Source: Peribolospora baueri (Eukaryota). From it: a stretch of 64,000 nt of DNA. Positions 1-64,000 of this stretch are shown piece by piece. The first letter of the stretch is position 1. Each line of letters begins with the position of its first letter. A program made the translations under genes and the position numbers. Below the pieces are notes generated by a model. The model saw only the letters and a program-made list of their open reading frames with translations. It made no database searches and was not told the DNA's origin. The DNA lies in contig JAMDHS010000012.1 in assembly GCA_029717555.1 (NCBI GenBank), positions 186,001 to 250,000 of the forward strand. The letters run 5' to 3'.

Positions 1-111
1 CGGTGGAGGAAGAGGGTTTGAGTAAGCGAGTGGCGGAGAGGATGGAGGAGGCGGGGAAGGGTTTGAGTAGGCGAGCGGAGAAGAGGTTGAAGAAGGTGAC
101 GCGCTGGCCAT
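1..111 (-). CDS. possible 5' end of a hypothetical gene running off the window
   Basis: ATG at 111 opens MASASPSSTSSPLAYSNPSPPPPSSPPLAYSNPLLPP, open to the window edge, with a duplicated PLAYSNP motif. No homology recognised. Confidence 0.3.
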   Translation of the reverse strand, partial: MASASPSSTSSPLAYSNPSPPPPSSPPLAYSNPLPPP

Positions 112-280
112 TGCATCCCGGTTGGGGGGTGAGTCTTGACTTGCCACACTGGACTGGACTTGTCCGTCCGTCCGTCCTTCCTTCGCCATCTCCAAAGTCA
201 TAAACATTCCCTCATCCGCCCTCGTCTCCTTCCGCCGCTCCCGACGGACGGCGTCTCCTTTTCTCTCTCTCACGCAGCGC

Positions 281-1009
281 ATGACCTCCCTCATGGACGC
301 CGACTTTGTCGTCCCAGAGGATCAGCAACGATTGCTCGCCGAAGCTGGTGGGTCATTCCTCGGTGTCGTGACGTCGTCCACAGGCGGCCAGGTGCAGGTG
401 CAGGCCGCAGGCCACAAGCTTACTTTATCGACCGGGACCCCGCTTTCTCATCTCGTTTGGGATGGTGCAGACTGGTACGATTGTCGTGTAAAATCGTCGT
501 CGCCGACAGGGTTGCAGGGGCCAAACCCTTCCCGACAGCACGACGGAGCGGACAAAGGTAAAGGTGCCACCATTCGATGCGACGACCCGCTCTCGTTGGC
601 CGAGTTTCGTTCCCAGCCGTCGAGCTCTGAGGCGCCGTCTGGATCTCGGAAGCGCAAGGTCTCTCCCGATGTGGAGGTGGCGGACGGAGGTGAGGAGGAA
701 GAGGCGGACGGAAGTGGGGAGGAAGGGACGGATGGAAGTGGGGAGGAAGGGACGGACGTGGACGACGCGAGCGAGAGTGGGCTTTCCGACTACGAGCGGG
801 CACAGAGGCAGACTCGAGGGGTGAAAAGGGCCAAAGGTGACGCGAACGAACCTTCTCCGAACGCGCGCGCCACCAGCGGCGGCGGCCGACGAGAATCGAA
901 AGAATCGACGCGGAGGACGGTGACGACGACGTCGTTCTACCCCCTCGACTCGTCCTCCTCGCCTCCGCCCATGCAGCCCGGCTCGTCCGGAGCGAGCTCC
1001 TCCGGCTAA
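281..1009 (+). CDS. hypothetical protein with acidic low-complexity C-terminal half
   Basis: 242-aa ATG ORF with a 21-bp tandem repeat (DGSGEEGT) and an RKRK basic patch. The true 3' end is uncertain. Confidence 0.45.
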   Translation: MTSLMDADFVVPEDQQRLLAEAGGSFLGVVTSSTGGQVQVQAAGHKLTLSTGTPLSHLVWDGADWYDCRVKSSSPTGLQGPNPSRQHDGADKGKGATIRCDDPLSLAEFRSQPSSSEAPSGSRKRKVSPDVEVADGGEEEEADGSGEEGTDGSGEEGTDVDDASESGLSDYERAQRQTRGVKRAKGDANEPSPNARATSGGGRRESKESTRRTVTTTSFYPLDSSSSPPPMQPGSSGASSSG

Positions 1010-2345
1010 ATCTCCCCCTCCGGTGGTCATCACATCACGTCCCCAGACGGCTCTGAAAACGACAACTCGGGAGGCGGAAGCGAAAATGGTGGCCATATGC
1101 AGGACGACGACGACGACGAGCGCGCTTGTCCTGTAATGCGCTAACTAATCTCTTGGGTCGGGTCGTGTCATCTTCTGACGAAAGCATGAGCCGTTTTGGA
1201 AATCGGCAGGAAGCAGCACACCACGTCTTGACTCGCTTTCTTCTCCATCACGTCCGTCTTCGAACGTTGCAGCTGCAGGTGTACGCGCGCGACGCTCGTC
1301 GACCGATGCCAATGCGAGTTCCGCCCGCTCTCGCTCGGACCGGCCAGCCGGCGCGGGAGGAACGATAGTGTATTAGAAGGAAAACCTTGGGGCGGCGTTG
1401 GCGGACAAGAGGAGGAGGAAAGAAGGAGCGAGTCGCCGTTTTCGTCACGCCCTGCTCATCACGGCGGAGCGTTTGCCCCCGTGCAAATATTCGCGAACGA
1501 GGCCGTTCTCAGGGGCCGAGGTCCGTGAGCGAGGGGGAGAAGGAGGCGGCGACGACGAGGCGCGCGTTGAGGCGCAGCGCGACGGTGGCTGACGAGCCAA
1601 GAGGGGGGGACTGCGAAGACGACATAGGTAGGTAGCGGGACGGGCGCACGTCGACTTTTTGTCGTCTGTACGATCTTGAGGGTCTCGTGTATGTGTGTTA
1701 CGGCGCCGTATAGATACAATCCCAAGCGCCGCCGCGCAACATTACCGCCTCGGAGGGACACCGCGGAGCCAAGTCGCACAGCGTCGCAGCCGGAGGTCCC
1801 ATTGAGAAGACCAGCAAAGTGCCTCGGGGGGAAAGCGCCAATTTGCCAAGGAAGTGGGGAGCGGAAAGGCTGGGACGACACAAAGTCTCAAGAGTGCAGC
1901 AGTGATGGATTAAACAGGCGAAGACGAGAGCGGGAGGAAGAAGAAGACAAATGACGAGACGACGCAAGGAGGACGAAGGACGAAACGACATAGGAGGACG
2001 AAGGTGTGGCGGGCAGAGATGAGTAGGTACGTTACGCTCGAGGATAGGGTTCGGCTGAGAGGAAACAGAACGGAGCGAGCGGGCAAGGGTATGGACGATT
2101 GCGAGATCTGGGGTCTGGTTTTGGTCTTAAAGCAGCGAGTCGACGAGGCGAGGGAAAAGAACGGACGAGTAGGTCTACAGAACGAAGCAAGCCTCCCGTC
2201 ATTCCGATGGGTGGGGATAAGAAGAAAAAAGAAGACGTCGGATGTCTTGTGGATTACGTAGGCTTTCCACAAGGGTGAAGCGTGGCCGAATGGAGTCGCG
2301 AGATAGCGCAAGAAGGGGGAGGCGTACGGTCGAAGGGGAAGAACT

Positions 2346-4838
2346 TTACTCCTCAGTGACCTCCTCTTCGTAGACGCCTTCCTCCTCGACGTACTCTTCT
2401 TCGGCCGTAGCGGCTTCGTACTACGTGCGAGCACACCAAAACCAAAAGCTGTCAATATATATATCCGAAAAGACTGACGATGGCAGAAGGAGACCGATCG
2501 CTCACCTGCTGGTACTCGCTAATAAGGTCGTTGAGGTTGGACTCGGCCTCGGTGAACTCCATCTCGTCCATGCCTTCCGCGGTGTACCAGTGAAGGAAAG
2601 CCTTGCGCCGGAACTGAGGAAAGGACGAGGCGTAGACAGAGCGCAGAGTTGAGCAAAGCGTGAGAATCCAAATCAATCCAGCCACGTTTCGGAACCAGAA
2701 AGCTAAGCTGAAAGAGTCATGTCGCTCGAGTCGTTCATCTCCTTCATTTCGTCTCCGACGACGTCCATCATCGTCTTCTTCTTCTTCGCTTGACCGCGAA
2801 TCAATGGCGGCCAATCGTCGTCAGGCAGTCTCCTGCCGTGTCCCGTCTCCAACGCATCTCACTCCGATCCCCATGTCCCCGTCTGCACGTCGGGCGCTCG
2901 CCCTGCCTGAATGGCCACGCAAACAAAGAAAACATAGCTAGGAAGGAAGAAAATTGGGCGGGCAAAAGTGGGACTCACCATGAGGCTGAACTGGTCATGC
3001 ACGCGCTTGAACAGGTCCTGGCAAGACGTGGTGTTGCCAATGAAAGTGGCGCTCATCCTCAGGCCGAGCGGTGGAATGTCGCAGAGCGCTACGAAGCAAC
3101 AGAGACAAGGTAAGTTTGCGATAGTTTAAAGACGGTCTATGTGAAGACCAGAAAAACCCATCAAGACCGGAAGGAAGACTCACAAGTGAGCGTGTTCTGA
3201 GGGATCCACTCAACGAACTGGTTCGAGTTCTTGGACTGGATAGAGTCCATCTCATGCTCCACGTCCCTGCTGCTTAGCTTGCCACGGAAAATGGCGGCGA
3301 CAGTGAGGTACTTGCCCAACCGTGGGTCCGTCGCAGCCATCATGTTCTTCGGGTCGAACATCTAGATTCGAAGGTGGCGGCAAGGGTAGACGGGAGCAAG
3401 CATTACGTTAGGAAGCGGCGAGACGGAAGAAGTACCCCAACTGGCTCAAGATCGCAACGGACGGAGGAAACAAGGGCCTCTTACCTGCTGCACGAGCTCG
3501 GGCACGCTGACCTGCTGGTACGCCTTGCCACCAGGAGCGACGAGCGGGGCAAAGCCGCAAATGAAGAAGTGGAGACGAGGGAAGGGAACCATGTTGACGC
3601 CAAGCTTGCGGAGGTCCGAGTTGAGTTGACCGGGGAAACGGAGGGTCGTGCTGCAGCCGGACATAGCGTAGCTGACGAGCTGGTTCAGGTCCGTATAGTT
3701 GGGGTCTTTGGTACGCAGAGTGCGTTGGCAGATGTCGTACAGGGCCTCGTTGTCCAGGCAGAAGGACAGGTCGGCGTTCTCGACCAGCTGGTGGAAAGAG
3801 AGCGTGGCGTTGTAGGGCTCGACAACAGTGTCGGAGACCTGAGAAATGGAGGTGTGCAATTAATCAGGGTCAATGAATGCCTCTGTAGCTCCCTCGGCCA
3901 AGAGAGAACAGATGGTGTATTGACCTTGGGCGAGGGAAGAATGGACCACGTGGAGATCATGCGATCGGGGTACTCCTCCCTAAGCTTGGAAAGCAAAGCA
4001 GTGCCGAGACCGGATCCAGTACCGCCACCGAGAGAGTGGAGGAGCTACAGAGAGGCGAGAGAGCACAGGGCGGCCCGGCGCGGCTCAGCGTGTTTGGCTC
4101 TTACAAGAAAAATGAGAAGGCAAGTGCGAAGCATACCTGGAAGCCCTGAAGCATGTCCGTCCTCTCCACTTCCCTCCTTGCGACGTCCATGATCGAGTCG
4201 ATGAGTTCCGCGCCTTCGGTGTAGTAGCCCTGAGATACACGACGGAGAAAGCAGACGAGGTTCATAAGCGAAGGAAGACTGGAACATAAATGAGATCGGA
4301 GGGGCCCAAGCTCAAACTCACCTTGCCGAAGTTGTTTCCGGCGCCGCTCTGCAGAGCATGTCAACGGCGCAAAATCCTTCAATAACATGTCTCATAACCA
4401 TTCCCAACCCGTTGGAAGCGCCTCACCTGACCATGGACAAAGGTATCCGGCCTAAAAAGCTGGCCCAAGGTACCGCCACGAATAGCGTCCAGGGTGTTGG
4501 GCTCGAGGTCAATCTGCAGCGAGCGGGGCACGTACTTGCCATTGTCGGCCTCGGAGAAGTAGACGCCAATGCGATCGGTCTGATAAGCGTCAGCGCCGCG
4601 GTAGTTGCCCGAGCCGTCGAGGCCGTGCTCGGCCAGGATGGTCTGCCAGAAGGAGGTACCAATCTGATTACCGGCCTGGCCGCATTGGAAGCTGGGAAGT
4701 CGGGGGTGGACGAAGGAGCGATGAGAAATTGTGAACAGAAGAGAGGGCGCGGTGAATGATCGCCACAGCCGCAGACAAAATAAACGGAGCAAAAAGCTGT
4801 GAGCGGGGTCTATCAACTCACCTGATGAGCTCGCGCAT
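2346..4838 (-). CDS. beta-tubulin, divergent (beta-2 type), multi-exon
   Basis: Exon 1 ATG at 4838 (MRELIS) splices to [11 protein letters not shown]. Further motifs: [81 protein letters not shown]. The acidic last exon [24 protein letters not shown] ends at TAA 2346-2348. Confidence 0.97.
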
Positions 4839-5201
4839 TTGGATTAAATGAGGATATTAGGGGGTCGTGGGTTTATGAAAAGAGAAAATATAAGAAGGAG
4901 GTGCAAGGTGGAGGCAGGGTAAGGGTGGACGATTGTGAGGACGGACAGCTCGGCTCGCGTGGAGGCGCGTTCGATGAGACGCACTCCAACGGCGTCTCAC
5001 TCCAAGTCCGCCTAACTCCGCAAGACTCAAAACTCCCTCCTACCAAGTGGACAAGGGTACACAAGCGAGACCTGGAATGAAGAGGAGCGCTTTGTGATAT
5101 TGCTTCTACCGGAGTAGTCATACTACAGAGAGGGTATTCAACCCGATCCCAAGCGAGGACCATCCAATCCAGCCCATTGCTTCCATCCGCAACCGACGCC
5201 C

Positions 5202-8070
5202 TCAGACTCCCTCCCCTTGCTTTCCAGGCACCTCCCCTGCCCAAGCCCCGCCGAACAAGCTTGGCCTCGCGCGGACCTGGCCAGACGCGGATCCTGACCT
5301 GGAATGCGCTGAGCCCAGGCCTGCGCCAGCAACGGAGGGCACTTCCTCAAGGTCCATCTGAATCACTTTCCCTCCCTGCTCTTCCACATCACCTCCCCGT
5401 CGAAGGGGTGGCCGAGACCGTGGCGCTCTCGCCCTCAGGGACGACGACCTGGACGCGGACGCGGACGCAGATGCAGAGCCGGAAAGCTCGCTAGCGGTGG
5501 AGCGCCTCACGTCGTCCAATTCGTGATGCTCCTGCTGCCCGAGACGTTGAGCGTGCCACCGACCTTCTCTGTCCTCGTTCTCCCGCTCGCCATCATAGAA
5601 GGTTGGTCCCACAGCCCTCTTGCTCGACTTCGCGGAGCGGTTCCTCACTCTTATGGTGTAAGGCACCCCTGGGCCGACGCTGGAGCCTAGGAGGCCGTCT
5701 ATGCTCATCTCCTCCCCATCCGACCGCCCCACGCCCACCCATCTCCTTGTCCCACCGCCTGGGCCCGCTCCACTTTCGAGGTTCGAGGCAGCGCCCTTGA
5801 GCGATGCCTGCGCCTCAGAAAGCAACTTGGTTCCCACCCTCGAGACGGTGGCGTACGCGCTGGAAGCGGCTCGCTCGAGCTGGGAGTACGCGTCATCTTG
5901 CTGCATGGCGCCAGGGAAAGGAAGGGCCGAGCCCGGTGGACCGCCCGCACCAGTGATGGTGGTCCAGGTCGTGGTGGTGGACGAGGGGGTCGAGAGATGG
6001 TGGCGATGAGAAGGAGAGGCCGACGAAAGAGGCGTCGGTCCAGTAGACAAGAAGGCCAGCGGCGCGCTGTTAGGTGGGGGCAGAGAAGAGAGTAAAGACG
6101 ACTGCGATGGGGACGTCGGACTCGACGGATTAGCGACGGCCGCGGAGACCGAGCCGCCTCGAGCACGTCTTTGGCCTCGGCCGAGCAGCACGTCCTCTTG
6201 TGTGCCCAGCGTCCTCGGCTGGTCTTCTGAGGCGGTGCGCAAAGGACGTTGCTCGCGAGGCTGATGGGGAGGGAAATACGTGAGATGAGAAGAAGGGACG
6301 CGCTCGACATGCACGACGTGGCGGGGTATGTTGGAGGCCGAGGTGGAGGTCGCGGAGGCAGAGGCTGAGACCGAGGTGGGGGAGGTACCTCCCCGTACGT
6401 GCTTTGAACGCCCTTGGACGGACTCGTCCACGCCCACTTCCCCCGACCGGTGGCCCACTGGTGATCCGACAGCGCCAGGCGCCCCAGTGACTCCGTTGAT
6501 ATGAGAGGGAGGCGCAGGTGAAGTAGAACGGGTGTAGGCCTTGTTGGTTGTCGATAAGAATCCCGTGGCCACGTCATCCTGCTCTTTCACCCAGCTTTGC
6601 GTCGTCTGGGCCGGGGGGACCTCCCCGACCTCGGCGAGCGACCTTCCCTGCCAATCGCTCGACTCTGCTAGAGCGTCACCAGTGCCTGTCCTCGTTGCCT
6701 CGCCCTCGGCCGCCTTTGGCGTGTCCGCGGGAGGCGGGCGGGGCACAAAGACCGACTCTGTACCTTCGATCGTAATGGTCGCGTTCAAAGGCTTATGTCG
6801 GCATTCTTCAACGGGAATGAAGACGTGCTTGCGCAAATGGATAGAGTCCGAGGGCCACATCTTGTTTGCACGGCGCAGGGTGGTCACCTGCGTCGTACGG
6901 CAAAAGCGAAAGGTGACGACCCCACTTGGCGATAAGCAGCTGCAACACAAGCCAGCCAAACGTGTGCAAACGCCTTGACCGGAGCGAAAGGGCGAAAGGC
7001 TCCCTTTGGACACTCACGTCTATCCCAAATGCCAAAGCAACGCTGGCCAACGAATCGCCCTTTTGCACCTCATACACGAAGACCTGCCGCATCGTGTCTC
7101 CCAATCTCCTTTCTGGGCCATCGCCGCCCTGGAAATCTCTCTCCTTGCCCTTGCCCTTTGGCCTACCCTCGTATCCTGACTCGGATGCATACCCCACCTC
7201 CGCCGACTCTTCCCTCACCCATCCTCCGAACCCAGAAGGTCTCGGACCTCGATCCTCCGACGCCGTCGTCCTCGCCGCTGTCCATCCGTACGCGACGTCC
7301 TCCGATCGCGCAAGCGAAGGCGGCGCTTCCGTGTCGCTCCGGTTCCTCGAATGCCCCTTACCTCCCGCGAGACCATGAACGGCTGGAGGTAGCCCGCTGC
7401 CGATGCCGACTTCTCGAAAGGAGCTTGTGAGCTCCGAGAGGAAGCTCCCCAGCCCGCTGCCTAGGCGCGAGGTCGAAGAGGTGGGCCCAACGGCGTGACC
7501 ATTGATCGGCTTGCCCTTGATGTTGCTATCCACATCCCTGCCCCTGCCCCGGCTCCCGTCCGTATGTTTCTCCTGTCTGTCCGAAGGCGAAGGCCGTAAA
7601 GGATGGTGCGGGGCGTTCGACGTGTACGAGGAAAAGGAAGGGCGACCTATCTGTGGAGTGGGGGAACTCTTCCAGTCTCGCCCACCATTCGTCTCGTGAT
7701 GATCGCCGTCGTCGCCGCCGCCTCCACCACTAATGTCGAGATGGACGTTGGAACTGCTGGCGGCGCGCCGGTAAGAGAGGGTGCCCGAGCTCGTACTCGG
7801 AATGGTAGACGAGGCGATGGGTGCGATGGAAGAGGAGAGACGGCCGGCGGTGCTACCGGCGTGGCCTCCACTGCCATAGTAGGGAGAACGACGATCCGGC
7901 AAGAAGGACGAATAAGACAGGTCGTCGCCATGTGCGTGCCCGTCTCTGCTCGCCCTCGTCCTCGAGCCGTCGGCGCCGTCGCCAGCGCCAGCGTCGGAGC
8001 CAGTACCCGTGCCGGTGTTGCCGGCGCCAATGTCAGAGCTAGGCTCGGCGAGGAGCGAGCTCGGGGACAT
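5202..8070 (-). CDS. LysM-domain protein, largely disordered, no signal peptide seen
   Basis: ORFs 6808-8070 and 5202-7013 join through intron 6888-7017 (GTGAG..CAG) to give YEVQKGDSLASVALAFGID|VTTLRRANKMWPSDSIHLRKHVFIP, a LysM consensus. Confidence 0.85.
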
Positions 8071-9118
8071 GGCATGGATGTGTCAAGGGCTGGCGGCAGA
8101 GCTTGAGCCCAATAAGACATTCAAGAAAGGACGAAAGGGAAGGACGAGAGGGATGGCCGCTTAGCATGGAGGTATCCAGGTGATGGAGCCAGTCAGTATC
8201 CGGTGTCGAGGACCAACGCCGTGGTTGCCGCAGCCGGTGGAACCCGGCCCCTTCATCCATTCGGCCATTCAGCGAGCTTCAACGAGGTGAGCGCGAACGA
8301 TGACCATTGATCATTAATTGCACGTGGCGAAAGGTTTCGTGGGCGGCGAAGATGAGCACGGATGGTCACCGAAGCTTCTTGTGCAAGTACATCTAGCTAT
8401 CTCCGCCAGCGCCAGTGTAAAAGCGACGACGAGCGAGCGAAGAGGGCGGGTGAGCTCTGCGGCTAGCGTTCTTGCCGACCTCTTCCTCTTCAGAGCCGTC
8501 CTTGCTGCCGACGTCACTGGCGGCATGGAGGCCGGCCATGTCACGCTCTCGCACTGGCTTGTCTAAATGTGCAGTCTGCTGGACAAAGTGTTTCTTGCTC
8601 TCCAGTCGATCTGGCGAACGATGCCACCAAGGGAGGCGGAGGATGCCCACGCCGACGTGCATGATCGACCTCGACGGGCAGCCGCTGGTCACTCCAGTTG
8701 CCCCTCCATCCTGCCCATCGACGCCCCCTTCTCCTCCGGTCGGCACCGACGTTCTTCCTCAGCTTCGACCCGTTCTATGACCAGGCTGTAGGGGCGATTG
8801 GGCACTGCAACCTCGGACACCTTTTCCTCGGGAGGTCCCTCGGGCACAGAGGAAGAGGAGACGTCCTCCTTCACCGACGGCGAGAGAGACGCAACGGAGG
8901 CGGTCGTTTCGGTGGGAGCCTCGGATCCGGAGATGGACATCAAATTGGAGAATGCCTCGAAGAAGTAGGGTGGTGATGGTGATGGTAAAGCCATGCGCGC
9001 GGCGACCGCCGTCTTACGTATCCTCGACGATGCGGGGAGTGAGGCCTTTCTCGCTGGACGCCTTGGCTATCTATTATAGATAGCTGTCAGCCAGACCGCC
9101 TCGTATAGGCGACGTTGA

Positions 9119-9892
9119 GATGCGCAAGTCCGTACGCTGCCTGTACCTGCCGAGAAGCCCAGGGTGTCCGAGGAACCGGCAAAGGAGCCCAAGGTGTCCA
9201 AGGAACCGTCCGAGGAGCCCAATGTGCCCGAGTCCGCGTCGACGACGAAAGAAGAGGACGCGAGCGCGAGGGCAAAACACTACACCGGTTCCCCTCTTTC
9301 CTCCCTATGCGCCTACCTCACCCTCTTCCTCAACGCCGTCCTCAACCTCCTCAAATTCTTCCTCTTCATCCTTTTCGTTTGGCCCCGCGAAATATGGGCC
9401 TTACGCGCTCCTGCTGCTCAAGTCCTTGCCGGCTCGGCTCTTCCCCGCGTTGATGTGGAGGGAGGGAAGAAGCGAGACGGTGTGGTCCAGCTGGAATTGT
9501 GGAAGGCCCGAGCGATCGTGAACCTGCTCCCGCCCGCCAAGGTAGGTGAGGAAATGGACGCGCGGCTGAAGAGGACGGTAGAGAGGTTGATGGAGTTTAA
9601 GCATCTGGAGAAGGGTGAGAAGGAGGGTCAGGGTAAAGGGGGCGGTGATGAGCAGGGAGATAAGCAGGAGGAGGAGGTTGGGGAGGACAGAAGGCGGAGA
9701 ATGGATGAGCTGGCTACGGAGTTGGAGCGAGAGCGTGAGCGTCCCATCTTCTATCCGTCCACGCCGTCCTCGACTGGTCGCGCTCATCCATCCACTCGCC
9801 CGTTCATCTCGCTCTCCTCTCTTTATCACTCTCAGCCCTTTTCAGCCTCACCCCGCTCACCATCCGTCTCCTTGGGGCGTCCACCTTCCTAG
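9119..9892 (+). CDS. hypothetical membrane-anchored protein (start unresolved; may be a pseudogene)
   Basis: Open frame with three 10-aa repeats, a hydrophobic stretch LCAYLTLFLNAVLNLLKFFLFILFVW and a charged helical region. There is no in-frame ATG ahead of the hydrophobic stretch. Confidence 0.35.
   Translation, partial: DAQVRTLPVPAEKPRVSEEPAKEPKVSKEPSEEPNVPESASTTKEEDASARAKHYTGSPLSSLCAYLTLFLNAVLNLLKFFLFILFVWPREIWALRAPAAQVLAGSALPRVDVEGGKKRDGVVQLELWKARAIVNLLPPAKVGEEMDARLKRTVERLMEFKHLEKGEKEGQGKGGGDEQGDKQEEEVGEDRRRRMDELATELERERERPIFYPSTPSSTGRAHPSTRPFISLSSLYHSQPFSASPRSPSVSLGRPPS
9146..9235 (+). repeat. 30-bp imperfect tandem repeat x3
   Basis: cctgccgagaagcccagggtgtccgaggaa / ccggcaaaggagcccaaggtgtccaaggaa / ccgtccgaggagcccaatgtgcccgagtcc. 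Confidence 0.85.
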
Positions 9893-10511
9893 CGTCGGTA
9901 GCGCTGCTCTATGTCCAGTACGTCGTCATCAAGAACCTCGTCAGGCCGTTCTTGTCTCTTCTTTGAGCCGATGAGACGGTTCGTCCGCCTCCACCCGCTT
10001 CCCTCGTGGGCGGACAGGCGGGTGGCTTGCTTCACTCAACGTGCGAGAACGGAGCTTGGCGGCCTTGCGCTCGACTTCGATGGCCCTGCTCGTCAGTAAT
10101 ATCATCTGCCACGCGTACGTTCGGCTCGTCGCTTTTGTACCATGTCTTCTTCAGCTCCATGCGGATTCCCTTCATCGGCGAGGAGGCACAGCCAGCCGGC
10201 CAACCTCGTCGGCTCGTCTTCGCTCCGTCTCCAATGCTGTCACGATCGATTCCATTGCTTCTCGCCTACCCCACTCTGTTACCCATGCCGACCGTTTTAC
10301 CGATCGTTTGGCCCCGTCTGTTCAATCGAATACCCAGATCCTTCTGAGTCTCTGAAGGGATGGCGCACTGTTCATGCTTTTCCTCTAAATCACTCCTGCG
10401 AGAGTATTTGCAGGGAGACCTGGCTTCCTTGCGAAAATAGACAGTGGACCGCGAAAGTCGTCCTAGGCACCGCTCCTTCCAGTCCATCCTGTCCCTCTCT
10501 GCGATAGCCTC

Positions 10512-12749
10512 TCACATCGCTTCGGCTTTCCGCTGACTCCCCTTCTCCTCTCCCTCCCCTCGCCCCTCATCCACGTCCACCACGATATCCTCATCCTCTC
10601 CAAAAGTCTCAACCGCGCCCCTGGGGTCCTCCGGGTAGCGAATGAAGTGCCCCTGCAGCTCCGCCATGCTCACCGCCCTAGCCAATCCATCCATTCGGCC
10701 CAATGCTCGAAGCTCTGCTACGCGTTCCACTTTGGCCGAGAGGGACGTGGCGAGCTGGTCTAACTCGGTGCGGGTGAGGGGCCCGCCGACAGGGGTGGGA
10801 GCGCCGGTCGAGTCCCCCTCGCCAACGACGAAGGCAGAATAGAAGTTGCGCGTCAGTGTCTCGACCTGCTCCTTCGTGGCATTGCCGATCTCCTCGGTTA
10901 TGTCCACCCGACCGGGTCTGACGAGTGCTGGGTCCAGACGCTCAGGATGGTTGGTGGTCATGAAGATGATGCGCGATTCGCCAGAGGCGACGCCGTCTAG
11001 CGAATTGAGGAGGCCTGAGAAGGTCACCGCCGATTGGTAGCTGAAGAGAAGGAACGCGGATCGTTTTATCAATCAGGACGACCAGAGCGATCGGCACAGC
11101 TGTCCTCGGCGAGGTGCGCGCAAGTTACGCTTCATACTCACCCGTCCTCGCTGGTCTGAACTCTTGTATTGAAGGCCGCGTCTACGTCCTCCAACAAGAT
11201 GATGCTCCTCTCGGGCGCGTTGGCTAGCAGGTGGTTGAGCTTGTCGTCGTTGAGACCTCGCTCGGAGAGGTTGAGGACGCAGATGTTGAAGTCTAGCGAG
11301 CCGGCGAGAGCGCTGATGAAGGAGGACTTTCCTGAGCCGGGTGGACCGTGGAGAAGGTAGCCTCTACGGTAGGGGATACCTGCGGACAAGGGACGGCCGA
11401 CGGACAAAGGTTGGGGGAGTATTGGGCGATGCGACGACTCACAACGGCAAAGACTCTCTTCCGTTCCTCTCTGCACCCACCTCTCTCGGCATACCAATGT
11501 CCCCTATTCAAAAAGTTTTGCACATCCTCTACGATTTTCTCCTTGAGGCCGGGCCTAAGTACGACGCTTTTGAGGTCTCGCCTCGACCTGGGAAGCCCGA
11601 ATGGCCTCCACTCTGGCCCCCAAGCGGTGTAAATTACTGTCTTGCCCACCATGCTCCGCATGGCCAGACGTCGAGCGTCTTCAAGCAGTTGCGGAAACAG
11701 GTGCGCGTCCGAGAAAAGCGTCGTTAATGTTACCGTCTCCCATGGCGTTCCTGAAACCAAGTCCATCGTTTTGCCGTCACGTTCTCTTCGGAGCTGGAAG
11801 CGGAAATAATGAGGAGGGCGGAAGAATCGTCAACCTCACCATGTATGGGCAGCAATGCCGCCTTTTCTGTTCCGTCTCAGCATCGGCAAGACGAGGAGGA
11901 AAGGATTGTAAACACACCCGCATCCAAGCACCCTTGTACTTGAACCAATGCATTCCCAACCCAGGAACGAGGATGAACTGCGCCTCTGAGCTTCCGTTAT
12001 CATGCTGCTTGTACACCGTCTCAACGCTCAGCTCGTGGCTCTTTATTATCACGCCTTCCGGACCGGGATCGCCCCTTCCGAGCCCCATGATGCCCTTGCC
12101 TCTGGAAGGAGAGCGGGCCTGCTGGCGCGCTTGCTCGGACATCCATTGCAGAAACCAGGGGTAGCTCCGGTCTTTGGATGGGATCTCGAGAGAGATGAGC
12201 ATGCGGCGTTGGGCGGCCCCTGCGCCGAGAGTCATGACGCGGCGAAGGATGGCGAGCCCAGCTCCGACGCCCTGAATGCGTGGAAAAAGAGATCGAAGGA
12301 GGGACGCTTAGTGGAGACTCTAGAAGTGAGATACCGGTTGAAATCGCTCAGATAGCCCTTCTACTCCTCACCATCAATCCAAAACCAGCAGAAAAGTACG
12401 GGCTGCGTACATGTCGAGGAAGTCCGGACCAGAGACGAGGTGGTCAACTTGCCGTCGTGGAACGACGTGCATCTCATGAATCCAAGGGAAAGAGGTCTTC
12501 TCACTTGTCCGCCATCATACCGCCAATCCACCCTCGCACTCCGTGCGCTTGGGCCGCCTCAGCTGCTCCACCGGCGCCGGCGCCTTCACCGCCACCGCTA
12601 CTGGGCGCGGTTGCTGAGGAAGGGTCGAGGTGGGGCGTGTTGGAAGAGCTGTCGGCCATTGGCATTGTTGCGCCCTCACTCTGCTGCTGCTGTCCGCCAG
12701 AGGCGGCCGTAGGGCCTGCTGTCCTCGGTGCTCGTGCGGCAGCGAACAT
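10512..12749 (-). CDS. BCS1: mitochondrial AAA chaperone BCS1 (complex III assembly), multi-exon
   Basis: Spliced [13 protein letters not shown]-terminal motif, [49 protein letters not shown] (Walker A), LLEDVD (Walker B), [32 protein letters not shown]. Confidence 0.96.
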
Positions 12750-13121
12750 GGTGGGGACGAAGACGACCTTTTTCTTCCAGCGTCGTTCCGAGTCCTGCAA
12801 TTGATCGATGAGCAGCGGTCAGGGCAACAGCTGATTAGAGTTGGTTGTATTGCCGCTTGAAATCGTCCTCGTCATGCCGCGTCGTCGCCCGCCCGCGTCC
12901 TTTGCTTTGTGCGACCATCACGGGCAGATTGGGATCGCAGAGACAGCTCAGCTCGTCTTTCCGCCTTGTCCTCTCCCGTTCATCTCTCCCTCCCTTCGCC
13001 TATTTCGTCTTTTCGCACTTCGTGCAGCATCGCACGCTTCTGTCTTTCTGCGGCACTGGCTGTCCAGCGGCGACGGCCGTCGCACCGCCTTCATCCCCGC
13101 GTGGGGCACCGAGTCGTGGCC

Positions 13122-16100
13122 ATGTCCAGTTTCAGGACGCCACCCGAAGGCGTGGAAGTTCGACGTCACCAAAACACAACCTCCCACCGTGAATTGCCCC
13201 CTCCCTCATTCATCGCCGACCTGCTCAACTCGTCTTCCATCTTGGACCCGCCGCCCGCATCGAACATGGCCAACCTTCCTCGCCCCGATTCACCTCGGCG
13301 CTCACCGCTGCCCGACCCCACGACACTTACGAGAACGCTCAGCAGGCCTGGCTCCGATCCTCTTTTACCCCACCCTGACACCTTTTCCAGCCTGCCCAAC
13401 CATCTCAGCAGCCTGCAGATCGCCGCAGAGGTGGCGAGGTTCGAGTATTTCAGGGATCATCCACGACCGCGCCCAGTCGGCGACCCCGAGTCGGGCCTTG
13501 GCACCGACGAAGGTCGACGCCCTTCCAGGTTGCAGCAAGGAGAGACGCCCGGGGAGAGAGCATGGTATGCGTCCGGCTGGCTCGCTTCCTCTCTCGAACA
13601 ACCCGACTCGGAAGAGGCACAAGTTCGAACCCACGCCGATGCGTGGGATCGACTGGTCGCCGACCTCGGCTCTTCCTCGCCCTCATCTCTCTACCCGTCT
13701 TACGCCTCCCCCTTTGCGAGCTCCTTTGCGCACGTCTATCACCGCCTCCAACCACATCCCATTATGGCTCGTCGATATCCCGGCCCAGCGGGCGAATGGC
13801 TCCGTGCCGAGCTCGAGCGGAGAAGTGCTCCTCAAGCTGGGCGTAGAGAAGGGACGGATCGGAACAGACGCTGGATGAGCGGCTGGGGAGCAGGTACAAC
13901 TTTTGACCAGAACTTGGCCGAGTTTGACCTCCGCTCCTCTGAGAGGCAAGCCGAGACGGACAGGCCGGGACTTGGTCTGAGTGACTCGACTCGATTGACG
14001 GACGCGGACGCTCAACGGCGCGCTACGCTCGTCCGATTGCTGCCGCGAGTTAGATTGAGTGCGGACAACTCGATAACCGCTCCGGACGATATGATGAACC
14101 TCAGCGATACCTCTAGTGAGTCCTCCAGCAACGATCTGCCAACGCCGACAGGCGACTACTCGCGGGGAAACAACCGAGACGAGGAGGACATGGTATTAGA
14201 GGGCAGTTATCTGTTGAACGCCCGGAGGCGATTGCTCGGGACCGCAAGGGCTCTTCAGAGGGAAGAACAGGGAGCGGGGAGGGAGTGGTCAGTAGTGAGC
14301 CACCGTCGTTCCGGCCGTAGGCCTTTATCATCGGATACGTCGTCGGCGTCGACGCTCACTGGCACAGTCACGCCACAAGCGTCGCGTGAGCCCGTGCGAC
14401 CGTCGGGCGCATTTGCGCGTGCGTTCCCTCTGTCCTCGCAAGCGGAACGACGTCCTTCTTCCTCCGGTACACTTAGTAGCACCGCACCTTCTTCTTCCGT
14501 CGCTCGACCAGCTTTGCATGCAAACGCTACCGTACCCCCGCCTCCTTTGCCAGGTCAGCCAATTCCCGTCTACGCGCCCTCGGGCTTACGCCATCGACCT
14601 CTCTCTCCTCGTCCCTCTGATCCGTCTTCCACCACTGCCGCCACCGCTACCCCTCCGGTTCCTCGTATGATCCCTCGTGATCCGGTCGCCGGACGCGAGC
14701 AGCCTGCACGATCTTTCTCAGGTTTGCTCGCGCATCTCGACGCTTGGAGCGGGAGCCCTGAAGCCATGGAGACGGACGATGATCACTCGGGAAGAGGATC
14801 GCGAAGTGTTGACGGGAATGCCGACGACGACGCTGGCGCGACCGGAGGAGACAATTTCGGCTTCGGAGGCCCAAGACGCTCGCGGCTGTTGGCAATGCGT
14901 CCTTTGGATCGACAAAACCCTTCGAACGCTGACGACCATTCCACGGCGGGCGGTCGCACGGAACTGCGGGTTGGCGTTGGTCAAGCCCGTTCAACTCGAC
15001 GTAGGGATGTTTGGCAGGGCGCCAGCGAAGCGGACCGGGAGGCGGAGCAGGCTCGGAGAAACAGGAACAGGAACAGTGTGGTCACGACACGGGAGGACGG
15101 CGAGTGGACGGTGGTAGGCAGCGAAGCGGCGGACGCTCGGCGGACCCCCTCGTTTACGATCAACCCCCCAGCCGCCTCAGCGTCTGAGAACGCCGCCGTA
15201 CAAGAGGCGACGGCTGAGCTGGCTTCCACTCTGCGCACCCTTCGCGACACGTTTACTTCTTGGGATGACGAACGGCTGCGCCCTGGTCGTTTCAACGACT
15301 CTACGGAGTTGCTTATCCGCGCTCTCGCTCATCTCGATTCGCCATCCCCTCCGGCTGACGCCGGGGAGGATGAAAACGCACGCCATCAGACCGTCGACAA
15401 CGGCCGACTGAGAGAGCTGCGCGTGCCCCGTAGACAAGCCTCTCTCAGTCAGTCCGAGCTCGAAAGCTTTCAGCGGTCGTCTGATCGCTCGGTGTCGTTC
15501 ACCGACCAGCAACGGCCGTCTCAGAGCTATTCTCGCGGTGATGGAGATGGGCATGCAGCGGCGGCGGGTGGGGTTCGCATGCAAGCGCTAGGCAGCGGCG
15601 AAAGCATCGGCACCGGGGCCAACTTGGTTCGAAGACGAAGCATGCGCGAGAGTCTTGTTCCGTCGGGGCTCTCTATTCGTCGACAGCGCCACGCTGCGCT
15701 TGGAGAGCACCGCATGGGCACGGCAGCGTGGGGCGATGATGATATGTCTGTCGTGGCGACTGCCGGGTCAGAAGAGACAAGAGACCGCCGGATGGAAGTC
15801 GAGGACAGCGGTGCCCAGTCAGATGACGACAAGGACAACTCCGCCTCTTCCTCCGCCGTCGACGGTCCCTCTTCTCGTCCACTCCACTCCCTCCCTTCGC
15901 GACACACGCTGGCCTCTCGCTCCAACCTTAGGCGCGCCGGGCGCGCCGGTACCGGCACTGACACAGGCGCGTCCGTGAGAGGTTCGGCGGCATCTCGACG
16001 CGAACGGCCTCCCTTGAGGGCGGTTTATCCGCCCCAGCCACGCTTACCCTCTACGCTCTCGACAGCCACCTACCCGCTCCGATTCGAGCTCGTGGAGAGC

Positions 16101-17789
16101 AACGACGATGATCCCGTGCTCAGCACAGCCGTCAACAGCGGCGCCGAGGATGAGCATGAGAACGGCAACGAGAACGACGATCGCGACCCCCCTACGCCCA
16201 CCGCTGCCTCGTCTGCACGCGATATCTTGGGCTCGGGCACCTCCGTCGGTTCATTGCATCGTCGCTCGTCCGTTCTCAGTGGCCAAAGCGGCACAGCATT
16301 TAGCCGTGGTCAGTTGAGCCCAGCTCGCGCAGCTCGGGCGATCCGTGGCCTACGCGTGAGGCGGAGCAGCGTGGGCGATGCGAGGAACGTGTTCCGCAAC
16401 GACGAGAGCATTTACAGGACCAGACGCGGTCGCAACGTCGACCTTGTCATGCGCTTTCTCGTCGCTGTGCCGCCTCATTCGTCTTCGACTTCGTCGTCAT
16501 CGGCGCTAGCTGCAGTGGCAAATTCCAGTCAGCCTCCCTCTGTGTCCACGGCGACGGCGGAGCATAACGAGGCTGAGGGCGAGCGTGTCGCCGGATTGTC
16601 TCGTAGGGGTTTGGAGGGGAGCCATACCGAGTCGGGGTTGCAGACGGCAAGGCTGGGTGACGTAGAGGACGTAGGGATGGCGAATGTGGATGCTTCTCAG
16701 CCTGCACATGCAGAGGAGCTGGAGCAGGAAGAGGTGGAGGACCGAGGTCCCATATTCACCCTCACGAGGATGGTTCTCAAGGTGCCGGCGAGGAGAGGAG
16801 CGGCGGCGGTCAGGTGCGTGCACTTGACTGATTCGCTCGCTCTGCCATTGCCAGACGGTGGCAATATCGGAGACATGACGGGACGAAAGGGTTCGCTCAC
16901 CTCTCTGTCTTCGTCCTCGAATTCTCCTTGTGCTGGAATGCCCGGGTGTAGCGAGGGGATGGTCTTCATCAGCTTCGACCCCATCTGTCCGGAAGGTGAG
17001 CGCGTCTGCAGAGCGCTGGCAGTTGGTTGCTTCGCTGTACTGATCCAGTCCATGCGGCTGTCAGACCTCGCATACTACAATGATTTCACCGCGTCGGACG
17101 TGCAGGATCTCGTCGATCGTACCGGCATCGTCGGCCCCGGTCTTGCCCCCTCGGCGCGCACGGCCCCTCACCAGGTGGAAAGTGGTGGGAACCGGCGCCA
17201 GAGGGAGGAGGTCGAAGGAAAGGAGGAATTCGAGCAGGAAGGAGACGCCGACAGGGGAACCTTCAAGCGACGTCGGCTGAACGGGTACGGCAGTAATGGA
17301 TTGGGTACTGACGCCGACTCCGAGGCAGGCGACGCCGATGCTCGGTTCGATCCAGCGACCGTCTCCCCTAGCTTTGCCGCCCTCCGAGTCAGTTCCCCTG
17401 CCATCGCTCCTAATCCGCCCCGCCCTCCCATTCTTCCCGCAGCTTTCTTCTCGTTCCCGCCCTCAACTTATCAGACCGAGCTTAACTTCCTCGACCAGCC
17501 TCAAAGGGGCCTCGGGGGTCGCTATGTCGCCGTCAAGCTCCTTCGCGCAAGGAGGGATCCGGAGGCTCTGGTTACGTTGTCAAGGTTGACCGGGGCCGCG
17601 CGAACGGAACCGGATCGGAGCTCGCGCTCGAGGCCAGGAGGTGCTGCCGGTGGTGCAAGACCAACGAATGGAGGAGAGGAAGGGGTGGAGGACGCGGAGT
17701 TGTACTACGATGACATGGAGGTGCAGTGGGTCGGCCTCATGGGCTACACCGGCAGGAGGTCGTTCCAGAGCTCCGGCGAGCTCATTTGA
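13122..17789 (+). CDS. large, mostly disordered hypothetical protein with a conserved-looking beta-rich C-terminal domain
   Basis: Long ORF (12909-17789) with first ATG at 13122 and two probable in-frame introns (16814-16951, 16996-17064). Ordered blocks: NVFRNDESIYRT, FTLTRMVLKVP, EGMVFIS, GRYVAVKLL, DMEVQWVGLMGY. Confidence 0.8.
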   Translation: MSSFRTPPEGVEVRRHQNTTSHRELPPPSFIADLLNSSSILDPPPASNMANLPRPDSPRRSPLPDPTTLTRTLSRPGSDPLLPHPDTFSSLPNHLSSLQIAAEVARFEYFRDHPRPRPVGDPESGLGTDEGRRPSRLQQGETPGERAWYASGWLASSLEQPDSEEAQVRTHADAWDRLVADLGSSSPSSLYPSYASPFASSFAHVYHRLQPHPIMARRYPGPAGEWLRAELERRSAPQAGRREGTDRNRRWMSGWGAGTTFDQNLAEFDLRSSERQAETDRPGLGLSDSTRLTDADAQRRATLVRLLPRVRLSADNSITAPDDMMNLSDTSSESSSNDLPTPTGDYSRGNNRDEEDMVLEGSYLLNARRRLLGTARALQREEQGAGREWSVVSHRRSGRRPLSSDTSSASTLTGTVTPQASREPVRPSGAFARAFPLSSQAERRPSSSGTLSSTAPSSSVARPALHANATVPPPPLPGQPIPVYAPSGLRHRPLSPRPSDPSSTTAATATPPVPRMIPRDPVAGREQPARSFSGLLAHLDAWSGSPEAMETDDDHSGRGSRSVDGNADDDAGATGGDNFGFGGPRRSRLLAMRPLDRQNPSNADDHSTAGGRTELRVGVGQARSTRRRDVWQGASEADREAEQARRNRNRNSVVTTREDGEWTVVGSEAADARRTPSFTINPPAASASENAAVQEATAELASTLRTLRDTFTSWDDERLRPGRFNDSTELLIRALAHLDSPSPPADAGEDENARHQTVDNGRLRELRVPRRQASLSQSELESFQRSSDRSVSFTDQQRPSQSYSRGDGDGHAAAAGGVRMQALGSGESIGTGANLVRRRSMRESLVPSGLSIRRQRHAALGEHRMGTAAWGDDDMSVVATAGSEETRDRRMEVEDSGAQSDDDKDNSASSSAVDGPSSRPLHSLPSRHTLASRSNLRRAGRAGTGTDTGASVRGSAASRRERPPLRAVYPPQPRLPSTLSTATYPLRFELVESNDDDPVLSTAVNSGAEDEHENGNENDDRDPPTPTAASSARDILGSGTSVGSLHRRSSVLSGQSGTAFSRGQLSPARAARAIRGLRVRRSSVGDARNVFRNDESIYRTRRGRNVDLVMRFLVAVPPHSSSTSSSSALAAVANSSQPPSVSTATAEHNEAEGERVAGLSRRGLEGSHTESGLQTARLGDVEDVGMANVDASQPAHAEELEQEEVEDRGPIFTLTRMVLKVPARRGAAAVRCVHLTDSLALPLPDGGNIGDMTGRKGSLTSLSSSSNSPCAGMPGCSEGMVFISFDPICPEGERVCRALAVGCFAVLIQSMRLSDLAYYNDFTASDVQDLVDRTGIVGPGLAPSARTAPHQVESGGNRRQREEVEGKEEFEQEGDADRGTFKRRRLNGYGSNGLGTDADSEAGDADARFDPATVSPSFAALRVSSPAIAPNPPRPPILPAAFFSFPPSTYQTELNFLDQPQRGLGGRYVAVKLLRARRDPEALVTLSRLTGAARTEPDRSSRSRPGGAAGGARPTNGGEEGVEDAELYYDDMEVQWVGLMGYTGRRSFQSSGELI

Positions 17790-18335
17790 GACCCTTCTTG
17801 TGGCGAGGGTGTTGCAGTCATCCCGCCGCTCGATGCTCGAGCGCTCGAGTTATCACACGGCCTAACCCGTCCGTGGCTCGCTCCACCTATATGCAAGGCG
17901 TCGTCTATCGTCTTGCGATTTGTTGCTTGCCAGCTTCTCTCTTGTTCCCGTCAGTCAGTATTCAGTCAGCGGATACCCTTTGCGCATTCGCAATCTCAAA
18001 AGCTCGGCGGCCTTCGTCCGGATCGGTGCCCTGTATAAGTACGTGTTCTTTGACACGATTTGTTCACACAGCCTCAAAGTCGCGATGCGCCAGTGATATG
18101 AAACCTATTCTGATTTTAAAGATGCTACATGGATACAAAGATAACGACGGATGCACCGTTGCGAACCGGGCCTCTGAAAGACCACGACCGTTCGAGAGTA
18201 CTGCGTCTCTGAATGTCTGCTGAATTCGAGTCGGATGGCGAGACAGTTGGGCATGGAAACGAAAATTGGAATAAGGGGGATTGGACTCGGGGCCGGGCGT
18301 CCCAACCGAACCTTTGAGCATGTGACAGGACTTCG

Positions 18336-21300
18336 TCACATGCGCGCCAGGTTGTCAAACCCTTTGGGAACCTATTGACCCGGGAGTCGAGGTTCGAGCG
18401 TAAAGTAGTGCCATCTTCAGTACCGCATCTGGACGGATAACTGCGGCAAAGAGTTGAACCAAGAAGTCATGTTACGAATGGGAGTGGAAAGGAAGGCTCA
18501 CCTTCCAACCGTGTGTGTTTGCTGCGCGTCTGTAGCCTGCAATAGCCTCTGTGATCGTGTAAGGCCTGTTATAGTCGTACGGGCGTATTGATGAGTATCA
18601 GAACGTTTGTGCGAGCTCGTTTTCCGTCAGTGACCTCCGCGCAGTCTTTGGACCACTCACCCAGTTGTACGCGAGCCTCGCCGGACGCGGCTCGCCGTCG
18701 GAGATGGCTAGCCTAATCTGCATGAGTACCGCTTCCATGGAGTAACTTTTGTCCCAGCCGCTGTCGGTGAGCTGGTTAATCAATGCAGAAGAGAACACGA
18801 AGGCGGAAGGTGCACAAATATCAACTATCGGCTTATGAGCTCAGGATGCCAGCAAGTCGGGTATCACGCCAACGCCATCCGACCTGTGCACTGACCAAGT
18901 CAATACAAATCGAACCGCCCCCGGTGATATGCCCTCCACCGCCCTCCACGAAAGGAAGGACTCGCGGTGTAATGAGCCGGACGAAGGGCGGCGTAGATTT
19001 ATAGTCGGGTGGGAAGCGGATCTCAAAGAGGAACGAGTTGATATTGCTGTATAACCGCACGTCGTAGATGTGCAGAACAATGCAACTCCATGAGTACAAG
19101 TTCCGATCGCCGCCACCAAGGGGCGGAGGAGTATGACCGCAAAAAACGCACGCACTTCTTCTTCATGTCTTCTGCTATCGGTGAGCTGGGGTCGAACGAG
19201 TGCAGTTCGACAATCCACTGGAAAAGGTTGTCCTTGTTCTTATTGAACTCGGGAGGCTGTTCGGGGGCGCCAACAGAGGAAAGACGACGTGGCAAGGAAG
19301 GAGCAACGTAAACACTGTGACCCCCGAAGACTTCTCATTCCATAAGAAAGCGGATGTAAAAACGGCTCACCAAGTAAAACCCGAGCTCCTTCAAGCTCTT
19401 CGCCTTGTTCTGCAAGTTAAGCACCGCATCGTACTCGAGCTTGACTGCCCTTGCCGCCCCCCTAGATGCTTCGTCTGGCGGCGGCAGCAGCTTGACTAAC
19501 GTATGGCTGATTTTCCCTGGTTTCTAGTTGCCAAGAAAAGATGAGCATGCGAGACGACGTCAGTCATGTATAACAATGAGGCTTCTACCTCAACGGCTTC
19601 ATAAAATCGGGCCCTTTCTCACCCAATCGTCCTTGGGGCGGATGGGCAGCACCGAGGCCGCCTTGTGCAGGCTGAAGACGCGGTGACCATCCTTAGGAGC
19701 TTTATATTTCTTTCCCTGCAGGACGGCCCGATCTTCCTCGTCATACAAGTCGTCTCTGCGTTCGCCCCGCCTCGCCTTGACCAGCTGGTCGATTTTTCCC
19801 TGCATGCTCGGGATCTGAACCAGTTCGTTTTCGTAGTAAAGCGGGTATGAAGGATCTTGGTCAATCAAGGCGGTGACTGACCAGCCTGCGGCGGAAGCTT
19901 TGAGTTTGTGGCTCGACCCATGGAACGTCTCCACGACGAGGTAACTGTAGGGAGTCGACTCCTAAGTATAAGCAGGTTTGTTGAATGGATACGACGGCGT
20001 GGATAGCAACTCACCGGGCCATGATCCAGTCGGTGTTGTCAATGACCAAGGCCGGGGCCCTGCAGACGAACCTCTTGGGCTGATTGACGATCTCGGCTAT
20101 CAATAACAATGCGCATGGGCGCAGTTGACTAGACCGCCAGAAGGTGGAAGTTGTCTTGGAGTATTTTCGCATCATCTTCCCGTCCCTCGAGAAGTAGACA
20201 CCATTTCCATGCGATCGGCCGTGCTTCATCTACGAACCGAAAAGAGGCGCCTGTCAGACAAGTCCCGATGTCCATTCAGCCGCAGGTTCTCACCATTTTG
20301 TAATGCAAACCGACGCGGATTATCTGGAAGGGAATGAGGCAAACGGGGAGCGAAGTCGGCTCACCGACCTCTCGCATAGAAGCAACAACCCAAAGGAGAG
20401 AAAGTAGACTTACTGAATGCCAGTCTTCCACGCAGCTTCCATGAAAGGCGTATATTGTAGGATACAGAACTGCGTTATGGTCCTTTGCCTTTGCGTCCTT
20501 CACCGCGCGCCGAAACCGTTCCTCTTTATTGGGCGCTCCGAACAAGAAGCGAAACTGGCGCCACTCGTTGTTATCTGAAGTCCAGTAGGCCGTAGATGGT
20601 GAGAAGTGGGGGATTAGCCATTGTCGGATACGACGGGCGAGGAGAAGACGCACGCAGAGACACGAGGTCGTCCTCGTTAGTAATATCCTCAATGTGGGCC
20701 TGACAGGAAGCGACGCACCTGTATCGAGACGTCCAAGACAATCCAGCCGTCAGCTCGGTGATCACGCGTGAACCAGGCATGGACTCAGGACCGACCAACG
20801 GAGGACTTTCCAAGCAGCAGGAGCAATCTCCTTGCCATGGGATTTATCCGCTATGGTCTCAGATTTCTACATACAGTAGAGAGGTCACGGAGTCAGTGGG
20901 TGGCCCTGATGGAGGGGGGTGAACATTCCACTCACGACCGTGAAGGGCAGCCTGTCAAAATCGACCAATCCATCCGATCCCGGCCCCACTGCGTCGCTGG
21001 GGGAGTGGTTACTCTGATGCGTGGGCTGGGAGCAATTGGGTGTCGGGACGCGAATGCCCATGCCCGTGGGCAGACTCCCGTCAGGTTGTAGACCCCCGTC
21101 CCGGGCGGCCACGTACGTCAGCGAGACGAGGAGATCGACGACCGTCGGGTTGTTGACGATCTCGCGTTCGACGGACAGGCCGAGTTTTAGCTTATAGTAC
21201 TGGTCCGCACAAACTTCGGATTCGCAGACGTGACTTCGACACAGGGACGCGCACAAGGTCAGCCTCGCATTCACCGCGATGCAAACGGGTCGAAACTAGG

Positions 21301-23369
21301 AACTCTTCGTCCTCACGGAATGAGCGTCTCAATATCAGTACCGGTCCTTTTGTGACATACCACGCAATACAGAGCGCTGAGCTGCATGCGCGCGAAGATG
21401 AAATGCCTGGGTTAAGTTCTGAGCCAGATACAGGCGCCAACCACGTTCCAAAGGTGGCGAAACGGAGAACTCACCATCAGCCTTCTGACGAGAAAGGAAT
21501 ACGCCATCCAAGGCAAGTTTTGATGCGAGGTTTTGGCCGTGTCGAGATAAAGAGAGTCGGCCGGAAGGGTGTGCCGCCATCTTACATCCAGTTCAGCCTG
21601 ATCGGCGTTGTTGATACCCTGAACGCGACGGGAACATGTGAGACGTTTGCACTGAACTTCTCTGCGTAGGATGAGAACTATTCAGTGCTTACATCTTTGA
21701 ACCTTTCAAAGACGCGATCTGGCCGTTCCTGCAGCTCAACGACCTTGGCCAGGAGCAACTCCGCGCCAGCCCACCCGATTTCAAACGAGATGCGAAGGTC
21801 GACAAGGCGCATAAATTGGTCGTTGAGGACGCCCTCGAGACTCTCGCTCAGAGAGAAGCCTTCAAAGTCTCGTTTTTCGTCTTCTCCTGACGTTCCCTGG
21901 ACTCCCTCCGCTGTCTGCAGCAAGACATTGCGACAAGGCTTGGACGATTGGCACAGACCGACGTGGAAGTTGATAGAAGTCTCAGGAGACACCGAGAAGG
22001 TGCGCTGGGTACGAGCCACTTCGTCGAGCGAGTACGGGTCCTGCAGGCCACCGATAATTAGGACGAGATGATACGACCTTTGCCAAGGCGAGGGGAGGTG
22101 GTAGGAGAGGACAGACCACCAGTTCAACGGCAGGGATGCGATAAAGCGGAGACACGCTCAACTCACTTCTCCAGCAGACGCGGATCCCGGGCTATGAGAA
22201 CTTCGGGTTCAATACCGAGATCGAGTACCCTGCAAGATACGGCGAGGGTAAAAGAGGTAGGAGAGAAGCGGGTCATGCTGGGCTGGTAGCCGGCTGAAAT
22301 CACTTGCTTGAAGTCGCTGCACGATATAAAAAGGGGAAGCGAGTTTATGTCACACAAAAGAGCCGATGGACAAGAGACGACTACAAAGACAGACGCATAT
22401 GCAAGACGCTGACCTTTGCAAAACTTTAAGCTGTTTCTTTTGGCCGCCGAAGCAGTCGTCGTCGTCATCATCATCATCCTCTTCAGAGCGATTCCCGTCC
22501 TCGCCATCGTCGCTCGGGAGGGGCGAGGAGTCGATTTTGTACGGGCTCGCGAAGAGGTGTCGGGGCAAGCTATAGACTCCGTTGGCGATCTCCTGAACGA
22601 TGAAGACAATGGTATCATGGAGAGGTCTAGGCTGAGCGGTGGATACAGATTTAACGGCGGCGGTCGCTGATAAGGGGTGAGCATGAGACGAGCGCAGACG
22701 AGCGATGTGAGATCCTTTGCAGAGCGTGCGAACAAAGAAAAAAAAAAGAAGGGTTGTAGACTCGCCATCGGCAGAACTTTCGTCATTCAACGTGGCGACG
22801 ACGGAATGAGCCTTCGGGTAGTCATTCGTGTCTGTAGAGGGGGAAGAACGAGCCGACGAGTCAATAGCCGCGCCCGGTGTCGGTCGAACGAGAACGACAA
22901 ACGCATACGAGTAATGACGAGCGTCACAGAGCAATCGATGGCAGGAGAAGGCCCTCCCTCTACGTCAATTACCACATGACATGTGCCTTCGTCCCTTCCC
23001 TTGGTGAGGCCTGCGAAAGAAAACGTCGGGCAGGCGGGAAGTGAAGACGAATGAAGGAGCTCCCTGGGCGCCCAGATAGGGGCTTGACAGAAGGGAGAGA
23101 AGGACGAGTGGCTCACGATTAACGATCGCAACCCCGTGGTCGTCGACCGCCCACGGCTTCTTTCGAGTCAGCTCATCTACATCATCCAAGAAGCCGCGAC
23201 GTCCTATCTTGGCGCGGGTGCTACCTCCTTGCCAGCCGGTCTCGCCCTTGCCGGCCGCTCGTGTGGTTATTGAAGTCGAAAGAGCCGAGCCTCCGTCGGC
23301 GCGTTTCTCCTGCGCCTTGGCCTGAGCAGCCTTGATGCGTGTACATAACCAACTGGAAGAGGTTTTCAT
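18336..23369 (-). CDS. PARP6/8-like ADP-ribosyltransferase fused to a C-terminal ubiquitin-conjugating (UBE2Q-like E2) domain, many exons
   Basis: Spliced motifs: YCVVCHK...HVCESEVC (four Cys), YAFHGS..WHSIIRVGLHY, HGRSHGNGVYF, IAEIVN. The E2 part reads DNLFQWIVELHSFD, FEIRFPPDYKSTPPFVRLITPR, GGHITGGGSICIDLLTDSGW, YSMEAVLMQIRLAI. Last exon VPKGFDNLARM* (18336-18371). The start at 23369 is tentative. Confidence 0.9.
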
Positions 23370-24789
23370 TTCTGCTTCTTCATCACCTGGTATTCGTCGG
23401 GCGAGGGTACCATGAAGATGTTACTGGGACGAGTGAGACGTGGGGCATGTCGCACTTGCGAGAGGAAGAGCGAATCGCGGGCACGTCTTAAGAGGGGCGA
23501 AAAAGGAAGAGAGATGAAGGAGCTAACAGAGGTTCCCAGCATTGATAAACGACGAGCTCCACAAGGCAAGATGGTTTCCCCTTTTTTCGCAGTGTCTCAC
23601 GTCCCCGTCTCGTCAGCGGTCAGCGGTCTCACGCTGCCAATCACGGGCGCGCCGCCTTCCCTTTCGCCTGTCGGGGATGGGAGGAAGGAGATGATCGGAA
23701 AAGGTGAGAGCGGCGCCAACCCCATTCCTCCCGACTTTTTCCTAATTGTCTGGCTTGCGCCCGCACCGCGCCCTCGAACGGTGAGCCGTCGTGAGCGGGA
23801 CGCGAAGCTGAGCACGTCCGAGGTCGTTGTCACGCACACGACGCGGGTAAATGAACGAGGAGGGTCAACGACCGGACACTCCCTCCGACGCCATCAGACG
23901 TCCTCTCGACCAGTCGACCCACGTTGAGTGAGGAAGTCCGCCATGCTTGTGCTCCATCGATTTGCGGCGGAGGAGTTGGTGTTCCGTATGAAGGTCTGCG
24001 ATCGAAATCGGGCTCAACACGTGAGGAAAAGCAAGGGAGAGGGATGCACGTTCAGAACCGAGGGTCACCAACGTCAACTGACCCATCGTCAAGCTTTAAA
24101 AGGCTCGACGAGGATGCTGGTACATCAGTGATGTGAGACGGTGGTACGAGACTGCCCAATTCCCTCACTCCTTGGACGAGCTGGGGGAATGAACATCATT
24201 CCCTCTGCACGTGACCCGTCATCTGTGACTTCGCGTTCACGTGCTCGGCGTTAACGCGAGGGAGATCTCTCCAGTTCTCCATCATCGGAAGAGGTCGAAA
24301 AGGACCGTATATATAGACGGGAGTCCGTGGAACAGAGTAAGGGTAGAGTAAACGGACGGAGTAACTGAAGAGTCAACGAGAGACAGCCACGGCGAATATG
24401 TTGGGAGGGGGAGTCGTCAGAGTTAGGCGGGGATTGCAACACATGCAACACCTCTACACTACAGATGCCATTCCGGCGGGGCGAGATGCATGCGCGCACA
24501 GCTCACCGTTTAGGAAGACCGACGGACGACGACCAACGACACCGTTTGCCTCACTGGACCGAACGGAGCAGGAGGGGAGCACGCCAGTTGGGACATCTAA
24601 GAAACGAGATCGTTAACCTTGGATAGTAGGTAGAGTACACGGCGAAATGACGAGGGGGAATATGGACACGATCGGCAGAGGAAAAAGGACGGAGAGGAAC
24701 AGCGGTGACAGCAGAACGGCGGAGAACGCCGAGATAAGATAAAGGAAGAGTCGTCCGAGTCGTCCGTCCAAGAAGAATCGAATTATGAA

Positions 24790-27700
24790 TCAGAGCTCGT
24801 CGTCCGTGAAGACCTCCTCGCCGCGCTTCCTCCGCGCGATGCGGTCCTTGCGGGCCTTCCTCTGCTCGCTCGACGTGAGCTTCTTCTTCTTTTCTGCCTT
24901 GGCAACCTTGTTGCCAAGCGCGTCGAACGTGTCCTCCTCGTCGCCCTTCTTCTGGTCGATACGGGGCCCGGATCCTTGACCCTCGACCCAGTTGTGGCCG
25001 GAAGCGACGAGATGGCCCTGGTGGGGGGAATGAAAAAGGGAGGAAGAGGCGTCAGTGAACATTCATTATATATATATGATTAAACAGACTGCAGAGGGCG
25101 TCGGTCCACGCAAAGGATTGGACACTCACGTCCTTCATGCTCCAGACTTCCGTGCAGATGCTCTCGGAGAATTCGCGCGAGTGGGTGATGACGAGCACAC
25201 CACCCTCGAAGACCTTGAGGGACTCGATGAGCGCGGCGAGCGACTCACGGTCGAGGTAGTTCGTCGGCTCGTCAAGGCAGATGACGTGCGGCCTGCGCCA
25301 CGTAGCGGCGGCGAGGACGACCTTGACCTTTTGGCCTCCGGAGAGACCGCGCATGGTGTTGTGCGAGACGAACTCGGCCTCGAGACCAAAATCGGCGAAG
25401 TGCTTCTCGATCTCCTTGCGGACGAGCGGACGGAGGAGACCAAGGCGCTGGGCTTCCTTCGTGTCGATCTCCATGACCTTCTTCTCGAAACCGCGGGTGA
25501 TGAGCTCGTCACGGGACATCCAGATGTTCTCCGTGGACGAGAGACCCTTGAAGCTGATCTCGTAACGGTAGGACTGCTTCTCCTTCAGTCGGCCGACAAT
25601 GTCGTCGATGATGCGCTTCTGGCCCTCCACGATGACCGTGCCGCCTTCCTTCATCTTCTTCTCGTCCTCCTCGGTGACCTGGCGGTTGATCTTGGACAGC
25701 TCCTCGCGGTCCTCACCGGTCTGGTAACGCCAGATCATGTAGTCGAGCGGAGTCTTCTCGAGGTGGTGGTCGATGTGGTGGAAGGCGTGCTGGGCGACGT
25801 AGCCGATGACCAAGTTGGGGTGCTTCCACACCTCACCGCCCTTGTTCGGCTCCGTCTCGCCGACGAGCAGCTTGACGAGGGTCGACTTGCCGGAACCGTT
25901 GGGGCCAAGGACAGCGACACGGGAAGAGAGCGAGACCTGGAGGGTGACGTCGTACAGCTGCTGAACCTTGGACGTCGGGTACTGGAAGCCGACGTTGCGC
26001 ATCTTGAGCAATGACTTCTCCTTGGTCTTGACACCGTCAAGAAGGGGAGGGTCGGGGATCTTGAAGTGGTAGTCCTCGGCCGGCGAGAGCTCGTAGTAGG
26101 ACTTGGCCTCGGGGACGTGCTTGACGAAAGACTCGAGGTTGCCCGGGTAGCGCTTGACCTTGAAGTGGTTCAGGTGGAGCACGTCGGTGATAGTGTTGTT
26201 GAGGAAGCCAGAGTCGTGGGACACGATGATGGACGTGCATTGGGTGAGCGAGGTGAGATAATCCTCGAGCCACTTGACGTTGAGGACGTCAAGGTGGTTC
26301 GTGGGCTCGTCGAGGAGGAGAATGTCGGCCTTGAAGAGCATGGCGCGGGCGAGCGCGAGCTTCATCTTCCAACCGCCGGAGAGCGAGCCGATGGCGTGAG
26401 TTTGACGGTCGTCAGAGAAGCCGACGGACGCGAGCGTCTTGGCGACCTCTTCCTTGTCCGCCTGGATGCGCTTGTCGGAGACGACAAATTCGAAAACGGA
26501 GGTGTCCTCCTCGGAGCCGTCGATGTCGTGCTCGACGTAGAAGGTGCGGACCTCGTCGGGGGAAGGGAAACCCTCGACCTGGCCGTTGACGATGGCCCTC
26601 ATGAGCGTAGACTTGCCGGAGCCGTTGCGGCCACAGAGACCGTAGCGGTGACCACGCTTGAGGCGGAGGGTGGCCGTGTTGAGGAGAATCTTGGCGCCGT
26701 AGGCGAGGGAGAACTGGCAGTTGCAGAGGTCCTCACCCTCCTCCTCGTCATCAAAGGCCTCGACCTCGTCACCGGCGCTGCTCGCGCTCTTCTCGAGCAC
26801 CTGGCGGATGATGCCGTGGGCCTTGTGCGGGTCCTCGGGGGTGGCGAGGACGACGTACGGGCTGAGGGCCTGCTCCCACTCGGTCGCCTCGAAGTTGCGA
26901 GCCTGAGCAAGGTTGGCGGCCAAGGTGGCGATGTAGTGGACGAGGGTGGCGTCGACCTTGGAAGCGTCCAGACCGGCGTCCTTCATGGCGTTGTTGAACA
27001 GAGGGCCGGTGATCTTGGCATCGATGACCTTGGGAGGGGGGAGGTCGGTGCCGTCGCCGTCGATCTTGCCGACGGAGCGGAGGGTGGCGATGGCGCGGTT
27101 GACGACGCCACGGGCCTCGGGGTCAGCGACCGTGCTCTCAATCTTGATGAGACCGGGGAGAAGCTTGGGCAGGAAGGGGCGGACGGTGTGCTCGTTGTCG
27201 ACCAGCTTGGACATGTTGTCGATGATGACGGCGACCTTTCGCTTCGTGGCTGTCGGCCTCTCAGTAAGACCACGAGAGAGCAAGGGGGCCATGAGCGAGA
27301 GGGTGGGCGAGTCGACCTCCTGGACGAAGGTGGTAGCGGAGAGAAGCTGGATCGTCTTGGGAACCTCCTCGACGGGGTTGATGAGCGAGGAGATGAGAGC
27401 GGGGATGAACTTTTCAATGTCCTTGTTGGACACGAGAGCGCACGCCTTGGTGAGGGAGGCGCGAGCGGCCTTCTTGACGTCGGCCTTGGTGTCCCAGATG
27501 GCGTCGGAGAGAACGGGAATGATGTCGGGCATGCCGCGAGCGATCTGGTCGGCGGACGAGGTGATGAGCTGGTCGAAGACGTCGAGCGAGCCCGTCTTGA
27601 CCTGCCACTTGCCAGCCGTGGTGATCTGGTGGAGGAGCTTGGGGAGGATGGCCGGCGTGGTCCAGGGGCTGGCGATCTGAACGAAGCTGCGAACGGCGTC

Positions 27701-28093
27701 GGCGGCAGCCTGACGGGCGCCCGGCGTCTTGTCGGCGAAGGCCTCGAGGAGCTGGTCGAAGACCTTCTCGACGATGAAGGGCTCCACCTCGTGGCCGACG
27801 CCCTGCTCGCAGAGCGAGGAGATAAGCGCCGCGGCGCCCTCGCGGGCGGTGGCGTTCTTCTTGTCGTTGAGACCCTTTAGGATGGCGTCGGCGACGCCGA
27901 GGGTGGCGACGCCCGAAGGGCCGTTCACCTTGACGAAGTCGACGAGCTCCTGAACGGCGCCCTTGTCGGCCGACTCGATGATTTTGGTGACGTCGATCTG
28001 GGCCGCGGCGGCGTCGCCGCCGGCGCCAGACTTGACGTCCTTGGCGGGGACGGTGGCGGGGGTACCAGCAGAAGCGAGGGCAGCAGGGGCCAT
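24790..28093 (-). CDS. TEF3: fungal translation elongation factor 3 (EF-3, ABC-F)
   Basis: HEAT-like N-terminus, two ABC cassettes (GRNGSGKST, LSGGW, LLDEPTNHLD; GPNGSGKST, LSGGQKVK, LDEPTNYLD) and a basic tail. One intron (25018-25129). About 1063 aa with strong GC3 codon bias. Confidence 0.97.
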
Positions 28094-30919
28094 GTCTGTA
28101 TTTCTGGAAGCCAGGAAGAGAGGGGAGAAGAGCAGTGGAAGGAGGTGCGGAAAAGAGAGGAAGGGAGGAAGGATGATTGGTGGCGTAGGTGAGTGAGGGT
28201 GGGGGTGGGGGGCGTGAAGGGCGAAGGCGGAAGGAGGGAAAAGGGAGAGAGAAAAAAATTCAGTCGGTGCCCTGGAGGTGCGGAAAAGAGCGGCGGGAGG
28301 CGGTCGGCGGCCAAAAAATTTGGGAGGCGTTTGCCACTCACCCGTGTATCTAGCGGAGAGAATAAGTTTGTTCGAGACTTGTCTAGTCTAAGAGGAGCGT
28401 TACGACGAGGGTAGAGAGACGGTGGCGAAGACGAGTGGGATGCCGTGCGTGGGTAGATAGAGGACGGGTAGGTGGTGCCTGCCTGAGGAGGTCGTCGAGG
28501 GAGACCGAAAGGGAGACGGTGGCGTGGGTGGAGGGAAGAGCGAAGAGGTATGCTCTATGATCCTTTTTAAGAGTCTACTGGGTGGCGAACGAGGCCAACA
28601 AAGAAAGACGGCGACGAAAGCGGTGGGGAGGGGATGGGGATGGTGGGAGGGTGAGGAGGAGGAGATGGTGGTCCGCTCCCAAGGCCCCCTGTCTTCCGCG
28701 CGCCTTTTCTACTCCCCACCGCCTAAGCCGTGCCCTGCCCTCCGACCCGACGCCACCGCGCCCGACCGCAGTTTTTTCTCGCCTTTGGGCCTCCGTCCCT
28801 CCGTCCCTCTCGTCCCTCTCTCTGCCTATTTCCTTTCCTGGCCTCCTCTGCTTGCCCCTTTCTTGCCCTCTCTCCCTCCCCATTCGAGCCCGCCTTCGCT
28901 CCCTCCCTGCGCTTCCGTCTGAGCCTCGCCGAGTGTCCGCTCCGGGTGTGAGTGGAGGAAGGAGTGCCACACACATCTTCCACCTATACCATACCGTCTC
29001 GTCTCCTGGCGAAGCAAGCAAGCAAGCGACCGTACTTTCTTTCACTGCACCGGGTGGGGATGGGAAGCATAGCGTTCATGTTGTCCTACGCTGGCCGGCG
29101 GTACCGTCAACGCAAACGAACGGGACGGCGACCGGCTCGGGCAGGCTGTCAAGTGCCTGGGGAGGCGTCGTCTTCAAAAGCGGGGGGTGCTCTGACCGCG
29201 TTGAGACAGACCAGACAAGACAAGAAAGGAAAACGAGTTGCCTGGAGCTGTCCGTCCGCGAGGGCACGGCATGAGACTTGATGAGACTGGGGCCGCGGGC
29301 CTTCCGAGGGAGGCGGCGTGAAATTTGTCTACCGGGCCAAGATGGCGGGCGCGGCTGAGGTCGGAGGAAAGGCAATCGTTGGTTTCACTTTGGCTTTTAC
29401 TTCACTTTCACTTTCACTTTCATTGCCCCTTTTGGACACCTCAGACGCGCCCTCGGCCTCGCCCAACTGCTTACCGACCGTCGCCACCTGATCCGTCGGA
29501 ATGTCTCGACCCGACCACACGCCCGCCCATGTGCCCGCCCATGTGCCCCCTTCTTCTGACACAGCAACTGCAACATGGATCGGACGTCGCCCGACGCGCG
29601 TGCTTACCTAACCTACTCAAAAAAAAAAAACTCGGCGGCGGGCGCCACAATAGCGAGCGTTGCCGTGTCGTATCGGCTCGGCTCCTTTTACGCTGTCCCC
29701 GTCGCCGCCACCGCACCCGTACCTACAACCAGACATGTGGCGAGCTCGCTCCGCCCGCATTCGGATGGTATGGGAAGCCAGTCTTCTTTCCGTTCGTCCC
29801 CAGGTGGTGGGGAAGGAAGGATGGAAGGATGGATGGATGGATGGATGGAGTGTCCAAAGGCGAGCGGAACGAGTGGTGGCAAAGGACGACGACGAGGACG
29901 AGCGAGCAAGCGAGCGAGTGGGCGCAGTTCGTTCTTGTGTGTTCGCCATCCAAATCCAAATATCCAAATGACAGTGTAAGCAGGGTCGCCTCCAGCCAGC
30001 CCATGCGAGGCATCACACGATACAGTATCGGACTTGGATTTCGAGAATGCGAACAGACGAGCGAGCGAGCGCATCGTCAGTCAGTCTGGCAAGGCTCGAT
30101 CGAGTGCGTAGGACAATGGAAGCGGGAAAAAAGCAAAGCAAAGGGGCAAACGCCGTGCCAACATCAAATTCCAACGAACGACACATGGCGCGGGCGAAAG
30201 AAAGGAAGGAAGGAAGGAAGGAAAGAGTGTGCACATCATACAAAGAAACGGGAGTGAAGCCGGGAGTGAAGGGAGGGGAACAACCAAAGAACCGAAGTCA
30301 GGGGCGCGGATGGATCTGAATCTAGATCGAGGGCGAATGAAGACGAAAAGATGGAGAGGGAACAGAAGGAAAAAAAAGATGCTGCGACCGATAAAAGCTT
30401 TTTAAAAGAAAAAGGAAAGAAAGCGGGGACCGGGAGGCGAGAGTCGGGAGGGAGTACGACGAGACGGGACGAGAGTGACGACACGGGACGGAAGGGCGAT
30501 GGAAAGCTACAGGTGACGGAATACGAGGGGAGAGGGACACATACACAGACACAGAGACCCGGGTTGGATGGACGGATGGAAGGAAGGGTGCGAGAAGGTC
30601 GTCTGGGACGTGTGACGATAACAAAGAAAGCGAGCCTTCGATCTCTATCTATTGCTATCGACGGGCCGAGAGAGGGAGGGAGGGAGGGGAAGGAAGACGG
30701 GGAGGGAAAAAAGATAAGGAACTTTGGAAGGGAAGGAATGTGAGGTCTCGCGAAGAGATAGAACGAACGGACAGAGGGATATGCAACGAAAGCGAGGACG
30801 AATCGAGAGAAAAGAGGGAAAAAAGACGGTAGGAGGAAGAGGAGCAAGGTAAAGGCCAATGGACGGCCCACGTCCGCACGAGCAAACGCGACTTTGGCCG
30901 TACCTCATCCCCGCTCGGC

Positions 30920-33575
30920 TCACAGCGCCTGCCCCGGAGACGGCTCATGCATCAGCGCCAGACCGTCCGAGTCCCTCCTGGGATGGGCCGACCACTCGCC
31001 CCCGCCCCCGCCCCCGCCACCATCCGCGCTTTCGCCGCCTTCGGCCGACGGGATGCGAGGGGAGGAGGAAAGATGGGAAGAGGGGACCTCGGATCTGCGC
31101 TTTTCACCGCCCGCGCCCGTGTCGGCGGCCTCGACGGCCATCTGCCCGTACGGATACGCCTCGGTATCCTTCTCGTACGCCGCCGACGCCTTCTCGGGAG
31201 CGAGGGAGCGGCGGTAGAGGAGGACGCCATAGAAGAGGTCCCAGAAGGTGTTGAAGATGATCACGACGAGCACGATGCTCTGCACCGCCAGGAGCACAAA
31301 GCCGATGATGGCGCGCGGTAGGGGGCGCACGCCGACAGTGTCGACGAAAGCGATGCAGATACCCCAGGTGGCCATGCGGGCAAAGATGAGGAAGAGCATC
31401 AACGCATCCGACCGCCTGTCTCGTCCCGGCCGGCAGACGATCCAGGCGATGAAGAGGAGCGCCTCGACGACGAGACAGCCGATCACCTGGCGCAAGGCGT
31501 ATGCCTGGGCAAAGGCGATGAAGCAGGCGCGGATGAAGGCGGCGAGGAGGAGGACGGCGACGAACCAGTAGTATTTGGGCCGGAAGGGGTGAGATAGACC
31601 ACCCCAACGCTTGACGAGCAAGCTCGACTCTGCGGGCGGGGCGACCTTCTTGTCGTGATAAAGGGCGGCGGCGCCAAACCTGTGTGCGCTGCGCACGACG
31701 GGGAAGGCGAAGAGAGCAGAGGTGGCCAACAGGAAGGCGAGCAAGACGGCGGCCAGAAAGATGGACAGCCACGAGTCGTGCACGGTGAATTGATAGAAGA
31801 TGAAGATGAGGAAGGGAGGGTAGGCGACAAGCACGAGCCGGGCGAGGTAGGTCAAGGTGAACGCGCCAAACTCTTTCGGTCTGGAGAACCTCTCGGCCCA
31901 CCGCGCCAAGTCGCCTGCCAAGCCCGGCTGGGTCCGCTTGCCTGTCGTCCCGGCGGCGATCGCACGGACAACGACGTAGATGAGGGCGAAGAGACCGACG
32001 CCGAGGGCGAGGAGCATGAGGAAGGTGATGAGCACGGTGAGGAAAGCGTTGGTGGGGGCAATATGGAGGCGGGAGGTGAAGGTGGGAATACCAGCCGGAA
32101 TGGTGCCATTCTCAGAAACGACCGGGATGGAGGACGTGTTGCCGATCAACCCGTTGGAGCCGATCCCGATCGAGTTACCCAGGCCGCTGGAAAGCGAGAG
32201 GGGCTTGTGGGGCGTGAAGGCAAACGACTTTGCCATAAAATCGACGGGATGGGAACCCCCGCCTTTGCCCTCGCTCGCCATCGCGGCGAAGCTCAACCCG
32301 GAAGGGCCGCCGGATGCGAAAGAGGGGGAAGCTCCAGAGCCTAGGTTGTAAGGGCTGAACTTGCGGTTTGAGTAGGCGTTGGGATCGTACAAGCTGGCAT
32401 CGCTGGCGTTGCCGCCGGTGGCGTTGCGCGTGGAGTCTATGGAATGTTGTATGCTGGGGATGTCGAGCAAGCCGAGGAACCAGCCAAAATTGGCAGCGAA
32501 CTCTTGGTAAACGACGGGGTAGTTGAGGGACAGCAAAGAGGTCGCGGCGACGTGTTGAAGGTACCAGAGCACGTCGACGATGCGCCATTGCGCTGCGCCG
32601 TTGGATCGAGGGAGCATGGCGTGAAGGAGAGAGGAGACGAGGGCGACGAGGGCGAGAGCGGCCATGCCCCATGACACTGCGTTCTTGCGGACGGTGTGGC
32701 CGTTGGAGAGCGTGGTCTGCATGCACGCTGCGATCTCGCCGGTGTCTGTGCGTAAGAGCTCGACCCGTGCGACGGCCTCGAGATCGGGCACAGTGTAGGC
32801 CAGCGAGGGAATCTTGTCGGCAAACTCGGCGGGCACATTGAAGTATCCGGAGCCTTGGAGAGAGAGATAGATGGATGGATGGATGGAATGAGTGCTCGAG
32901 CTGCTCGGTCCGGTCGTCACGAGGCACGCATAGAAAGAGCAGCAGCTTCGTCCCTCGTCGGCGTCGGCATGGGCGACTCACCGGCAAAGTTGGCCTGAGG
33001 CAGCGGACAGAGCGCCCCGCCGGCGACAGTGCAGAGGTCGACGGTCATGTTGACGGCATCGATGCCGTACGCGTTGAGGAAGATGTTGACATCGACGTTC
33101 AAGTTTTCTTCTACCGAGGCGGCGATGATGTCGAAGGTGACGGTCTCATTCTGGCGGTAGTAGTGCAGATCGAAGCGGTCTACGAGGATGGCCTGCTGTG
33201 GGGAGCACAAGGTGGTCGAGGAGGTGTCTGCATGGTGAGCGCGATGAGGCGATGGGACGAGAAGGGCGAGAAAGAAAAGGAAGAAGAGGGGGAGGGGGCA
33301 AAGGTGTCCGTCCGTCCGTCAACGTCACCGCACCGCGATCGGAGGGACGAGCTAGCTCGGCCGGCGGTCCAACGTGGCACGAGCCGTCGACGACAAGACT
33401 CACATAGCTGGCCGCTCTGGGACGCAGCATCGGCGAACGGCGGCAAGGAAGCGAGAAGAGCGGTAGCAGAAGCATAGGCGAGGGTCGACGTCCACGAGCG
33501 TCTTGATCTCGCCCCTGAGCCGCCACTGGCCCTTCGACGACGGAGGCCGCCGGAAGACGACCGATCGGACGGCAT
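30920..33575 (-). CDS. FLC/Pkd2-type flavin carrier / TRP-like membrane protein
   Basis: Hydrophobic leader, ML-like lumenal domain (YTSSTTLCSP, LNAYG, LCPLP, ACMQTTLSNG), then LSLNYPVVYQEFAANFGW and multiple TM segments (RWGGLSHPFRPKYYWF). Two introns near the 5' end. Confidence 0.88.
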
Positions 33576-34218
33576 GGGCGGCGGTGGTGGTGGTGGTGGT
33601 CGCCGGTGGTGGTGGTGGTGCGGAAACAACGACCGAGCGGGAGGAGAATCGGCGACAGGAGGACGGGAAAGAGGAAGCGTAAAGTGCAGTGAATATGGTC
33701 CGTCCGAACCGAACCTTGATCGCCCGTCGTCGGGATCTCGATGGGAAGGGTGTTTCAGAAGGGGAGGACGGTAGGAGTCGCGTGGCGGGTGCCGCGCTCG
33801 CAGGGCCTCCTTCCGTTCTTTCTCTTATGGGACTGGGGCAAAGGGGAACGGGAGGGGGAGGGGGCGAGGAGAGGTGGAATGAGGAGGGGGATGGTCGTAG
33901 AAAGGAAGATGACGACGAGGGCCGAAAGGAGGGAGGGAGGAAAAAAAGGAGAGAGAGGATCAAGATCGAAAAGCTAAGAACGGCATCGATCTCCCTCTCC
34001 CGTCCTTCCGCCTGTCTTTCTCCCTTTCATTTCATCTTTCTTCCCAGTCAGTCCTCTTGTCTTGTATCTCTGTGCCCTTTGGAACATTGCTCGCAAGCGA
34101 CGACGACGACAATGGGTGGACAGCTCGCCTGCCCCTTTCATTCATCCTTTCCATTGTCCTGGTCGAGCGAGCGCGACGACGCGACGACGACGACGAGCAA
34201 CGGACGAACGAAGGGAGG

Positions 34219-34252
34219 CTCGACTCGACTCGACTCGACTCGACTCGACTCG
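34219..34252. repeat. (CTCGA)n pentanucleotide microsatellite
   Basis: Six perfect copies plus a partial copy; a degenerate array recurs at about 34708-34760. Confidence 0.9.
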
Positions 34253-35099
34253 TCTTGTTTGGCTCGACAGCACATCAACCGGAGGCACGTCAGGGTAAGC
34301 AAGCGCGAAGAGTGGCCAATTCCCGCCCATCCATCCAACCGACCCATCCATTCTCGAGGCAAATAGATGGCTGGCCGGAGTCGCACTACGTAGATAGCGC
34401 CCAACGTGGATTCGCGCTTGCCATCCCGGTCGTCATCATATCGACATCATCCTTGCGCTCGCGGGACCGAGCCGAACGAAGACATCGAGAAAGAAAGAAA
34501 GAAAGAAAGAAAGGCTGAGCGGAGGCACGCGATGCCGCCAAGAAGAGTGAAGACGAGGATAGATGGACGACCAACTAACAGCACCGCCGCGATCCAAGCC
34601 TCTCACCTCACGCCTATCTCCCTCCGAGCCGGCACCGTCCGTGCCACACCACGGCATCGGACACAGCACAGCACCCATCTTGCCCGCTCCCCTCCACCTC
34701 CACCACCTCGACCTACTCTACTCGACTCGACTCAACTCGACTCAGACTCGACTCGACTCGCCAAGCCGTCCCGGCCCGTCGTCGTCCGCCGGCCGAACTC
34801 GGCCCGCTCCCTAAATTCGTTCATGACGACGTCGGCTGCGGAACGAAAGCTTACGTACGCATCGATGCATCGATCAAGTTGCCGCAGCCAAGGAACTTGG
34901 GAGAGGACCCGACCCAGCTGCGCAGTGTGTTCGCGTCCGGCGACTGCGGCTCGTGGGATGACCAGACTGCAGAGATTTTCCTTCTTTCCCTCGAGCCGGT
35001 GCGCTTCAGCAGCAGCGCCCGCTCGCCCGCCCGCGCACGAGTTCTTCTCGCTCCCCCTCTCCTCCACCAAGGCTCCTTCATCTCAAGACCCTGCCGAGA

Positions 35100-35747
35100 A
35101 TGGTGAGAACGGACGCGCCGACCCTCTTTTTTTTTTCTTTACTCCCTTCTTTCGCCGGCACTGCGAGCATGGCCTCGCGGTGGGCGGCTGGGCTCCGTGG
35201 AGGTGGTCCGGAGGGTGGGAATAGATAGCTCGCGACGCCTTGATCGTGGATGGATGGATAAACGGAGCTGGCGAGGAGCGGAGCTGAGCGTGATCAAGGA
35301 TGCGGCCGCTGACATACGACCCTCTCTCGTATGCGCACTTTTTTTATTTTCTTTTCTATCCTTTCGCCTCATCCCCATCCCTTCTGTTCAGCCGTCCCAC
35401 AAGAGTTTCCGCACCAAGCAGATCTTGGCCAAGGCCCAGCGCCAGAACAGGTGAGCGGCGGCGCGGACGCCATCCGATAGTTTTTGGGCTGCACCGTCTC
35501 GTCGCCCTCGTCGATTGTGCGCTCACGACGATGTGACTTTTCTTGCCTCGTTGTCTGACAGGCCCATCCCCAACTGGTTCCGCCTGAAGACGGACACCAA
35601 GATCCAGTACAACGCGAAGAGGGTGAGCTAGCGGCGCGATTGGAGTGGTAGGAGTGGAAGGAGGTCGTCAAACGGATGCTCAGTCGTCGTCGCTCCCACC
35701 GTCTTCATCCACAGCGTCACTGGAGGCGGACTAAGCTCAACATCTAA
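35100..35747 (+). CDS. RPL39: 60S ribosomal protein L39 (eL39), 4 exons
   Basis: Exons 35100-35102 (ATG only), 35392-35450, 35562-35622 and 35715-35747 give [51 protein letters not shown]. All introns are GT-AG. The ORF track misses this gene. Confidence 0.96.
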
Positions 35748-36147
35748 GGGTTCTCTCCCTCGATTCGGTCGTTGCGCTTTCCCACCGTTATCCTTTCCTC
35801 CCCTCCTCTCCCCGCTCCGGTCCCGGACGCCCTATGGCGACTCCCGCACGGTTATGAGCTCGAGACGCGTCATGCAACCCTCGTCCTTCCTTCCTCCCAT
35901 CCTCCATGCCGACCGTCGAGCTTTCCGCTCTAGACGTTTTTGCAAACTAAAAAACAAAAAAATTCCCCGTGTTAACGGCGTGAATGGATTCATGTTGAGC
36001 TCCAAGTCGTCTCTGTTCGTCCGTCCGTTCGTCAGCGGGTTACGAGGGAAGGAGAGAAACAGCAGGACGGGGGTGATAGATGAATTTTTCTTTTGTCGAA
36101 AATGGGAAGCGGCGGTGTGAGGCGACGAGAGGGGCGCATCTCGACTC

Positions 36148-36532
36148 TTCCTAACCCACAGCAGGTTGAAAAGCGCTAGCGAAAGTGAGTATGAAGAGCG
36201 CGCAAGCAAGCGGACTCTTCCTCACGAGTTAGCGGAGTCCCTAGTAAGTTAAGCATTGCTGAACCCAAATGACTACCGAGCGGGTCGAGGCATAGCCGTC
36301 TTGTAGCAACTTCCTGGTGTATTGAACAGGTGTGTGCTCGCTCGGCGTTACAATCTGGCCCGGCTAAGCATTTGACTCAGGGGGGGCACCCTATAAAAGC
36401 GTCGTCAAAAGCCTGAGCCTGGAAAAAAAAAAAAAAAAAAAAAAATTCCTAGTCAGGCTTGAACTATTCCTTCTTCTGCCTTTGCATCAGCTCGGTTTTG
36501 TGTAGCGTTTAGCGTTGTGCCAGGGGGAATGG
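36148..36532. other. hairpin-rich non-coding island with an A23 tract (unidentified ncRNA or retroposed relic)
   Basis: Several inverted repeats, an A23 run at 36423-36445, and TTCCTA at both 36148 and 36446. I recognise no RNA family motif. Confidence 0.3.
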
Positions 36533-37168
36533 ATGTCAGATGTTGTGGATGTGCATGATTGCCGATGGCTAGACGAACGAAGACGAGAGGGAAGGGCCGG
36601 GGTGTCTGTCTTGTCGGTCTGTCCGACGAACGGACCGAGTGTCGCCGCTGGCTTTGCTTTGCTTTGCTTTGCTTGGTTGCTTGGTTGCTTGCTTGGCTTT
36701 GTTGCTATTTGGGTCCTCGAGAGGTGCGTCCGTGGCTCGAAGGGACCGATGGAGATATTTCAGACTGGCGCGGACAGACAGACAGACATCACAGACAGAC
36801 GTGACATGACGTGGCGTGACAGACATGACAGACGGGCGTCGAAGGCGCGTGCGCGCGCAAGACAGAGGAAGAGACGCCGAGGAGAAAGAAAGAAACAAGA
36901 AACAAGAAAACAAACAAGGTGGGAGTGAAAATGAAAAGAGAAAAGACGAGACGAGGCCGACGGACGGAAGTGGAAAGAAGGAAAGGAAGGAAGGAAGGAC
37001 CGACGGGGGAACGGAAAAGAACATAAAAGAACACAAAAAAGGTAAAAAAAAATAAAAAATAAAAAATAAAAAAAGGCCAAAAAGGTGGAGATGAACAAGT
37101 CTATCTAACGATCGAATCGGGCCACATCTACAAAGTCTCTGCCAAGGCAGGCTCTCTTCTCGCCGCCT

Positions 37169-40100
37169 TCAATGATGATGACCGCCAAACAAGCTCCTCC
37201 TCTTCTTCGTCCCCTCCTCGAGCCCCAGCCGCACGTGCGGGTGGTCCGCTTTCTCGCCGGGCCTGCCGTCGGATAGGATTTCGCCGCAGGAGCGGATGCT
37301 CCGGAGCCAAGGGTCTCCTTCGTCTTCGTCTTCGTCGTTGTCGTTGTCGTCCTCGTCCTCGTCCTCGTCGTCCTCCTCCTCCACCGCCTCCTCGTACACC
37401 CGCCCGTACATCTCCTCCTCCTCCACCACCTCCTCCTCCTCACCGCCATCATGGTCCCCGCGTACCACGTCGTCGTATCCGTTCACCGCGCGCCCGTTCG
37501 CCGCCTCGCCGCTTCCTCGAGCGGGCGAGCCGATGGGACGGGAGGGCAAGCCCGCCAGGTCGGCGTGGTCCGGTGGACGGGAAAGATCGGGCGAGTTGAA
37601 ATAGTCCGGCATGTTGCTCCCCGCCCCAGCCCCGTGTCCGTGTCCCGGGCCATCGGCGCCGCCGCCGCCGCCCAATGTATGGGCTGGCGTCATGGGTCTC
37701 ACGCCGTCTAGGCCGCCCCCGCCCGCGGAGGTCGGCCTCGACTTGACGCTCGACGGACGCGAATTTCTGCGACTGGACGGGGCGGACGAACCTCCGCCGT
37801 TGGTAGGCGTGCCATCGCCGGCGCCGGCTCGCGACCTGCCGCTGCTGCTGCTGTGCTTCTTGAGATCGTGCTCGCTCCCGCTTCGGCTCATCAACGGCGT
37901 CGCCAACGGGCTATCTCCGTCTTCACGCTTCTTTCCCCGCAGCAGCTCGCCGAGCGTACACCGCAGGCTGGGCTCGACGGCCATCATCCGCGTCAGCGCC
38001 GGCCGGGTCTCGCGCGGCAGGAGGCGGAAGATGCTATCGGCAGCGCCGGAGATGAACGTCGCTTGGGACGAGATGGAAGATACGGACGGCGTGCGCTCCT
38101 GCCGGCCTGCCGGCGGAGGGGGACGACCGGGCGGCGGCGGCGGGCTCGACGTGGAGGCGACGGCCGAGTCTGCACTGTTGACCACGCCGTTGATCGCGGG
38201 GCGCGACGATGACGACGTCGATGTCGAAGTGGAAAGCGCCCTCGAAGGCGATCTCGTCCGTCCGTCCAGCTCGGCCACCTTATCGCGCTGCTCGCGCTCC
38301 TCCTCCGCTGTCGGCAGCTCGGCAGGGGACGCTCGCGGAGTCGGCAAGACCTCGCCGTGCTGTCGTTGCCGCCGTTCGGCCCACTCGTCGTCCTCCTCTC
38401 CCAACGTTCGAGACTGCTGGACGGAGAGATAACCGGCTTCCTTGGCCGTCGGGATGGTGGGCGAGACCTGGCCTGGGCTCGCGGTGCGCATGAGGCCCTC
38501 GATGGCCAGCCTCGCGCCGCCACCGGCGCCTCCACCGGCGCCTTGCGGACGCTGCAGGGACTGCGCAACCGCGCCGTCAGAGCCGGGTCGAGAGGTGAGC
38601 GTGCTCTTCCGGCTCACGGCTGCCGAGCTGGAGACGCTGCTCGGGCATGTCGAGCTGGCGGCCGAGTCGACGTCGCCGCCGGTCGGCGGCTTGACGCAGA
38701 GCTCCGGGTGACTGGTGACGTAGAGCCGGAAGCTGGCGTCCGTCTTGACGTCCGGTAGCTTCCAGGGAAATCGACGGAGGACCATGCACATGAAGATGAT
38801 CGCCACGCTCCACACGTCTGTTAGGCGCGGATCGTACGTGGACTGGGTGAGGACCTCGGGAGCGAGGTAAGGGTCGGAGCCGACGACGCCAGAGGCGACG
38901 ACCTTGGACTTTCCGGGAGAGTGAAAAACGGTGGCGGTGCCAAAGTCGATGATCTTGACAATGTTGTCCTTGGTCATGACGCAGTTGTCGAGTTTAAGGT
39001 CGCGGTGGGCGAGGCCCATGGAGTGGAGGTAGTCGACGCCGCAGACGATCTGCTTGAAGACGCAGTAGATCTCCTGGCGGGTCATTTTGCCGCTCATGAC
39101 GACGCTGAAGAGGTCGTAAGGGGCGTATTCCATCACCTCGTAGGTGTGGCCGTGGTCGGAGATGATGTCGATGGTCTCGATGATGTTGACGTGGTGGAGC
39201 GTAGAGCCGATGCAGAACTCGGCGGTGACCTTTTTCATGTACTCCTTCTCGCTCTCGCCTGGACGGCGCTGGCGGAACTCTTTGACGGCAAACGTGGTGT
39301 GGTCCTTGCTGCGCTTGATGAGACGGACGGTGCCGCCGGCGCCGCTGCCGAGGACCTTGCCCCACTTGCCGTACTTTTTGGCCAGGTGGGCGTGGTCATC
39401 GCCTAGGGGCGGTGAATGCCGGCCGTGGTGGTGGTGGTGGAGGTGGTCTCTGTGCTTGGGTGTTGGGGCGGCGGAGACGAGTTTGGAGGAGGTGGCGGTG
39501 GCGGTGGAGGCGGAGGCGGAGGCGGTGGGGGAGGAAGAGTCGCTGGCGTGATGGCTGTGGTGACCGATGTGATGATGAAGGAAGCGGCGAAGGTCGTGGA
39601 GCGGGTTATGATGGTGCTTGTCCTTCGTCCCTCCGGGCGTGCTGGTGCCGCTGGTCGCGCTGCCGTCGTTATTGTGGCGGGAGGACTGTCGAAGGCCGTG
39701 GCCGGAGGAATGGGCGTCGGACACCCTCCTCGAGCCGAGCTTGGGGAAGACGAACTGGGGTGGTGTGGCTTGTCCGGCGGCGCGAGAGTCGTTTGCCTGG
39801 TCGGAGGACTGCTTCAAGTCGGCGACGACGGCGGGAGGCAAGACGGCGTTCGGGGCGGTCTTGCCGACGGTCGTCTTGCCCTCCGTTGAGCCGACGGTGG
39901 CGCTGTGGATGGGGGAAGCGGGCACGGACTGAGCGACGGCGCGAGGCGGTTGGGGAGCGAGGACCTTGCTGGTGTGGATGGGAGAGGTGGGCGTGGTGGC
40001 CTCGCTGGCGGCGCCCTTGGCGGTCGCTGTGCGAGGGCGAGGGCGAGTGGTGGCGACGGCCATGGGCTTGGCGACGACGGCGTCATCGCGATTTTCGCTG

Positions 40101-40354
40101 AGGGAGCGCCTCAAGGGGGGTGCGGACGGCGGGGCTACGGATGCGATGCGGTGCTGCTGTTGTTGGTCGTGGCCGACGGGGGGAGTGGGAGGGGGGGTGG
40201 CGGCGACGTAGCCGGGCGCGTGCTCGTTCTCGCGGAGGCGGTAGGCAGTGTGGGCGGTGTGGACGTGTAGGTTAGGGGAATTGGGCGAGTTGGGGTCATG
40301 ATCCGGGTCTGTGCCCAGGTGGACGATGCGCTGCATCGGGTTGGCGGAGAGCAT
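37169..40354 (-). CDS. Ser/Thr protein kinase, HAL/SAT4/HRK1-type, intronless
   Basis: [66 protein letters not shown]. First ATG at 40354. Confidence 0.93.
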
Positions 40355-41794
40355 GGCGGGCTGGGGCAAGGCGAGGGGGGAGGCGGTGGTGGGTGTGGGT
40401 TGTTGTCGCGGTCGCAGTCGCGGGGATCACGGGAGCGAGAGGGCAGCAGGGCGGGTGATGAGGAGGAGAGGAGCGGCGGTCATGGGCTGGCTGGCGGGAG
40501 GAGGAAGCGGGGTAGGGAGTGGGCGGCGGAGGTGGAGAGGGAGGTGGAGAGGGAGGTGGAGAGGGAGGTGGAGATGGCAATGGGAGATCGAGATGGACGT
40601 GGGAGGTAGAGAAGGGAGAAGGAGATGGATGGATGGTCGACGGCGTACGGAAGGCGGCTGGCTACGTCGTCGTCGGCGTCGAGAGGAAGGAAGGAAGAAA
40701 GCGCAATAACAACCGCAACAAGAAGCGACAAGCCGCGTCCGTCCGCTCGTCTGTTCGTTTCCTCGCGGTGGCTGGCCGGCCGGCTTGGCCTGGGCTTGGG
40801 TCGCGGGTGGGTGGGTGGGTGGATGTGGTGTGGCGGAGGTAATGAGGGAGAGACGAACGAGGGCGAGATATCTAGATGGCTTAGCTGGCTACAGTATGGT
40901 ATATTCTCCTCGGCCGTTCCTTGACGAATCGGCCGGCGCTGGGTGCAGATAGACAGCGAGCGCTGAGTGGAGTGCGCTCGGACGAGACAAGGAAAAGGGA
41001 GTTAAGAGGGAAAGAAAGAAAGAAAGAAAGAAAGAAAGAAAAAAAGAAAAAAAGTCGGCCGGCGTCGTCCGTCGGTCATCGAACCGAGCGGGCCGTGCCG
41101 TGCCGTGCCGTGCCGTTCCTTCCTGCGCTCGCTTGCTCGCTCGCTCGGCCGTCGCCGCCGATTCTTGCCGACGGGGAAGGAGAAACAAGAAAAGAAGACA
41201 GCCAAGGAAGGACGCACGCGGAGAACCAACGCTTACGCTCGCACCGATTCATCCTCCTCGACGCCACGCCCCGCTGCTCGAGCGCTCCTCTCCGCACACG
41301 ACCGACCGACGGGCCCCGATACGATACGCTCGAGTCGACTCGGTGGGTCGTGGTGCGCGTGCTTAAAACGGACGCCGACCGTCGTCGTCCATCCCGCCCG
41401 CCCGTCCGACCGAGGCGGAGAGACACAGACACAGTCCGCAGACACAGTCCGAGTTGGTCATCGATCCTTATCCGCCGTCGCCACCGTCCACCCATCTTCC
41501 CCCGCGCCGCGCCCTCCGGCCACCGACCGGCCCGGGCCCCACGCCGGCCCGCCCTAGCCCGCCTCGTCGCTCGGCGAATGGACAGGACGGGTCACGCATC
41601 CGTCATCTCCGTGCTCGCGTGGCCGGAGATGACGTCAGTCACGCCCCAAGCCGCAGCCAGTTGTCTGTCTGTCCGCGACGACCAACTGGAAACTGTTGAC
41701 TGACTCACTCACTCGCCCGGTGCTGCTAAGCAGGCTGTTAGGCGTGAGTGAGGGTGAGGGAGGAGGAAGCAGACGTCTTCCGCCCCGTCCAAAT

Positions 41795-41823
41795 GAACGA
41801 ACGAACGAACGAACGAACGAACG
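41795..41823. repeat. (GAAC)n microsatellite
   Basis: About 7 tandem GAAC copies. Confidence 0.85.
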
Positions 41824-42420
41824 ACCTCGAGCTCGCGTTCGAATCGGATCCAATCCAATCCAGTCTGAAGGCTAAATCCATGTTCGGAGCCATCCATGAT
41901 TCGATTCGTGACGATAATAAAGAAGCTGGCCTTGGGATCTCGGATCTTCGATCTTGGTCCATAGCTTATATATTGTAATCGGGTATTTATATATTAATTA
42001 ATATTAATTGTTTTTTCGGTTCCGCCTAATCCTAATGAGTGAGAAGATCCGAGTGGGGCCAGTTGAAGAAGCAAGTTGACAGGAAATGATCCAAGGTGTA
42101 CGTAAGAAAGCCTGAAGCCTGCTCTGGATGATCCAGTAAGCCAGGTTCCGGGGGTGGCAGGTGGCAGAGGATGAAGAAACTCTTTCTTTTGTGTGATGAG
42201 CGATGTAGGTGCCGTTGCATAATAGTCCTAGTCCTTCAAAGCCTTAACTGCGAAACAGACGCTGGACCAGCGAACGAACTTGGCATTGTTTCCATTGCCC
42301 TTTCCACACGAAAAAACTCACTTTCTCTGAGTTACAGTATACCCTTCCAGTACAGATAGATGCACATCATCTCAAGAAAAAACCTCTCTCTTTGCTTCGC
42401 TTCCCCCACCGCATCTCATT

Positions 42421-42460
42421 AGTCATATAGTCATATAGTCATATAGTCATATAGTCATAT
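42421..42460. repeat. (AGTCATAT)5 tandem repeat
   Basis: Five consecutive perfect 8-mers. Confidence 0.9.
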
Positions 42461-42854
42461 GTATATATATTTATGAGAGACCGGTCGCTATGCCATCGTA
42501 TCCGAGAGGTACGTCCATCTGAACATGAATAAAATAGAACAGGACAGAATAGAATGGGATGGGACGCGTTGGGACTGGACTGGACGGAAGCCAAGAAGCC
42601 GAGAAAAAAAAAAGGCAAAGCAAAGCAAAGCGTAACGACGCCGACACCAAAGCGGAGTACGAGTGAAAAGAAGAGAAAAGAAAGGAAAGAAAGCAAGAGA
42701 GAGGGACGGACGGACGGAGATGGCGATCGATGGATAGATGGCCCATTGCGCGCACGTTCGTTCATTCCACAAGACAGGACAGGACAGGTTAGGTTAGGTT
42801 AGGTTGGACGGACGGACGGACGGACAGGGTCCACTCGAAAAATTAAGTGAGATT

Positions 42855-45800
42855 TCAACGGTCACGCCGCTCCTCCTCCTCCTTCTCCTCCTCCTTCTCC
42901 TCTTTCTCCTTCTCCTTCTCTTCGGTCGCCTCGTCCTTCTCCGCCTCCTCCGCCTCCTTCTCTTCGGTCGCCTCCTTCTCTTCCGCCGCCTCCTCCTTCT
43001 CCGCCTCCGCCGCCTCCTTCTCTTCCGCCGCCTCCTCCTTCTCGACCTTATGGTCCACGTCCTCGCCCGCCTCGTCATCTTCTCCTTCCCAATCGCTCTC
43101 AACACCGATCCCTTCGGTTTCCTCTTTCTTTTTCTCCTCTTCCTCTTCTTCCTCCTCTTCCTTTTCCTCTTCCTCCTCCTCCTCCTCCGCCTCGGGCTCA
43201 GGCTCAGAGAAACTCTCCAAAGCTGGGTCAAAGTCGTCGTCCGTCGCCCACTTGGGAGGCGCGTCCGCAATGGAGAAGATCGCCTTGTGCTTCTGCCCGA
43301 GCTGGTCCACGTAAGGAGATTCGAAAGCCGTTCAGCTCTCTCGACCGTCCAACAGAAAAAAAGCCAACGCGTCTCACCTCTTTCACCCTCCCGCACAAAT
43401 CCGTAAAGTCATCCTCCGTCTTGCACAAGAACCCGACGAGCATGCTAGGGTCCAGGCTCCGGATTGGCATACGTCGCACCTTCTCGCAGTGGAACGTGCT
43501 CAACTGCTGTTCCGTGTACGCCGTGCTGTACCACAGGTCGACAGGATCGACGGCGTGGTGCGCCACGTCCGCTCGTTGCTCCGACAGAGGAGTCGGCAGA
43601 TGCACGTGCGCCCCCGTCCTCGCGCTCCTTCCCGAAGACTCGGCACTATGACGCGAAGGAGGACAGCCTGCGGCCTGGGGCGACGGACTCGTCGGCTGGC
43701 GGACCGATTCAACGTCGGGAGGGTGTTGGAACGGCACCGTCGGACGGCAATTGTGTGGATCGAGATAAAACAGCGAGTTGCCTTGGACGCCAATAAAGTA
43801 GTAAGACGATGACGGCCGTCCACCGGCCACTCCTACCGACTGAGGCCAAGAGAAGATGGCCTGTGAGGATACGGGGACAAGGTGATTCATGTTCCGTCAG
43901 AATACACCAATACACCGTTGAAACCAAAAGAGAGTGAACTGACCTTGATGCTGTTGTGGTATACCGGGTTCACCCCATCGAGGCCCAACCGGATGCCGAT
44001 GAGGACGAGAACCGGCTTTTCCCACTGCCGCTCGCTTCCCTCCTCTTCCGATCCTCCCGCTCTGAGGGTAGATCGATTCGGACGCCGCTGCGAGCACGAT
44101 GCCGAGTAGACATCCGACCGGTACACCACGCCGTCCACGGCTACCGAGACAGTGAGTCCTGCGGCGGCAAAATTGTTGGCCAGCTCTCTGGTGGATGGGA
44201 ACACGGGGGAAAAAGGTCAGCAGTCATGAACTTGGAGCTCGTCTGCCCCTAATCAAACAGCACTCCGCTTGCAACTCACTTGATAGCCCCAGCTGCAGTA
44301 CTCGGACCGAACCACTCTCCGACTTCCTTTCCAAGCCTCTTTCCCTCCCGTGCCATCCTATGCACGGAGAAAGCGCAGTGGGGAGCAGGATCATCGAAGA
44401 ACCAGGTAAGGATCTCCACGTAACGAGCGTAGTCGTGCAGAGCGCGCGCTGATGCCGGGGAGGTGGGTGCGAGCGCGGGTGGGGACTGCGGTCGGCGCCA
44501 GCCTGTTTGGTGTGCAGAAGAATTCGATTCAGGACGCCGCCAGAACAATCAGTCTCCAAGTCGATTCAAGCAACTCTCTTCGCAGCTCACCTCTTCCAAG
44601 ATGCACGTTGACCAGCGCATTCGCTAGCAGACTTTGCCCCGTCCTCAACATACACCCCCATCCGCTATCGGTAGAGAGGCCCTTGCTCTTATCCCTTCCC
44701 CAAACGCCGATGCCCATCTTCTCGCTCAGCGACGTACCCCCTCCGCCTCCGCTCGAAGTGCCAATGGAGCCCGTCGCAGAGCTCGCCTCTGGCGAATGCG
44801 ACAACATGCCCTGAGATGCGGCACCAGGTCCAAGCTTACGCGTAAACGACGCGGCGAAGCCACTCCAATGCCGACCCGACGAAGTGCTCTCGGCGGTTGG
44901 GTGCGTCGCAGTCGTTGTGGAAACGATCGACGCTGCAGGACTGCTTCCGCTCGTTGCGGCGCTGTGTCTCGAGGTGCTCGCTGTGTAGTCGCTGAGATGC
45001 GAGCCGACCGAAGGCACGCCGTTCAGTCGATCCGCTGCAGACACCGAGGTGTGGTCGACGGCGGAAGGGCCAACAGACACCGGAGGCGGCACGTAATGGA
45101 TGTCTCCGTCCCGGGAGATAGGAGTGAACTGGCTCCTGTAAGTGCACCAGATCCGACTGCTAAAGTCCGGTTGGAACGTCGGCGGCCAACCGCTCTCCGC
45201 CGTGCCAGTGCCCGTCGCAGTTGCTTTGGACGGACGCTTGTCCTTGTCCTTTTGCGGCGTGGGGGGATTGCGAGCAAGAGAGGCAGAGACACGGGGTCTC
45301 GAAGGAGAGGAGGGCGCCGGCGCCGGCGGTAAAGTTCGGGTTGAGGACGACAAGGGCGAAGATCCCTCTTTGAAAGGAGCCGAGGCGTTAAGTTGTCTCG
45401 AAGGTTCACTGCTTATGGTGGTATTGGACTCCGTTTTGGTCGGCATGCGTCCTCCCGATTCGATAACAACCGGTAAGTCGCCGGTCGACGGGGACGGAGA
45501 GACGGCGGGAGAAGACGTCGCAGACATAGACAGTCGGTTGTTTCCAACCGACACCCCGCTTCCACTGCCGTGCGAGACATCTCCTTCCGCATCTGCGCTG
45601 GTAATCGACAACCAATGGTCTCCCGTCGCTGCCTCATCTGCACGGTCGGGCAGATCGAGTCGAACGTCATGAAAGTCGGCTTCCATCGGCCCGGGGGAGT
45701 CTCGTGTAGCACTGGCCTCCGCCGGAGGGACCGAACTGCTTCGAGAGTCGTGTACGAACTCAGCACTGACGCTATCGCTTCTTAAGCCATCCGGCTGGAA

Positions 45801-47537
45801 AAGGAGCTCGGTAGGCTCGGACTCAGAACGTTGTATGTCTTCGTGCTCGTTATTTGTGGTTTCTGCCACCGCGACTTGCTGCTGCTGTTGTTGTTGCGCA
45901 GCTTCCACTTGCATCGCCGCCTGCAGCTCGCGCCATTCTCTCCAACTATGGTGCACGCCCATGAGCCAGATGCCCTCCTCTCGTCCTCCGCCCTCGCCAC
46001 CTCCACCGCTCACTGCATCAGTGTCGAGAAAATAGCGCAGAGCCCGGTCCAGACCACCGCTCACGCCGGCACCCTTCGCCTTCGCAGTGGAAGACAGCGA
46101 AGATAGTAAGCCGGATGCCTTAGATCGGGTGGGCGAAACGTGGCTGCTGGTACCGCTAAATTGGGGCCCTTCAGAGCCCAGCGAAGGCGAAGGAGCCAAG
46201 CCCTTGCCACCAGGGAGGACCCTTGTAGGCGACGAAGGAGACAGACCGCTGCTACCATGCTTGGGCCCAGCCTGCTGTTCTTGCTCCTCGTTTCCCAACA
46301 TATTAAGCAGCCAGCCGCTCAAACGTCTCGGCAGGCCGCCTTCTTGTCCTGATTTGATCGAGCCGGTCTCGGACGTATCTCGCGTTCTGAGCGATCGCGG
46401 TGAGGGAGGGGCGAGCGAAGCTTGCGCCGGGAGAGATGAAGGTCGGAGGTATGCAGAATCGGCTGAGGAAGTGGCCTGAGAGCTCCCGACAGAATCGATA
46501 CTGCCTCTCCGCGCGTCGCTGCTTCCAGCTGTGGCGACGGGTTCTGACATGGGCACAGAGGTGGGATGAACACTGGGGTCGATGTAGCTGTGGCGCGGCG
46601 CGAGCGAGTTGGGCCGCGAGCCGCTCAAACCGACGGCACGGCTGAGACTACCGCCTCTCATGCGTCCGACAATTGACTTCTTTTCGTTGTCCCTCGACAC
46701 CGCCTCCTCGCCAGACGGCGATCCCATCTGGGACTTCTGAGAGATGGAATGTTGAAGCGCATTGGTATGAGACGCCTCTCTATCCTTCTCCTTGTCGTGC
46801 TCCTTGTCCTTGTCCTTATCCTTGTCTTTCCCGCCGCCAAATAACCTCGAAGACGTCCGTCGCAAGACGTTGCGTCGGCTGCGAACGGATCCAGCCAGAC
46901 TGACCGGAGATACAGGCCGATCGCGAGAAGGTTGGGAAGAGGGCACGCCCGTGGAAATCCTGAGATTGAGTTGATGCATGTTGGATGCCGTCGGCGTCTG
47001 GGCGCGGGACGAGGACCCGGACAAGCTGTCCGACGAGCTCATCCCTTCCGGCCCGCCAAAGGCCGTCCGCGAGTAAGAGTGCGAGATGGAGCGGGTGTCA
47101 AAAGAGGCGGAAGAGGGAGAAGCGGGAGAACGAGAGCCAGTCGTGCCAGGTTGGCCGAAAGATGATCCGCCATGGCCCAGCAGACTAGAACTGCCTATCG
47201 ACCGCGAGCGGGCTCGGTTGACGACGGTGCGTGTGATCCAGCTGGGCCGCTTTCCGCCTGAAGAGCCGGAGTGAGAGGGCGACGGACTTCGTTGGCTGTC
47301 AGAAGAAGGACGCTCCTCACCAGGAGGGACGTTTGCCATGTCCGACGGCAGATCCAGCGGGAGGCCAAAGGTACCAGACGAAGCGGAACGCCTCTGATAA
47401 GTTGGCGGCTGATAAGATGAGGGCGGGGGCTGGAGAAACAAGCTGGATGCAGATGGTTGGTTCGCCCCCATGCGGTTGCGACGTACAGAAGAGGGGCCAC
47501 GGAAGGAGGGCCGAGGCGAAGGAGGATCGGAGGCCAT
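42855..47537 (-). CDS. ATG4: autophagy cysteine protease ATG4 (peptidase C54), multi-exon
   Basis: [35 protein letters not shown] (catalytic Cys 44652-44654), [44 protein letters not shown]. Long disordered N-terminus and an E/K-rich last exon. Confidence 0.95.
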
Positions 47538-48196
47538 TTCGGCGACGTGGGGAAGGGGTCTGGGCGTACTGGCCCAAGCGTTAGCGGCGATGGTGACGGC
47601 GACAGCGACAAAGGGGTAAACCTCTGAGACAGGTGATCAAGGAGATAGGGGTATATGTGACTGTCTGGAGCTGATACGTGGAGCCTGTCCCGACGCTATC
47701 TTGTCGCCGACGCAGCGAGTGCCGACCGTTTCGACTGGCGCGCGTCTCCGCGGCTAAGTGTTGATGCCCAAGCTCACTCCATCCGACCGAGCGGACACAA
47801 GAAGCTGGCGCACCAGGCGATCGCCGGAACCCGTGATGGGAGAAACGGGTAGGCGAGAAAGGAGGAAAGAGGACAGACGCCCGTGACGATGGTGAGGACG
47901 AGAGCGTGAGTCCGCTCGATTATCGTCTCAGGTGGACGGGGCAGGGGCCGGGGCCGCCATGTAACCCTAATCGTACGCACGTGCATGGTGCTGCGGCAAC
48001 AAGGCGTCCTCAATTCGCGGCTGCGATGGAGTACGGGCATCGGCTCTTTCAGTAGGAGGATGCCATAGTAATGCGCGGTGAAGACGGGTGCTGAGGGAAC
48101 GGAAGGAAGGACGACTGCTATCTATTTCGAACGAGCGCATATTCATCTTTGCTCGTATGTACAAGCAATCCACGCGCGCGTTTATGCGGACGTTCC

Positions 48197-51100
48197 TTAT
48201 GCCAACTCCAAGTCCTGTTTCGAGAGAAGCGGGACGAAGAGAGAAACAAAGAGCCGGGTCAGCAAGGTCAAAGGATCGTCGAAGCCCATTCGTTAGTCCA
48301 GAAGATTCTCCTGGATCTGGACATCGCCAACTCACCTTCTCGATCATTCTCCTTGCAATCGGGTGATAAAAGTCGGCGTTCTCCTTGAAGGTCCTCCTGG
48401 CGAGCTCCTTATCGACCTTGAAGAGTTCTCGGTAGACGGCGCGGCAGTATTTCATCCTGCCCTTGTCCTTCACCCACTCCGCCGCTCCCGCTTTCACCTC
48501 TTGAGCGGCCTTAGAGGCTTCTCCGCCAAACAGCGACACCTCAAACCAACGGAGGCGGATCTCGTCGTTCGTGCTCTCGCCCAGCTCGTACACCTTTCCA
48601 AGGTGGAGTACCACCTCATCAGGCAGTTTCGGGAGGCTGTGAACGCGCTCAAGGAAAAGGATGACCTGGTTCGCAGTAAATTCCTTCAAGTCCTCCTTGG
48701 AAAAGCCCGCCTTCTCTACCTCTCCGGGTCCGGCGTTCCGGAGCGCATCCCACCGCTCGGCGAGGCTCCAGGCCGCGCGTGCGAGCGTGTCGTCGTACTC
48801 CATCTTGACAGGCAGCTCGGTGCCCTCTCCGTAGAGCCAAGCATTCCAATCGACGTCTTTACACAGACGCTCAGTAATGTCGGGGCACTGCGCGTAAAAG
48901 TCAAAGAGGTGTTGCTTGAACTCCTCCGTGGAGATTGCGCGGCGATGGAAAGTGATGAGGTAGCTCTTCACAAACGGCAGGAAGATCTCCAGACCGCCGA
49001 CGGTGCGCTCGAGATGAAGGAGAAAGTTGGAGCCTTTCTCGTACGGAACGGAACTGAATGCATCGTCCGGGTCCTCTCCCTTCTCGTAGTCGATCACGAG
49101 TCGCTGGAAGCGAGGTTGCTTCTTCTCGAAATGTCGTAGTGTGTCCTGCAACGCGTTTCGGCCGATCAGGTACGCGAAGCCACGCTCGGCAGGACCGTGC
49201 AGTTTCTGCAGGATCAGGCGTTCAAGATACACCTGCAGGGAGAAAATGCGAGAGAAAGGAAAATTGCTGAGTCGTTCGGCTTCGAGCGAGCTCAGAGAAG
49301 TGTCGCATGATCATCGAATGAATACTCACACACCAGCCCTCGTTAAGCCAGAAATGGACCCAGTCACGCGTACCAGTGCCGTTGCCCATCCAGCTGTGAG
49401 CGAGCTCATGCGCCACCACGTCCGTCAGGCTCCGGTCGCCGGCGAGCAACGTCGGAGTAAGAGTCGTCAAGTTGGCGTCTGAGAAGAGTATGCCGGATAA
49501 TGAGCTGTCAGCAGGTGATGGAAAATCTTGAAGAGCGAGAAACGGAGCTCACTTTCCATGCCTCCGTAGGGGAAGCTCGGCGGCAACACAAGCACATCGT
49601 ACTTGCCCCACTCGTAAGGAGTAACGATTGACTCGGCGGCGTCCAGAAAACTTTGGGTATGGATCAGGCAGAACAGGAAAGAGAGAAGGGAAACGGTGAA
49701 ACCAACCCTGTCTCAGCGTTCGCTCTCTTCACAATGATGGGCCAGCCAGACCACACCATAATTCACCGTTCTGCGTCCTCCACAAACTCCCACCAAGACT
49801 TCTCGAGCATGGGCTTTTCGGCCCACACGCCGGTACGACGACCCATGGACTTATAGGTCACGTCGCCAGCCGCGATGGCGATGAGGTACGATGGAATTGG
49901 GACGGGCTGATGGGCGGGCGGAATCATCATTCGTGAGCTGGAACATGCCCTGGATTGACCGTCCTACACATCCAACGATGAGAGGATGACACGCACCTGC
50001 TCAAACACGTATTCCACATCTTCTTTGCCGAGCTTCTCCTCAGGAAGCACTTCGTTCGGAGGAGGAGACTGGCGAAGTGCCGAAAGAAGGACCGGAAGGG
50101 TGGACTTGACCTTGGCGGTGTAGGTCTATGGAGACAAGGGGAAAATAATGAATAAAATGAAATAAAAAGAGGACGGGGTGTGCATGGTCAGAGAACGGAA
50201 TTGGCCAGAATGATATCATGTCGTAGTTCGCCGCTATTGCTTGCCACATACCAGCTTGATGCCTGGCGAGTCTTGGCAGGGCAAAAGCGAGCGGGCGTGG
50301 ATGGCCTGGCATTGAGAGTAGAGGAAAGGATGCTTCCCCCCGGCAGTCTGTCTGCCACGGGTTAAGGTAGAGTATCAAGGCCGTCAAGACCAAACCGTCC
50401 ATGTTCAGAGGAGAGAATTGCGCTTGCAGAGGGAGATAACACTCCGGTTCAATGAAGAACTCACTCGTTCTCGAGCCAGCCAATAGCGGTGCATTCACTG
50501 GTCGTCGCATACTCGATCTTCACTTTTATCTGAGAGCCCTTGGGCAGCTCGTCCGGGAAGGGCACGCGCAGGGCGTTGCCCATGACGGGGTGGCGGTCTG
50601 AGAGGTCATACTGAGAGAAGTACGAGAAGAAAAGACGAGAGGCCGGGGCAGGATGGTGAGATGAGCACATAAGAAAGGGTCAGCACACGGTGCGACACCA
50701 CGAGCAGAAGGCGGATGACGTGGACAAGAACGCACCAGAGCCTTCGTCCCCTGGATCTGGACCTCCTTGATGTCCAAAAAGCTCGCATCGAACACGACCT
50801 CTTTCGCACCGTTCTCAGCGACGACCTCGAGCGTATGCTCGGCGCTACCTTCGATGACACGCTTCTGCCAGTCTACATGCCAGTCGAGATGGAGGTGCCG
50901 GGTCTGGACCTCGGAGAGGTTCGCCTGGGACGCTGGATCCGAAAGGGGCGGCGAGGGCGGAGCTGGAACGGTTCCGGGTGCTGGGAGATTGAAGGTAGTC
51001 ATGGTACGCGATATGGGCAAGCGGTGGGAAGCGACAGAGGATGGAAGAGGACGGCGACTGGCGCGGGCAAGAGAAGACGGGAGGGGAAGGAGCGACCGAG

Positions 51101-51212
51101 AGTAAGGCGGCAGGAACGAGACCGGGGTGCGAGCGGTGAAAGAGCCAAGGCCAAGGCTGCGCGAAGAGAGCCTGATGTGCGAGCTTGCGAGTCTCGCTGA
51201 TGGCAGTAGCAT
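48197..51212 (-). CDS. LAP2: leukotriene A4 hydrolase / M1 leucine aminopeptidase, multi-exon
   Basis: [44 protein letters not shown] (49396-49410), WLNEGW, PYEKG, GRMKY, FYHPI. Last exon DLELA* (48197-48214). In-frame ATGs at 51212 and 51002. Confidence 0.95.
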
Positions 51213-51829
51213 CGACGCTGTCGTCGCCTCCGGATGAACCGCCGATGATCGAGGCACGCAAACGACACGTCGGCGTGCCTGACCGTCCTGCCCTTCGCCG
51301 TGTCTTCGCGTGCTCTACACCTCGCTCGCCGTCGACGTTGACCGCAACACATATACAGTGGCGCAATTCAGTCGTACTATCTCGTCTGAAGACAAGCTCT
51401 GCCATCCAAGCGGCCGGGCGGCAGTATTTACTGAGCGGGCTTCCAAGCCGCAATGTCCAGCTTCTCAACGCACACACTTTCAGCGGCACAGCGTCCCTGC
51501 TCTTCAAAGGCTGTCCGCAAAGCGTACCCATTCCTCAGGACCAATCAGATAAAACGAAGGTACCGTGTGCGATGGCGCCAAGGAGAGAGACGTGTACGCC
51601 GACGAGGTCGTGCGTGGGCAGTTCGCGAGAAGTCGCTGGCACCACGTGACAGTGTGGCGCGGGCGGGCCGCCGGCTCAAAGCGCACCACTGGTGGACTCA
51701 TGCCTCGTGCACCGCTCGAACGGCTCGAACGTTTTCGGGCACCGAGTAAAATACACTCGAGTAAAACACAAATACCCCTAGGCACCCAGCTCGGGAGAAT
51801 ACATTCCTCCTCAGAACACTGCCATCAAC

Positions 51830-53396
51830 ATGGTCTCCGCCGCGCTCCCTCACAGTCCCTCTCACACCGTCTTCCGAGATGACATCTTCGTCGGAAAGGT
51901 CGCGTTTGTAACCGGCGGAGGTGTGTTCGGTGTCCCACGCCTCTCTCCTTCGATCTCTCGTCCTGATGCCGTCCTTCCCATGCTCAATTCGCCTTGTTCT
52001 CCGTCTTGCCTCTCCTCCTCTTGCCACGCTTTTCCGATCGATCATCGTCGCACTCGCACCCAGGCTCCGGCATCTGCAACCGCATGACGGCAGCGCTGAT
52101 GCGACACGGCGCCTCGTCCGTCATCCTGGGACGCAAGTTTGACAGGCTCCAGGAGGCCGCCAAGGCGCTCAAGGAGGAGACGGGGAAGGATTGTCTTCCG
52201 ATCCGGTGTGACGTTCGGAATCCGGAGGATTTGGTCAAGGCTGCTCAAGAGGTGAGTGGGACGCGACGTCCTGATGCCGATGGTTGCCGTGGACTGCGCC
52301 CCGTCCATGGGGATACTGAAGCATTTGGACGTTTCGAGAGTTGCTGTGCTCAGGTTAGACTGATCTCTTCCGCACCGCGCTTTTGCATTAGGCGGTGGCA
52401 AGGTTCGGCAGGCTTGACTTTGTGATCTGCGGTGCCGCCGGTAATTTCCTCGCGCCGGTAAGCTAACCTCCCTCGGATAACTCTGGGACGGCCAAGGCCA
52501 GGACAGTCATAGGCATCCCGTTCTGAACAATGCGGCATTTGCTGTCTGGATGAACGCACCTACGAACACAGATTGAAGGTCTTTCCACGAACGCCTTCAA
52601 GACAGTCATCGAGATCGACGTTCTCGGAACGTACAACACTGTCAAGGCTACACTGCCCTACGTCAAGAAGACGCAAGGCTCTTACATTCATGTCTCTGCC
52701 ACACTTCATTACTACGGTGAGGGGAGCAGGCAAAATCAGTCGAGCGGCGTTTGAGCCGATCACCTGACCGTCCACCTTCATCGAATGCCCTCCAAAGGCT
52801 CGCCCTACCAGGTCCACGTCTCGGCAGCGAAGGCTGCCATCGACGCTCTCAACAAGGCGCTCGCCGTCGAGATGGGGCCCTCCGGCGTGCGCACCAACGT
52901 CATTGCCCCCGGACCCATTGCCGGTACCGAGGGCATGGATCGCCTGCTCCCGAAGAATATCAAAGAGGAGATAAACAGGAAAATCCCTTTGCAGAAGATG
53001 GGAGAGAAGGTGGGTCTCCCAGTCGAACCGTGTTGATGATGGCATTGAGCATGTGCCTGAAGGCTGAGTCTTCATCTTGCACATACCATGGCGTGTCCCC
53101 AACCTCGTCATTTTTTATTGGACCGTACGACCAGGGCGACGTTGCCAACGCCGCCGTGTTCCTTTTCTCTCCCGCCGCGAGCTGGATCACTGGCGCGATT
53201 CTGGTAAGCAAGGGCTATCCGGCTTGACACTTGCCGTGTTCTTTCAACTGGTTCCTGATCGCTCCATGAAACCGCATCGGACACACAGGTCGTCGACGGC
53301 GGAGACGCTCTTCTCAAGGGCTCCTTACTTCCGTACCCTGAGAGTGTCCTGAATCCCCCGAGCGTCGCCCAGCTGATCGTGGGCAGCAAGCTCTAG
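51830..53396 (+). CDS. SPS19: peroxisomal 2,4-dienoyl-CoA reductase (SDR), multi-exon
   Basis: FRDDIFVGKVAFVTGG|GSGI, CDVR, ICGAAGNFLAP, NAFKTVIEIDVLGTYN, HVSAAKAAIDAL, IAPGPIAGTEG, AASWITG. C-terminal PTS1 SKL before TAG 53394-53396. Confidence 0.93.
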
Positions 53397-53660
53397 TCAG
53401 ACACAGTCGCTAACGGCAAGCTGTCGATCTGATCTTGCATGAACCCTTGCTGAAATCTCCTCGCCCCGAGGTAAACGGTTGTATATACAAGGAGTATATT
53501 CTCCCCTTCGGTCGGTCGGTCGTGGGTCCTATCTACAAAAACACAGGCGAGGAGGGAGGGTACTAGGAGGATGGTAACTATGTTTACTGGGCGCTGCCGA
53601 CTGACAAAATGCTTTCCAGGCGCGGACTGGAATGGAGTGCACGCTTTGAACAACTTTGGT

Positions 53661-55828
53661 TCACTTGCCGGTCTCGTCCTTGATCTGCCGAGCATCCCAA
53701 AACGAGAAGCGTCAGGTCCGACTACCAACGACACAGTCGGCCTGATTTCTCTCAGACGCAACTCACCTCCGTGCTCGAAAAGCTGAGAATACCCGCCTCG
53801 TCCAATAGCTGGACCTTCTGCTCGGCCTCGTCCACGGACATCTTCCCAAGCACCTTGTTCACTTCCTCCAGCTCCTTGGTTTCCAACGCCTTGCGGAAGT
53901 CTTCGGGGAAGCTCTGGAAGATGTCCCAGCGCTTCTGAAGGAACGCGCGGACTTGCTCCACGTCCATGTTCTCCGCTCCCTCTCCCTCCAGTTGGATCTC
54001 CTCGGGCGGAGGACCGTCGGGGACCTCGAATGAGATCACCGTCGAAGGATCCTCAGCCACCAGCTGGATCTGCTCCGCCCCGGCTCCCGAGCCGGCCTCG
54101 CCTTGCTCAGCGGCGAGGACCTTTGACCGCTCGACGATGCGCTGATAAGTCTGATTCACGTCTTGGAGGAACACTTGCACAGCCTTTCCGTCACCTGCCG
54201 TCATCCTGTACGATCGAACGTAAAGAAAGAAGTACGGGTCAGCTCCAAGCTCTTGCTCGAGACGGTGATGCATGCTCCAACCCGTGACGAGCAGATATTC
54301 GAGAAAGTCGACCCTACTGACCGCTTGAAGAACAAAGACACGCCATCTTTGCCCAATTTCCTGCAATACTGCACCAGAAGCCCCTTCTCCACGCATCCTC
54401 TCGCGAGCTTCTCGTCCCCTCTCATCTGCGCGTTGAACGCTTCTAAAAGGAGAGCGTCCGTGGAGTCTTCGGTAAGGATGCCCTTATGGTCTGCGATGAA
54501 TTTGAGAGCGGGGGTAAAGCTGTCTGGGTCGTTGGGCTTGAAGAAGGGAAGGTGGGCAAAGTCGAGCATGGCTGATGACGCTACCGGGAGTTCGTCATCC
54601 GACTCTTCACCGCTGTCGGCTGACTGTTTCGGCTTTGAAGAACCGTATTGGCATCGAGGCGAACGTGGAGAGGTTTGGCAATCGGGTCAGGAGCGTTGCA
54701 GCAGACGTCCAGGAAACTCCTCAACTACGCAACAAGGACAGGTTGAACTCACCTGTGCACTCGCCCCAGGGTTGAGAGTTTCGATGGAAGTCTCCGTCGT
54801 CTTGGTCTTGCCCTTCACCTTCTTTTTCTCCACCGGCTCCGGCTCCGATTCGATCTTGGTGACGTGCTGTGGGGGGTGATTGAGTGCGAGAACATATTCC
54901 TAAGCAGACAATCCAGCAAGCACTGACAAAAGGGGACAAGTCCAGCAAACCCAAGCAGCTCACGCTTGAATCCCAGCCAACCTTAATGTCCTCGCTGGTG
55001 ATGTGCTTCTTCTGCTCCTCCTCCTCCTCTTTCAACTCCTGCTTGATTGCCGCTTGCCGCTCGGCTAGCTTCGCCTCGTGGTCTTTGAGTCTCTTCACGA
55101 GCTCTCCGCCCAACTTGGCGTCCCCGTCTCCCTCCTTGCCCTTTACCTCCTCGCGAACCTGCAACAGCAATGAGAGCACCATCTCGTCATATGTCGGCTG
55201 GCCGGGCGCGTCCGTGGGCTTGTCCCCAGCTGAACTTCCACCAGCAGCTTTCTTGTCCCTGGACGCCTGCATCTGGTCAACGGTTCGCGAGAAGAAGGAA
55301 GGCCCCTCAGAGTCCGTTTTGGCCGTCAGCTCGGACAGCCGGTCAGCCAGGACGTCGTTCATGGCGATCTCCGTCTGGAGGTTTGCAATCTTTTGCTTGC
55401 GCGCCTCGCGCTTCTCGTGGATATCGCGCTGCTTCCACCTGTAGGATGGCCATTCGTCAACCTCGGTTTTGCAGCCGTCCCGTGAATTTTTGAGTCTGGC
55501 TGGTGTGCGGCGGCCGCTCGCAGACCGGCAACCTGGCACTCACCTGATGAAGCTTTTCTTGTCGACATTGGGATGCACTCTAACGGCAAGACAGAGGTGA
55601 AACGCTTCTATTGAGCGCGGAACATTGGATACTCGCACTGCGCCAACGCTCTTCCAGGAGAACTCACTCGACGTCCGAGTCGTCAGACAGCTTGTGAGGG
55701 GAGGAAGAGCGTCAATGCACCACCGGCCGAGATGAATGTCAGCTTGACCTTGCTATGCCAGACGAATGCAGGCGTCTTGTCTAGCTCACCTCGAGGGCGT
55801 CCCACTTGGAGTAGTTGAGCCTGGACAT
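53661..55828 (-). CDS. CDC37: Hsp90 kinase co-chaperone CDC37, multi-exon with micro-exons
   Basis: MSRLNYSKWDALE|LSDDSDVE|VHPNVDKKSFIR|WKQRDIHEKRE, PTYDEMV, LLVQYCRKLGKDGV, EQIQL. Last exon IKDETGK*. Confidence 0.95.
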
Positions 55829-56586
55829 GGCGAAGTAAGGGTGTGACAGTGCTGAGAATACTTTCTTGGGAATCTGGAGACGAACAGGTTGTGCGAATCT
55901 TGGGGGGGTGATCGGACGGCGGCGTTTTCCATCGCGCCGCGCCTCGAACCTTCGATCATCACTACCACCACCAATTTCGGAGCGGGCATCCTTCAACGTA
56001 GTGTCAACGACGCTTCGCCTGCGATGTCCTCCTCCAAACGCCCCCTTAAGCGATTTCGGAGGCGTTCTTCGAAATGCTGGAAGTCGCCATTCGTGCGGTC
56101 GGCCAGAAGGGACGTGGACCAGATCCCCCACGCAAGGTTGCTGTTTTTCCTAATCGGAATCGGGCTTTATTGCTTTCCTAAGGGCTCACTGAAGACTACC
56201 TCTAGACCTGGTTATTACTCACTTTCTCGCTTCTCCCCAGGATATCAGACTCTATTGACACGGATGACACCACGGTACATGCTTCCGACGATTTCAAACC
56301 AGGTAGCCATCCCTGAACCGGTGCGACTGATGACATTCTCGAGGCTCTGATATGTTTTTATCGGTGCTGGTTTCCCATTTTTCTTGAAGGCTACAGAAGT
56401 CAAGGACGAAAGCGCAGGGATCGCTCCACGTTTCCTTCACTCACACCCGCCTCGGTCGGCAAAGCCCAGCTGGCGTCCAGCAGCGGGCTACTATCGCGGC
56501 GTCGTGTAGGTGGCAGCAATTTTGCGATTAACGAGCTAATTAGCAATTTGCACGACTCCACAGGTTTGGCCCCGGGGAAGATCAGA

Positions 56587-57968
56587 ATGACAATTCGGAG
56601 ATACAGCCATGGCAAGGGCAAGTCGACGTGGAGCACCGACACGTGCGACGAGACCGCCACGTTCATGGATGACGAGGCGGAGGAAGAAATGCGCATACAG
56701 GCTTCTGACTTGGATGAGCTGAGTGGATATCCGAGTGGGAGCATGGACTCGGCTCTGCTTGTTCCGAGCCGGCGCATACATCCTCAAAGTGAAGGTTATG
56801 AGCTCCGAACCATGCCAAAGGTTGCTAGAGTGAGTCTTCCCGACACGCTCAAGGAACGGAAACGCTTTAATTCATGATGACGATCACCATCTCAACTCCT
56901 TCAGAAGAGGAGCCCTCCACCAGCCTGGCTGGCGTCGATTCTATCCTCTGCCACTGCGAGCGACTGGACGAAGTCGAAATCGTCCCATCATAATCATCTA
57001 AGCGAGGTTGGCAGGACGAGCGTCAGAAGTACTCGTGATAGGTTAGACGAAGACATCGACGGGGTCTTCGCATATAGCGTCCCTCCAACTTCAACTACAG
57101 CCGATCCCATTTCGGCTGTTGTCGGCCAACTGTCTGCAGACGTCTTAAGCGGTATCTACGCTCCTCTCGCCATCCCTTTCGGGATGGAACGGCCCAACTT
57201 CCGCCCGGACGTCTTCGCGGTCGATGGAGATGTTACGACGTTCTCTTCGCCTCCTTCCGAGACTAGTGGGAGACTTTCCCGGCTGATGTCAAGCGACCTC
57301 TTCGCGAGTCGTCCCGACATATGGACCTTTCCAACTGCACATTTGGAGATTTGGCCGTCGTCAGCCGCCCGGTCGGACGGGGGTCAGATGGAGAGCGTTG
57401 TCGGAGACGCATGCGATTTTGGGGGTCTCGGGTCTTCCATTTACCAGACGAGCGCGGACTGCCGCGAGACGTGGGAGGCCGACTTTTGGAAGACGTCGAG
57501 ACAAGTGCCTAGAAAGCATCAACTTATCTTCGAGGTACATGACCTTTCATTGGGCTCACTCTTAACCTTTTGGAAAAATGGATCTACTGAAAGATCTCGT
57601 TCGAGTTGCTGCGCCGATCATCGCAGACGTTCCCTCGCACCAACATCTACGACGGTCAACTCCAATATCCGTTGGAAGACATCGGCGCCGCTCCGACGCG
57701 CGAGACGAGCCCTAGCGAGCAGTTCAGATGGAAGGATAAACACGACTTGTCAGAGGCATGGAAGAGCGCGCTCGAAAATAAGACCTTGGCAGGTTCCGAT
57801 GCAACTGGGGAAATGTCGACTGCACTGGGCTTCGCTAATGGGTTTTTCAACTTCCCGAGCACTCCGAAGAAGCACACGGACGCCAACGTCGGCGCTGACT
57901 TGGACTTTGTCATCTGGGACGACGAATGGGCTAACGCGGGAGACGAGTCGGCGCGCTGGCCAAGCTAA
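56587..57968 (+). CDS. hypothetical protein (probably 3 exons)
   Basis: The ORF from ATG 56587 joins through intron 56830-56904 (GTGAGT..CAG) to a long open exon. A probable second intron (about 57535-57626) leads to TFPRTNIYDGQLQYPL...DFVIWDDEW. No family recognised; the 5' end is uncertain. Confidence 0.45.
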
Positions 57969-58079
57969 GCGTGTAACCGGAATGTACGATGCGACGCATC
58001 GAGGATTTTGTCATGCCTACTAGCACCAACTCCGTATCGTACACGGGCATCAATGACGTCTCCGCAATTCGAGTCGTAC

Positions 58080-60075
58080 TTAAATGACATTCTTGTCCAT
58101 CGCCACACGAGCATCCGCGCCCAAACTGCCCGGTAAGACTGCCCTCGCAGCCTCTCCATACCTAATCTCCTGTCCGAGGCCCTGTTCGTCGACGCCGGCC
58201 AGCGCATTCGGCAACGGCTGGCTTGGGAGGTCCTCGTCCTCGTCCTCGTCCTCGTCCGCATGAATCGGTTGTCCTCGTATCGCCCCACTCGGCGTCTTCC
58301 CGTCCGCCTCTGCCGCCGTCCCTTTCTTATCCGGTGCGGCGAGCCAAGCGCCGAGCTCGTCGTCCTTCCTCCTGCTGGCCTCGATCTTCTTCCTCCTCTT
58401 CTCCGCATTACGCGTCTCCTCTTCATACCGCCTCTTGCGCCACAGTCGACTACCCGGCACCTTCTCCGGGTTTCGACATTGGCGTAGTCGTTTATCGATC
58501 GCCTTCACCATTTCCATGTTCGCCTGTGCGCGGCTAGCCGGAGGCGCGGTCGGCGTCGCGGTCCCAGAGGAAGGCGTGGACGTCCGTGGCGTCGGTGCGT
58601 ACGTGTCTCGCGCAACCGTGATGAGCGCCTCTATGTCGTCCATAACCCGATGTAACTCCGCCTTCTCGAGTCCCAGAGGCGGACCAGCAGGTTGGGCGCT
58701 CGCGTCCGCGTCCGAAGCTGGCGGTGGCGGCTTCGTGACGCCTCGGCGAGTCGTGTTGCGTGCGGCCGCCTGGGCCGCCGCTCGTGTGGCAGCCTCCTTG
58801 ACTCTTTCTCGCTCTTTGTCCTGCGCTTTGCTGCCGAGGCCCGCTTTATGGTCGAGCCATCGATCGATAACGTCCCTTCCGCTGAGCGTTTCTCCGGTAG
58901 CATTCGGAACTTGGGCCATTCGCCAGCACGTGAGGGCGATCTGGGGCGGTGTGAAAATGAGCTCCGCGTCCGTCAGTCGGGAGAGGGAGACGTTTCTGCG
59001 AGCGGAGGTGTACAGAGAGTGGAGCTGAGTGATGGATACGGGTGGCTCAATGGTCTGAGGCCCCCCAAAAAATGAGAGGTCCATGAGCGTCTGACTGGGG
59101 CATCGGTCTACCAAAGATGGCCGCTTGCCAAGTCCAGTTGTGGCCGTCGTCTCCATCGCATAAAACGGTCTTCAAAGCGTCCGCGCTCACCTGCGAGTCG
59201 AGCCAGATGCCGTGCGCGGCTCGATGGGCGCTGTGCGTCTGAAAGTCGAATCGAAGGCTCTGTCCTACGAGAAACTCCATGTCAAGGATCTCAGACTCGG
59301 TGACAGGGTTGCCAAGTGACTGGACGAACCGCTGGACGGGGACGAGACAGTCTGTCGTCTTTGCGGCCAGGAAGAGGCAAGTGAGCCTGGATAAATGGAT
59401 GAGAAGGGAGGGAGAGTGTACGGATGAGACGACTCTGTTCATGGTCGAGACAGCGACGCGCGTCCGGGAAGACTCACATGGCCACCTTGGGGTGCCAATC
59501 CATACACGTATTCTTCAAATAAAATCTCTTGATGTACGTCATCGCCGTCGCCTCGACGAGCTCTGGCAGCTGCAGTCGCTTGCAGAGGCTGTTGACCTTG
59601 GTGAGGTAGAACGTCACGAGGGCCTGTTCTTCGCCCGGAGAGAGGTAGTCTGTCGGCGCAGGCGGATGAGGCGGGGCGGAGGACTGTGGTTTGCCGGACG
59701 CGGAACCTTCATCGGGGGGGCCTTGAGAGCCCAGCTCGAAGGGGGGTGGTGAGGGGGTCTGTGACAAAAGGGATGTGGATACATACACGCCACGAACGGA
59801 CGACGTCGGTCTCCCGCAAGACCCTCACCCACCTCCATCGAGCAAGACGAGAGGAGACGCACCCTCAACTCTTCCTCCCACCCTCTCTTGATCGCCTCGA
59901 TGGCCTTGGAATTGAGTCCCTTCCTAAGATCCTCCAGCCCGCTTGGGGTGAACCGCCATCGCAAGTATTGAGAGGACGTCTCGTAAAGAGGTTTTCGGGG
60001 AGCGATGGGTGGAGAGGCGAGGCTCGGTGGATGTTGGGGTGCGGGTGAAAGGGAGGGAGAAGCAGACGGGGCCAT
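58080..60075 (-). CDS. CCL1: cyclin H (CDK7/TFIIH-CAK cyclin, Ccl1/Mcs2 family)
   Basis: LYETSSQYLRWRFT, YLSPGEEQALV, VEATAMTYIKRFYLKNTCMDWHPK, TCLFLAAKT, EFLVGQSLRFD, LTDAELIFTPPQIAL, IDKRLRQCRNP. Confidence 0.92.
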
Positions 60076-60583
60076 GGCTGTGAGCGATACAGACGGCCAC
60101 GCCCGAGCTTTCCACGCGTCGACGTTTGGAAAGAGCGAAGAAAGCGGAAGGCGCAAGAGATGCGCGAATGGTTGGAGAGCGGACGACGACCTGGTGGTGA
60201 TCGAGATCGGACGGAACGACTTGCGAAGAATGCACGGACCGCGTTTCTTAACCCTACGACACAGCACGTCGGTACAGCGAAGGATGGACGTGATATTTTC
60301 GTTGACATCATTTAAGTATTCACATACTCGCACGAGAACGGGCGAGGGTAGGGCGGGGAGATACGTGGTCTAAGTGAATGAAAGGGAAGCGAGTAGAGAC
60401 GCGGAAGTGACCGGCTAGCAAGGGGAGGGAGGGATGAGTTAGTGACGGAAGTAGAGGACCTATACCCGATTTGCAGGGTCGAACAAAAGATAAGGCGTAA
60501 AGGCCCACAGCGTGGCCGTGACAGCCCGAGAGGTAAAAGAGAGGCTCTGGAAGGAAAGGGGGGGACGACATGAGGTTCGCCCT

Positions 60584-62569
60584 TTACTGGTTTTGACACT
60601 CTTGCGGCTGGCTGCCGACCTGGCTACCCTGCGAAGCGGCCAGAGCGCCACGTCGCCTGCTACCCTCATCGTCCGTGTCCTGAACGACAGTGAGAAAGCG
60701 GAGGGAGGAAACGACGTTCACAAAGTCAGAACACAACAGGTGAGCGAGCGGCGTGGCACGTGGCGTCGCAGGAGGTATAGTCACCAGAGTCAAGAACATC
60801 AGTCGCTAACCTCATCGTCTTCGTCGTCGTCTTCGAAGTCCTCGTCGTCATCGTCGAGATCGCCAATATCCTCGTACTGCAACGCCTTGCCGGTGAAGAA
60901 GTCGACGGCACGCGGAATAACCTGTGGCCAGCAGAATGAAGAGGAGAAACATGCGTCAGCGCAAAACCGACGGAGCCGAGGCCGAGGCGGAGTGGTGTCA
61001 AAGACGATGACGACAAAGAGAAAATGGAATACACACCCGGTCCTTCAAGTCCTCGCCGATCTGATAGTCAAGCTCGAGCCTGTCGTCGAGCTCGTCGAGA
61101 TCATCCTCGTCCTCGTCCTCCTCATCATCGTCCTTCGACGGCGGTTTGGGAGGGTTGAAAAAGTTGAAGAACGAGTCCACGGGCACCGTGCGCTTGACGG
61201 TCCGCGTCTGGTTGGTGTCTGAAGAAGGAAAGCGACAGGTACAGAAGTAAGAACCGCTATATCAAGTGCACACGTTTCGATCACACAGCCGCTAGAGGCT
61301 CGTGATGAAAAACTCACTCTTGTTTCTCTGCTTCTTCGTCTCAGTCTTATGAGTAAGGTCCTTGTCTTCCTTCCAGTCAATCTTGCAGCCTTCAGCGTGG
61401 TCATAGACGAGGTCTCCCGCGTATCCAACCTCGTCCTGATAGTAGTAGGTCTTGGTGAGCATTTTGTTCGAGAAGAACTCGTTCTTCTCATCATCGAACT
61501 CGAACTCGAGGTTGAAGCCCGCCTGGCCCTCGGGGAGGTAGGACATGCGGACGTCGATGAGGTGCTTGAGCGCCTCCTCGTCCCGATCGGTGATCAATTC
61601 GGAAAGACCGACGTGGTTCTTGAGCGCGGTGAGCCAGAACTCGGGAATACCAGGGGCCGGCGGGGGATCCGCGGCGGAGCTGACCGAGCCGACGACGACG
61701 GGCTGCTTGTTGCCCTCCTCATCCTCGTCGACATCGTCCGACGCCTCGCCCGCCTTGATCTCCTCCTCCGTCGGCTCCGTCTTGCCCTGGACGATTTCGG
61801 CACGACGCTCGTACAACGGCTTGTACTTCTCTGCATACTTCTTCTCGAGCTCAAGGATTTCCTTTTGGAACTCGGCCTCGATCTTGGAGTGTTCGACTTG
61901 GACGCCCTTCAGGCCCTCCACGCGTCGCCTGATAGGCGTTGGCAAGGACTCGATGTAGCCGGACGAGCGACCCACGAGGTTGCCGAGTTTTCCGTGGATC
62001 ATGCTGACGAGGGCAGGGTTCTGGGCGAGAATGGAGCTCATGCCTGCGAGAAGCAGACCGCCGGGGAAGGGCAAGTCAGTACACCTGGCTTCCTTCAAAG
62101 GGACCGAGAGCGCAGCCCGGAAGACGCTCACCCTCATTGCCCGCACCCGCCTCTTCGCCCTCCTCAATCGTGCCAACGGTAGGCCTCGAAAGCGCTTCCC
62201 GAGTAATGGGAGCGTTGGAGAGAGGGGTGTTTTGCGGCGTAGGTGCCGTAAGAGAGTCGAGGTTCTTGTTCCTGGACGGGCAAGGAAGCACAAAGGCGAA
62301 AGAAGGCGCCGGTCCAAGTGGCAATGAGATGGGATGGCGACGAAAAACACGGTCAGGATGGGCATGAAGAGCGAGTAAAGGAAGAGAACGTCAAACGCGG
62401 TTGTGAGGGAGGCATTCCCGAGTAGAGCAGGAAAAAAAGAAGAAAAAAACGCGGTCGGGCTCTGACAGACACTAGGCGCGGTCGATGTGTCTCGTTCGCT
62501 TGTGTGCTAGAACGTCAGAGAGAAGAGAAGAGGGCAAAGGACTCACTTGATATCGATGTTCTCGGACAT
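60584..62569 (-). CDS. NAP1: nucleosome assembly protein NAP1, multi-exon
   Basis: [82 protein letters not shown]. Ends PQECQNQ*. Confidence 0.96.
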
Positions 62570-63470
62570 GATGGACGGAGGGGATGAAGGTAAGGCGAGT
62601 GGAGGGGATGGAGGGATGTGGCGACGGCCGAGGAGGTCGAGGAGGGATGGGAGGAATGGAAGGGGGCGACCGCCGGCGAAGAGGTTGCCGCAGAATTTTG
62701 GTGGGGCGGCGTCCCAGACGAGGCACGGCTCAGGCGCGAGTGAGGCGGGCACGTGACATTTACAAAGCTTCTATTCTTTCGTTACACGTCTGGTGACCCG
62801 GAAACAAGGGAGGTCGCAGGCGAACCGTATGTAGGGAGGGAAGGAGGGACGTTGGGTACCGGCGAGAAGGACAATGACTCTGGACAGACTGCGCCTTGCC
62901 GTCATTGGGGACAACAGGGTGGCCCGAAGGATCCAACAAAGAAAGGTTCAATCGATTCCGGCCGGCTTGTAATAAGATTCTATATACCGTTCACTCCGTC
63001 GAGTGAGACACCCGTCCCTTTCCGCGTCAAGCCAGCCGACAAGGGCGCTTGTGGCTCCGTACAGTAGCGAACAAGTTCGTTTCGTCCTCCAGTCGCCTCA
63101 CAAGGACCTTCGATCCGCATACACAGACGGACGCCGCTCCCTCCGATGGTGGTCAATGTCTGAGGTAGGGCAATCAGCCCAGTGGCGATGGAGAGAGGGG
63201 GTTGCTGCGGCGATTGGTCGGCGCATGTAACGCGTCGCGGCGGAACACGCGCTGTCGAAGAAGGCGACTGACAGTCACCGACTGGACGCACTCGAGCCAT
63301 CCCCAGATTTCTATCACCTCTTTCGTTTTCCCCCCTTCCGTCTTCAACGCTCCCAGCAGGCGGCAAGGAGAGACCAAGAAGGCCCCCGACCTGCTCGCGG
63401 AGGAAGGAGATTGAACCGACCGATCGACCGCCCCTCTGACTCGGCCGTGTTGTCCTGACTCGTGTTGGAG

Positions 63471-63861
63471 ATGGTCGTGAGTACGAGCGAGCGAGTGTGA
63501 ATGGAGGGACAGGGGGTGGGGCAGGCGGGCAGACGATGGTGTTTATGGATCTGACGGAGACGTCGCGGTTTGGCTCACCGATGGTCCTCGGTCTCGGCCG
63601 CCTCTTCTCTCGTCCACTCGTGCTGCCTTTCTTTTCCCTGCTTCCGTCCCATTTCCGCAGCGCTCCCGCTCGCACTCTTATGATGCGTATTCGACCGCTC
63701 AGACACAAGCCTCGGTGCGCTCCTCGTACGGCGATTATTCGGGCAACGGTGCGGCGATACAAAGGCGACCGGATGTGAAGCGCAAGCTTGTGGTGGTCGG
63801 GGACGGAGGGTGCGGAAAAACTTGTCTGCTGATCGTGTATAGCGAGAATCGATTTCCTGAG
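63471..63861 (+). CDS. Rho-family GTPase (Rho4-like), 5' exons only; the gene continues past the window
   Basis: Exon 63661-63861 encodes [28 protein letters not shown] and is followed by GTGAGT. The probable first exon is ATG GTC at 63471-63476, also followed by GTGAGT. Confidence 0.88.
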
Positions 63862-64000
63862 GTGAGTTTGTCAGCGCCCGGCGAGCAAACCGGGAGGGCG
63901 TGAGCCGTTTGGGAATCGGCCGAGGAGCGTCGCATGACGTTGTTGGTGACTTGCCTCTCTTGTCACGAGGAAACTCGTCTGGCGGCAACGCACAGGGACG

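Follow-up and report, generated by a model that had tools for sequence, protein, structure and literature searches.

On the minus strand of the window, i.e., the whole stretch of 64,000 nucleotides that was analysed, lies a gene that runs from position 23369 to about position 18472 and whose approximately 20 exons, once spliced, form a single reading frame of about 1071 amino acids free of internal stop codons. It had been proposed that minus-strand exons join into a single frame here, and the complete chain bears this out. The coding span (18472..23369) was delimited by the absence of internal stops and by tblastn collinearity with P0001, the protein OE88DRAFT_1658981 from Heliocybe sulcata, which has 1170 amino acids and the Pfam domains PARP and UQ_con. 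Residues 239-1161 of P0001 map in order onto 22315-18499, and the remainder of the window gave no match to P0001 at E<0.01. In the 20-exon model, exons 1-5 are located at 23369-23117, 23010-22909, 22831-22766, 22666-22414 and 22316-22167, exons 6-10 at 22077-21693, 21618-21475, 21381-21317, 21233-20936 and 20866-20796, exons 11-15 at 20718-20654, 20574-20414, 20323-20294, 20229-20015 and 19944-19623, and exons 16-20 at 19523-19371, 19256-19156, 19046-18896, 18771-18635 and 18565-18472. The 19 introns measure 64-124 nt each, 18 of them being GT-AG and one GC-AG. Aligned by blastp, the spliced model matches P0001 end to end with E 0.0, 602 bits and 37.3% identity over 1117 columns, which rules out chance likeness. 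The single transcript is predicted from the collinearity with P0001 and the unbroken exon chain. Membership of the PARP-Ubc family, like the gene structure and the signature residues described below, is a matter of direct observation, and the locus very probably constitutes one protein-coding fungal gene and a diverged orthologue within this family (clade 6A PARP/fPARP2). A fungal host fits, as all named matches are fungal and as a gene for elongation factor 3 is found upstream at 25052-28387.

Splice junctions and the limits of the coding part

Three junctions of the model allow more than one reading, the main one being that in the E2 domain. In the N-terminal region (22667..22777, minus strand) a first model had retained a T-rich stretch of about 32 residues as coding, which was revised since the stretch fell in mostly-gap columns of 60 relatives. 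An extra intron ending at 22667 is probable, judged from its splice signals and these columns, either as GC-AG intron 22765-22667 (99 nt) or as GT-AG intron 22777-22667 (111 nt). At the 3' end of the coding part (18417..18501, minus strand) the frame terminates at the stop codon 18474-18472 if unspliced, or at 18419-18417 after a 61-nt GT-AG intron (18501-18441), and both candidate C-terminal tails are about as long as the tails of the relatives. The gene limit of 18336 given in the original prediction has to be corrected to one of these two ends, with the coding part stopping at 18472 or 18417.

The junction inside the E2 domain (18566..18660, minus strand), for which every GT/GC-AG pair was enumerated, determines whether the last E2 helix is read in frame. 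With the donor GTGAGT at 18660 and the acceptor at 18566 an intron of 95 nt is removed, the frame is shifted and the last E2 helix is lost; the first gene model used this donor and was rejected for its frameshifted E2 tail. With the donor GTCACT at 18634 and the same acceptor the intron has 69 nt, the frame is kept and eight loop residues are gained, and the conserved last helix is retained together with a Trp present in 54 of the 60 relatives. Two other in-frame combinations were discarded, namely the donor at 18670, which drops this Trp, and the acceptor at 18547, which drops eight conserved codons. The choice bears on the possibility that the gene is broken in the E2 part, or that the assembly contains a one-base length error there. 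Such a defect would agree with 18660 having the consensus sequence GTGAGT and being the strongest donor, with its 95-nt intron placing exon 19 out of the conserved frame, and with GTCACT at 18634 being the sole donor among the 19 that lacks a G at +5. However, the GT-AG option 18634-18566 is stop-free and in frame and saves the Trp and the helix at the cost of an eight-residue insertion, exon 19 still codes for family-conserved residues when read in this frame, and the remaining gene is open. Moreover, the window's other long frames of 1642, 1111, 1085 and 1035 amino acids are unbroken, so that frequent assembly indels are unlikely. A broken or misassembled E2 part is considered unlikely, and the in-frame junction, with a possible eight-residue loop insertion compared to the PARP-Ubc relatives, is the preferred one.

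Domains and signature residues

The gene had originally been read from the sequence as one that combines a C4 motif, a Glu-less PARP6/8-like mono-ART domain and a Cys-bearing E2 domain, and this reading stands. The parts of the predicted protein were delimited with family profiles for the N-terminal region, the helical extension, the ART domain and the UBC domain, which were built from 45 relatives. The N-terminal, RWD-like or 'FPE' region comprises amino acids 56-325 of the model (21927..23204, minus strand; 140.6 bits). That this part is RWD-like is suggested by the AF2 model of the relative P0001, in which the fold was seen: residues 81-191 match the RWD domain of LTN1 with a Z of 9.5 (rmsd 3.5, 101 residues aligned) and that of Knl1 with a Z of 9.0 (rmsd 2.8, 97 aligned). 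The Pfam RWD family gave no match in P0001 at E<=0.01. The helical extension (amino acids 342-601; 20703..21878, minus strand; 257.6 bits) encloses a C4 motif of the form C-x2-C-x15-C-x4-C (21209..21366, minus strand), the Cys codons of which are located at 21366-21364, 21357-21355, 21226-21224 and 21211-21209, in accordance with the earlier placing. The CxxC part (21366-21355) and the CxxxxC part (21226-21209) are brought together across an 83-nt GT-AG intron (21316-21234). The four Cys are conserved in 60, 60, 60 and 59 of the 60 relatives and invariant in all 45 rows of the alignment A1, and the motif, lying upstream of the ART domain, is a putative zinc finger of the PARP6/8 type.

The ART (PARP catalytic) domain covers amino acids 603-759 (19926..20699, minus strand) and reaches 200.8 bits against the family profile. 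The catalytic His (His662, codon 20443-20441) and Tyr (20196-20194), both named in the original prediction, are in place, as is a second Tyr (20163-20161), and all three are conserved in 59-60 of the 60 relatives. No Glu is found in the strand expected to hold the third triad residue, which separates the domain from the H-Y-E PARPs of the PARP1/2 type; that this position is not Glu had been noted before, and the residue aligned there is Ala (20052-20050). None of the relatives has Ala at this site, which is occupied by H in 28, Y in 24, F in 7 and I in one of the 60. As the PARP16 sequence alignments end before this position, the AF2 model of P0001 served to locate it, at the beginning of strand 840-843; we take it to be equivalent to PARP16 Tyr254. 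Furthermore, Asp is present where all 59 relatives with a residue at that site carry Asn, and the residue before it is Glu, which is Arg or Lys in 53 of the 60. The exchanges of Asn to Asp and of the aromatic residue to Ala bear out the suggested divergence near the NAD site as far as the residues are concerned; its meaning is less certain, as it may reflect lineage drift given that all compared relatives are distant Agaricomycetes. With Ala and Asp at these positions the ART activity may be altered or weak.

It is conceivable that in this lineage the ART part has decayed to a pseudo-enzyme of weak or no activity, carried on an intact E2 scaffold with the ubiquitin side alone at work. This would be in line with Ala at a site that is H, Y or F in 59 of the 60 relatives, with the Asp and Glu exchanges, and with the alteration of 34 of the 205 near-invariant columns of the 60 relatives, 171 being kept. 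On the other hand, the gene retains the NAD-binding His as well as both Tyr, the ART region still scores 200.8 bits, and the third position varies within the family between H, Y, F and I. Mono-ARTs accept several residues at the third triad position. As the compared relatives are all distant, the changes may also be normal for the lineage, and a weakened or lost ART function is regarded as rather improbable.

The ART domain is followed by a linker (amino acids 760-864; 19512..19925, minus strand), through which the exons continue without a stop and which is partly conserved among the relatives and mostly of low confidence in the AF2 model of P0001. The model from ART to E2 is open and collinear within one predicted polypeptide. 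That the two domains belong to neighbouring, separately transcribed genes and that the fusion is only apparent is scarcely credible, since exons 14-17, joined across GT-AG introns, can be read without a stop from the ART domain via the linker to the E2 domain, the relatives share conserved parts of the linker, 108 among the 120 matches listed have both Pfam domains in one protein (10 have PARP only and two UQ_con only, by the precomputed domain column), and the available text of the literature (PMC2964712) defines the family by this fusion.

The C-terminal UBC (E2) domain comprises amino acids 865-1064 (18496..19511, minus strand) and reaches 278.4 bits against the family profile. The active-site Cys (Cys 992) was found at 18907-18905, as had been predicted, and is conserved in 59 of 60 relatives; a His at 18931-18929 is conserved in all 60. 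Ahead of the Cys lies a Gly-rich stretch with one His and no Pro-Asn, so that the His-Pro-Asn triad is absent. By this absence and by its closest E2s, UBE2Q1 and UBE2Q2, the domain is to be assigned, at the level of sequence, to the UBE2Q type.

Profile and structure searches are in agreement with this assignment when the relative is used as query. P0001 exceeds the Pfam cutoffs, which are 26.7 bits for PARP and 27 bits for UQ_con, with 38.8 and 34.1 bits, respectively. The single exons of the gene itself are weak, with UQ_con below its cutoff (E 1.7e-4, 21.7 bits, cutoff 27) and PARP at E 0.18. Among the raw ORF pieces, 11 of 15 gave no Pfam family. Exon 17 alone, which yields the UQ_con value of 1.7e-4, has UBE2Q1 (2qgx, E 0.0018) as best PDB match; a single-exon PDB match to PARP12 is weak (E 0.054), and none of the three PDB matches of the ART exon (20414-20572) is a PARP. 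Compared by sequence with the PDB, P0001 matches UBE2Q2 (1zuo, 3.4e-19), UBE2Q1 (2qgx, 2.8e-18) and PARP16 (4f0d, 1.4e-5), and the A1 profile matches the same entries with 3.6e-23, 1.1e-21 and 1.4e-12, respectively. The structure check was likewise done on P0001, and a PARP16-like ART fold and a UBE2Q2-like E2 fold were seen in its AF2 model (pLDDT 77.1): UBE2Q2 is matched with a Z of 17.3, and residues 544-860 match the helical extension and ART domain of PARP16 with a Z of 18.6 (rmsd 2.8, 222 aligned). Foldseek with this model gave PARP16 at E 3.7e-8 and 1zuo with a TMt of 0.83. Of 8000 candidates scored for the family, 462 proteins reached E<=0.001. HMMER with exon 21693-22076 gave 85 matches at E<=0.001, mostly short fragments, with best representatives at 34-42% identity and no close relatives at E<=1e-30. 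A word-index search with the piece 20888-21295 matched P0001 alone (one of 372 candidates), and such a search with the ART exon 20414-20572 gave no match.

Comparison with known enzymes and possible ADP-ribose-ubiquitin coupling

The fusion architecture is published and has been described since 2010; it is real and not new. Clade 6A PARPs were reported to carry a C-terminal UBCc domain (Citarelli 2010, PMC2964712), and for fPARP2 a review gives the order RWD, 4C* zinc finger, helical extension, beta-barrel, ART and UBCc, with its activation still to be established (PMC13720257). According to a 2026 preprint, 322 out of 534 fungal genomes contain PARP-Ubc (bioRxiv 10.64898/2026.07.25.740670). 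The original prediction had stated that fungi have such fusions and that these are poorly characterised, and the literature, in the parts available, agrees. The predicted protein shares the identical order of parts over its whole length with fungal PARP-Ubc proteins (P0001; A. fumigatus Af-PARP2). At 1071 amino acids its length is comparable to the average of about 1154 reported for the family. It differs in its identity to the nearest named relative of only 37-40%, whereas P0001 shares 45-77% identity with the other 44 Agaricomycete proteins in A1.

Among human enzymes, PARP6 and PARP8 are alike by description, having a C4* zinc finger, a split RWD, a helical extension and a Glu-less mono-ART domain (PMC10450202). 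In contrast to the PARP-Ubc gene they have no C-terminal UBC domain, and no PARP6 or PARP8 chain was among the matches of the PDB searches with the P0001 sequence and the A1 profile. For the helical extension and ART domain as modelled for P0001, PARP16 gives the best match among solved structures; it differs, in the published description, by lacking the zinc finger, the RWD and the E2 and by carrying a transmembrane helix at its C-terminus (PMC10450202). UBE2Q1 and UBE2Q2 are the best E2 matches by sequence and fold and have, as here, a Gly-rich stretch before the Cys and no His-Pro-Asn; an N-terminal RWD is likewise reported for UBE2Q proteins (PMC10971424). UBE2Q1 Tyr343, eight residues before the Cys in the alignment with P0001, is replaced by an invariant His in the fungal family, and the fungal E2, unlike UBE2Q1/UBE2Q2, is fused behind an ART domain.

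From family knowledge, the ART domain would bind NAD+ and modify itself or substrates with single ADP-ribose units, and would be unable to build chains owing to the absent Glu. An E1 would load ubiquitin onto Cys 992 (18907-18905) of the E2 domain, which may pass it to hydroxyls besides or instead of lysine, because the His-Pro-Asn triad is missing as in UBE2Q enzymes. The discharge of ubiquitin onto Ser, Thr and sugar hydroxyls is reported for human UBE2Q1 and UBE2Q2 only (PMC10971424). The probable role of the RWD and zinc-finger parts is to bind partners or to position both catalytic domains. We infer the two enzymatic activities, and with them any coupling of the two, for this protein as for the family as a whole. 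The original prediction had proposed such a coupling, by which hybrid ADPr-ubiquitin marks would be made or read, and this is kept as a hypothesis.

It was reported that DELTEX E3 ligases, together with PARP9 or PARP14, esterify ubiquitin to a ribose hydroxyl (PMC7615817, PMC12000418). These are separate RING-DTC proteins and not E2 enzymes, no RING or DTC was seen in the PARP-Ubc gene, and the resemblance, hypothetical as it is, would be a functional one only. By analogy, the UBE2Q-type E2 may esterify ubiquitin to the ribose hydroxyl with no DELTEX-type E3 involved. That the fused protein in this way writes ADP-ribose-ubiquitin hybrid marks all by itself is a long shot; in a partial search of the literature no title or abstract was found that reports a test of PARP-Ubc as such a writer. 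If true, hybrid-mark writing would apply to the whole fungal PARP-Ubc family beyond this single locus. The locus as such adds an ordinary orthologue to a published fusion family, the biochemistry of which is little explored in the literature available. Testing PARP-Ubc as a one-protein writer is timely because UBE2Q enzymes ubiquitylate hydroxyls and ADP-ribose can be ubiquitylated. For comparisons of activity, the diverged copy described here, whose third triad residue is Ala, could act as a natural variant.

Structure and surroundings of the PARP-Ubc gene

GC content is high in the window (0.53-0.66 in 2-kb bins), and its minus strand contains numerous short open pieces from 23369 to approximately 18400. 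It was found by tblastn that P0001, the 1170-aa protein OE88DRAFT_1658981 of Heliocybe sulcata and the nearest named relative, matches this region collinearly between residues 239 (at 22315) and 1161 (at 18499), and that the rest of the window outside the PARP-Ubc gene gives no match to it with E<0.01. Exon borders were chosen by coordinates. A first model, whose 20 exons were separated by 19 GT-AG introns (61-124 nt long), showed 39.8% identity to P0001 (E 0.0, 933 columns); comparison with 60 relatives revealed it to be faulty, with about 32 residues falling into mostly-gap columns and the E2 tail out of frame. The revised model, derived by listing every candidate splice pair, has 20 exons and encodes 1071 aa without internal stop; against P0001 it reaches 602 bits (E 0.0), with 37.3% identity in 1117 columns. 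It starts with the ATG at 23369, the first in-frame ATG downstream of a stop. The stop codon is at 18474-18472; splicing of a final 61-nt intron (18501-18441) would move it to 18419-18417. In the N-terminal region it includes a probable GC-AG intron (22765-22667, minus strand) with the donor GCGAGT, for which an alternative GT donor is present 12 nt upstream at 22777.

Two donors, 18634 and 18660, are located 26 nt apart in the E2-encoding part and use the same acceptor. The consensus donor 18660 shifts the frame in the E2 domain, whereas the weak donor 18634, the only one of the 19 donors lacking G at +5, keeps it. The in-frame intron (18634-18566, minus strand) is favoured over the 18660 form, because exon 19 in that frame encodes the conserved residues of the family and the remaining gene stays open. 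The donor pair may also serve alternative splicing yielding a truncated E2 form. Judged from the sequence, the PARP-Ubc locus is a real, intron-rich gene and very probably a single one.

The neighbours are ordinary fungal genes, and neither a mobile element nor a gene cluster connected with the PARP-Ubc gene was seen in the window. They encode a TRP-like channel (30920-32977), a protein kinase (37169-40426), a leukotriene A4 hydrolase-like peptidase (47967-49310), a cyclin-like protein (58080-59171) and a NAP protein (61292-62506). A 1035-aa minus-strand frame at 44529-47636 was assigned to peptidase C54 (Atg4-like); its sole Pfam match is partial (residues 820-1016, profile positions 3-57 of 276) and the frame probably continues through introns. 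A low-complexity open frame of 1642 aa on the plus strand (12861-17789) is convergent with the PARP-Ubc gene, towards whose 3' end it runs; it has a high content of Ser, Arg, Pro and Ala and no Pfam match at E<=1e-4. Directly upstream of the PARP-Ubc gene, the elongation factor 3 gene occupies 25052-28387 on the same (minus) strand; its uninterrupted frame of 1111 aa encodes two ABC transporter domains in addition to the N-terminal HEAT repeats of EF3.

Family membership and domain architecture

The query piece 20888-21295 matched a single protein, P0001 (E 7.7e-13, 41% identity), which carries precomputed Pfam PARP and UQ_con domains; a Pfam scan of P0001 scored these at 38.8 bits (cutoff 26.7) and 34.1 bits (cutoff 27), respectively. 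Searching with P0001 residues 480-1170 yielded 462 proteins at E<=0.001 among 8000 scored candidates. Among the matches listed (120 of the 462), all named ones are from Basidiomycota, nearly all from Agaricomycetes, and precomputed Pfam assigns PARP together with UQ_con to 108, PARP alone to ten and UQ_con alone to two. Two Agaricomycete relatives, P0024 and P0092, have ankyrin-repeat Pfam domains besides PARP and UQ_con, which may reflect gains specific to a lineage or gene models that were merged.

Region profiles built from an alignment of 45 named relatives (A1) were scored on the spliced model of the window, resulting in 140.6 bits for the N-terminal region, 257.6 for the helical region that encloses the zinc motif, 200.8 for the ART and 278.4 for the UBC domain. 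The model keeps 171 of the 205 near-invariant columns of the 60 relatives. The catalytic and zinc-motif positions proposed in the original prediction were all recovered: the four Cys (21366-21355 and 21226-21209, minus strand) are joined across an intron with the spacing C-x2-C-x15-C-x4-C, the ART His662 and the Tyr are at 20443-20441 and 20196-20194, and the E2 Cys992 is at 18907-18905. Among the 60 relatives, the zinc-motif Cys are kept in 60, 60, 60 and 59, the ART His, Tyr and second Tyr in 59, 60 and 59, and the E2 His and Cys in 60 and 59. By these sequence comparisons, the gene belongs to the known fungal PARP-Ubc family as a divergent copy.

Comparison with solved structures gave matches to UBE2Q2 (1zuo), UBE2Q1 (2qgx) and PARP16 (4f0d), with E values of 3.4e-19, 2.8e-18 and 1.4e-5 for the P0001 sequence and 3.6e-23, 1.1e-21 and 1.4e-12 for the A1 profile. 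Of the single exons of the window, exon 17 matched UBE2Q1 best (E 0.0018), exon 13 matched only PARP12, and that weakly (E 0.054), and exon 11 (20414-20572) gave no PARP match among the structures. An AF2 model was made of P0001 with A1 as input alignment (mean pLDDT 77.1, pTM 0.59). Foldseek placed PARP16 at the top for this model (E 3.7e-8) and 1zuo at a TMt of 0.83. In VIA-align, residues 544-860 superimposed on PARP16 (Z 18.6, rmsd 2.8, 222 aligned), the model on UBE2Q2 (Z 17.3, rmsd 2.5, 157 aligned), and residues 81-191 on the RWD domains of LTN1 (Z 9.5, rmsd 3.5, 101 aligned) and Knl1 (Z 9.0, rmsd 2.8, 97 aligned).

Published descriptions and proposed function

An N-terminal RWD-like "FPE" domain was described in fungal PARP-Ubc proteins (PMC2964712). 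PARP6 and PARP8 were described as having a split RWD and a helical extension together with a C4* zinc finger (PMC10450202). For fPARP2, a 2026 review lists RWD, 4C* zinc finger, helical extension with beta-barrel insert, ART and UBCc, and states that its activation is still to be established (PMC13720257). Of 534 fungal genomes, 322 have PARP-Ubc according to a preprint, which assigns the UBCc to the UBE2Q subfamily (10.64898/2026.07.25.740670). Thus, the fusion of C4 motif, ART and E2 proposed for this gene matches an architecture that was already in print. UBE2Q1 and UBE2Q2, which have an N-terminal RWD and lack the His-Pro-Asn triad, were reported to ubiquitylate Ser, Thr, glycerol and glucose (PMC10971424). 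The ART domain would catalyze mono-ADP-ribosylation, the E2 Cys would be loaded with ubiquitin by E1, and this ubiquitin could be passed on to hydroxyl groups, as UBE2Q enzymes do. Coupling of ADP-ribosylation to ubiquitin transfer is hypothesized for the whole PARP-Ubc family.

Divergence of the Peribolospora protein

The protein shares 37-41% identity with named relatives, compared to 45-77% between the other A1 members and P0001. When exon 5 (21693-22076) was used in a full HMMER search, no match reached E<=1e-30 and no close relative emerged, the top matches being 34-42% identical. The predicted divergence near the NAD site is partly borne out against the 60 relatives and may be the norm of the lineage, as the compared relatives are all distant: the ART has Asp where all 59 relatives with a residue there have Asn, Glu where 53 of 60 have Arg or Lys, and Cys where relatives carry Pro, Ala or Gly. 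In line with the original prediction, Glu is absent from the strand expected to carry the third triad residue; Ala (20052-20050) aligns there, and the 60 relatives have His (28), Tyr (24), Phe (7) or Ile (1).
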